Assembly: GCA_049999805.1 (NCBI GenBank)
Contig: JBNGIO010006328.1
Location: forward strand, 93,626 to 156,021
Reading direction: 5' to 3'
DNA length: 62,396 bases
Origin: Folioceros fuciformis
Taxonomy: Eukaryota
The notes below the pieces were generated by a model that did not search any database, was not told the origin of the DNA, and worked only from the letters and a program-made list of their open reading frames with translations. A program made the translations under genes and the position numbers. This document shows positions 1-62,396 of this stretch, in pieces (within the stretch, counting starts at the first letter, position 1; every line of letters starts with the position of its first letter).

Positions 1-344
1 CCGGAGGAAGTGATCTCCGAGGGGGGGCCGGAGGATGCAGGGATTGAGCGTGAGAGGTTGACTTGCTTCTGCTGCTCCGTGTGTCATGCAGCTCACTCGG
101 TTTGGTGCTCGTTTGTGTGCAGGATGCGAGTTTGGCGCAAGGAGAGTCAGGCGGAAGCGTTGGCGTGAGGTTTGGGAGTGGTTTAATTGGAGGTCGGGAG
201 CGAGGGAAGGCTAGGCGAGGCGAGGGAAGGAGGGAGTGAATGTGGAGGGAGAGGGAAGAGGCGGGGAGGCAGGAGGCCTGAAGTGGATCGCGAGGGGGAT
301 GCGGTGCTCTCTGGCCGCAAAGCCAAGGAGAGTGTGAGCCTTAA

Positions 345-1775
345 ATGAGTGCAGCCGTGTGTCTGGTCTTGCCGCAGCAGCAGCCGCAGCCGCAGCCGCA
401 GCCGCAGCAGGTCATGCTTCTGAACGGCTATGGCGGGGGGGAGCAGGGTTCGGAGGACAGCTTGGAGGACTCGCAGCAGGCGCTCCTGCCCCAGGACAAG
501 AAGAGTTTGAGCAGCATGCTGGCGCAGAGGGCTATGCATGAGCGCAGGCTCAAGCCGCCCGACCACACCATTCCCTGCCCGCGCTGTCAATCCATCAACA
601 CCAAGTTTTGCTACTACAATAATTACAGCCTCACGCAGCCGCGCCACTTCTGCAAGAATTGCCGACGCTACTGGACGGCGGGGGGAACGCTGCGCAACGT
701 GCCCGTGGGAGGAGGATGCCGCAAGACCAAGCGGGTGAAGAGGAACAACGCCGACTCGTCCAATACCTCGTCGGTGGATTCGTCCGTGTGCGGATTCAGG
801 AGCGAGGCCGGCAATGGTGGCTCTCCTTCCGTGCACCAGCCTTTCCTGCAGGCTCCTGCCGGCGGCTCCTCCACCTCCACCTTCTACGACGCCTCGCAGT
901 TTGACGAGGCCACCAAGGCGGCTATAGCCCGGGCTCAGCAGGTTATCCGGGCCGGACCCCCGGGGGTTGGCCACAGCAGCCACGAATCCTCCCCTGGCTC
1001 CGACGGGACGGGCCCTGGTCCCGGAGGCCCCCTCGGCTCCTCCCTCACCGCTCAGACCTTCGATTCTGGCATCATGGCGCAAGGTTTTTTCGGATCTGCT
1101 GCGGCCAAGCATGAGGGGGGAGGTGTCCCGCACAGCAACGGTGATTTGAGCTCCATCTTTGAGGCCCACGCTTACAGGGCGGCTGCGGCGGGGGGCCAGC
1201 CGCTGAGCGACGGAATGAACGGCTTTTCGCACCACGTCCCGGATGTGGATGCGTATGGGGGCGGGGGACACCATGTGGACACCGATGGCCATCACAGCCA
1301 CTGGCGGGTGCAGCACAAGGTGGCCGCCGAGATGTGGGCAGACGAGGATCATCAGCATCAGCATGCGCAGGAGCGGGAGGAAGTGGTCCCAATGCCTCGT
1401 GCCGCGGATCACCTTCGGAAGGCTTCGCTCTCGGTCGTCCACGGCCAGGCTGAGAGCTTGAGACATGCGCTCAAGGGGAAATCGTCCTTGTGCTTGTCCC
1501 CTTCCAGCGGGCTGGACGAGGAAGGGAGCAGTCCCTGCAGCTCCGTGTGGGCGCCGGCCAATCCCAATTTGAATCCTTACGAGTCGACTCATGACCCGGG
1601 ATTCAACTGGCCGGGCCCTTGGACTACTCCGCTGGATCTAATGCCGCCCTCGGCCGTTCAATTCGGGATGCGATCCGAGCACCTCTTTGACCTTCCCAAG
1701 AGCAATCTGGTGAATCCCGTGAGTGTGGGCTTCGGGCTGGATGAATTCCACAGTGCTGACAGGAAATTGGCCTGA
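345..1775 (+). CDS. Dof zinc-finger transcription factor
   Basis: 476-aa ORF with an intact Dof domain [51 protein letters not shown]-terminal (QP)n tract from a CAGCCG repeat. Confidence 0.95.
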
Positions 1776-3993
1776 TGCCACTTCCTGAGGAGGAGTGGCA
1801 CCAACATGATTGGCAGACGCGGTTCTCTAGAGGCAGGGAGGGAGTTGCCCGCCCTTAGCTCTGCCTTGCCTTGTCGGTGCTGCTGTGGCAAGTATATTAT
1901 TCTCCACCACTTTCTTCCCCCCTGCTCCTCCACTCGGTCTACACCCCTGTTTACAATTTGGGCAAAGCAATTTGAAGCTGCTGAGGTCAACGTCAACGTC
2001 ATCATTCATGTCCTTACGGAAGTTGCGACGCCCTTAACCGATTCTTACCTGCAACAGCAGCTCCTCCATTCGATCTCCCGGCTTGGCCAGGAACCCAGTA
2101 GCGTAAGACCTTTCCTCTTGGAATACAGACATGACGGTGCCCAAGATTCATCATCAACTTTCTCCTCTCTGCAACATTGGACGGCGTTCCCCGGGCCCCT
2201 CTCAGAATGGGTTAGCAAGTAATGTTGTGCTTGGTTGAAACAACACAGGTTTCCCTCTTGCAGGTTCGCATGCAATTTTCTGTGGCAACAGACACACTGA
2301 TGATGCAACACAGGTGTGTGTAAATAACGTTGGAATTGTTCCGATTGGGCCATGAGGTTACACACCGCAGAGGGATCTGTTGCTGTTGGTACTATCTATA
2401 TCCGTCTTGGAGTGAGCTGGCTGGCCTAGGCCTCCTCGTGCGCTGAAGTGGTTTATATGTTAAGGAACGAAGCCTGTGGCACCTCCTTCATCGACCTGTA
2501 TATACGACTCACCATCCAAGAATGTACCCACCGCTTGCTGGTCGGTCTGTAGGTCTAATCCCCTATTAATCTCTCTAGTCGACTCCTGGTACAGAATCGC
2601 CAAATGTAGCCTGGTAGCCTTAGCTTTCTTTTCTTTTTTTTTTTGCTAGTTTGTTACTGTCTATGGTCAGGTTGAGCAGAAAGAAGTCGTAGGCCTTGTG
2701 GAGGCCGCGCAGATGAGATCGCAGCAGCCCATTCAAAGTCCTCGATTTGTCGAGGAGATGGAATTGTAACTTGGCATCCAATGTTTGTTGCCCAGCTATC
2801 CAATCTTTTCAGCTTTCACGTACGTGTGTGCAATGAATGTGTGTTTCCCTGCCCTCACTTCAAGCTTTGATCCAACCGGGTGTGCGTTTCCGTGTAACGC
2901 TGGCGATGGCGCCGGTATTGGCATTTTCCGTGTATCTGTGCGCTCCTCGTTCTGTGCATCGCGCGGGGATGTACCTGGCAGCCAACTTGGGTCTTCTCCA
3001 GGTCCCATGTGATCCCTTTCCGTCCTGGCTCGGGCTGACAGCGTTGCGTGCATCGCATAGCAGCAAAGAAGAGACTTTTTGTTTGATGCCAAGGGCAATG
3101 ATGATGGATCCATGGAGGGCGGCTTCGACTTGAGTCTGGGCCTGGACTCCTCGAGCTCTGACTTGGGCAGTGGGCGGGGCCTAGGGAGCGTGAGAGGCGA
3201 GGGGGCTTGGGCTGTCAGAGGCGGTAGGAGTGGAGGCTGGCCAAGACATGGCGAGCTGCAGCTGTTGGAGCTGGTGGGCATTGCAATGCAGCATGCATAT
3301 GGGGGCTTGGCATGGATTTGGGTTTGGGTTTCCAAGGTCTTCTGGGGTCTTCTCTGGTCTTCGAGGCTGCTGATCTCGAAGACCGGCTGTCTCGTTGTCG
3401 GGGGAGGCGGAGGTCCAGGCTCGAGCTCCGGTGCCGGGCAGGCGGGCACCCAGGGCCTGGCGTGCTTCTCTTCCATCCCGGCCTGTCCTGCCGCGTAATA
3501 AAGGGCTGCACTACTACTGACTGCACCCTTCTCTGATCTCTCTCAGAGGTCATCAATCTTGGTTTGGGCCAGGTCTAGGCCCAGGTCCAGGCTGCGCGTG
3601 AATCTCTAGGATCGCCCACTGCCACTGGACACTGGCTACTGCCCATTGGCCACTGTCGCAGTTGCGCCAACTATTTATAAACACACCAAAACAAGCCAAG
3701 TTGGAGAAGATGGTGGCAAACAAAGCATCCATCGGAGAGGCCGGCCATGAAGTGCACACACTACACTGCACACCCGGCGTGTTTCACATTCCCCAATCGC
3801 AGAAAGGAAATGAGGCAATGATCCAAGGGCACGCCACCACCCTCATGGCTGCCACTCGCACTTACTTTCGGCCGAGGCTGTGCTGTGATTGACCGGCAAT
3901 GACTAGCTACTCCTCCGAGCACCACCCCGCTACTTTATGTTCAGCATGCAAATCGCAGTAAATATTTTACATTCAAACTTCGAAAACGGTAAC

Positions 3994-4078
3994 TGGGGTG
4001 AGAGAGGCTCGAACTCTCGACCTCAGGATTTCTCGGTTGCTATGAGACCTACGCGCTAGCCAACTGCGCCACCACCCC
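3994..4078 (-). tRNA. trnM-CAT: Elongator tRNA-Met(CAT) with an 11-nt intron (4030-4040)
   Basis: Reverse complement reads GGGGTGGTGGCGCAGTTGGCTAGCGCGTAGGTCTCATA[GCAACCGAGAA]ATCCTGAGGTCGAGAGTTCGAGCCTCTCTCACCCCA, the plant nuclear tRNA-eMet pattern with the intron at 37/38. A T4 Pol III terminator lies at 3983-3986 and AT-rich TATA-like sequence lies upstream. Confidence 0.97.
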
Positions 4079-6844
4079 ATGTACTGCTTTGCGTGTTATA
4101 ATAACATTATAATGTGTAGATAATAATCAGGAGGCAGGTGGTCCATGGGAATAGAATTAAACTGGGAGGAGAGTGTTTTCTGGTGTCCGGAAGAAACGTA
4201 AGGAAGGAAAGGCATAGAAAAGGCAGGCCCCGCAAAGCGGCTCTCTGGCGTGGTCCTCCGCAGGCTGTTTGTGGGTGCACGGCATCTCGGCAGCCACATG
4301 GCAGGCCTGGCAGTGGGCCATTTGGGCGCCGTGTGGGCGTTAGGCCTTGCATGATATTGTGGGCTGGCTGGGCATTAGGGTAGTCGGAGAAGGAACCCGA
4401 ATGCATCCTGTGGGAAGCTAGTTTGTATACAAGCAACAGCAACCACTTCACGTGTGATCTGAGTGAGCCTGCCGGTGCTACTGTTGGCCCTGGCCAGCCC
4501 TGGCCAGCCCTGGCCATGGCAGTGGCACCCAAAATCCAACTGCTGAGTACAATCCTCCCTCCCTTCTTCCGGGTTCCTACCCCCTCTCCCCTCGCACACA
4601 GCTGTATGCAACGTAGTGTCGGCGGTTGCCACAACAGCCACCCAGCACACTTCCTACGTGGGCACTCTGCACCCTCCACCACCACAGTTACATCACCATT
4701 TCTTACACAAGTTTAGTACATACATATGTATGCTGCTGTTGCTGTTGTTGTTGTTGCTGCTGCTGGTGTACCACCGATCACCGTGCTTCCCTTGGTTCCA
4801 TCTCTTTCTACAGCTTTGCTCATGGCTTCTTTCCTACTCCCTTTAAAACACTAAGCAACACAAACAAGAAAGAGACAAGGACGACTACAGGAGAGGAGAG
4901 GAGAGCATAGCCTAGCACAGCAGAGCATACGCCGGACTACTTCTCGTATCAATGTCGCAACGAAAGATGTATGTTGGTGTGGGAGTGTGTGTTTTTGTGT
5001 TTGGGTATCTCCCCACCTCCTTCGATTCTCGTTTTAATGCAAAACAGGTGGTGAAATGGGATTGAAGATTCTCGTGGGGAGGGAGGCTGACGGCTGATGA
5101 GCGGCAACAGGGTTACGGAGAGGAGGTGGGCCATTGCCATCGGGGACATATGAGAGACGTATGTATAGAGAAGCGAGTCTCTCTTGTGTGGGGAGGTGAG
5201 CTCCAACGCTACAATACAGAAGGGGGGTGGGGGCGGGGCTGGGCGGGGGGGGCAGATTGATTCGCGTAACGCGATTTTGATTCTATCGCCAGCGAGCTTT
5301 GTAAGTCGTACTAATACCCCACACAAGCGTGCAGATCTCCAAACGCATGCTGGGGTGAGGAATCTGGCCAGTGTGTATCATCCCGTTTTCGTGAATAGCA
5401 GTGAGCTGCTCAGTCTGGCTGCTTGGCTGCTTGGAGGCACAGCACCAACCACCACCAACTTTCCGTCCCCGTTCCGTCAGGGCGGGCCATCAAAGTTGAC
5501 CACCGTCATCGCCAACGCAATGCCCCCACCCAACTCCACGGAGCCCGTTATGGGATCTGAGCGCGACCGTTAGGTCGGGATATGCAACCACGGCCGCACA
5601 TGCAGGGTAGCTTTCCGGTCACGGGATATGGGGCTCCCATTTATGGCGCGCATTCAATTTTCCATTTTCCGGCCACGGACTGGGGCGGGGCCAGTCGGTT
5701 GACGGGATCGACTTTAGCAACGCTCGCTTGGCCGGACGCGGGATCGACTCCCCTTCCTGCGCCAACATCTTATCATGCACTCTATCCGCAGCGGCTCCAG
5801 TATTCAAGTGCGCGCTGAGGCCCGGGCCTGGGCCCCCCAACCCTTCGTAAAATGATGGGAAGCCCGGCGACCCACGCGGGCCTGCATCAATGGCTGCCCC
5901 ACGGGCGGGCCACAGCGATGACGCGGCCGCCCTTCCTCCCGGGACTTCGCACCGTGTCCCCATTGCGCTGGGCCCGGGCCTCCCGGGAACCTCCTCGCGC
6001 GCGCTCGTGCGCCCTCGCCTCATTTAATGAGCCTCGGCCCTCCTAGGTTCTAGTCCCCGGCGCCAGGCCCGCATTATTATGGGCTACCGGGGACCACCGG
6101 CGCGGCCGGTCATCGTCCCCGCCCGGGTATCGCCACCTTACCGTTTTGCTAAACCCCTCGGGTTACGATTAAATAGCAGTCAGATAGAATACAGGGCAGC
6201 AAGCAGGGTGCTCGTACCGTGTTGGAAGACCAGAGTTTCTGCACTGCTGCAACAAGAGCCTGCGGGCAGGAGATGACAACGCCGCGTGGTGGTGAAGCTC
6301 ATTGGCCGGCCCATGGCCAGGCCCAGGACACCCAATATGTATCGGCTGCAATTCCACCAAAATATCCCAGCACCTGGGGCTGAGTCTGGGTCTGGAACTC
6401 TGGATGGATCCTACTTCAGCAATGGTGGATGGAGAAAAGCAAGCATGAATGTACGCTGCAGTACATACCATCAGCCTTTCCCCAGGTGGTCCCAACACTG
6501 GCACAAGGAGGAGCAGGGGGGCAGCGCAATCCTAACGACATTAGCGATCCAGGCTTGTCCTTGTCTGAACTGAGGAAGTTGCTCTCAAAATACCCCTCTA
6601 AACAGTGTCAGTGCCCACAAAAAAATTGGAACTTCAGCCATCCTGGGTGCCGGATTATATTAAAGGACGCTCAAGATTTGGTCCCGCTTGTCTGCTTTAG
6701 CAGGCAACTTGTACTTTTCTGGTGGGCGAGGGCGAAGGCACACCCCGTGGACGAATGTTTTGCAGAGAGGAACAGGTTTTCTGGGTCTTCAGTAGGATGG
6801 AGCAGCTTTGTATGTTATCTATGTGTACACATACATGAGCGGAT

Positions 6845-8932
6845 CTAAGACAGGAGCTTCATTACGTTCTCGTATACCAGGAATGTGATGGCTGACGATG
6901 GCACCGTTCTCAACAGGTGGGGTGCCATTCCCTTGTACAGACCTCGGATTCCTTCATACCTGTTTCGTGCATGCAACTCTTGGGTGAGCAATTCTGGAGG
7001 TGGAGCAGGCTTCGGAACTTTATGGGAAGATGCGACGGTCACCTCAATGTGTCGGTGAAAGCATGCCAGCTGTGGCTGTACTTGGCTACTCCGTTGATTG
7101 GTCGTTGCTGTGCACAATGAAGGGGGGTGGGGGAGGGGGTGTGAGGTGAAAGTCAAAATGCTAAACATCTGTTATGCAGAAGGATGCAGTACTCTTGAGG
7201 AAGTAAGGGATGCGAGCCTGTTAACTGCTGAACAACAAGAACGCAGGAAGAGGAAATGCAGGGAAAATGGCTCTGCTTCACTCACTTGGACCCGTGCTCG
7301 AACAACCTGTGAGCCAACAAAAGAATAAGATGACGCTAAGAAGCAGTCCCCGTGTCGGATCGGCAGAGAGTCCTATCTGGATAAATCTACCTGATAGGGA
7401 TAAGTCAATGACGAAGCAAAAATCTTGGCAGACGCTCCCAGGAGTACATAGTGCATAGATGTCTGTCAGCGAATAAATGTGTTGGCCATAGCACTGTTAC
7501 GATAAAAAATTCCAACTGCTGACAAAATAAAACAGACTACACGAGGGTATGCATACCAAGCTGGAATCTGGTGAGTCGTGCTGCTTTCCAAGTGCCTTCG
7601 CATCAATATTATGAAGGATCTTCTTGCCCTCCTCATAAGCCATGAATTGGAGGGCTCCATGAGAAACCTTCACGTTTGGACGGGGGTTGGGTGTTAGCCT
7701 ACGGTCTATGCTGGAACTCGACCATCAGATGAGGAGAACAACTCTGTGGGAAGAATGACTGAATACACACTGACCAGGAGGAGACTTGGACCCAAACCTT
7801 TGTACAAGCTAAGCCAACCCTCCTCCCTGATGATGCTCTTGACAGCATCTGCACAACCACGAGACCAGTAAAATTTTGACCACCGAGACACAAACGCACG
7901 AAGTTCTCCAATTCCGTAACCTGAATCAACTTAGCCCCACAGCTAAGCAGAAAATTCAACCTCGATGCAAAGCTGGAAAGCCATGTACCTGAGAATCCTG
8001 CGTACCGGCGCTGGGCACCATACTCGGGGGCTTGAAGCTGTAGCCGCGTTTTCACTAGCCACACAGGATTGGTGACAACAGAAACCTGAGTAGAGATGAA
8101 AAGCAGGAAAAGTCTATTTAAGGAGATGGTATCCTGAAGTAACCATCCAGTGAGAGGCGCGCTCGTCTCTGACACTGCACATCAAAAACAGAAAGCAGCA
8201 TAGAGCTGTTGATGAAATTTACCAGGGCACCAGCTTCTGCTGCCGAAAGAAGATGGAGTACTGGTCCTAACTCTCCTCCAGTACGTTTCTGGTGCCTTGA
8301 TTTTGCTGAGCTATACCTGCAAGAGAAAAGAAGATGATCAAGTTCACGGTTTCTTGGTGTCAAGGACTACTTGCAAACCTAAGGAATCAGAATCTACAAC
8401 ATCCAAGAAGCCCTTACTGGAAGAAGTACAAGCTCCAGGACAAGCTGGATCCAAGCAGTGCTGGAAACAGCCCAGCGTAGAGTCCTCTAACTCCCTGCCG
8501 CGATAGATTGAGGTTCTCAATGAGTTCTGCATCAGCGGAATTAGTGACAAATGAACGAAGTCCTTACAAAGTCCCTGCCTTACCTCCTTCCCCGCAATTT
8601 TGTAGACAGCATGAGCGGTACTCTTGTAATTAGGGAAGGAGTGATGGCGCCCATCATGAACTGCACACGCTAATCGGTTCAACAGGGTACAAGAACAAAC
8701 TTGCCGTGTCCGCTGCTTGAACAAGACCCTAAGAGATCGATCAAGCACCTTGAAAACGAGTCTTCACAATATCAAGAGGATGCAGGGTGACAACGGTAGC
8801 AGATCCTGCAACTGCTCCAGCGGTCGCGCTCTTCCACTCACCCTGCCATATCAAACCTATGTGAGGGACGGGATCAGCAACGTCAGACAGCAAGAAATTA
8901 GAGGAACTTACATTCGCCTGACGTTGGAGCAT
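6845..8932 (-). CDS. FOLT1: Mitochondrial-carrier-family folate/FAD transporter (FOLT1/SLC25A32-like), multi-exon
   Basis: Exonic peptides [63 protein letters not shown] and [37 protein letters not shown] carry carrier signature motifs; GT-AG introns; putative ATG at 8932 (MLQRQAN|gtaagt). Confidence 0.88.
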
Positions 8933-9251
8933 CGAGCTCAAATTGATGTTGTCACCAGCAGACGCGAGTCTGATGAGAGAAATGAACGATTACAAAATCT
9001 GCCGGCTACATCGGGGCCTCAATCCAGCAGGAGCTGAATTGCCTCCAAAGAGCGGAGACCCGCAACTGGGATCAACGTGCTGATGCTTAAGAAGGCTTTC
9101 TAGCAGCGCGAAGTTGTCAGCTGCACGGCTTTTGTCTTAACAAGCGCATACACAGTCGCTTTAAGATGTGTTTGAGCAGCTACTGAGATCTATTAGATCA
9201 GATATCGAGAGCCACCGAGATCAGCTACGCTTCATCTAACAAGCCACCTGC

Positions 9252-12023
9252 TCAATGGTGATCTCCACATGAACAGAACCCGTCCTTGAAGTGATGGACA
9301 CGATGTGCGTCTCTAACGATGATCTCCCGCTGCTCAATTCTTGAGACCATCTTAGTTCCACTATGGCAGTGATCACACATTCTGAGATTCTTCGTAACAA
9401 CAAGAGTTGCACCTTCAGGTGTATTCAAGAGTCCAAAAGCTAAAGCCAGCTTCTCAGCATGTCCACACAGAGGATCCTCCTCCGTCTGGGCAGAGATGGG
9501 CTGTGTCGACAGCATCACATTCCCTACCTCCTCGTCCTCCGTTGGCAGATTCAGACTCCGCAACTTTGCCCCGGTGTCGTCTCTCAGCTCCCCTACCGAA
9601 AATTCGTGCACCTCGTTGTTAACTTCGATTGTGGCCACCGCAAGCTTCTTCTGAAGCCCTGCGCTTCCTCGAAGCTCTTCAATGTGCCAGACATCATCCC
9701 ACCTGCCCGCATTCTCGTAAATTTGTGACATGACTACATACCAGGAAGCCTCTTGAGCTACTGTTTTTGTAAGATGGTCGAAACATCGCCTTCCTAGTTC
9801 TACATGGGCATGTGTTTTGCAGGCACTCAGCAAAGCCATCCAACCCACACTGTCTTGATCAATGAGTGGAGGGGTCTGTAGCATGTACTCCGCTTTCTCC
9901 AACTGCCCCGCTCGGCCCAGAAGATCGACGATGCTAGTGTAGTGCTCGATACCTGGGTTGATGCCGAAATCTTCTACCATTAGTTTGAAATAAACCAAAC
10001 CTTCGTCAACCAGCCCGGCATGACTGCATGCAACAAGAAGGCTTGTGAAAGTTGCGGCATCCGGTGCAACTCCTCCTCGGTGCATCGTGTCAAAGCACTG
10101 GAAGGCCATTGCAGGGTCATTATGCTGACCATAACCGTTGATAAGAGCATTCCAAGCCACTGCATCCTTTTCCGACAAGCTGTTGAAGACAGCGCGGGCA
10201 TCATCCAGGTTCCCACACTTGGCGTACATGTCCATCAAAGTGCTTGCAACAACCAGGTCTGTCTCTAGTCCTTTCTCTAATATCTGAGCATGAATCAGCT
10301 TGCCTTCCTGTACGGCTCCTTTGCTGCCACAGACTTTCAACAAGCTGAGGATAGTAACATTATCAGGTGTCATGCCTTCCCGTTGCATTCTCATGTAGAG
10401 CATCAGGGCTTCCGCAGCAAGCCCACGCTGGGCATATCCTCCAATCATGGCATTCCAACTCACTAGATTCCTCCTGAATGATGTGTCAAACACTGTCCGT
10501 GCAAGTTCCAGATTGTTGCATTTCGCATACATGTCTATTAGGCAGCTGCTGATGCACACATCAGCTGCCAGCCCCAGTTTCACAATCCGATCATGTAGCC
10601 ACTTGCCCTCCTGTAACGCTCCAAGGTCACCGCATACTTTAAGCAAGCTTAAGAATGTCACTCTATCTGGCAAAACGCCAGCCTGTTGCATGCTCCGATA
10701 CAGGTTAATGGCTTCCTGACCACGCCCAAGCTGCGCGTATCCCCCCATCATGGCATTCCACGCCACCACATCTTGTCTAGACAATCTGTCGAACACTTCC
10801 CTGGCTTCATCCAGGCAACCACATTTCGCATAAATGTCCACCAGAGCACTTCCTAGAAACGCATCTGATTCAAGCTGCAGATTCAGAATCTGTGCGTGGA
10901 TCTGCTTCAGCTCATGAATCGCCCCAATACTGGAGCAAGCCTTCAGCATAGCCAGAAATGTGACTCTGTCAGGAACCAAGCTGCTCAGCTGCATCTTCGT
11001 ACAGAGTTCAAGGGCTTCCTTCCCAAGCCCCTGTTGAGCATATCCTGCAATCATGGCGTTCCAAGTCACCACATTCTTGACTGGTAGTTCGTCAAAAACT
11101 CTGCGAGCATCTGATATACTACCACATTTGGCATACATACCTACTAAGCTGCTCCCCACAAGTTTGTGTGTTCCAAGTCCCGCTTCCTTGATATGTGCAT
11201 GAACTTTCTTGCCCTCTTGTAAGGCTCCAACGCTTCCACATGCTTTCAAAACTCCAATAAAAGTCACATGAGTGGGTTGCAATGTGCCCTGCTGCTGCAT
11301 CTCCAAGTACAGCTTAAGGGCTTCATGACCGTGGCCATGCTCAGTATATCCTCCAATCATTGAATTCCAAGTTACTGTGTTTCTAGTTGACAGCCCGTCA
11401 AACACCAAGCGAGCATCCTCTAGGCTCCTGCACTTCACATACATGTCCACTAGAGTGCTTCCCACAAACACATTTGAGCCATACCCATTGTTGACCACAT
11501 CTGCATGAACCGATTTACCAGCAGCCAGATCTGCAGCAAGACCACAAGCTTTCAAGGCAGCGACAAGCAAGAAATCATTTGGTTTCACAACTATCTGTTT
11601 CATTTGCTGATAAAGTTTGATAGCCTCCTCTGGTTGGCCATGCTCATAGTGCGCCACAATTATGGAAGTCCACACATATGGGTCCAATGGAGGAAGCTTG
11701 TTGAACACATGGTTTGCTTCCCAGAGACTGCCTTGGGATGCATACATGCGGATGATGGTGCTCCCCAAAAAGGTGTTCCGCTCATACCCACTTTTAACTG
11801 CAAGAGCATGGGCTTGCCTTCCAACCACCAAATCTTTATAGGCAATGCATCCCTTCACCAGACAATAAAACATGTTTCTGGTCAGTAGATGCCCTTCCTG
11901 GCCCCTGAGCTCCAGCAACCGATAGGCCGCATCCAGCTGACCCTCATCACAAAGATTGGTCCAGGCTTGAAATTCGGCAGACCCCTCACCCCACGCCACC
12001 CTACATTGTTCAAAGAAAAGCAT
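9252..12023 (-). CDS. PLS-class PPR protein with E domains and a variant DYW deaminase domain (HAE...DHH; DYW:KP/DRH-like)
   Basis: 923-aa ORF with P-L-S triplets (VTWNAMIxGYAQ, LVDMYAKCG, TFLSLLKVC), E1/E2 motifs and C-terminus LCGHAEKLALAFGL...KNLRMCDHCH...REIIVRDAHRVHHFKDGFCSCGDHH. An extra upstream exon is possible. Confidence 0.95.
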   Translation of the reverse strand: MLFFEQCRVAWGEGSAEFQAWTNLCDEGQLDAAYRLLELRGQEGHLLTRNMFYCLVKGCIAYKDLVVGRQAHALAVKSGYERNTFLGSTIIRMYASQGSLWEANHVFNKLPPLDPYVWTSIIVAHYEHGQPEEAIKLYQQMKQIVVKPNDFLLVAALKACGLAADLAAGKSVHADVVNNGYGSNVFVGSTLVDMYVKCRSLEDARLVFDGLSTRNTVTWNSMIGGYTEHGHGHEALKLYLEMQQQGTLQPTHVTFIGVLKACGSVGALQEGKKVHAHIKEAGLGTHKLVGSSLVGMYAKCGSISDARRVFDELPVKNVVTWNAMIAGYAQQGLGKEALELCTKMQLSSLVPDRVTFLAMLKACSSIGAIHELKQIHAQILNLQLESDAFLGSALVDIYAKCGCLDEAREVFDRLSRQDVVAWNAMMGGYAQLGRGQEAINLYRSMQQAGVLPDRVTFLSLLKVCGDLGALQEGKWLHDRIVKLGLAADVCISSCLIDMYAKCNNLELARTVFDTSFRRNLVSWNAMIGGYAQRGLAAEALMLYMRMQREGMTPDNVTILSLLKVCGSKGAVQEGKLIHAQILEKGLETDLVVASTLMDMYAKCGNLDDARAVFNSLSEKDAVAWNALINGYGQHNDPAMAFQCFDTMHRGGVAPDAATFTSLLVACSHAGLVDEGLVYFKLMVEDFGINPGIEHYTSIVDLLGRAGQLEKAEYMLQTPPLIDQDSVGWMALLSACKTHAHVELGRRCFDHLTKTVAQEASWYVVMSQIYENAGRWDDVWHIEELRGSAGLQKKLAVATIEVNNEVHEFSVGELRDDTGAKLRSLNLPTEDEEVGNVMLSTQPISAQTEEDPLCGHAEKLALAFGLLNTPEGATLVVTKNLRMCDHCHSGTKMVSRIEQREIIVRDAHRVHHFKDGFCSCGDHH

Positions 12024-13553
12024 TCACACTGAACCTATCAGACCTTGAAGAGCAGCATTTGAGAAACCAATCGAAACACATATGCGAAGACTCTCCACCA
12101 TTTAAAATAAAAACCACGACACACTACCTTGATTCCCTCACAACGTCTACACGGCCTACATAGCCAGGTTGGAAAGGGGCTCCAAGAGGAACTGCCCCCA
12201 GCCTTTTCATTTCCCTCTCGATGATTGCATCCTTGGACCCACTTCCGTCCCTCCATCCTGCCCATGATGTGTCGTGCACGAAGTCCGGATACTTAGGGCT
12301 GCTCTGCGGAGGAAATTATCACGGTCAGCCAAAGGTGCAACCTGGAAACGAAACTCTACGAAGCCTATCCGACCAGCAGAGCAATCAGCTACCTTGTTCT
12401 CCCTGCTAACTTCCACAGACTCTCCCCAAAATGCTGCTCCTGCAACCCAGTTGCGTCAAAACACTACATAATCAAACCAGCAGCATCCCAGTCGTAGCAG
12501 CATGAACCCACCTCTCCTAATTCCCGATGTCGGGCTCTCCAGCGATCCCCGGAGACTTGACAGATGCCTGGACCATGTTCCAATCGTGCTCCCAGAATCC
12601 AATCTCTTTTGACTTAAGATCGATAAAATTGGATTCACGGCCAAGTCACCAGTTCTCTTCATCTGCGCTACATCGGCAATTTTAGAACCAAAACTGCCTG
12701 CGTAGTCATCTTACCACAATGCAGCATCCAGATCCGACAGTCGGGCCCATCAGCCAGCACGGAATGGAATTTAGAAGACCAGAATATGTAAACTCGTAAC
12801 CGCAGTTAACTGTACCACGAGAACGCTAAGGGAGCAGGTGCTCTTCTTCCTGGGCTCCTTCTCTTTGCCCGTCAAAGGATAGTTCACGCACCTTCGCTGG
12901 GCTTTCGCGCCCGCTGTTCCCCCATCACGCGGCGAGATCGCCGCCGTGGCACCTCGTTTACGCAATTTTGTGATGCCTGAGGAAGTAATTCAGCTTGCTT
13001 TGTGGATTTGACAACGTTTCCTGACCTGCTCACAGTTCGGCTTAGCTGGGCTGGATTGAGAGCATTTGAGTGAGTTTCAACCCCCTGGATCTTCCAGCCC
13101 TTCTACTTTTTGGAGCTTTCGGGGAGCAGAGGTTTCTGTCGGGGCTGAGTGTGTGTATACGACGACCATCGTAGTGTCCGAGTTGAATGTGATTGAAGTG
13201 TTGTAGAAGCACGAGGGGTGTTTGTCTGAGTTGCTGCAGGGAGCGAAATCATCGATTTCAGGTATCGTGGATTGCAGGTTGTGGGCAGCTCTCATGGGTT
13301 TCTGTCAGTCTCTCGCCGGGCGCGTAATTTTGTGATGTGGTCACCAGCTTTGGGGTTGAGGAATTTTGGTGGTAGTGGTTACGTTTCTGGTCCATCTGGT
13401 CGGTTTCGTTGACAAGGATTTGTGGGGGACAGCCTGGTGCAGGCTAGCGGTGTGGCGTAGGCTGGCTAGGAAACCTGGTGAGATAAGGAAGTCTTGAATC
13501 AGAAGACACCTCTCGCTAGATATCACTGCGCGTTCGACACATACAACACAGCC

Positions 13554-14733
13554 ATGACGGACATATTTGATGGCTATGAGAGGCAGTACTGTGAGCTGTC
13601 CACAAACCTAGCACGAAAATGTACGGCGGTGGTGACACTCGAAGGAGGTATTGCTTGCTGTATACTGTCTCCTTCTACCATAGCGTCACTTCAGTTTCAG
13701 GCTTTGCTTCACATTCTTTGTTTATCTAGACTGATGTGAGGCTGTTGAAAGGTATGATTATCGCCAGCTCAGCATCTTAGGTTGTAATCCATGTATGTGC
13801 ACAACTTGCAGAGCACAAGAAGCAGAAGCTTAAAGAGCTTAACGACGGGGTGCAAGACGCCGAGACTCTGGTACGGTGATGGCACTTACTTCCCACTCTT
13901 CTTGGTCGTGGAACAGACAGTTGGCTGTATCTTTGCATGGACGCGACCTATTTGGCTCAGTTCGGAACACTTGTGAGCTTGAGTTGTTCAGATCCGGAAG
14001 ATGGATCTTGAGGCTCGGAGCTTGCAGCCTACACAGAAAGCTGCTTTGCTTGCGAAGTTGAGGGAGTACAAATCTGATTTGAATAATCTGAAGCGTGATG
14101 CGAAGAAGGCGGCATCTGTCGATTTGTCATCATCCAGGGATGACCTCCTTGAAGCTGGCCACGCCTCTGTTATGAAGGTGCATAGCAGTTCTATCAGCAT
14201 TGTTGATTTTTCCCTGTCGTTGTACCAGTTGTAGCTGTCTTTCACAGGTGTAACTCTCTTTTGTGTACTCAATGCATCTGACATGTGGATTACTCACTGA
14301 CTCTGAGATGCTGCAGGCTTCAGCTGATCAGAGAGCTCAACTTCTTGCCTCAACAGACAGGTTGAACCAAACTAGTGACAGGATTAAGGAAAGCAAACGG
14401 ACGCTTTTGGAAACTGAAGACCTCGGGGTGTCTATTCTTCAAGATCTTCATCAACAACGCCAGTCCCTGTTGCATTCCCGAGATACTGTGAGTTTCGTTT
14501 CAGCTTCCTCTGATGTATGCTTGACGTGGTCTCGCATCGAAAATAGCCGTCTAACACAGATTTGTTCATTCATGCAGCTTCACGGGGTGGATGATGGCTT
14601 ATCAAAGAGTAGACAAATTCTAAATTCAATGGCAAGGAGGATGAACCGAAACAAATGGACCATGTGGCTCATCATTTCTGCACTCGTCTTCTCTATATTG
14701 TTAATTCTGTACTTCAAGTTCGTTCGGCATTAG
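13554..14733 (+). CDS. VTI1: VTI1-type Qb-SNARE (VTI11/12/13-like), 5 coding exons
   Basis: MTDIFDGYERQYCELS..., IRKMDLEARSLQP...LREYKSDLNNLK, SNARE motif LLETEDLGVSILQDLHQQRQSL and a C-terminal TM helix; GT-AG introns. Confidence 0.93.
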
Positions 14734-15296
14734 GAGCGGCCATTAATTTCTTGGGCGTCATCCTGCCAAGCATTCCACTCTAAAAGGTCACAGGCTCATT
14801 TGAATCAGGTCTTCCNNNNNNNNNNNNNNNNNNNNNNNNNNNNNNNNNNNNNNNNNNNNNNNNNNNNNNNNNNNNNNNNNNNNNNNNNNNNNNNNNNNNN
14901 NNNNNNNNNNNNNNNGCCCCGTGTATGATCAGGAACACATTGGTTCATGTGACAGTTAGTTGCTTTGCTCTTAATTCCCCTCTGCCTGATTGCTCTATTA
15001 GCAAATCTTGTTTCGTGGCTCGTGGGCAGCTGAAATAAATGCTTCCTCGTAGTCGGCTTGCTGCTATTAGCCAGTTGATGCCAAAACCTGTTATCTTTTC
15101 TGGTCATTAAATACTTGTACTTGTACATATTCAGTTGTACTTGTTCCTCCTTGGCATGTTCCAATTAGCTGAGCAGCTTCCCAACTAAGGAGAGAGAAGA
15201 GACAGGGCATTTCTGATTGAAAAGTAGACGGACGCGTGTGAGCACTGACCAGCTGCTGCTCTGTGTACGAGAAGCCCAAGGAGGCGGAGATGAACG

Positions 15297-16322
15297 TCAG
15301 TCAACATAGATCAAGTGGCACCCTTCATCGAAGGCATTCAAGGAAGTTTCTCCAGGAGGGTGAATATAGAGCTCAATTTGTTCACATCCTTGATCTCCGG
15401 CATACGCTGACGATGGTACAAGCAGAAATTCACCAGGCCTTTTGCCCCCTTGTCGAGCACATTGACAAACGCTTTGCATGAGTAGTCGGTTCCTTCCCCA
15501 ATTCACCCTCAGGTTGTACATGTAAGTCTCCTGGTTGCCTAAGTTCCCCACATAGCATAGATAAACAAGGCTCCCCAGCTCTTCCCTCTCTACAACAAAC
15601 AGAAACAACATGCCTGCAACCTTTAGGATGCGATGCCTGCTGCCATCCACGGGTAAACTGCACCATTTCGCTAGCTTAATATCCGTGGTGTGCACTTCAT
15701 GAGCATCTAGAAAGTGGGATGAGAGGTTTCTCATGGGTCCCGAGTGATCACATTCAGGTAAAGGACAAGCAAACGGTACAAAGTCGCATTCTGCCTCGTG
15801 AGCCTTCTTTCGCATGTACTTGAGCACCTTCTGGCATCCATACTCCGCATGCTTGCACCTCACATGTAGCGACTCAATTAGCTTTTCAATTGCCAGGCAT
15901 CGGATTTTGCCAGTAGACCGCCTGCAGGTGGGGCAGACGTTGTTCATCTTCAAGCAGCATCCTGTGCACGCAATATGCCCATTTGAGCACTGCAACCCAC
16001 AAAGGAAAGGGTACCATCACCCCACCGATCTTTCAGACTGCAATTCACAGAACATGAAGATGCGAATGCTCACAGAACAGAAAGCAAAGCAAAGCAACGA
16101 TACCTGGAAAATTGGTGGGCACAGAGGCTCCATACACACCCCGCAATCCAAAGTGTCTGGATCAAACAAGGCTGCAAGGGGCCCTTCATCTCCATCCAGG
16201 GCTGCCACCCCAGGTTCAAGTGCATCCAGTGATGGGTCTGTTCGGCACCTCTTTGAAACTGGTCTTGGAGCCTCGTCTGTTTCAACCTCGTCTACTGCAC
16301 TTTGCATTGCAAACCGCACCAT
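15297..16322 (-). CDS. SINA-like RING E3 ubiquitin ligase, 2 coding exons
   Basis: LDCGVCMEPLCPPIFQ|CSNGHIACTGCCLKMNNVCPTC is a C3HC4 RING split by an intron; it is followed by the SIAH zinc fingers CKHAEYGC...HEAECDFVPFACP...C...H. Confidence 0.92.
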
Positions 16323-16914
16323 CCTTTCTCTTTCTTCAAGATTTCAATTCACCACCAGATTGGGGCACCTGAAAGCTACGCGCAGATCTGTGATGTCCTT
16401 CGTATCCGGAAAGTCAAAGTCTGCAAAGCAGAATCGCTTTCCTCGCCAAAACCTACTACATATGATCGCTCATACGCCGTGTGGCACGGGATCCCTCAAT
16501 GTCATTATGGGATCTACATCCAAGGCCAATTTACCTCCCGGACTGTTCCTGAACCCTGTAGCAAGCCTCTTTTTACGCTTGAAATGCTCCAGATGGCATC
16601 TCATTTCACGTATGTCTCGTGCTTTGCTACAAATCGCAGAAGCGGACCCTCTGGCCCGGCAGCACTTTGGAGCTCCTTTGGCCTTCCATGCTTTCACCAA
16701 AGCAAAGCAGCGGAAACCGTTTGGAATGACACTCTGGATGACCCGCATTATTGATGTGGAAATAGCGGTTGAGAGGCAGGAAAACATAAGCCGGTCTATT
16801 ACCGCATCCGGAGGATCTGACCAACTGATGATTTTCCTCGCTGAACAGGAGAGAAGCACATTCTAGTGGGCGAGGAGGCGGCAATTCCAGAGGAGGAGAG
16901 CAGCAGCGGTAGAA

Positions 16915-19834
16915 ATGGCTGTCATTGAAGAGCATGCACATTTCAGGCACCTGACGGATTTTGCCAAAATTGAAGTAAATATAGAGAGGACCTGGCCCTC
17001 TGAAAGACCTAAAGTCGATAGGCAAATTCAGACAGGTCGAGTGCGCAAGGCCATAGCAGAGTGCCAGACGAGTTTTTCGCAACACTCGGTCGCTGTGAGT
17101 TTACCACCACCTCAGTTTCGTCCTGTCCATAGAGCTGGTTTTTTTATTGCTCCGTGGTGATTTGATCTGTGGTTTGAATGTTTTGAGTAGACTCAAACCT
17201 CATCATCAGGATGTTCCAGAAGTAGTCAAAGCGAAGATTTGGCTTTACAGAAGTCTCTGCCGTATATGACGAGTGTGTTGGACGCTGCTCTCCAAGAACC
17301 TTGTTTCGTGAACCTGGACTTCTTCTCAGGCATGTCCTTCGACCTTGTAGATGATTTCATTTGCCTGTATCCAGTGTGAAAAGCTTCCTTCTGATGTTTG
17401 TTTCCAAGTTCAGATTGTTTGGAGACCTTAGACGGTGGTGATCCTGAAGTACTGTTTGAGCTGACTCCTTCACCTGACGAGCCATGGTTGAGCTCTTTGG
17501 TAGTGACAAGCCTTTCATGGAATGCCACAGGGCGCTTGATAGCTGCAAGGTAACAAATGTGTCGCATGTTGTGGTCGTGGTTGTCCTCCAGGGACGAGAG
17601 TGAGGAGGCGTCCCTGAGATGGTCCGTTTTCCTATTTGGCATTCAGCTACGGCCGAAAGGATATGCTAGGATGGTGCCTGCATCCAGGTGCTCTGTGTGC
17701 GTGGAAAATTGACCGCAATTTTCAAGTTTCATGTGAACCTAACCTCACGATTGAACTAGATGTGAGATTGTGCTTGCCTCCGCTTACCTTTTATGTAGAT
17801 ATGGTGGCCTCAACCTCTGCTCTCCACCTTTTGTGACGATAGGTGATCCTCTCGGATGCAGAACTGTTTAATGTGCATAGCCTTCCATCCCAAGGAGCCC
17901 TATTTAATTGCTGGAGGAACTTACAATGGTAAATGAGTTCAAAAGTCAGAGCTTGTTTGCAGTGGTTGAAGGTATCTTTTTCTGCATCACAGACGGAGCC
18001 TTCAGCTTCTTTCCATTGTCACTTCAGACCCCTTGTCTGAAACTGTGGTTATGTGCTCTGCAGGGCAAGTGTACCTGTGGGACCTAAGCAAGGATGACCC
18101 TCAGCAAGCTTTATCTGAGATCAGCAGTGCATCTCACCTTGATCCTGTTTCTCAGGTAATTCTGTACAGACTTGTGTGGCACATGTTTCAAACTTTAGTA
18201 AACAGTCAATCAAATCACGTCCAATCAAGTGTCTCGACTTCGGTATGGTTTCTTCATCCACGAGTAACTCGTCAATTCTATTCTAAAGGTCGTCTGGCAC
18301 TGTCCTGAGCTAGAAGGCAACAAGCAAATTTCGAATGCGGAAAGGTTCCAAGTAAGGCTGTCCATTGTGGACAAAGCATCTCTCTATGTGTGGGCAAAAT
18401 TTTGCGTCACTTCGTGATATCCGGTCCTGGTCCCACATGCACAGATCGTCACAATTAGCACTGATGGACGCGTTTTGATCTGGTCAACAAGCAACCTACG
18501 TCGCCCTATCTATGGGTTACTCCCACAACCCCCTGTCCCTGAACGCTCGCTAAGTCCGGTTCCCTTCCTAGCTCCCTCTCATAAAGTGGAAATGAATCAG
18601 GTACGAGCTTCTCTACCCACGCGCGCAAACAAACGAGTTGTTGGAATGGGGAGGTGAGATATAAAGCACGGAGTGTGATTTGCACGCACTGCTTCCTGAT
18701 CTAGCTGGTGGGCCAGAATGGTACCAGGGTGGTATCATGCAGAGGATGAAGAGCAAATAAGAACCTCCAACCTGCATTCGTGTGAATCATATGTGATGCG
18801 TGCTGTCTGTAGGCACGTGCATCTCATTTTCCAGGAGGGAAGAGCACGGATCCTTTGTTGTTGGCACGCAGGGAGGCACAATTCACAGATGTCTTCTGCA
18901 CCATAACCCTCAGCTCATAGATGACTTCGAGCGGCAGGCGACTCATGGAGGTGTTATTTTATAAACTTCAGGGCCTCTGTTTCAGTCCTGTCCCTCAATG
19001 TCGTTTTTCTCTTGTGCTAGGGTGGGATCACAGCCTCACTCGCCGATGTTTCATCTTGCTTTTAGAGCCATGGAGAAGCATTGGGGTGAAAATGAAGTCA
19101 CCGATAAAGACGGAATACGAAGCCCATGTGGGTCCAGTTCATGCTGTGAACTTTTCCCCATTTCATCGATATGTCTTTATCTCTTGCGGCTTTGATGGGT
19201 TCATTGGCTTGTACAACACCCTTCAGGTATGGTAGTGACCGAGGGGTTTGAGAGATTTCTTGTTTCAGACACGTTCACTGTGGGAGTTGCCTGAAGGAAT
19301 GCCTCAAAACCGTGTCAGGAACGACCTCTCTTGCGGCTAGAGCCATCGGATTCGTATCTGCTCTGCCTCCAGTGGTCTCCGTTTCGACCTCTCGTTCTGG
19401 CTGTCGGAGCTGGGAATGGCTGTCTGTTTCTGTATGATCTTCAGGTAGGAGAGGGATCCAAGCTCGTCGTCACGGAAGCTATTACAACACGATTGTAGAT
19501 AACCCAAGTTTTGTTTCTCGTGATGGCATCAATGCAGAAAAGTTTGTTACATCCAAGGCACGTGATTCGCGTCAGGGAAGATGGGCAAGCTGTAGATGCC
19601 TTAGCTTTCAACAACCAAATCGGTCATTATTTAGCTGTCTCGGCCGGCACCAGCGTGAAGGTGCGTAAGGCTGTACAAAATGAGGGAACGTTTCTTTTAC
19701 AGCTGGATGCTCTGACCGACGCCTTTGCTTTGGTGCAGATACTGTTGTTGGGAATGTCTCTGATCAAAGAGCGCGAAACGGAGCGCAACAAACTAGCATC
19801 CTTGGCTCAGCTAACCGCGGAGCACTGGACATAG
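16915..19834 (+). CDS. WDR34: WD40 dynein-2 intermediate chain (WDR34/FAP133/DYNC2I2-like), multi-exon
   Basis: Exonic peptides SLSWNATGRLIAA|YGRKDMLGWCLHPGALCAW, CLMCIAFHPKEPYLIAGGTYNG|QVYLWD, STDGRVLIW, HVGPVHAVNFSPFHR and QWSPFRPLVLAVG match the WDR34 pattern; the first exon has WDR34-like xQT motifs. The 5' exon structure is approximate. Confidence 0.8.
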
Positions 19835-20077
19835 TGACGATGAGCAAAACTAGACGCATCTTCAGCGAAAACAAAGCTTGAGGCCCTCAAGTCCATGGAA
19901 TGATATCAGAAGACTCACTACAGTACCATTAAGTCATAGCATACACAGTTAACAAGGAGGCTGGAGGGCTGTACAACCAGCATTACCTCTAACGGGAGAG
20001 ATAAAACTGTGAGAAACGTCAAAGAGATTTACATTACAGATGTGAGGCTACGTCAAGAAGAAAACTTGGGGACGTAT

Positions 20078-21443
<1,366 letters not shown>

Positions 21444-21962
21444 GACGCTATCACGTTACGCTGTTTCCTTCCGCTTCTTGGCGAGGCCGAGCATCTTGGA
21501 CTTGCACGCGAAGACGACGCCTGCTCATTAACTTTCGCTACGCTAGCTCGGCATCTCCAGTTCATGTGCTGGAACTGCACTGGCTGTGATGTCGCATTCA
21601 ATTTGAACGCGAGCTCATCGGTACGTTCTCCCGCAGTCTCACGTACTTCTCATGACAAGTGGCCTCCCAATTCAGTCCCTCCACATGGCACTCTCCTCGT
21701 TTTCCACTAACAATTTTAGGACGAGTTTCTCCGTCGAGCCGGGACGTGGCATCAGCTCCGCATAAAAGTAGGTGGTAGGTACGTCGCATCACCTTCGGTC
21801 ACTCCGCCACCATTCCAAGAAAATTCCATCACTTCTGCACCACTACCTTCCACATTTTCAAATTTGTCACCACGAAACTAATCCAAGATACAAATATTTA
21901 TTACCACTAATCAAGCATCATCTTCAGCAATGCTTTTCCCAATCCTAGTTTTAGTTTTCTTT

Positions 21963-22080
21963 GAACATTGCGTATCCATTGTTGTACAAAGGTCATTGAC
22001 CAATGTTATTTTTAGGGTTTAGAACATTGCGTATCCATTGTTTTGCAAAGATCATTGACCAATATGATTTTTAGGGTTTT
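21963..22080. repeat. Two-copy ~59-bp tandem repeat, each unit ending in TTTAGGGTTT
   Basis: gaacattgcgtatccattg...cattgaccaat...tttagggttt occurs at 21963 and again at 22022. Confidence 0.8.
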
Positions 22081-22383
22081 AACTTTTTGTTAATCCATGA
22101 CATTTTGGGAGCACTAGGTAGTATTTGAGAATGATATTCGAAGGGACTAGTATCCTTTTGGCCCATTGGGTTGCTGCTCCAATCTTTGGAGTAGATAGGA
22201 CTTTCTATTTCCTTTTTAATAATAATAAAATACATCTTCTAGTTCTCCACACACCTCTCTTCTTTTTACAAATATGAGTATACTATCTATGGCTCATCGC
22301 TCACCTAATCCTCTACTCTAATAAAAATTTCATCACTTAACAGACCCATCTATACTCGCTAACTATCGATAACAACATCACGT

Positions 22384-22905
22384 CTAATTTTGGCCATCAG
22401 GCGGATCAAAATCATTGGGATCTAGAAAGGCTGTCATTCCTCCATCACCCTCAGCATTTCCAATGGAGCATTTGGTATCTCTCTGATCATCAATGGAATA
22501 GGCGATAAAACAAACATCTTTTATGCCCCAAGCAGACCGTTTATGGATGCAATGTTCTTCAAGCAAGCTCTGAGCTAGGATTGGAAGACATGCTTGACAT
22601 TGATCAGGATACAACATATCTGGGTTCCTCATAATACAACCGGCCTTAGCTCTGAAGTAAGAAGGCCATGCATATTCTACTTCGGAAGCATCAGGAAAAC
22701 TTAACACACTTTTCTCGATGACACTATCCACGCCTGCTCTAATCACTAGAATAATTGGGTCCACTGTCCACAAGTCTGCACCACATATATGTTCCACTAT
22801 AAGTCTTCTTCTATTTTGAGCACTAGTTTGTATAGAGAGTAAGAGGAGATAGACCAGTGGTATCATAAGACTTTGCCTTGCACAACTATGAACTCCTATC
22901 TTCAT
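22384..22905 (-). CDS. Secreted single-domain Gnk2/DUF26-like cysteine-rich protein (paralog A)
   Basis: Signal-peptide-like LMIPLVYLLLLSIQTSA, then AGC-x12-C-x2-C...C..KRSAWGIKDVCFIAYS resembling the DUF26 C-terminal half; clear paralog at 23849-24325. The start codon is inferred (the ORF extends to 22965). Confidence 0.7.
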   Translation of the reverse strand: MKIGVHSCARQSLMIPLVYLLLLSIQTSAQNRRRLIVEHICGADLWTVDPIILVIRAGVDSVIEKSVLSFPDASEVEYAWPSYFRAKAGCIMRNPDMLYPDQCQACLPILAQSLLEEHCIHKRSAWGIKDVCFIAYSIDDQRDTKCSIGNAEGDGGMTAFLDPNDFDPPDGQN

Positions 22906-23848
22906 TTTCACAATCAAAATATGCACCCTATAATTTTTTTGTGAAAGAGCATTGATCCGCATCATTTAATTCGACTTGTTGTCAAATCCTACTCACCTTT
23001 TGGTGACCTAAAGTACGAAAAATAAGATGCATGGTGATGAGAATGTGAAGAAGCCTTACATGTCTGAAGATTCTCATTCTAATATTCTAGAATGATATAA
23101 AATTATAATATGAAATTAAAATTATAATATAGATATTCAAATCTAATAGAAACAAAATTGAAAAACAAATCACATCCAAGATTTGGAAGGGTGTGTGAAT
23201 TCTTACAATTTATAAGATCATATAATTGAAATTTTATGAATAAATTAAATTGAAGGATATTCATAAAATTTTAATTATNNNNNNNNNNNNNNNNNNNNNN
23301 NNNNNNNNNNNNNNNNNNNNNNNNNNNNNNNNNNNNNNNNNNNNNNNNNNNNNNNNNNNNNNNNNNNNNNNNNNNNNNGGACTTAGGGTTTAAGATTTAG
23401 GGTTTAAGGTTTGTTGGCTACGTGGTATTTGTTAACCAATTATAAAAGGACAAGGGATTCAACATGTAAACATTTGTAATTGTATTGTTATAATAATCAA
23501 ATGTGATATCTTGGAAAAGAAGAGCTATTTTGAGTTTTCTCATAATATCGCACATAAATATGTGCAAGGATATTTAGGGTTAAGATCAAAAATTCCTTGG
23601 AATATTTTTTTTCTTAAATATGAGACATTGGTATCAATAAGCTATATTTATAAATCGTACATAGAATCGTATAGGAGAACAATGCACATTGGGGTGATTT
23701 AAAAGTATTAATAGGCCTTTTTTTATCATGAGTTGTGTGTATATATTCATCGTATGCTAATATAATTCGATAATTATACTTGATTGATTTTGATGTGAAA
23801 TGTGTGGTGGGACTTACTTGGCTTTGGATTGCAACTTGTAATACGATA

Positions 23849-24325
23849 ATGATATTTTCACGACAACACTTTCGATCCCAGATTTTTGTGATGCTTCTTT
23901 ACCTTAATGGTTGTTCGGAGGCAACATATATAACAATAAGAAGCCGAAGTCTTGAAGAGACTCCTGACATGCAGTACACATGTGGTGAGGATTTGTGGAC
24001 AATTGATCCAATTATTTTCGTCATCAGAACTGGCGTGGAGCTACTTATTGACAATGCAAGTTCAGCTTATCCTTCATCATATTGGTATCAAAATAGATGG
24101 CCGTCTTATTTTAGAGGATACGCTGGATGTACTTATGATCATGCAACATTAACAAACTCCCAAGATTGCTTTGATTGTTTAGAGGCTTTAGCAGCAGCAC
24201 TTCTAGAGAGATTTTGTAAACAAAAACGTGCTGCATATGCTGAGAAAAAAAGTTGTTTTATTCGATATACTATTGATGAACCTGATAAAGACGGTTGTCC
24301 TGTGGGAGGTAATATGAATCTGTAA
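23849..24325 (+). CDS. Secreted single-domain Gnk2/DUF26-like cysteine-rich protein (paralog B)
   Basis: IFVMLLYLNGCSEA signal-like segment; CGEDLWTIDPIIFVIRTGV...WPSYFRGYAGC-x12-CFDCL...C.QKRAAYAEKKSCFIRY aligns with paralog A. Confidence 0.7.
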   Translation: MIFSRQHFRSQIFVMLLYLNGCSEATYITIRSRSLEETPDMQYTCGEDLWTIDPIIFVIRTGVELLIDNASSAYPSSYWYQNRWPSYFRGYAGCTYDHATLTNSQDCFDCLEALAAALLERFCKQKRAAYAEKKSCFIRYTIDEPDKDGCPVGGNMNL

Positions 24326-25222
24326 GGTTGTGTATTTTTTACATATTTTAAGAAATATATTATTATTATTATTATATTAACTATGTATTTAGTGAGAATA
24401 GAATGAAATATTCACAGTAACCATGAAGAGCAAGATGCATGCCTAGTCTTTTCTCCATTCTTGTAGTATCCCACTACAATGTTCTTAGCAATATATAGAG
24501 TTGGAAAAGAATCACAAATTTGTAGGACTATGTTGCAACAAATAATGACAATATGCTGGTATTATTCTTGAAGAAAAGATGTTATTTTGTCACAGGCGTT
24601 GCGGACAATGAAAACAAGATCAATAGAATTGAATAACCATAAACATTTTTAAATTGGATGTATGATTTAAGTAAATAAAACAAATGACTCATTTTGTTGG
24701 GTGCCGGACACGGCAGGTAGGGGAGGCGAGGTTTTGTGTTTGTTTGGAATCAGGACACAAGAAACGTGTTTAATCACCATAGGAAAACACAAGCTGATTA
24801 ACGCGACTACCTGCACATGTGTCCCCAGGTTTGACTGAAGGTCTCGTTGAGGGTGACGCAGGTGAAGCCAAGCGCTATTCGTCACTACAAAGTAATTGAA
24901 GGCACGAAACCCGAAGCGCCAAGTCATCATGGTCGCGTCTTTGTTTGCATCATGTTAAGCGTAAAGTCACCGTGGTGTCCATGATCTGAGCTCTAATAAC
25001 AAAGTACCTGGCCATAACACATGCCGTTCCGGATCACTGTAATCTCACTGCAACGTAACCGTAACTGTTTGTATTCTAGCTGTATATAGCACAAATACCT
25101 TGTGCGAGTTACTTGACAACGCCTTATACCTCTCAACGCGTATCAAGTTACATTGTGTGGTTGCTTGTGTTTTGGGAGGACAGCATAGCAATGCGCACTG
25201 AAAGCAGGCTTCGTAGTGCACA

Positions 25223-25708
25223 ATGAGGATTGAACTCTAAGCGGTGATCGCTCAGTTGGAAGAAGATGAACCTATGCAACTCGATTATGTGCTGCTGTGC
25301 ATTGTTGTTGAGGATTATGATGAAGGCTCACATGTGTATCGAGGGTGTGTTACTTGTTACACAGCGATCTCCCCAAATGGTTGGTGCAAAAAGTGTAAGG
25401 AAGTTGTAAGTGGCAAGCTACATTATTGTTTACGAGTGCTACTTGCAGATTCAAGTTCCAAGACATGGGCAACCGCTTTTGCAGCCGGAAGGGATTTTAT
25501 GAGGTTGACTCCAGAGGAGTTCAGTATGAAAGAAGTGAGAGGAGAAGCCTCAACTTTGCTTAGAAGGTTGCAAGTAAGGCATTTCTTTTGCCTCTTCTCC
25601 ATTAAGAGAGCCACTGCTCACCACCCTGCAAGCGTTATTATTTTACGAGTTGATGCAATGTATGTGCAGGACTTGTTTCAACCATTTCAGAGCTATGGAG
25701 CACACTAG
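25223..25708 (+). CDS. Stand-alone RPA1 (RPA70) C-terminal OB-fold/zinc-ribbon domain inside the MULE
   Basis: DYV...YRGCVTC...WCKKC...HYCLRVLLADSSSKTWATAF...RHFFCLFSIK matches the RPA70 DBD-C pattern (DY..YxAC..C..CEKC..ILxVxIAD....WVTCF..RSFIFRVRVK). The ATG at 25223 is followed by an in-frame TAA at codon 6; the next ATG is at 25274. Confidence 0.75.
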
Positions 25709-26029
25709 CTAGACCACACCTAGGAAAACCATGTTGTGCTAACAGCCCAAGAACACCAAGCATTGAAGGTCTGTCCTTAGGTGTCCTGGACACGGCCATA
25801 CCCACATATTCTCATGCAAACATGAATTTACAACTAGCAAACAAGCCTTTGTCATTGTCTGCTACTCTTGTTATTTGCTCCTACTTATCCATAGTAGGGG
25901 CTATAGTGATAATGTCCTTCCCAACTACCACCCTTACCACTATTTCTCTCATACTTTGCCTTGCAAGCATTGCATTGTGCTGGCTTTTGTAAGACTTCCC
26001 CATGTTCTGTATTTGAAAAAGGAAAGATG

Positions 26030-26280
26030 TGGCTTAAAGTGGAAGCGTCTTTTGTCCATCCATGTAATAACAAAAATGGTATATGTACACACATTCATGA
26101 TTCTAGCAAGCAATAATGAAAACTACCTAGTTCGATATACCAATGCCAAATTTATGGCTTAAAGTGGAAGCATCTTTGTGGTTATCCATGTAATCACAAA
26201 ATAGTATATGTACACACATTCATGATTCCAGCTAGCAATAATGAAAACTACTTATTACGATATACGAATGCCAAATCTAA
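26030..26280. repeat. Two-copy ~125-bp tandem duplication inside the MULE
   Basis: tggcttaaagtggaagc...gtatatgtacacacattcatgatt...aataatgaaaactac...atgccaaat occurs twice, between the 3' ends of the two internal genes. Confidence 0.85.
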
Positions 26281-26346
26281 TAGAAACTATGCTTCAGGTT
26301 TGTATGTTCCAGAAGCTATATGCTGCATGAATGATCGCTCCTTCTT

Positions 26347-28720
26347 CTACTCAAAAAGCTTCCAACTACTTTTCGTTTCCCAAAATGCAAGCTTTCTTTT
26401 TGAGCTGTTATCAGAATTGGTAGGATCAACCAAGGTAGGAAGTGTAGGCAACATGGTCTTTGCTTCTGCCTCTGCTCTCAATCCCTTTAGCTGCCTAATC
26501 AATTGTTGGAATAAAGCTGCTGCATGTTGTTGCAAAAAAGGCCACTTTTGTAACATGGTTGTTAATTGTTGGCACAGACTTTCCATGTTTGGAGTCACAT
26601 CTACTAATTGGCCTATTGCTTGTGTGCATGAATGGTCCACTATGTGCAAGAAGATAGATGCACCTTGCCTTGCAACTACAATCCCTTTGTTATGACAGAG
26701 AAAGTTTTTCTAGAAGTCTATGCTTGCATCTTCAGTAATCAACATGCCACGTTGTTGATAATGTGTTTGAGCTTGGGCAACCTTGGAGTACCTGGCAAGT
26801 AACTTGTGAGTGGGGACTACATTGTCCATTGCCATCATGAAGCCTCTTGTCCCACGCTTGTATGTGCAATAACCCCATTGTGTTCCCGCACCACTCATAG
26901 TATATATGAACACACTTCCATGATCCTGACTTTGCACATAAGCAAGGCTAGGAGATACTATGTTGGGCAACAATACATCACTATCTGCAATGCACAAAGC
27001 CTTTGGAAAGGCGCTCTTTACTATTTGCTCCTACTTTGAGTTCCTAAGCATGCCAGCTCCTTTACATTGTGCTACTTACCAAAAATGTTTGTTCACTTCC
27101 TCAAACAAAATGTACAGAAGCTAGTCTAAACGCCGACTATGTAGGGTTTTTTTGGATAGCAAGCATCTGTACTTCAAAAGCTTGTGGTATGCCTCAATAG
27201 ATGAGTTGCAATCTTGTCCTCCATGTGGCATTGTACGCATAGCTTTAATCCACTGATGCATGTTACAACCCCACTGGTCCCTAAAGTACTTAACAAAGCT
27301 AGGAGCATGCTCACAAAAGATAGAAGTGTACCAATTTTTCTCTGTAAGCTTGCTTCACATCGACACTCTCATCAAAGTCCATATGCATAATGTCACCCAA
27401 GCACTTCATAATGGCTTGTCTTATGTGGGGTTCCTTTACTTTTTTCAGCAGCTGCCATAAACAGGCTCTCCTAAAATGCCACAAGCATAAAAAGATTTGC
27501 ATAGATGTTCCAAACACACCTTGGATGGCATTGATTTCTGCCATACAATCATCTACAAGAAAAGGAGTGGGCTGCCATGTAGACTGATGTTGTACCATCT
27601 TCTTATGCAAGCAATGCCACCACTATGAAATAGCATATGATGCGGCCTTACTTGTGACAACCCAAGCCACAAGAATGCCATTGAAGTGGTCATCAAATAC
27701 CAAAACTGTGAAGAGCTCGAACTTCCATTTGTTGGTGCCAAATGTGGCATCCATAGCAATGATCAAGTTGTGACCCCAACAGAGCACTGTCTGCATTTGA
27801 AATCACTCTGGATGCCTAGCGTGAAGTTTGTGGCATGGTCTTTTGTTCCTAGTAGTGGATAAAATACTTCAAATCTATGGATATCCATCCATAACTTAAC
27901 ACTCACCTCATCTTGTGCATGGAAACGTCACGCTCTGGCATCAAGTTCAGCTTATAAATTCCTAATGTCACTAGGAAGGAGAAATCATCTCTCTGAAAGC
28001 GCTACTTGTGGATCACCTTGCTTTCGTAAGAAAACATCAGACTCATGATCTTTCATGATCTTAAAAGCTGATGTCTTGCACAACAACTTGTACTCCACCC
28101 ATTCCTTTTTGGCCACATATAAATAAGGAGCCCGAATGCAATTTGGACTTGAGTTGATGGTAAGCGCTCCATGACAATATTGCCCTATGGAATCGATGTG
28201 GTGTGTTTCATGTAATCGTAATTCAGGTACATCAGGGAACATTTCAAGTTGGCTAACAAACACAAAAAATTGGCATCCACGCTTCTTACTCTCACCACAC
28301 ATCACCTTAGAGCGCCTACTGCCATCACTTGTCTTTGGTTTGTTAGTGAGATCGCACAAATGTATGATTCTATGAAATTGTATTTTTGGGAACCAAAAGC
28401 ACAACTGAATTTCATGTAATGGCAAGGGGTGGTTGGAGAGATTGCATTTTGCCAGATGCTTGACTGTGTCCACACGTCCACCCTTACCAACTTCATTAGA
28501 AAGAATTTTGATGCCTCCTCCCCAACGATGAAATCTGCATATCTTCCTCATGTAATGTAACAAGTTTAGATGGGACTAACTTTCTTCCCGAATGTGTGCA
28601 TAACATCTTGCCATTCCATGTTTCCTTTCAGAAAGGTCCTAGGCAAGGAGTTTCCACAATGAAAGGGCCCGTTCGTGGCTGAACGAGAACATCTGCATTT
28701 CCACACCCAACTTCCATCAT
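26347..28720 (-). pseudogene. Degenerate MULE transposase (DDE core plus SWIM remnant)
   Basis: Fragments broken by stops and frameshifts: RYADFIVGEE, SKKRGCQFFV...HIDSIGQYCHG, AMDATFGTNKWKFELFTVLVFDDHFNGILVAW, FLVDDCMAEINAIQGVFG...LCLWHFRRA and GYCT. Confidence 0.85.
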
Positions 28721-30532
28721 GATCTTTGGAATCTAGAGACAACCCGATGGTTCAAGTTCACCCGATGGAAGCACTCAATTGTGCACGCCGCTTGGGTGTG
28801 CACGTTGCTTCAGACGCAGTTCGGAATAGCAACATATACGGGATGCCTTGCATTTGTGGCTTAGAACATTTGAAAGGTAGTTGTGGTGTCTCCTCTCCAA
28901 ATTTCCGTGCCGTAGATGTATACAGCTAGAATACAGACAGTTACGGTTACGCTGCAGTGAGATTACAATGATCCGGGACGGCATGCATTACGGCCAGGCA
29001 CTCTGTCTTTAGAGCTCAGATTATGGACACGGTGACTTTGCGCTTAGCATGATGCAAACAAAGACATGACCATGACGACCTGGCCCTTCGGGTTTCGTGC
29101 CCTCAATTACTTTGTAGTGGCGAAAAGCGCCTGGCTGGTGAAGCAGACAAACGTGCTGATTAGAAAGTTTGTTAGCCTCATGTTTCAGAAAACTTCTCTG
29201 AGGAGACGCAGGGAATTTTCATTGAAGGAGACCAGAAGACCAGAACTAGACTCATTTGATCAGACTTCTTTGATGGCTGAGGAAAGGCAAGTACCCTGAG
29301 CTTGTCAACAAGGGCTTGCTTATGCCTTACGTCTGTCCCTACTGGTGTGAGCCAACGAGGCCCGTGTTGACCGAGGTGACAGGAAGGTAAAAAGTGCTTT
29401 TCTCACAGTAGTGGTCTCTGAAAGGTCCATTTACACGTGCAGAATGGAGCACAGCGACAGTGAGGATGAACCTTCCCTTCATTACGGCAGGCTTCAAAAC
29501 AACCAAATCAGGTGAGGAATACGGGGACAGAATACCTTTCGTCAAGTGGCCTGGTGTTCGCAGAAGAGTTGTCACCTGTGCCATATACAACATATTTGAC
29601 ATGAAGGTCAGGCGGTCAGTTTCAGGATGAGAACTCTTCCTTTACCTGTTCAAGCGGAAGGCTGCTGCTCCTTCCAACCAGGCCGGCCTCAGAATGGAGG
29701 ATCAAACAAATCAATCACACTCTGCCACTGGCACTGCCACCACTTGCAGCTCCCCTCCAGGACAGTTGGACAGGCCCATTGATCAGAAGACCCAACTATC
29801 ACAAGAAAATCACAATGTAGTCATCCAACATCCTTCAGGAGAGTCAAACAGGTTAAAAAACAACAGCTACACGTAGGATAACATGGAGCATCAAGATGAT
29901 AAGGGTTGGGTGTCAACACTGAGATCCAGAACGGCACAACAGAAAGAAAGGTACAAGAAAGATCAACTGCTTGTATATTCGCTGCCTGAATTATGAACTA
30001 TTATTATTTAGCCAGATTCCAGCATTACATTTCCGACAGTTCGGCAACCCCTCAAAACATATGGTTGTGAAAGAAATACGAATGGAAACCTCTAGAGTGC
30101 TAAGGGATTCCAGTTGGGAGGATTTCGCACACTTACAGCACGACCCAGCTCTTGTGAGACAGACTCTTCTCACACTCTTCAAAACCATCTACAGCGCACA
30201 CGTCTGAGAGGAAATTGAGTCTATTAAACTACGGTCGTAGGTAAATTCACTACTGGGGCGTTTGAATGAGCAGGACAAAGACCTCCACTTTCTTCCCTCG
30301 TAAATTCCTCTTCATAAAAGTTGCTGTTTCCAGATCCAAACTCCACTCTTCAGACTCTGACTCCTCTTTTTCATATTTCTCCTTCCTGAAATAATTGATT
30401 TCAAAAGTTCTGCATCATTACTTCCTCCACTGCTTTCTTCTTTGTCCGCTTTTAAGTTTGAGCATTCGAGTAAGTGTTTTGCACTAAGCCAGCAGTAGCA
30501 GAGACACCTTACCTCAAGCACAACTCTTTGCA

Positions 30533-31998
30533 TCAAGCACGAAGAGTGTGCTCTCTCAACTCGGTTTCTCCATGTGCAAAATGGCAACGCTCCCCATAGG
30601 CGCAAGTTCCCTGCGAATAGTTTTCACAGATCTTGGTCTTGAAGTGGTGGGGGCCAGATCCTGTAGGCTTAGCAGGCATAGCATCCCTGTTCATGAGGAC
30701 TTGCCTGACCATAGAACTAGCCTGCTGTATCTGCTCAAAAGACCCTTCCATCTCAACGTTTCTCAGGTTAGGATCAGACTCGTGGTCTCGGATCGATAGT
30801 TTGGCTCCTGTTTGCCGACATATATTCTTTGCATTTACTCCACATTTACCAATAATGGCCCCAGCAAAGGATGCCTCAATGCTGATCTTTGCGGTGGACA
30901 AGGCCCCAAATGATGCAGCAGCTGCCAATCCAGGGGGAGTTGGCTCTCTATAAGACACACCTCCCCTGTACCCACGTCCCAGACTATCCCGGAATCCCCC
31001 ATACCTACTCTCTGATGGATACAATGATGGTGAAGTGCGATAACTACTACCTGAAATAGAGGGGGCAGCAAGTCGTTCCCTAGATAACTCCAGGGAGGTG
31101 TAGCCGGGATACAAATCCCGGTCACTTAAGAGAGAGGAGACTCCACCTGATTTTCGAAGCTCTCGCTCACCATGAGCAAAATGACATTTATCTCCATAAC
31201 GACAACCCTCAGATGTGTCGTATCGATTGCAAAGCCTTGTTTTAAAGCCTCCTAGGTTAGCCCCTTGATCTGGTGACAGGTCAGCTGACAAAGGAGGCCC
31301 AGACGGACCAACTCCCGTCATGGACTTCCTCACGCTCCCTCCTGCCAGAGCAGCTGACCCAGGGCTTAAACCATACGACGAAACACCTCCCGGCAAATAG
31401 TGCAGAAAATGGCACCCTTCCCCATAGGGACAACCGGATGTACTGCAACACCCCTCCCCATGGTCACTATGAGGATCCCAGACAGAACTATCTGGCATTC
31501 ATCATACAGTAAGGTTAGGTGGCACTCAATACCTGAAAAATTTAGTGCAAGGTTTCGTCCTGTTCGAAGCGTTCCCACCACCTCCCATATCCTTATCCTT
31601 ATCTGATGAGCCACATGTGCAAATCACCATTACTCAAAAACAGAACCTCTGGCATGCATCGTCTGCCAGAGACGAAACTTCAACTAAGCCCGTCATCTTC
31701 CAAGTTACAAGTAGAAAAAGACAGCTTGCTGACAGGAAAAAACATCAGCAGCGGCACCCTCTTCTACCATGATAGATTGCAGCACAATCACCCTCGCCCC
31801 ATTCCCGACGCAACAATCAGAAACACACCAGACTAAAAACAAAGATGCAAGCACCAACAACACATAAAAATCGTCAAACCAATCACCTTCGATGTATCTT
31901 CTTAGCTCCAAATCATTGGATGAATAAACATTGCCATTGGTACTCGAACCGATCACATCCCCCCTCGGCCTCTTGCGGGGAGGCCCGTAAGGGTCCAT
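30533..31998 (-). CDS. CCCH zinc-finger/KH-domain RNA-binding protein (KHZ-like), multi-exon
   Basis: TKPCTKFF|STSGCPYGEGCHFLH, FKTRLCNRY..GCRYGDKCHFAHG, KH domain AKISIEASFAGAIIGKCGVNAKNICRQTGAKLSIRD, and a third CCCH FKTKICENYSQGTCAYGERCHFAHG; ATG MDPYGPPRKRPR at 31998. Confidence 0.93.
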
Positions 31999-33649
31999 AA
32001 CCACCTCAGACTGCAACCGATGGCGTCTGAGCCGCAAGATGCTGGAGAAAAGAGCGCAGTCAAGTCCCAGTCTCAGCAACCTCCAGGCGTTCCAAGCAGG
32101 CTTGGCTGTAGCCGATCAAAACTACTGAACAAGCAGAAGAAACAGGCCTCCCAAGAGCGTGGCTGTCCACCGCAGCGCGTGCAGGAAGCAGTGGTGCCTA
32201 CGAGCCGCCAGGAAGAAAAATCAGAAAGAAGGCGGCGCAGAGCTTCAATACACACAGTTTCAAACCTACGGCCCGATATAGGCACGAGGAACACTGCACC
32301 GGGTGCAAACACGGGCCAGCAACTTACTATTCTCTCCTTGCCCGGCCTTCAAAGATTGCGCGGCACCGCAGCTGGATGCACGACAGTCACAAACATAGTA
32401 AAGACCAGTTCCAATCCCGCTCAGATCCGCTCCCCGCTCCCGCCAGATTCCGGAAGCACACAGCCTTGCGCCACAGCCAAGGTACACTCTTGCTGCAACG
32501 CCTGCGCACCAGGCTCCAATCCTGCTCCAAGAAAACTGCAACCGTGGCGCGTAGACAGCGGCGTCCCCCGCCTCCCCGCCCACTCTCCGTCCTGATTCCG
32601 GCGCTCCCACAGCTCGGCAGCAGGAGACAGGTTCGCAGAGCCGCAGACNNNNNNNNNNNNNNNNNNNNNNNNNNNNNNNNNNNNNNNNNNNNNNNNNNNN
32701 NNNNNNNNNNNNNNNNNNNNNNNNNNNNNNNNNNNNNNNNNNNNNNNNGCGGCGGGCCTACAGGCCCAGGCTGGGGGGATTTCGGCTCCAGAGGCACCCG
32801 CTCTATACGTCCCCACGCATCCAATAGCAGGCCTCAGTGAGCGAAGGAGTTGTAGCTCTGTCGGTACCCCTCCTTCAACACCACGCATGTGCGGGCTTTT
32901 CTTTCTCCCCATTTTGTACATTGTCGGATATTGTATATTTCACCTGAACTCGAGAAGATTTAAATCCTGATAGGAGTATCATTGGCCTGGGAACAAAGTC
33001 CCTAATCTCCGCCCCTCTGCTTCTTCCCTTGATCATTTCAGATGCGTATCTTATCTTACGATGAATCGACTGCTTGCTCAATCAATTATTATGTCCCAAC
33101 CAGTCCATGGCCATGACCCGCGCTTACTTCGTCATGTTTCAAATAATAATCATTTTTATGTTTTCGGGGAATGGGTCATTTTATTTACTTCACCTTCAAG
33201 GATCTGCTTCGATTTGTGTGGACCGTTGTCATCCCCTACGGCCAGAGCCAGGCCCTGACCACCTGCTGTCTACCCCCCCATCTTCTTGACTACTTGGAAA
33301 ATTTTCGAGTGCACTGCAAGCAAACGTTTCACGTCTCACGTCTCACGTCTCACGTCTCACGTTTCCGAAAGATGTCCTGGTTTCATACGTGACTTACGTC
33401 TGTCCCGCGTGAAAGTCAGCATTCAAGGCAGGAAGGCGGGAGGAAGAAGCAAGGGCACCGCGAGTATCGGGAAGGTACATGAACGACTGGTGGACAAAGA
33501 GACCGATACCCGCATGCAACTCCATGAAGAGGGGGATGGGCCGGCTTAAGCCCTTCAGGAGGGTTTTACTCTTGTCCGCTCTTGTGCTTCCGTTGGCTTA
33601 GGGGTCAGGACTTTATATGAAGCAATAGGTTTCTTATGCGGAAGGGAGC

Positions 33650-34116
33650 ACCTTTTTTTTATCATTTCTCCGGCATTGGAGGAAGGGGAAGGGGCTTGTC
33701 TTCTCGGTCGTGTGAGGAGCGGCTTCTCTTTGTCATTTTTCAGGCATTGGAGGAAGGGGAAGGGGCTTGTCTTCCCAGCCGTGTGAAGAGCGGCTTCACT
33801 TTTGTTATTTTTCATGCATTGGAGAAAGGGGAAGGGGCTTGTTTTCCCAGCCATGTGAGGAGCGGCTTCTCTTTTGTCATTTTTCAGGCATTGGAGGAAG
33901 GGGAAGGGGCTTGNNNNNNNNNNNNNNNNNNNNNNNNNNNNNNNNNNNNNNNNNNNNNNNNNNNNNNNNNNNNNNNNNNNNNNNNNNNNNNNNNNNNNNN
34001 NNNNNNNNNNNNNCTTCCCAGCCGTGTGAGGAGGGGCTTCTCTTGGAAGTGGATGAGGGGCTTCTCTTGGAACTTCTCTTGGAAGTGGATGAGGGGCTTC
34101 TCTTGGAAGTGGATGA
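33650..34116. repeat. ~72-bp tandem minisatellite (at least 4 units, spanning an N gap) followed by short ~23-bp repeats
   Basis: ggcattggaggaaggggaaggggcttgt recurs at a 71-72 bp period (cores near 33681, 33752, 33824, 33896); gaggggcttctcttggaagtggat repeats after the gap. Confidence 0.88.
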
Positions 34117-35170
34117 CGATTCGTTTTGCTATCTGCAGTTTATAGAACAAGCTGCACATTTACTCATGTACAACTAATTGTTACAGTATATGAAATGAGT
34201 CGGAATGTCTTTGTTTTGCCATTGGATCGCTTTCCATGATGTAGGTGCAATTTTGCTTTTGTCTTTGGTTATTTTGATCACATGGCTTTCAATGTTGTAG
34301 ATGCAAATTTGTTTTGGATTCTGGTTGTTTTGCCCTTATGTTGCTTGCCTTGGTAAAGAAAAGCTTTCGCAAAGTAGTTTTGTACATCTTGCAAGCATCT
34401 TGGGAATCTGCGTAAGTAGGTTGCAATTGAACCAAGCAACATTCTCACTGGCTACTTTGTCTATTGCTACCTTCTGACGAAACAGATCCCTATTGGCTAG
34501 CCTTGAGGTCGATGCATTATGGTGAGATCCCTGCTAGCTGGCCTTGAGGTCGATACATTCTTCTTAGCTGAATTGAGAGTAAGGGAGGTGATAGTTGGTG
34601 TAGAGAATGCAGTACATGTGAGCCCTGCACCACAAAACAAAGAGACAAAAGAAAAGGGTATGTGTTTGTAGAGTTCTATGTGTGGTAACAAAGAAGCCTA
34701 ACATGATCATAGTGTGTTTGGGAAGGTGTGATATGAAAATATTTCTTCGTGATACCGTAGGCGGAAGAGATTATTGATGTTAGAGCATATACCCGTCAAA
34801 AGAAATGTTAAGTGTGCTTTTCCTACGAGAACTGGAGATGTCGGAGAATAATAATTCTCGGACATAATACGTACTGTAATTCCCTGTTTAATGGGACCTT
34901 GGAGCGCGGGAGTCCTTGCGAGAAGAGAGGGCCAGCTTTCTGAACCAAGCACGGCCTGTTCTGTTCAGACCTAGAAAAGGCGACTTGTTTACTTGTAGCG
35001 AAGCTTAAGACTCCCGCGCTTTGTTGGTCATTCATTTGGTTGAACAGCAGCAGGGTTGGTTCGCTATCTCCTCCTCTACGCTCGGCCGCCCTCGGTTGGT
35101 TTTTTTTTGGGGCCCTCGTCTGTGGCCGGGCACGGGAGGGAGGGCTTGAAGTTTCTTTGGGGCTGCGGGC

Positions 35171-35783
35171 ATGGCGGCACACGGCGCGGACGACGGCACC
35201 ACGACACCGGTGCACGGCTCTTCAGGTGTGCACAACGCGCATGAGGAAGAGAAAAAGCCACTTGATGGCTCGCAACACATCAACCTGAAGGTCAAGGGCC
35301 AGGTAGCGCTTCTAGGGTTGAACCCTTGCTCTGATGAAATTGAACACTTGATGGTTGAGAGTGTGCTCTAGGGTTGGCTTGTCGCTGGTGCGATTTTGCC
35401 TGCTCAAGAACTGGTGCGGTATTGGATGATGCCGTGTTCTTAGTGGCGGGGGTTTTTGTGACTGTTCTGATAGGATGGAGGCGAGGTCTTCTTCAGGATC
35501 AAAAGCTCTGCGACTCTGCGCAAGCTTTTCACTTCGTACTGTGAGCGGCAGTCGGTTGATGCTAGCTCTATTGCCTTCCTCTTCGACGGACGACGCCTTC
35601 GTGCGGATCAGACCCCTGCTGAGGTGTGCTAACTTGTTCGCTTTCTTCTACTTCGAATTTGCCTGTACCACGACTGCAGGAGCAGTTTGATTCATTACGG
35701 GGACGTGGTTTTGACAGCTGGACATGGAAGACGGAGATGAGATCGACGCTATGCTGCATCAGACAGGTGGCGTATGCTATTGA
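35171..35783 (+). CDS. SUMO: Small ubiquitin-like modifier (SUMO1/2 type), 3 exons
   Basis: [23 protein letters not shown]...YCERQS....[38 protein letters not shown]; di-Gly motif with a 3-residue propeptide. Confidence 0.96.
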
Positions 35784-36242
35784 CGACAAGTAGTCCGACA
35801 CTTGTTTCAGTGTACATTACTGTGTCGAAAGTCGGGTCTGCAGGAGTGTCCTAGCCTGCGCTTGATTCATCGGTAAGATTGTGGATAGATTTGTCCAAGG
35901 GCTTAGCGTAGTGGAACACTTCTCTTAGTGGTACTTATGAAGAACTTTAGGGTGGCGGCTAACGATTATCGTGGATGATAGTAAACAACTCGTGCTTGTA
36001 TGCCTTCCACGACTGGTCCTGTAATGTCCTGCAACGGAAAGATCTAGTCGACCGATCTTCAGCTTCTGTGCAGGCAATTTTGTTGCGATATTTGAAGCTG
36101 TCTATGTGTTACGCATGAACGAGGCTATCTGCTGTTTTCTCGGTTACTGTATGGATGGATACCTTTAAACGGACACTGGCTTAATGTACATGTTTGGCGT
36201 TTGGTCTGATATGATACACGAAGCAATGGCTGTAAGTACTGC

Positions 36243-38327
<2,085 letters not shown>

Positions 38328-38937
38328 TTATAATACATTTTTATAACATCCAGTATGCAAAATGATGGCGTCCCTGAATCCATTAGGAGGTTTCGTGTCA
38401 GAATAATTTCTTATTTACTAGTTGTAAAGGTTTTTTATATTTTATTAAAAAGGAACGGAAATCCTATCTACATAAAAATTAGTAGATATGAAACCTGCCT
38501 ACCATCGTAGGATGTCGTGGTGTGAAATAAGTTCTTTATAATTTTATAAGTTTATTTTAATTATATATTAATATTATCCCTTGAGCAATAAAATATATTT
38601 TAAAGACACTAGATAAAATGAACAACTTGGTTCATTTCACTATCTCTTGTAAGGAATGTTTTTGAAATATTTATAAATATATTTTTAAGTATTTAAAAAT
38701 ATATTGGAATCATTTAACCTACTAGATCTAGGTCATGACCTCTTAGAAATTGGTGATCTAAAATATATCAATGACCCATTGCTTTTGGTATTCTCTCTTC
38801 CTTTGTACTATGATACCCCAACTAGGAACTACTACCTTGAATTACTATAGTACCTCACTAGGACCATCGTACCTACCATACCTTCTCTAGCTTTGTTATC
38901 GGTTCTTAAGAATTTAAACAATCAGATTATGACATCA

Positions 38938-39178
38938 TAGTTCCTAGCACTTTTCAGTGTGCCAGGGATGATTGGGAACATCACCAAGTTTCTTTGTCAG
39001 CCCCCTTTAGGGGAGTTTAGTTTTAAAGGGGGAGTTTAGCCTTCTGCCCATGCTACCTTCCTCGGTAGTTCCTAGCAACTTCCAATGTCCCATGGATGAT
39101 TGGGCACATCACCAAGCTTCTTTGTTAGCCCCCTTTGGGAGAGTTGGCATTGTGCCCAAGCTACCTTCCTCAGTAGTT
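38938..39178. repeat. Two-copy imperfect tandem duplication (units start ~128 bp apart)
   Basis: tagttcctagca...ggatgattggg.acatcaccaag.ttctttgt.agccccttt...gctaccttcctc.gtagtt at ~38938 and ~39066. Confidence 0.75.
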
Positions 39179-39379
39179 GGGTCGTTTTGCTTCAAAATTA
39201 GTCTCTTGTTTTTTGATTCATGATTCCCCTCATCTAGAGGACTTTACCTTGAGTGTTAAGGATAGAGTTTTTCCTTTTACATGTGTCTTCTAGGCAAGGG
39301 AAGGACTCTTTACTGTGAAGGCTCATGAAGCCTTGCCTTCTCACACCACCTTCTCCAAAGAAGGGTTGAGGGGTCTTCA

Positions 39380-39626
39380 AGTCTCCCTCCTATAAAAACA
39401 CGTGCAAGCACTAAGAGCCTTTCCTATAGACTCATCCTCTCAAGCTTTTCTCGGGCTCATATTTGCTCCTACTCAAGTAAAGCAGTAACCTCTTGGCTTT
39501 TGGTTGGACCTTGCATTGGATTGGCAACTTTTGCAATTCGACAAGATTCCGCCTTGGTTTGGTCTGCCTTTGGCTCTTTCTTTCTCTACATGTAGTTGTG
39601 GGGCTGCCATTGTTGATTTAGGGTCC
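39380..39626 (+). mobile_element. RLE/CRE-like non-LTR retrotransposon relic, 5' part (interrupted by the outer Copia)
   Basis: Degenerate translation SRAHICSYSSKAVTSWLLVGP...RLG...STCSCGAAIVDLGS resembles the CRE-type RARLLS...AGAWL.A.P...RLG...CxCG region; it continues after 51455. Confidence 0.62.
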
Positions 39627-41079
39627 CAAAGTGGGGCACAAGTCTTGAGAAAGGATGATTTTCATTGATGAAAGGGGCATATTTATACATGTACTGATTG
39701 CAATTATAACTGCTCTCATCATAACTAACTGGTCCAATAACCACTGAGGTTAAGCGTAGTAATTGCCATCTACCACATTCTAGTTGTGATTAAATCCTAC
39801 ACATGTGAACCGTGCCCTAAACTGTGCTCCTGGTGCAGTCGGCGTACAAGGTCACAACACTCCCCCTTGCTGCGAAATGGGTGCAACAACTCAGAGTGAT
39901 GTTGAAGATGGCTTCAATCTCCCACGCCTGCCTGCAACCGGTGCTGAGCATTCTGTCGGCTATCTGGTGGCTTCTTCAGCTTGCCTCGCTTGTCATCGAT
40001 GCCATTGGTGACAGAGTGACACGTTTGGCAAAAGCTAAAGTACCCAGGAGCAAAAAGCTGAAGGAGAGCTCTTTTCTCATGAAACANNNNNNNNNNNNNN
40101 NNNNNNNNNNNNNNNNNNNNNNNNNNNNNNNNNNNNNNNNNNNNNNNNNNNNNNNNNNNNNNNNNNNNNNNNNNNNNNNNNNNNNNTTTTCTCATGAAAC
40201 ATGGGCAAAAAGCTTCACAGTCTGAGAACGACTCGATCAGCTTGGAGCAATTGAAGATAGCAATGACACAACTTCTTCTAGAGAGTGATGATGGTGTTGT
40301 GCTCTGAGTTGTTGGCCGTATTGCGACTCCGGGTGTTCGAGTTTTGTGTGTTCTCAGGGGCCTTTCCCTAGAGTTGGAAGATTTGCTCCCCCACCATGAT
40401 AAGCTTCTCGTGCCGTCAGACCTATTGCTGTCGCATGCCGCTCGTGTGGTGTCTTGGAAAGTCCCTTCATAAGCAAGTCTGCTGTGTTCTCTTTTGTCGC
40501 AACATAAGTGAGGGTGACTTGCTTCATGCTCACCACCTGCCGGATGAAGTGGTGCTCAACGTGCTTCGTCCTAGCATGCAGCATTGAATTCAGGGTCATG
40601 GCGGTTGCTGATTGATTGTCGCACTTGAGTTCAGTTGGTTGATGTTGCGTCTCGTTCACGCCTTGTAGGAATTAACATATCCACAGGATCTCTTTAGCCG
40701 CCATTGAAGTTGCAGCGTACTCCGACTCAGTGGATGAAAGGCATACTGTTGGCATCTTCTTGCATGCCCAGGAAACAAGTGAACCATTGATCATAGCGCA
40801 TTATGCTGCAGCAGTCAACTTTTTGGCATCAGGGTCTCCTGCCTAGTCTGAGTCTGAAAAACAGGTGAGTACCAGTCTGCTACTTCTATCTGGTCTGTAG
40901 GGAAGTCCTAGGGATCTGGTTCCTTTTAAGTATCTAAGGATTCGCTTGACACATGTACAGTGGGCTTTTCCAGGGTTGGAAAGATACCTGGATGCTACGT
41001 TGACAGCCTGAGAATTATCTGGACGAGTCCAGATTGCTAAGTATAGAAGGCTACCGATGGCCTCACAATAAGGTATAAG

Positions 41080-44000
41080 TGATAGTAAGTATATATCTAA
41101 CTAACTATCAGTTAGAGCACAGGTCCTAGGTTAGGTTTAGCTGACGGTTAATAACCGTTTGTCGCGTGCATGTGACACCGACCGTGTAAGACATTCAACA
41201 CAATGCTATCAGCTTCCGCCTACTCGTGCCCCTCGCGTGATCTTAGACTTGTCATGGTATCAGAGCAGGAATCTTTTTGATTCATGATCTGGTCCAAGCG
41301 ATTACGCTCATGCTATGCCTGGAATTTTTTGCATTCTTGTGAGAAGTTCCTTTGTTGACGCCTAGCGTTTACAGCGCAGTCTACTCTTCTTGATTCCCTA
41401 TCTACTCTGCGAGGTAGCAATGCATTGTTGGCTCTTTTACAAGATCTGAGCGCTGCAGTCCGAGTTGCGCCGCTGTTACAAGTGCGTTCAGGCGTTTCCC
41501 TCCTGGACAATGTTAGTAGCAGTAGCACAAGGTCAGCAACCATGCCTGGTTTTAGAAAGCGCCAACGATTAGCAAGAAGAGCACAACGATTGCATGAATT
41601 GCGTGACTGGGACACAACGAGTGAGGAAGCTTACATGCGGACCCTCGCCCCCACACGCTGGGAACAAGTATGGATTAAAGTTTGCATAATCCTTGATCTC
41701 ATGGCAACAAATGTCGTCCAAGGTTCTCCTGCATTAGATGGTGATGACTGGAGCAGCGTCAACGTCTCTGACCTTGTTTGACTAAAATGCTGCTCCCCTC
41801 CAGTAAGGAAGTCCTTCATTTGCATTTTCCAATAACAGCAGGAGAAGCGTGGTTGCACTTGCACTATCATGTAACGAAATTATTTTCCAGAGCACAAGCA
41901 CAAGAGCCCTTGTACATTCTAAGGCAGTATACTTCCCATATTTTGTTCAGAATCCAAACTGAACATGCTCTGGATATGCCCTGCAAGTTGAAGGTGGCCC
42001 TAGAAGTTTGTGAAGAGCAAAACGCATCACCATCCTGCAAAGCAAACTGGCTGTTAGTGCAGCCCTAAGCTATCCTATCTACCATGGCTCAAACAGCAGG
42101 CTACCCCTACTACACCTGCAATCAGCATCCCCAAAGAAGATAAATTCGATGGGGAGAATTACCATGTCTGGAAAAAGAGCATGGAGGAGATTCTTAAGTC
42201 CAGAAAACTCTAGGCTTACGTACATGGCACTGGCACACCTCTTGTGCCAACACCAAGGCCTGGTGCAACTGCTACGCCAGAAGAAGTTGCCCAATGGGAT
42301 GAGGCAGACCAACTGGCGAGGACCCCACTGCATTTTAGTGTGCGGAGCAGTCACACCGGTGTTTTCCAAGGAGCTGAGGAGAACGCCGCAGCCTGGTGGA
42401 TACAAGTCAATATACTGTACGACTCTAGAGATCTCATGCTGCAAACTTTTGTTCTTAAACAATTTATGAGCCTAAAAATGAAGGAATCCGACCCAGTGGA
42501 CAAACATGTCCTCGACTTTCGAAATGCGAGAGCAAAGATGGTGTCGGCAGGATTTAACCTTGAGGAGGAGCTACTTGCTTGCGTTCTCCTAAACATACTG
42601 CCAGAAACATGGACAAGTGTTGTCCAAGGTTTACAAGATGTAAGACCCCATCTCAGTAAATCGGGTCATAGCTGCAATGCTCACAGAGGAGTCGAGGAGA
42701 AAGATTGCACATACCACTTTGTCTACTGCAGGAGACAGAGCTCTTTGGACTAGCAGGCTTGGTAGAGGCCGGGGACGTGGGCGTCCCTTCACGAGAGGCA
42801 GGGGCAGAGGTAGAGGCATGCCCCCTAGGCCTCAAGGATTTAGCACAGGCAAATCCAAACCCCCATGTGGGTTCTGTGGCATGACTAACCATACTTGGGA
42901 AGTATGCCGTAAGCGTCTTGGATAAGAAGGCGGTTAGTCAGGGCACTTGGCAATGACTATGCAGAAGTACTCATGAGCGTTCAGTACCATTGTGGTCCCA
43001 GTAGCGAATGTGGCTCTCGGAGATGATCATAGCTTCCCTTTGTGTAACGTCGCCACATGCTTTGCCAGCCATTCGGAGCACACTTGGTACATTGACAGTG
43101 GGGCTTCGCAGCATATGACCCCTCACGCTGCCTACTTTACCGACATCAAGGAGAGTAGCCCTGCAAAATACGTTTGTTTAGGAGACAATTCTCAGCATCC
43201 TATTCAAGGACAAGGCACAATTCAGCTTGACTTGCGACCAAACCAGCACTTGGAAATTCCAGACGTCCTTTATGTGCCTGGCCTTGCTAAGAACCTTGTT
43301 TCTGTCAGAAAGATAGATTAGTCAGGATGCTATGTCTGTTTTGGTGAGGGGAGATGCATTGTCAAGACCAAAGAGGGTACACTCTTAGCAACTGGCCACC
43401 TGAAGGAGGACGACTTGTATCATCTTGATATGAAGGCTGAGCAAGCATATGCTGCTACCCCTAGTGCACATTTTGCACATCCCTCATTGACGTACCTGTG
43501 GCATCTCCGCTTGGGTCACGTCAACTTCAACAAGCTCGTCAACATGTACAAGGATCAGCTCATTGACGGCATTTAGCTTGACATCCTCCAGGATTTCGGG
43601 GTCTGCGAAGCATGTGTCCTAGGCAAACACAAGCAGGCGCCGTTCCCTATAGGGCAAGCAACCAGAGCCACAACCGCATTAGAGCTCGTACATACAAATG
43701 TGTGTGGCAAACTGCCAACTTCATTAGGAGGCAAGGAGTACTTTACCACCTTCATAGATGATTACACTCGATTTTGTGTAGTATACTTCCTGAAGTATAA
43801 GTCGGAGACTTTTGCTTGCTTTGTGGAGTACAAAGCCTGGGCTGAAACCCAAACTGGCCACCGTCTGAAAGCTATAAGATCTGACAATGGAGGTGAATAC
43901 CTATCTGGCGAGGTTGTTTCTTTCTGCAAGACCCACGGCATTAGCAAGCAATAGACAAATGCACACACACCCCAACAGAATGGGGTTTCGGAGAACAAAA

Positions 44001-46789
44001 ATCAGTCACTGGAGACCTCTGCATCCAGTATGCTGCACTATGCAAACTTGCCTAAGTGCTATTGGGCCGAAGCAGTGGCCTATGCAGCATATATCCAGAA
44101 CCGCATTGCCCACAAATCGGTGAAGGGCAAGACACCTTACGAGCTGTGGACAGGACGTAAGCCGAACCTCTCATATCTTCGGGTGTTTGGATCCACAGTC
44201 TACGCTCAGGTGCATAAGGATCTGCGGAAGAAATTCGAGCCTAAGTCAACTTCATCTATTTTTGTTGGCTTCACCGAGGTCATCAAAGGTTATAAAATCT
44301 TGGACAAGCGGACACGAAGAATTACCCATACACGGGATGTTGTGTTCGTGGAAGGAGTGGAGTCCCAGCAGCCAGTGGGAGCTCCCCCTGAATTGTCCGA
44401 TTCGGATGCTGACTCCGCAGGAGAGGCGGAGGAGATCATGGTCGGACAACTCCCAGTGCCTCTTCCTGTTGCGCCAGCTGCACATCTGCAGCAACCTGCA
44501 CATCAGCAGCATATAGTACCTCAGCATCAAACAGTCCAAGGGGCGGCTCCCAGACCACCTGTACCTGCACACTCACCTCATGTCCAAATGCCCCTGAGGA
44601 CTCCCGGCAGGCCTGTGAGCAATAGGAGTCTGTTTGACTCACCATTTGCTGGGTCCCTTAACTTCGAGGAGCCTGAGATCGTCATTCCCTCGGCTCCACC
44701 TGAAGGTCAGCATAGGAGGCATGCAAAACACACTCATCTTGAGCCTCGGCATTCCTCCAGACATCACAAGCCTCCGGATACCTATGTCTCTGAAGATTTC
44801 CGACATTCAAAATCTCATTTGACATACTGTCTAGCAGCCAACACTGTACTGTATGAGCCACCCACATATGAGGATGCATTGAGCTGCCCAGATGCGGAGC
44901 ATTGGCATGCAGCCATACCATCAGAGCTGGCTTCTTTGTACGAAAATAATACATGGACGATTGACAGTCTGCCTGTGGACAGGAAGCAAGTGGGCAGCAA
45001 GTGGGTGTTCAAAATAAAACTCAAGGCTGATGGGAGCATAGCAAGGCACAAAGCCAGAGTTGTAGCCAAGGGGTATTCTCAAATACCTGGTGTGGATTAC
45101 GACGACACATTCAGTCCGGTGGTGAAGCTGACCACCCTACGCATGTTTGTAGCCCTGGCTGCAGTCAACAATCTTGAGTTGGAGCAGCTAGACGTGACCA
45201 CAGCCTTTCTGTATGGGAACCTACAGGAAGAGATTTTTATGCAGGTTCCCCCGGGAGTGCCAATATCTGCAGGCACCCCTCGTCCAGTCTGTCGGCTTCA
45301 GAAAACATTATATGGTTTAAAACAAAGTCCCCGAGCCTGGTTTGAGAGAATAGACACTTACCTGAAGGAGCTCGCGTATGCAAGCCTGCATGTCGACAAC
45401 AATGCATATGTAAAACGGGAAGGCACTGACTTTCTAGCCCTAGCAATTTACGTGGATGATATAATCTTGCTAAGCAGCTCTATGCGCATGATCTATGAAT
45501 TGAAGGAGCAGTTAAGAAGAACTTTCAAAATCACAGAAGCAGGGGCACTTGCCTACTGCTTAGGTATGCAGCTTTAGCGAAACAGAACTGCAGGGACAAT
45601 CTTCTTACACCAACATAAATATGCCCTTCAGATCCTAGCAAGGTACGGAATGTCTGCATTTCCTATTGCTATGCCAGTGGAGCAGAATGTGAAATATACA
45701 CAGCAAATTGGAGACATACCTGAAGAAGACCTGCAATGCATTGAACTGTATCCATCAATGAATGGGAGTGTGATGCACCTGATGATTGGTAGCAGGCCTG
45801 ACCTAGCTTTTTGTTCAGGCCTGACATCTCACTTTGTTTCAAATCCAAACAAGCAGCATGGAGAACTGATGACCAAGGTATATCGCTATATCTCTGCAAC
45901 AGCTGATTGGGGCATCTTGTACAGCTCCAGGGAGAAGGATGCACTACGATTGGTGGTGCACAGTGACGCTGACTGGGCCGGGGACCCAGACAGCCAGAGA
46001 AGTATCTCCAGTTATGTAACTATCTTGGCAGAAGGAGCCATCTCCTGGAGCAGCAGAAAACAGCCCTCGATCGCTCTATCATCAACTGAGGCAGAGTATA
46101 AAAGCTTAACAGAGGCATGTTAGGAGGTTACCTAGTCAGTGGGAGCTTTGACGGAGCTCAGCATCAATCAGCAACTTCCAATCAATCTTCTTTGTGACAA
46201 CTAGAGCGCAATAGCGCTGACTATGAACCCTTGCTTTCATGCGAGATCAAAGCATATCGAAATTGAGCATCACTATATCCGGCAGACTGTAGCTCAAGGT
46301 TTGGTGAGAATTTCATACTGCCCCACTGCTGAAATGACTGCAGACCTATTGACCAAAGCGCTCGGGCGCATCAAGCATTACGAGCACTCGAGCAACATGG
46401 GGCTGCGATCTGCAGGCAAGCCATTGAGCTGGAGCAAGGTGCCGGATCGGCGGATCAGCTGGAGGAACGAAGACTGAAGACCTTTCAAGCTAGTTTTAGG
46501 GTTGACGAGTTTCTTTGCTGGCGTAGAAGTTTCTTTAGTTTAGATAAGCGTTTCTTTAGCTAATAGACCTATAAACGACTATAAACTAACCATCGCTAAC
46601 ACTAAGACCTGAGTGGGAGTGATAGTAAGTATACATCTAACTCACTATCAGTTAGAGCACAGGTCCTAGGTTAGGTTTAGCTGACGGTTAATAACCGTTT
46701 GTCGAGTGCATGTGACACCAACCATGTAAGACATTCAACACAATCAGCTTCCGCCTACTCGTGCCCCTCGCGTGATCTTAGACTTGTGA
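41080..46789 (+). mobile_element. Ty1/Copia LTR retrotransposon (inner, younger) nested in the RT of the outer element; LTRs 41080-41254 and 46620-46789
   Basis: TG...CA 5' LTR; PBS TGGTATCAGAGC at 41255-41266; PPT gagtgggag; TSD ataag/gtaag; the LTRs differ by 6 substitutions plus a 5-bp indel. Confidence 0.96.
42084..46477 (+). pseudogene. Copia gag-pol of the inner element (nonsense-disrupted)
   Basis: KFDGENYHVW gag, CGFCGMTNHTWEVC knuckle, WYIDSGASQHM protease, IRSDNGGEY integrase, LEQLDVTTAFL/YVDD RT and SDADWAGD RNase H; about ten in-frame stops plus frameshifts. Confidence 0.93.
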
Positions 46790-49700
46790 GTAAGTTCCAT
46801 CTCTTCTATTTCTTCTAGTGTCACAAGGCTATCTTCTATAGACACCTTCTCACCTGTAGCTATGGGTGTATTGACGGGTCTGGCTTCTTTAAGGTTGATC
46901 CTGTCGAAGAGTTGGTCTACATAGTACTGCTGGTGGATGAAGAAAGAATGATCTGTGGGATTTCTCTCGAACTAGACGCCTAAAGCATACTTGAGGGGTC
47001 CTATGTCTACGATCTCATACTTCTTGGCTTACAAGTCCTTAACATACTGGATGATTTGGGGACAGCTACCAAAGATGAAATTGTCGTCAACGTATAGAGT
47101 AATGATGACGAAATGCTCCTTCTGCCTAAGGAGATAAACGCTGGGATCAGCAGCTAAAGGTGAGAATCTAGACTTCTTCAAGTACAAGTTTATAGTTTCA
47201 TTCCATACCTGAGCAGATTGTTTGAATCCATAGAGTGATTTCATGAGTTTACAGACCTTTTTGTTGTCCTTGATGTAGCCAGGGTGCTGGAACATGTAAA
47301 TGTCTTTGCTCAACGTACTATATAGGAAAGCAGTTTTTACGTCGACTTAACGGATGTCCGGATGGTAATGAGCTACTAGTGCCAAGAGTATCCTTATAGA
47401 TGTTGATTTCACCACAGGGTTGTAGAGCCGATTTTCTTCACAGTCGAAGCCAGGAACTTGGCTGAAGCCTCTGGCGACTAGCCTTGCCTTGTATCTTGTG
47501 ACTGTCCCGTTTGGATTCAACTTCCTCCTGAATGTCCACTTACAAGATATGGGTTAGCGATCTGGAGGTAAGTCGATCAGTATCCACGTTTTGCTGGCAA
47601 TCTATGAGTCATATTCAAACTTAGCTGCAGCAGTCCATTCTGGGGTCTTGAATGCTTCCTTAATGGACTGAGGAACGTCTTGCATTTAGATTGCCGACAT
47701 TGCTTGATATAAGGCCACATTGACCTGATGAGTATGCTACTGTTGCTGTTGCACGTCCTCTAGAGCTAGAGTCGGGGCAGCGGGAGCAGGAGCTCTGCCT
47801 GTGATTGAGACTCTAGTCCAGTGATAGATATCCTTCCAGCTGGATGGAGGAGGACGATGACAGGTAGACCGTCTACTTGGGGGTTCAACAGGCTCAATAG
47901 GTAAGGGTTGCTCCAATGCAGGATGCTGGTTAGGTTCTGGATGTCAGGTAAGAGAGGTTCTGGGAATTCTTGTTCAAGCTGACCTATGGTGTCTGGTGAT
48001 GGTACTGGTGCAGGTTGTACAGGTGGTGGAGCGGGGACTAGTGGCTGGATGACTGGTGCTTGAGTTGGGGCTGGAGGCATGGCTTGTGGTGAAATCGGAT
48101 GACCTGTTTGGCCTTGCACATCTACATATTCGTAATCTGTTGGGTTATAAGTGTCCCCCTCAAGGTCAGAAAAGGAAGAAGGTGAATAACCGTGAAGACT
48201 GGGAGCGGGGAGAGTTGTTGAGCTGGACACGAATTGTAGATAAGTATGAAGCAAGGTGGCTTCATGGAAATAAACGCTACGGGATAGGGTTACCTGACAA
48301 GTTGATGGATCAATCAGGCGATAGGCCTTAGATTGGTCAGAGTAACCAATAAACAACAGCTTCTTACTTTTGTCGTCCCATTTCTTGCGCAGGTCAACTG
48401 GAATGTGGGCGAATGCTGGGCTGCCGAAAATGCGGAGATGAGATATGCGGGGCTTATGTGCTGTCCAATGCTCATAGGGTGTGACATTTGGAAGCTCCTT
48501 TGTCGGCAGTCTGTTCTTGATATAGTTGGTTGTTGAGATGGCTTCGGCCCAATATCCTTGNNNNNNNNNNNNNNNNNNNNNNNNNNNNNNNNNNNNNNNN
48601 NNNNNNNNNNNNNNNNNNNNNNNNNNNNNNNNNNNNNNNNNNNNNNNNNNNNNNNNNNNNGCCCAATATCCTTGTGTGAAGCCTGCCAGCTTGAGCAACG
48701 ATCGAGATATCTCCAGCAAAGATTTGTTCAGTCTTTCTACAAAAGGGTTTTGTGCTGGTGTGTATCATACTGTCAGCTGCTAGGTGATGCCCTTAGATGT
48801 ACAGTATGCCTGAAAAGAGTGGCTGATGTACTCTCCAGCATTGTCAGTTCTGAGGGTACTGACTGGAAGTCCAGTGTGCCATTCTTCCATGGCAACAAAC
48901 TCCTGAAAGCACTGAAGGCCTTCATCCTTGCGCTTAAGGAAGTATATGTGGCAATATCGACTCCATTCATCTAGAAAAGTAAGAAAATATGAGTGACTGC
49001 CAAAAGAGGATGTGCTCATGGGGTCACAGATGTCCGAATGAACAACTTCAAGCAGGCGTTTGGCTCTCGTAGGTAAGGGATCATTGAATGGTAGCTGGTT
49101 TAGTTTGGTGTACTGACAGATTTCGCAGTATAAATTAGAAGAGAGCTTTGATGGTATTGGGTCTCTGTACATTGTAGGGTTGGATAAGGAATTCAGATAG
49201 TGGGCACTCGTGTGGCCAGCTCGGCAGTGGCAGAGGAGGGAATTTGATTTGGATAGAGACCTAGGGGCTAACTTTTGAGTGTCTACCAGCAGTGAAGTTG
49301 ACTGAATGTTGAGGAGATAAAGATCATTGTATGGGAGACAATGTGCAAGAATAGTTTTAGACGGGTCACTGAATCTGTGAATGAGGCAGTGGTTACTCTG
49401 AAAGGTGATGACAAGGTTGTGTTCAGTAGCTAGCTTTCGAACTGATAGAAGGTTCTTTGTCATGTAGGGGACGTGCAGGACTTCGGTGATGAGGAGGCTT
49501 TCTCCGTTCGACAGCTGTAGTGAGACGTTGCTAGTGCTTGCTACAGCCAGGGCGCTATTGTCTCCTAGGAGGACATGCTGGTCTGCAGGTGAATCGTGGT
49601 AAGATTCGAAAGCTTCTTTGCTACTGCAGATATGCGTAGTTGCTCCAGAGTCCAGGAACCATCTATTTTCATCCGTTCTTGTGAGTATTAAGCATACAGC

Positions 49701-51450
49701 AAGAACAGGAGTTGGGGAATCTGACTTCGTGCAGGTGTAATGTGATTCGTTGCGAGGTGATTTGCCACGAGGTTCGCCAGCAAGCTTCTTTCTGCAATCG
49801 TTTTTCAAGTGCCTAGGAATGCGGCACCAGTTGCACGGGCCCTTTGTCCTGCGATTGGGTAGCTTGTTGCTGCCAAAAAGTGGTTGCATGGAGGGCCTTC
49901 GTGCCTGAAAGTTACCGCGGCCGCCACCTCTCCTGGCGCCACGTCCTCTTAATGTGAAGAGTGCATGAGTGCTGGATGGACCTGCCTTGTGGCTCATGGA
50001 TTTGCTGGATTCCTCCTCAAAAAGAGATGCAACCACCTTAGTAAATGTGTAAGTGGATTACTAACCTCCTGCCGTTGCAAGGGTTGCCGCACGAATTGTT
50101 GAATTCTGCACACTAATAAATGTCTTGTATGCAGGCGGTAGAGAGGTTAGAAGGGCTAATGTGGCTTGATGTTTGGAGATAATGGTACCTCTTAAGGCTA
50201 GCTTTGCTCTGAGGGATCGGAACACATTCACATGTTGTTCGACCGTATCCAAGTCTTTCATTCTAAGTGAATAAAACTGTCTTGTTGTATTGATTAGGGA
50301 CATGCTACTTTGGGCTTGAAACATGTCTTTGAAAGTCCTCCAGATGGCATTGGAAGTGGCTTCCCCACTTGTGTGGTGCATCATACTCTTGTCAATGGAA
50401 GAAATCATGATGCTACGGGCAAGCTTGTCCTTCTTGGTCCACTGCAACCTAATCAGAAGTTGCAGGGGGATTGGATGTGGTGGAAGGTTGGGCGACAGTA
50501 CCATCGACTATCCCCATGAGGTCATGCTCCTCTAGCAGCGCAGTGATGCGCATTTGCTAGGTGTCGTAGTCGCTTCCTGTGAAGCGGTCTCGATCTCTAA
50601 ACTCTACCTTGGTTGTATTTAGAATTTGAGCCATGGGCGTACGCTGTGCAAGATAGGTGAGTTTCTTAGCAAGCAACTTGGTTGTATGCTGACCTAGTGG
50701 GTTGAAATGAGTCATTCGCCTACTCAGAGTGCATCTGATTCGTTGTTTGTGTTTGTTGGAGATAGCCACAAGAAGTGCCTCCATCTGCGATTTGATTAGC
50801 ACTAACTGACTCTTAAGGTAATCCTTGGAGGAGGTCGAGGGATTACGGAACATTGGAGAGGTCTCGCTGCTGCGGTGTGTAGGTAGGATCGTCCCTCTAT
50901 GAATTCTTGATGGGCCTCTAACTTCGGGTGGAGGACTTGATTGGCTGACGAAGGTGTCTACGCATCAGGTGTAGGTGCGTTTCGGTGGTGTTACTGGTCT
51001 TGGGTAGCGGGGCTGCGTGATAGCGATCCTTCTTGGAGAATTTCTGCTCGAGGATTAGCTGGCTGGGGCTCGGCACCGAGTCAAGGTAGAAGACTTAGGA
51101 TCGTTGAAGGTTGCCGCCGTTGCTCCGGGTGCACGCCATGTCGGGTGGCTGTGGAAAGCCAAGCGCGAGGCGTATGTGCGAAGCCAAATGGGGCGTGACT
51201 CCTCTACTCTGATACCATAAAGTGGGGCGCAAGTCCTGAGGAAAGGATGATTTTCATTGATGAAATGGGCATATTTATACATGTATTGATTGCAGTTATA
51301 ATTGCTCTCATTATAATAACTAGTCCAATAATCGTTAAGGTTAAGTGTAGTGATTTCCATCTACCACGTTCTAGTTGTGATTAAAACCTACACATGTGAA
51401 CCGTGCCCTAAACGACGCTCCCAGTGTAGTCGGCGTACAAGGTCACAACA

Positions 51451-52071
51451 GGTCCTATTGATGATGTTCTATTAGGGAACATTGCATTGCCACCTATGAT
51501 GTAGTTTGGGATGTGATGTTCTCAATGGCTAGGAAGTGTGGTTTTTCTTCCATACAATGAGTGTCCATATACTTTTGTGCAATTGTGTTGCACTTAGAGT
51601 TGGCATTCTTTTCAAAAGGGAGAACAAGTTCGTGTTGTTGATGTGGTTGTCATAAATTCTAGTAGGGACTCGACTTGCGACATCATTATCAACCCCTCTA
51701 AATGGGCAACAAAGGGTTGTGCGACTAGTAAAGTCCATAAGTATCCTCTCTTGCAAGACAGACATGTTTTCACTCTAATTGATCTTGAGACCCATGGGGT
51801 TGTGGGCAAGGACTTTTCAAGGCTCATGAAGGAGTGTGCAACAATTTATTATGGTCATAGGAACAGAATTCTTCCTATTTCATTGGTGGTGGCCTTCTTT
51901 CCACAATGTGTTGCAAGGCCTTTGCAAGGTGTGTTGGCCAATGCGATCATCAGAATAGCAAGAAGTGGAAGTCAAGCATCTTCTTCGGCACCAATAGTAA
52001 GCAGGCATTTTGTTATTTCATATATTTTGGGAGTATTAGATAATTTTGGAAATCATATTCGAAGGTCCTAA
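51451..52071 (+). mobile_element. RLE/CRE-like non-LTR retrotransposon relic, 3' part (zinc knuckle and restriction-like endonuclease)
   Basis: ...CSIREHCIATYDVVWDVMFSMARKCG..., then ATSKVHKYPLLQDRHVFTLIDLETHGVVG...AFFPQCVARPLQGVLANAI, matching the RLE C-terminal pattern KxxKY..FxPxAxETxG..G..QRxSxALQRxNA. Confidence 0.7.
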
Positions 52072-52282
52072 TCCCCAAGCATTTTTTAATTTCATATCAC
52101 AATATTTTGGGAGCAATATATAATTTGGGGAATGATTTTCAAATGGGCTAGTCCTTATTTTTAGCTTGTGGCCCTCTTTGGGGTTTCCTCCTCATCTTCG
52201 AGCTTCATGGAATTTTCCCTATCTCTTATAATACATATGCCACTTACTCTTAGCTACTAGAATCAAAAGTCCAATTCTTTCT

Positions 52283-53131
52283 TGTAAGGAGTGATACAAG
52301 ACAAGCTGTCTATGAGTAGGTTTAAGAGGTTACGACAAGTTTATGACTTATTGGTTTATTGATAACAGCTTGAGAAGATGCATGTATATACACTAGATTA
52401 GATAGGGAGGAAGTGAAGCTTGGAACGATGGCAGACGGAATTTCTTTTATCGTAACATACATTATGAGATTAAAAAATGTACATTACACGAGTGGTGCAG
52501 TAACAACGCTGGTTTAAGTGCCAAGCAAGTAAGCTCCATGCAAAGGCATGTTTAGCAGAGCAGGTTACTAAGAGCATGAGAAGCATGCAGCCCTAGGAAA
52601 AAGTGTGTGGTAGTGAATAATAGCTTAAGGCTTAAGTAAGTGCTTAAGTCAGTAGTTGCTAAGTTAGTGACTTGAGCTTGTGTATAAAAGGGGACCTAGC
52701 CAAGGGCTAAGGCAAGTTCAGTAAAGTGGAGTTGAGATCAATATCTCCTCAAAGCCTTGAGAGCACTGGGTGCTTAGGCTATGCCTTGAGAGCATGTGTT
52801 GCTTGGGCTGTAAGAGCACATGAAAGGTGCTGTGAAGGAGGTCAAGAGAATGGAGAGCTAAACTCCTAGCTTAGGCAAAGAAGGTCAAGAGAATGAAGAA
52901 CTAAACTCCTAGCTTAGGCAAAGATGGGGAGTTCTCTCTGGCCCTCCTGCTTTGTATGTTCTTGTTGACTCGTGATTTGAGTAAAGAGCAACAGCAAGAG
53001 TGCTAGCTGCGAGCAACAGCAAGAGTGCGAGTCCTCCTAGAAGAGGAGGGCGGGCTACTAGGAGGCCTAGTGCTGTGTCCGGTGGCTTCTAACTACGTGG
53101 TTCTGCCCCACCCCGTTGAAGGGGGTGTTAC
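52283..53131 (+). mobile_element. Probable solo LTR or LTR remnant (Gypsy-like)
   Basis: Starts TGTAAGG and ends GGGGGTGTTAC; has a TATAAAAG box at ~52684 and internal tandem duplications (ggtcaagagaat...cttaggcaaaga x2; gagcaacagcaagagtgc x2). No TSD was found. Confidence 0.45.
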
Positions 53132-54020
53132 TGGTGCGGCTCAAATGTAAGTGGGCGAAAAGGTCCCAGAATCGCCTTCAAAAAAGAGTTGAAACTTAGC
53201 TTCACTTAACTTGACTTAACTCAACTCAACTTAACTTAACTTAAGACTTAGGATCGCGTGCAAGTATGCGCCTAGCGTGTTTCACAGGCGCACGGATGTA
53301 CCCTCCACTCAGCTACACTTTCCACAACTCAAATTCCATGCAGAGATCAGCCACTGCCCAGCGGACACGACGGAAACTCGAAATGAGGATCTCGGAGATT
53401 GTACACTGTGTTCCCTCCATTCATGATTTGTCTCAGTAGTGTTTGGGTGAACACTGACTACATAGTCGGTCAACTCCATTGGTTTTTGGATGAATTTTGA
53501 CTTATGTAGTCGGTCAAAAGCGTAGACTCAAACCCATCGGAGGACCTTCAAGTTAGGACCTTCATTGTGACCAAGATAAGCTCATCGCAGAAAATATCAT
53601 ACTGATACAGAGCTCCTGGAAGACTACCAACTACCTAGTATTTCCCTTTCATCACCAGCTGTTATCCATTCCACACAATTGGTGGGATTCTCGCCTCAAG
53701 AGTCAAACACTTCAGCTTACAGCTGCACTACAAACCCAAGTTAAAAAAATCTGTAACTTACGCCTGATACCTTACTTCTGTGCAAGACAGGAAAGTGACA
53801 AACATTATCTTTCCCACGTCTTCAGAGTCCTCCGTCTCTGTCCATGCTGCTAAATGTACATCATCAGTTCCAGGAGATGCCACTAAATGCACTCTCAATT
53901 CATACCCACAATTCAAGGAGCAAATGATCGGATACTGGAAGTTCCTGATACGTTCTAATATCCGAGAATTTGCTCCCGGAACAATCTAAGAAGACATGGT
54001 CAGACTGGCGAACAACAGGT

Positions 54021-57000
54021 CTACATGCAAGGTATCTGTTGCCGCAGGGGTTGTAACGTATCAGAACCTGCGCGGAAGAGGAGATCGGGGTTTCTTCCAA
54101 CCTCAAGATCAGATTCTCCATCTTCCGGACTCGCATCCTCGACTTCTCCTGACAGGGCCTCTTGAGGTTCGGCGACGGTCGAAATACCTACAGAACTCTC
54201 CTCAGCTGTCGAGAGGTTACATGTGGCAAGAGTATCAGGATTCCCATTTCGAACATGCGTGTCCCCACTGGAGACATCCTCGACAGCTGAACCATCATCC
54301 GACTCTGGCTCTCCACAGCCATCCTCAACCTGATGCTCCACATTTTCATCAGAGGAAGGCTGTGACAACACTTCCATCTTCTCTCCAGCGGTCCCCGACC
54401 CTTCAGCAACGAGGTCTGCTGCACCCACAGCCTGCACATCCTCAAGGGCAGGCTTACCCACAGGATCAGCCAATTCTCCTTCCGACGCAGCTAGTTCAGC
54501 TGTGACAACCGGCCCTGTCGCAAGGACAGGTGGCTGCCATCCGACTTGCCGGTACATAGGGACAAACTCTGCTGCATTTGGATTCAGGGGTGACCTCAGA
54601 GGTGGTGATGTGGATGGAGGAATGCTGATAACAGAAGGCACATTCCTGCCCTTCACATCGTCTGCACTGCCACGGCTTCCTCTGGGACCGCCCGAACCCT
54701 GATGATTTTTCCTCATGGGAGTGACAGCAATGGTCGTTGGGATTGGAGCCAGGACAGGACGTACCGGAACAACAGCAGGAATGGCAGGGATTTTCCCGTC
54801 CTTGAAAGGCGTAATTGCCACAGTTCCCACAGTCACTCTCAAAAGAGGAGCAGTTGGCTTGAATGAAGGTGCAGCTGCTGACAATCTCCTCGCCTCAACA
54901 GCTGGAGACTCCTCCGCCGACTCTTCTGCAGAGTCCACCGACTGCGAGTCCTGCAGAGCATCTGCATACTTTTTCTCCTCTTCCGTCAAGCATTTCTTGT
55001 CCTGGAACCCAGCTTCACTGTCCCCATCAGACCCTTCACCTTCCTCTGGAGGATGTCTAACCGTTTCTTGTAAATAGACGATTGCAGGATCTTGCAATAC
55101 GGACTCCACAGGCTTTTGCGGTATCTCGGTTCCCGCGACAGCCATACCTCTCTCCAGTGTTGCCTGCTTCGCTTCTTCGTCAGCCTTGGCACATTCGTCT
55201 GCCCAGCTGAGCATTGCCTTGACTGACTTCTCTACCCGAATCGGCACCTTCTCGTCGCTACCCGACTTCACGACCGCTGGAACAGGCAGAGCCATGCTGT
55301 TAGACTGCGCCTCCTCTACCTCTCCGGCTGCACTAATATCCTGCTCACTGGAGGCAAGTACTGGCTTCACCTCCTCCTTAACTGACTTGGAGACCTGCAT
55401 GCCACTAACGCTGCTGACCTCCGGAGCCTCGTCAGGCTGCTTGGAATCCAGCAACTTCTCCACTGGGATGGATTTCACGTCAGAAACTTGTCTCTCCGCG
55501 AGTTTGGAGATCTGCGCCTTCCTCTCGAGTACCTTCACTTCCTCTGATTTCCTGTCAAGAATTTTAGTCTCCTGTCCTTTCTTATCGACTACCTTGGGAG
55601 CTTTTTTCTCAAAGGCCTTGACAACTGGAGACCTCTTCTCCAGCATCTTCTGGTCTTGCACCTTCTTCTCCTGCACCTTATTTTCCACAGCTTTTTTGTC
55701 AACCCCTCTACCATCCTGCTTCTTGTCAACTACCTTCCGCTCGACAGTCTTTGTTTCCTTGCTCTTCGCTTCATTGTCTTCCACATTGACTTCCGCGAGT
55801 TTGCTTTCCGGAGGGGGCGAATCAGTCACCTTGGAATATGTAGCAGCCACTGACCCGGGTGGCGCCAGGGCTACTTCCTTGTAAGAAGGTGTGGTCCTCA
55901 CTCCACAACCAGCAGGGGCTGCTGAGGCCGTGTTCACCGATGGTCTTGCCGGAGGAGTGCCCACCTCAGGCTTCGAAGCCGGGATACTATTCTCAGACAG
56001 TGGCCCTACGTTCGATGACGGGCTGTCAGCAGCAACACTGCCAGCAACAGGCTGTACCTTGATGGGAGCTGCAGGCTTAGGGAGAGCCGAGGTTTCAGAT
56101 ACAGCTCCTGCAGAGCTAGCAGTTGCTGGCAATACTGCCTTCCCACTGGAACCTCTAGCAACCTTCTTCACCTGCTCCCCATGGGGACCTGTTGGCAAAT
56201 TTCCGCTTAGCTTCCTCCTCAATGCTCCAGAACCTCTGTCCTTATCACGCAAATTCATCTGCCGCTGCTGAACATTATTATGCACGTTCTGCAGTTTGGA
56301 ACCAGCATGTATTTTAATGCCCAATCTCCTGTTGCTAGACATCGAGGATCGATTGCGAGATACGGCTTCTTGCCAGCCCTCATCCTCGGTAGCAGCTTCA
56401 CGTAACACGGTGACAGGAATTTCAGGTGGAATAGCGGGACGTCGTTCCTCACGAGGTGTTAAGTTGTCTTCAGATGCAGAGGTAGTCTCTGGAGCACTTG
56501 AGGAGTTGTCCCTTGCATCTAACTCCGCTGCGTCCATCAAATTCTTGTCCTCCGCTTCAGAAACCAAGAAGACTTCCGCCTCCCTATTCAAGTCCTCTCC
56601 CGATGACGAAGTTGGGAAGCTACCCAAAAAGCTTGCCTTGCCTTTAGACTACAATCACCGGAGATTAGAGTTAAATACAGGCATAACGATATTGCTTGAA
56701 CGACAAGAAGACTCTTGAGTCTTTCACCTTCGTTCGGCGTGTCTTTCCTTTGCTGAGATCCAGCTTCCCTTTCCCGTCTTCCTCAGCATTAATATACTCC
56801 AGTAAATCTGACACACTGTTCGTGCAATGATAAGAACAGGCAGGTACAAGTGTACGACAAGCTCTACCTTCGTAAGGATGAATCATTCTGCACAATCTCC
56901 GAAATGTTCTACAATATCAATACCTCAAATGCCCTTTACTCGCGATCGAAGCATCAGGCTTAGGAGTACCAGTGCGGGCTGCCTCCTGCTGCTCCAGGGC

Positions 57001-60000
57001 CTTCGAGTCGAAATACTCAAGCCATGCATTGGCATCCTGGGTACGGAGATCATCTGGCCCCAGCTTGGCTTGAAGAATTTGCAGTGTGGTTTGCTCATGC
57101 TGCACACTGAGCGAGTACGCTTCCATGAGGGATAATGCAATGGCTATAGCGTGGTAGCTGGCCGCAGTCTGCATAGACAAGTAAAAAATAAGTTATCAAG
57201 AAGGGATGACACACGCAGTGAGACGGACTGCAGCAATTTTCCAGGGGATTGAGGGCTAACCTGAATGTGGTCGACCCCTAGAAGTCTTTGGTTGCACTTC
57301 AAGGCCTCGTGAAGATACCTCAGAGCAACATGAATATTCCCAAGTCCCTCCTCCATCATTGCAACGTTGATGTAAGTGGCCGCGGTGTTTGGGTGGGACG
57401 GACCGCAAGTGAGATGTAGCAGATAAAGAGCTCGGTTCACGTATCTGTTGCAATATTTGATCCTGAGCACACGCTGACGAGACGGAAGTACAAGTGACGA
57501 GTGTATGCACATAAGACTTACTTCAGCGCGAGTTCCGTATGTTGGAGACGATAATAGAAGACAGCGAGATCGCCATAACTCTTCATGGTATCCGGGTGGT
57601 CAAGTCCGAGTTCTCTTTCATTGATGTCCAGAGCCTTTTGCTGATAAATAGTTGCCTGGAGACAAATCACAGACGCACGGTAAGTAGGGTGTGGTGTTTA
57701 CACACCACTATATCAAGATACATTTGGATAAAAACGACACCTGATTGAAGTCTCCTGTGTGGTACAAGACAACGGCCAGCAAACTGTACGCTCCGGCAGT
57801 CATTCGATGATACGGTCCACAAACGGCAACGAGCTTTGCCAGTGCCTACAGTTCAGTCGATAGCAGAGTTAGAACTTTGCAGAACAAACAAACCTTGACA
57901 CCACCCTAGTACCTTAGTAGACACAAACCTTAGTACCGAAATTGACTGCATCGTCGAGCTTGCCTTTGTCCAGAGCAGTTTTAGAGGACTCCAACAGCGT
58001 GCGACCATCAGCAGACGAGCACGCGACTTGCTGCGGAATAAAAAACCCGGTAAGCAATGAGACTGTGATCCAAAAGTTAGAAATGACCAATGCAAAGACC
58101 CCTTACCTTGTACACAGGAACCATGCTGATGATATCTAACTTCTTGAAAGGTGTGGGGGAATCCAGCTCGTAGTCGCGAGGAACCATCTCAATCCCAACC
58201 TGCAAAGCGGGAGGCCATAGTTAGGATCGACCATGAGAACATCTCATACAGACAGGAGCCACTAAAATCGCCAGCAACCTTGTGGCAAAGTCCACGGAGG
58301 ACTGCGTATTTCCGCAGCTCGTCCCGAGTACTCTTAGGAAGCTTCCAGCCAAACCTCTTCTCCACAAATGTTTCCACCCAGTGCCACATCAGTAGGTCTG
58401 GTCTATCCAGCGTCTCGTCGGTTGCCTCCTCTGCTGGGAAAGTACCCAGCATGTAATTAAGAGCTGCAGCAACGGAGACCGCGAGCTCGGAGGTATTCGT
58501 GGTGGACGCAATAACAGCGTGCAAAACATGCTTGAACGCACGCACAACCATCTCATGCTCACACAACGATTGAACATGAGGCAGCTTGGATGCCAGTTCC
58601 GCCTGCGCCCAGGACAACATAGAGGTCGGGTCGGTGACCATGCAACTCAAGGACAAATCCAAGCTAAAGGAAGTATGAAAGATGAGCTCCTTACCACACG
58701 ACCCAGCGAGTGCATTCGAAGACCCCGGGTATGCATGAAATCTGTCAAGGTCCGTCCGTCCACAGGGGAGAGCTCGAGAGATCCAAAATCCGAGACCTGA
58801 TTGCAAGTGTACCGTCTGTTAACCGGCAGGTAGGATGCAATCGTCCTAGACATGAAACGAAGATACTTTTAAAAACTCACAAGCTTTGGCAGCGCAACCT
58901 CTTCATAATAGTGCCGAGCAGCGTCCATGAGCTCTGATATGGACTGCGCGAACACATTCACAGCCCACAACACCAAATCAGTAATTGAAGACTGGGAGAA
59001 GCAAGCAATCCAGTAGTCCCTAGAATAACACCTTTCTATGAAGACCAGTCTCTGATTCCTTCAGTCGGCTGAACGCGGCGTCTGAGAGTCTGCTCCGAAG
59101 CTCAGCTTCCACCTCAGAGTCCTCTGCAATCAACTTCAGCGCCGTTTCCGCTTCACCTGAATTTCCGTCGTCGACAGCCAACTTCTCCTCCATCAAATCC
59201 GAATCTTTGACTGCTGATCCAGCCTTAGACTCGACATCCTTCCCAGCAACGTCTTTGTTGCTGTCCTTAGAATCGGCCTTAGATGTGATGGCCTGCCCTT
59301 GCAAATGCTGCACCCAGCATGCACCTAGCTCCCATCGAATGGCGGGGGACACACCTTTCTCATGATCCACCACTGCCAGACTCTCTTTCAAGATGTTTTG
59401 CACGATCTCACCGGCAGCTTGCAGCTCCTCCCCATCTGAGCCGGTTCTGCTTGCTTGGGCTCCAACTGCAGCCACGCCTCTGTGAAGCAAAGTGCGCAAG
59501 CTGCATCCGATACCCCTCTTCAACTTCCCGCACAGCGGCTGACTGCGCCTGAAATCACGAAGAACTATCAAACATGAATGGTTACCTATTCACATTGAGT
59601 GCATTGGCACCTCCATCGGCCTGATCTTCGATGTTAAGTTCTGCTGCTGCGAGGTCAAGGCCCTGTAGACTTGCGTCTCCGATGCCGGACGCTTCAACCA
59701 AAGCCGTATATCCACGATGGCGGACGATCACCATGCCCAACGTTGCGGTATCCTGCAACAAGCACACATAGCACTCTTTCCAAATGAATCCTGCGGGCAT
59801 TGCGGACGATGAGTAAAGCCAAAAGAGGAGAGGAAATCGAAATTGCTCACATGGACAGTAGTGCTCTCATCAGCTGTGATTCCTTTCAGCAGGTTTTTCT
59901 GCGCCAAGTCCTCCGACATCTCTCCGTTCGCGATGCTGCCATTGATTCTTATCTCAATCTTGTTGCTGGCGTTGGCCACATCTCTGGACACCGTAATTTT

Positions 60001-62275
60001 CAACTCCCCACTGATGGTCTCATAAATTACTCCGTCGATTCTGGAGAAGGGGGCTTCACCTTTGCTCCTCTGCTCATCAGCATACTCAACAGCCACAGTT
60101 GCTTCATACACAGCCACGTCGACAAAGAGGTTGTGCAGAATGAACGCCTTCTTATCCCGAATTTGCCGTTCTTCCGGTGTTTTGCAAGCCATGGCGGCAA
60201 GAATTGCGAATTCCCGCGCCCATGGTCTAGACTTACTCTTACCATCTCTACCTTGACCTCCTCCATTTCCCCCCCATGTCTCGTCTTCAGAGGGAAGTGC
60301 AGGGAAAGTCGTAGGGGCATCAGCCGCTATCGTGGGCACGAGCCACGTGTTGGACCGGAGACCGTAGGGCAAGTTGCCAAACTGCAGGATTACAGATTCA
60401 GAGGGATGAGCACCACACACTTGCAATTACCTACCCGGGGGGTGCAGTAACAACGAGACTCACCTTATTCCTTTCAGCGAAAGCTCTCAGAAGCTCGTCG
60501 TATGCCTGCACCACACACCACACCACAGTGCTCACTCAGGGCACAAGACACGCGACCAACATGTAACAAGACACGCGAAGAATCTACAGTCCCATGAAAA
60601 TCTACAGTCCCATGAAAACGTTCACAGTCCACATATCTGCAAGCCAGTTCTAAAAACAGAAAGGTGCGAAGGGAGTAGGGGCACACGTTAACGAAAGCTT
60701 TGCTTAGGCGACGCAGAAGCTCTACAAGCGAGCGACTGTGAATCAATTGCTTGCCGTTGCTGTAAAATCCTCTGGCGCAAGCGGTTACTGTAACAAGTTT
60801 CCCGTTGCATAGTCTCACCTGCCACCAGGACCAGCATGTAAAATCTCGAGGAGCAGGCAGATGTCAGACAGGATTGCGAGCAAGCAAATGTGCAACGGCA
60901 CGTCGACGGAGAGGAACACACATCAATGGGGAAAAAGTCTCCGTCCGCGGACAACTCTTCCAGCTGCAACTTGGTGGATCGCCGCAAAACTGCACAGACG
61001 AATGAGCATATTAACCAGGCAGCCAGCTTCGAATCAGTGACGGGCAGCGCAGGAAGTGACAGAAAGGAGAGAGAGCGAGAGCAGGAAGGCGCGCGCTCCA
61101 CTGACATTGAATCGGTGGTGTCAAGTGCGAAAAGGAGAAAAATTCGTAAAACTGGCCGAGCTTGGATGGCGGACACATTCCAGTCATATCACCCTTCTCT
61201 GTGGCCTCCTTGGCAGCGGCCATCGCGGCTGCCGCCTCAGGCTTGCTAATCACGGTACTCCTGGGCTTGTTGGTACTGCTCTGAGGGGTGAATTTGAAGG
61301 GAGCCTGCGCGGCGGGCTGCTCCTGCTGCTGCCTATCCTCGGAATCCGCATCGGTGGCGCTTTCCTTGGCGGAATCGCCCTTATCTTGATCCCCAGCGGC
61401 ACCCGCAGGCGCGACCTTAGCCGCCCGGTCAGGTTGCTTCCCAGATGGCCCGAAGCAGGTAGTGCAAGCCACGATGTCCAGCAGTCTTCTGATGTGCGTC
61501 ACCGCCTCCTCCTCCGTATAATCCTCTGTCCCGAAAGGAGCGGCCAGTCAAACCACCGCCGTGAGAAAATCTTTCCCACGTCCATCCAAAGCAAGAACAA
61601 AAAAACGAAAACCGGGATCACGTTCTACCTTCAACCAGCGTCAGGACGCAGGGCTTCAAGATGGAGACTTCCAGCGAATCCCGCAACCGCGGTCCCCTAA
61701 CCTGCAGTCAGCGAGAAGGCACAGAATGAGTGACGGTGATAACGCAGGTGCACACACGTCATGAGTGGAAAGTCCAGCGCGCCACCTCGTGATGCAACGA
61801 GTAGCTGGTGAGATGGCAGGTTTCCACATGAACTGCCAGCAGGCGTCGCACATCCAAAACGCGATCCGTAGAAATTCCCTGCACCAGCACACAGACAAGA
61901 GCAGTGAGCACACTCCCACTCAGTCCAGCGCAAGCGTCCCTCAATCCCTCTCCAGCAGCAAAAAACACCTATCCCCTAAACCTCAGCACCAAACCATCAC
62001 CTTCAATGTAACCGGGTTCTCACTCCCCGGCAGGTTCACAGCGATGTCGAGCACCGTAGGCAGAACTGCAACCCGCAAATTGAACATGAGAGAACAGGAG
62101 GAGGAGAAGAACATTAAAAAAAAAAAAAAAAGCATCTCCACCACCGAATTCAATTCCATCCGTTCCAACAAGATTCCTCCCGTCCAGTGAGGACACGAGA
62201 CTCACTCTTCTCCTCCTTCTTCTTCTTCTCTCCCTTCGCCTTGTGCGTCTTGGCCTTCCCCGTCCTGGGAGCCAT
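54021..62275 (-). CDS. REC: REDUCED CHLOROPLAST COVERAGE/TSS-like CLU-domain TPR protein, about 20 exons
   Basis: [81 protein letters not shown], TPRs ([19 protein letters not shown]), [12 protein letters not shown] and a long low-complexity C-terminus. Confidence 0.94.
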
Positions 62276-62396
62276 GGTCGTCCCTGCCCCGGAGCTGGCA
62301 CCGGTTTCACAAACCAATTCCCTGGGCCTGGCAGGCGGCAATCAATTCCCGGTCCCCGAATCCCTCCACCCCGAGCAGCGGCGGCAATGCGCCCGG

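Follow-up and report, generated by a model that had tools for sequence, protein, structure and literature searches.

A Mutator-like element from Folioceros fuciformis with a predicted RPA70 DBD-C-like second gene opposite its transposase remnant

In the maize element MuDR, the mudrA transposase gene and the accessory gene mudrB are convergent, each reading inward from one terminal inverted repeat (TIR). Pack-MULEs, by comparison, are non-autonomous and contain recognisable pieces of host genes, often with introns. Helitrons generate long single strands by their rolling-circle mechanism, and possession of an RPA-like gene has been regarded as their hallmark. In the host protein, the DBD-C domain of RPA70 binds single-stranded DNA (ssDNA), and its C-terminal helix joins RPA32 and RPA14. 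In the passages of PMC12973397 that deal with accessory proteins, MURA is recorded as interacting with MURB, and the accessory proteins of Mutator-like elements (MULEs) are diverse and lineage-specific, including VANB and VANC of VANDAL elements and a ULP1 protease of KI-MULEs. Among the entries listed in the supplementary Pfam domain table of that paper, which covers 1846 active plant MULE clusters, 'Rep_fac' and 'DUF223' each occur 0 times; a term search returns REPA_OB_2 for at least one accessory protein and at least one transposase, each out of the 1846 clusters (PMC12973397). The RPA-like proteins of plant Helitrons (PHRPA), in the passages of PMC4683698 that describe them, are ~21% identical among themselves, lie outside the core RPA clade, run to ~470 aa, combine several domains for ssDNA binding, have ~8 exons, and are reported only from monocots and dicots. 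In the literature searched, we found no report of an RPA-like passenger in MULEs. The locus described here lies in a window of 62,396 nucleotides (the whole stretch of DNA that was analysed), which also holds a PPR-DYW gene, a marker of land plants.

The element and its transposase remnant

Positions 24868-29134 of the window hold an inactive copy of a MULE, the features of which are collected in Table 1. The TIR arms (24866-25086 and 28919-29136) form two collinear blocks that are 89-90% complementary, and blastn reports the pair as 219 bp, 88.1% alike. The two copies of the target-site duplication (TSD) are identical at 8/9 positions, an agreement at one fixed register with a chance of ~1e-4, and the TSD position therefore sets the span of the element at 24868-29134. 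The left terminus is base-exact, as three contigs from run X1 (one of two contig runs considered below) lose their match just before 24868 and then run into unlike flanks, and both junctions of the insertion are bridged by contigs with 0 differences. Long TIRs, a 9-bp TSD (8-11 bp, typically 9, in the superfamily) and termini repeated at different loci place the element among the MULEs. The TIRs, the TSD and the left-end contigs thus uphold the initial annotation of a TIR-bounded, TSD-flanked MULE at these positions. The convergent two-gene layout that it had described is likewise supported, with an open reading frame (ORF) on the plus strand and the MULE transposase on the minus strand, each gene starting just inside one TIR. 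A Pfam scan of the frames in the spacer between the genes returned no family.

Some 8 in-frame stops, together with no fewer than 2 frameshifts, interrupt the transposase of this copy. Its MULE DDE domain spans 27311-27802 and was recovered as two partial matches to PF10551, one on 27623-27802 (profile 1-40, E 1.6e-4, 22.4 bits) and the other on 27311-27622 (profile 46-96, E 1.4e-3, 19.4 bits). Since the domain is cut in two by an in-frame stop, each half falls below the PF10551 cut-off of 27.6 bits; taken jointly, the predicted halves are consistent with MULE membership. The remnant also matches ZSWIM1-3_RNaseH-like at E 9.4e-5 and, weakly, IS256. The N-terminal piece (27988-28575) shows a C..C...H.H pattern, and a profile search for SWIM in the C-terminal part gave no match. 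An additional A after 27799, present in other copies, would fuse both transposase frames.

Table 1. Features of the element at 24868-29134, with window positions and the basis of each assignment.
Feature	Position	Strand	Basis
Left TSD copy, CAGGTGAAG	24859..24867		8/9 identical to right copy
Left TIR, ~219 bp	24868..25086	+	88-90% complementary to right arm; contigs of other copies end at 24867/24868
Upstream in-frame ATG, closed by TAA at 25238; either a defunct first start or untranslated leader sequence	25223..25240	+	Sequence read
Stand-alone Rep_fac-A_C / RPA70 DBD-C-like frame, 155 codons (144 from ATG 25274)	25241..25708	+	Pfam PF08646, ESM Atlas, TIGR00617, contigs of other copies
Spacer between convergent genes	25709..26346		125-bp tandem duplication at 26030-26279, 88-90% alike
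MULE transposase remnant	26350..28575	-	Pfam MULE PF10551 halves, ZSWIM1-3_RNaseH-like, stop map
Right TIR	28919..29134	-	Complementarity to left arm
Right TSD copy, CTGGTGAAG	29135..29143		8/9 identical to left copy

The RPA70 DBD-C-like reading frame

The second frame is open from stop to stop, and the TAA at 25238 separates two in-frame ATGs (25223 and 25274). It matches the Pfam family Rep_fac-A_C (PF08646) at E 2.1e-6 with 28.0 bits, or with 28.3 bits when read from ATG 25274, which is 0.2-0.5 bits short of the gathering cut-off of 28.5 bits. The alignment pairs residues 24-122 with profile positions 9-117 of 146, leaving the last 33 residues, where a putative trimerisation helix would lie, outside the match, and the domain does not require an intron. 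Only this one of the 12 distinct ORF pieces of the element matches the family; other frames of 112-196 codons in the element belong to none. Corrected for the 55 frames of at least 50 aa in the region, the single-protein E of 2e-6 becomes ~1e-4. TIGR00617 (rpa1) matches the ORF weakly (E 0.016), at profile positions 469-535 of 608, the DBD-C part of RPA1. We also employed the ESM Atlas, a protein-language-model search in which ~1 in 100 shuffled proteins attains a score of 0.95. The top match was a Rep_fac-A_C cluster (score 0.96, 209/256 features in common), and the Rep_fac-A_C set holds 16 of the 30 matches. Taken together, these results support assigning the ORF, at profile level, to a predicted RPA70 DBD-C-type (Rep_fac-A_C) zinc-ribbon domain.

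The initial annotation had read a C4 zinc ribbon and the RPA1 DBD-C core in this frame. Both are visible in the translation: four cysteines (C36, C39, C49 and C52 of the 155-residue frame) are spaced C-x2-C-x9-C-x2-C inside the profile match, and the stretch LLADSSSKTWATAF is read straight from it. Of the checks that it had proposed, the profile comparison stands at E ~2e-6, though at 28.0-28.3 against 28.5 bits, and the OB fold is unconfirmed, two single-sequence AlphaFold2 runs having given unusable models (pLDDT 37.9 and 37.8).

Searches for relatives returned nothing close. A phmmer search of the ORF against 1.84 billion protein representatives gave 0 matches at E <= 0.001, word-indexed protein searches at near and longer lengths gave 0 matches, and a pairwise search detected no similarity to any RPA1. 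The libraries searched thus hold nothing near-identical to the ORF, as a captured host RPA1 exon would have been. Since no similar protein occurs among the 1.84 billion representatives, recent capture of a host RPA1 is unlikely, and the ORF appears too diverged from known RPA proteins for such an origin. The carrier of the ORF does not have the build of a Helitron: a profile scan of the 12 ORF pieces found no Rep or helicase families, and TIRs with a TSD form the boundaries. The ORF itself could still descend from a Helitron-borne RPA gene.

Other copies of the family and explanations for the second gene

Evidence at the family level came from two runs of DNA contigs of the same organism, X1 and X2, in which contig depth is not copy number. 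The aligned contigs numbered 581 (X1) and 650 (X2), and those of X1 were divided among identities of >=99, 95-99, 90-95 and <90% as 106, 180, 188 and 107. Summed contig depth was 0-10.1 (X1) and 0.62-11.5 (X2) in 14 flank bins, against 86-248 and 96-378 in the 14 bins wholly within the element. The ORF bins (184-231 in X1, 293-371 in X2) were equal in depth to the TIR bins, and the transposase middle was shallower (86-117 and 96-164). Single ORF positions (25359, 25575) were covered by 8-19 distinct contigs. The initial annotation had raised the possibility that the ORF occurs in this copy alone; the many contigs of other copies that cover it in both runs speak otherwise. Read from depth, the ORF is supported as part of a repeated family and not as a private acquisition of this copy, its linkage to the transposase elsewhere being our inference. 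High ORF depth is not evidence of selection, however, because an ORF adjoining a TIR is passively kept in internal-deletion derivatives.

The claim that the ORF is far less decayed than the transposase was not borne out beyond chance. The transposase path (28575-26350) carries ~10 disruptions in 2226 bp. At this rate the ORF should have gathered 1.9-2.2, and its intactness is not significant (P(0) = 0.12-0.14; with ATG 25223 as the start, P(<=1) = 0.36). Within the ORF this copy differs from the family at three positions, non-synonymously at 25359 and 25575 and synonymously at 25480. This 2:1 ratio fits neutral decay of this copy and is uninformative on the family. Some other copies carry ORF-disrupting changes, namely deletions (joints from 25608 to 25733 and from 25646 to 26107) and a 1-bp insertion, a C after 25678 in 3-4 contigs.

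We propose that the element family consists of MULEs carrying a second gene for a putative ssDNA-binding accessory protein, a reading of the sequence to which we give an even chance. In intact master copies, the ORF product would be an element-encoded ssDNA-binding factor, and the gene would take the place of mudrB in a MuDR-like layout, being TIR-proximal and inward-reading. Such a factor could coat ssDNA at excised ends or during donor-restoring gap repair, which would favour reinsertion or copy gain, and it might act via the transposase or via host RPA32/RPA14. A frame that is open across the whole domain despite deep divergence from all RPA proteins suggests long coding constraint. The fuller proposition is rather unlikely as it stands: that selection maintains in a MULE lineage a miniature RPA of its own, consisting of the DBD-C zinc-ribbon OB-fold standing alone, for the ssDNA of excision and gap repair or for plugging into host RPA32/RPA14, having recruited it independently and convergently with Helitrons.

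The main rival, which we consider a serious possibility though short of probable, is that an ancestral autonomous MULE captured an RPA-like fragment or retrocopy, from a diverged host paralogue or, for example, a Helitron gene, and amplified it without function in the manner of Pack-MULEs. MULEs commonly capture genes, according to PMC5861414 and PMC4858842, and a single RPA70 domain with a sub-threshold Rep_fac-A_C score would suit a passenger. The passive persistence of TIR-proximal sequence in deletion derivatives accounts for the depth profile by itself, several copies carry ORF-breaking changes, and the intactness of the ORF here is not significant. On the other hand, the domain is whole, its first strand included, free of introns, provided with its own ATG and directed inward from the TIR, and under long neutral drift a 155-codon frame should have closed. 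The want of any phmmer-similar protein in the 1.84 billion representatives also weighs against a passenger, and makes a conserved host RPA1 unlikely as a recently captured source.

Two further explanations seem far less probable. The ORF segment could be a piece of another repeat, such as a Helitron with an RPA-like gene, nested in one MULE sub-lineage and deriving its depth from that repeat, which we hold to be improbable. RPA-like genes of plant transposons are known from Helitrons in passages of PMC4683698, and depth over the left 1.3 kb (25048-26171) is roughly double that of the transposase middle. However, depth does not step up on passing from the left TIR into the ORF region (115 in the left TIR bin, 64% of which lies inside the element, against 184-248 adjacent), and scanning the 12 ORF pieces brought up no Rep/helicase family. 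A contig from another copy connects TIR position 25058 with 25139, just 5' of the ORF, although its shorter side of 26 letters is below the 31-letter bridging bar. Moreover, the plant Helitron RPAs described in PMC4683698 are long, multi-exon, multi-domain proteins. That the frame is accidental in decayed transposon DNA and its profile match spurious is the least credible of these readings. The family-less frames of similar length in the element, the score under the Pfam cut-off and the poor structure models would agree with chance; against it, the match still stands at ~1e-4 over 55 frames, the ESM Atlas and TIGR00617 agree with it, the latter at corresponding RPA1 positions, and the four cysteines are correctly placed.

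Significance and comparison with described systems

If a cut-and-paste family with a DDE transposase keeps an RPA-like gene, then DNA transposons would repeatedly require a means of handling ssDNA, likely during end resection, in hairpin resolution and in synthesis-dependent gap repair. The family would also offer a tractable second case, besides MURB, of MULE accessory-protein action. If the ORF is merely an amplified capture, the element would represent ordinary Pack-MULE-like biology. An RPA-like gene kept by a MULE family would bear as well on the origins of transposon RPA genes, those of Helitrons being reported only from flowering plants in the relevant passages of PMC4683698.

Like Pack-MULEs, the element encloses a fragment of host-like coding sequence within MULE TIRs; unlike them, it retains a transposase remnant, and its fragment has no recognisable donor in the protein libraries searched. 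The ORF shares with host RPA70 DBD-C the Rep_fac-A_C profile, the TIGR00617 segment and four cysteines at the place where the zinc ribbon is inserted in the OB-fold of DBD-C, but it is without the N-terminal, A and B domains of RPA70 and has its own C-x2-C-x9-C-x2-C spacing. With the PHRPA proteins, as PMC4683698 describes them, it has in common that it is a transposon-borne and fast-evolving RPA70 homologue. Those proteins belong to rolling-circle Helitrons with Rep/helicase, whereas here the carrier is a cut-and-paste MULE, and its ORF has one DBD-C-like domain of 144-155 aa and no intron. As a lineage-specific second ORF in a MULE it resembles VANB/VANC and the ULP1 protease, within what passages of PMC12973397 report of these. 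The element resembles maize MuDR in TIRs of ~0.2 kb, a 9-bp TSD, convergent inward genes, a transposase with a predicted MULE DDE domain and a family of deletion derivatives. The likeness of the second gene to mudrB, however, is one of position and orientation only, its predicted product being an RPA70 DBD-C-like zinc-ribbon OB-fold and not a MURB-like protein.

Boundaries of the element and remains of its transposase

The window comes from the nuclear genome of a land plant (G+C 48%; 600 N in total, as six 100-N assembly gaps). The initial annotation had described a Mutator-like element (MULE) at 24868-29134, bounded by terminal inverted repeats (TIRs) and flanked by a target-site duplication, and both were recovered. 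The inverted-repeat arms, 24866-25086 and 28919-29136, pair as two collinear blocks with 89-90% complementarity. In blastn they aligned over 219 bp at 88.1%, and the nine bases flanking the two ends, CAGGTGAAG and CTGGTGAAG, are identical at 8 of 9 positions, a match with a chance probability of approximately 1e-4 in a fixed register. Both junctions were bridged by contigs with zero differences, and the insertion is real. No second copy of the element was found within the window. The CpG observed/expected ratio of the element, 0.44, compares with 0.75 for the left flank and 0.49 for the right.

Both halves of a MULE domain were found on the minus strand in adjoining frames split by one stop, as expected of the proposed transposase reading inward from the right TIR. 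The first-half piece also matched ZSWIM1-3_RNaseH-like (E 9.4e-5), and a weak IS256 match in NCBIfam was consistent with the MULE superfamily. The frame upstream of the domain matched no Pfam family, found no relatives in a protein search and gave no usable ESM Atlas match, and the C-terminal part of the transposase gave no Pfam match to a SWIM zinc finger at E <= 1. Since the transposase path from 28575 to 26350 contains eight in-frame stops and at least two frameshifts, this copy is unable to encode a transposase and is dead. The spacer between the convergent genes holds a 125-bp tandem duplication (26030-26279, 88-90% alike), whose repeat junction differs in one contig from another copy (DNA contig run X2).

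Features of the window and of the element
Feature	Position	Strand	Details
PPR gene	9255-12023	minus	intronless, 923 aa; E motif and DYW deaminase domain
Cysteine-rich frame	22387-22965	minus	just left of element; similar to the next frame and placed divergently to it
Cysteine-rich frame	23774-24322	plus	just left of element
ORF	25241-25708	plus	155 codons (144 from ATG 25274); TAG at 25706-25708; starts 155 bp inside left TIR
MULE domain, second half	27311-27622	minus	Pfam profile 46-96, E 1.4e-3
MULE domain, first half	27623-27802	minus	Pfam profile 1-40, E 1.6e-4
196-codon frame upstream of MULE domain	27985-28575	minus	C..C...H.H pattern, of a type known from MULE N-terminal zinc fingers
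CCCH/KH zinc-finger gene	30536-31498	minus	CDS frame; Pfam zf-CCCH and KH_1
Copia-type coding region	43955-46123	plus	
Copia-type coding region	47766-50507	minus	broken by 100-N assembly gap

Elsewhere in the window, the PPR protein ends in ...CSCGDHH; the usual ending of DYW-type PPR proteins is ...CSCGDYW. One of the two cysteine-rich frames matched Pfam Stress-antifung (DUF26-type) weakly and under the cut-off (E 1.9e-4), and one of the oppositely oriented Copia-type regions matched RVT_2 at E 8e-62.

The second frame and its domain

Opposite the transposase, the initial annotation had proposed a frame (here the ORF) encoding an OB-fold domain of the RPA1 DBD-C type. In-frame ATGs at 25223 and 25274 are separated by a TAA at 25238, and no intron interrupts the domain. 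The ORF matched the Pfam family Rep_fac-A_C (PF08646) with an E-value of 2.1e-6. It scored 28.0 bits over the full frame and 28.3 bits when read from ATG 25274, which is 0.2-0.5 bits under the curated cut-off of 28.5 bits. The alignment paired ORF residues 24-122 with profile positions 9-117 of 146, and the C-terminal 33 residues lie beyond the match. Among 12 distinct ORF pieces scanned within the element, this was the only one to match the family. A weak match to NCBIfam TIGR00617, the model of whole RPA1 (E 0.016), fell on profile positions 469-535 of 608, which are the zinc-ribbon part of DBD-C. The top neighbour in the ESM Atlas (score 0.96, with 209 of 256 features in common) was a cluster from streptophytes whose 167-aa members are named 'Replication factor-A C terminal domain-containing'. 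Of 30 neighbours, 16 fell within the Rep_fac-A_C family set. Direct reading of the translation revealed four cysteines in the arrangement C-x2-C-x9-C-x2-C, together with the stretch LLADSSSKTWATAF. On the strength of the Pfam match, its specificity within the element, the NCBIfam and ESM Atlas results and the cysteine pattern, we accepted the ORF as probably a Rep_fac-A_C-type domain, in keeping with the original proposal. Two single-sequence AlphaFold2 models had pLDDT values of 37.9 and 37.8, too low to confirm the OB fold. The only PDB sequence match, to a designed TIM barrel (E 0.25), was dismissed as chance.

Other copies, preservation of the ORF and transcripts

Contigs from two DNA runs (X1 and X2), both derived from a single sample of the same organism, were mapped on 22800-31200 with a minimum likeness of 80%. 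These runs contained 41% of the element's sampled words, and 581 (X1) and 650 (X2) contigs matched the region. Summed contig depth was 86-248 (X1) and 96-378 (X2) in the 14 bins entirely within the element, as against 0-10.1 and 0.62-11.5 in the 14 flank bins. By identity, 106 of the X1 contigs matched at 99% or more, 180 at 95-99%, 188 at 90-95% and 107 below 90%, and three X1 contigs stopped precisely at the left terminus and continued into unlike flanks. As summed contig depth is not copy number, we take these data only as 'tens of diverged copies'. Depth over the ORF (184-231 in X1, 293-371 in X2) equalled that of the TIR bins and was about twice that of the transposase middle (86-117 and 96-164), and many distinct contigs covered single ORF positions (8 and 19 at 25359; 13 and 8 at 25575). 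An ORF restricted to one copy, which the initial annotation had named, together with near-identity to a host RPA1 exon, as grounds for abandoning its proposal, is therefore rejected. No contig joining the ORF to the transposase in another copy was seen in X1 or X2, and metagenome scans returned no matches with the ORF or with a 24-letter TIR pattern.

The further claim that the ORF is far less decayed than the transposase was not upheld. At the transposase disruption rate of 0.0045 per bp, 1.9-2.2 disruptions would be expected in the ORF; the probability of none is 0.12-0.14, that of at most one, counting the TAA at 25238, is 0.36, and a conservative disruption count gave 0.19-0.48. Compared with all or nearly all other contigs, this copy has Tyr for Phe at 25359 and Val for Gly at 25575, both non-synonymous, and a synonymous difference at 25480, the pattern expected if this copy has decayed neutrally. 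Other copies carry ORF-breaking deletions (joints 25608>25733 and 25646>26107). An extra C after 25678, present in three (X1) and four (X2) contigs of other copies and possibly ancestral, would extend the frame to 25990; provided that these copies do not differ elsewhere, its length would be approximately 250 codons. The added stretch is hydrophobic and matched no Pfam family.

In a run guessed to be RNA (X4), seven contigs mapped on 22800-31200 and none on the ORF, a result that does not bear on expression. One of them, of 186 nt and depth 2.5, lies on 27727-27892 with 14 differences and thus derives from another copy. A 1441-nt contig equals 28947-30387 with zero differences, and a second splices 30384 to 30512 across a 127-nt intron with GT..AG on the minus strand. 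From these two contigs, the minus-strand transcript of the CCCH/KH zinc-finger gene seems to continue for about 1.6 kb beyond the stop codon and to terminate within the right TIR, 188 nt from its outer edge; the 3' end of this gene may thus be provided by the element. A further run from the DNA sample (X3) showed changes on 22800-31200 that were almost exclusively C>T (226) and G>A (293); it looks like a bisulfite-type library and could yield the methylation state of the element and its flanks.

Readings of the second gene and comparison with known systems

The analysis established that the element belongs to a MULE family, that its two genes converge, and that the second gene, of Rep_fac-A_C type, is present in many copies. 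To this extent the initial interpretation stands; its argument from better preservation (P 0.12-0.36) does not. Taken as a whole, the reading of a MULE family with a second gene for a predicted single-stranded DNA (ssDNA)-binding accessory factor is the one we favour, at about even odds. In master copies, the ORF protein would be that factor: MULE excision would open a double-strand gap, to be resected and then filled from the sister chromatid, and a dedicated protein with a putative OB fold could protect either the excised ends or the single strands that resection exposes. Such a protein might act together with the transposase, in the manner of MURB on MURA, or alternatively via host RPA32/RPA14 through a putative DBD-C trimerisation surface.

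The main rival, which we regard as possible but would not favour, is that the ORF is a captured passenger amplified along with the family. ORF depth does not show selection, because the ORF adjoins the TIR and internal-deletion derivatives would retain it passively. A recent copy of host RPA1 is unlikely, since conserved plant RPA1 proteins would have matched in our searches: phmmer found no relatives at E <= 0.001 among 1.84 billion representatives, and word-indexed searches found none among proteins of near length, nor, with the limit relaxed to E <= 1, among longer ones. The ORF is strongly diverged yet open across the domain, from which we infer long coding constraint, be it in a transposon or another fast-evolving gene. 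That the ORF, with depth matching that of the TIRs, is a nested foreign fragment appears improbable, and a chance frame that happens to resemble Rep_fac-A_C, even just under the cut-off, more improbable still.

MuDR likewise has two convergent genes, but the element's second gene appears to be unrelated in kind. MURB is reported to bind MURA at its N-terminus (PMC12973397). Helitrons are known to carry RPA70 homologues; those described from plants, so far only monocots and dicots, measure about 470 aa, are encoded in about 8 exons and share about 21% identity with one another (PMC4683698). In the supplementary domain table for 1846 active plant MULE clusters, 'Rep_fac' and 'DUF223' are absent among the matches listed, and REPA_OB_2 occurs in at least one accessory protein and at least one transposase (PMC12973397). 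RPA terms do not appear in the main text of PMC3627910, and no description of a MULE with an RPA-like gene was found in the literature, judged mostly from titles and abstracts. To judge by the literature searched, no MULE second gene of this type has been described before, and here it is a family-level feature.
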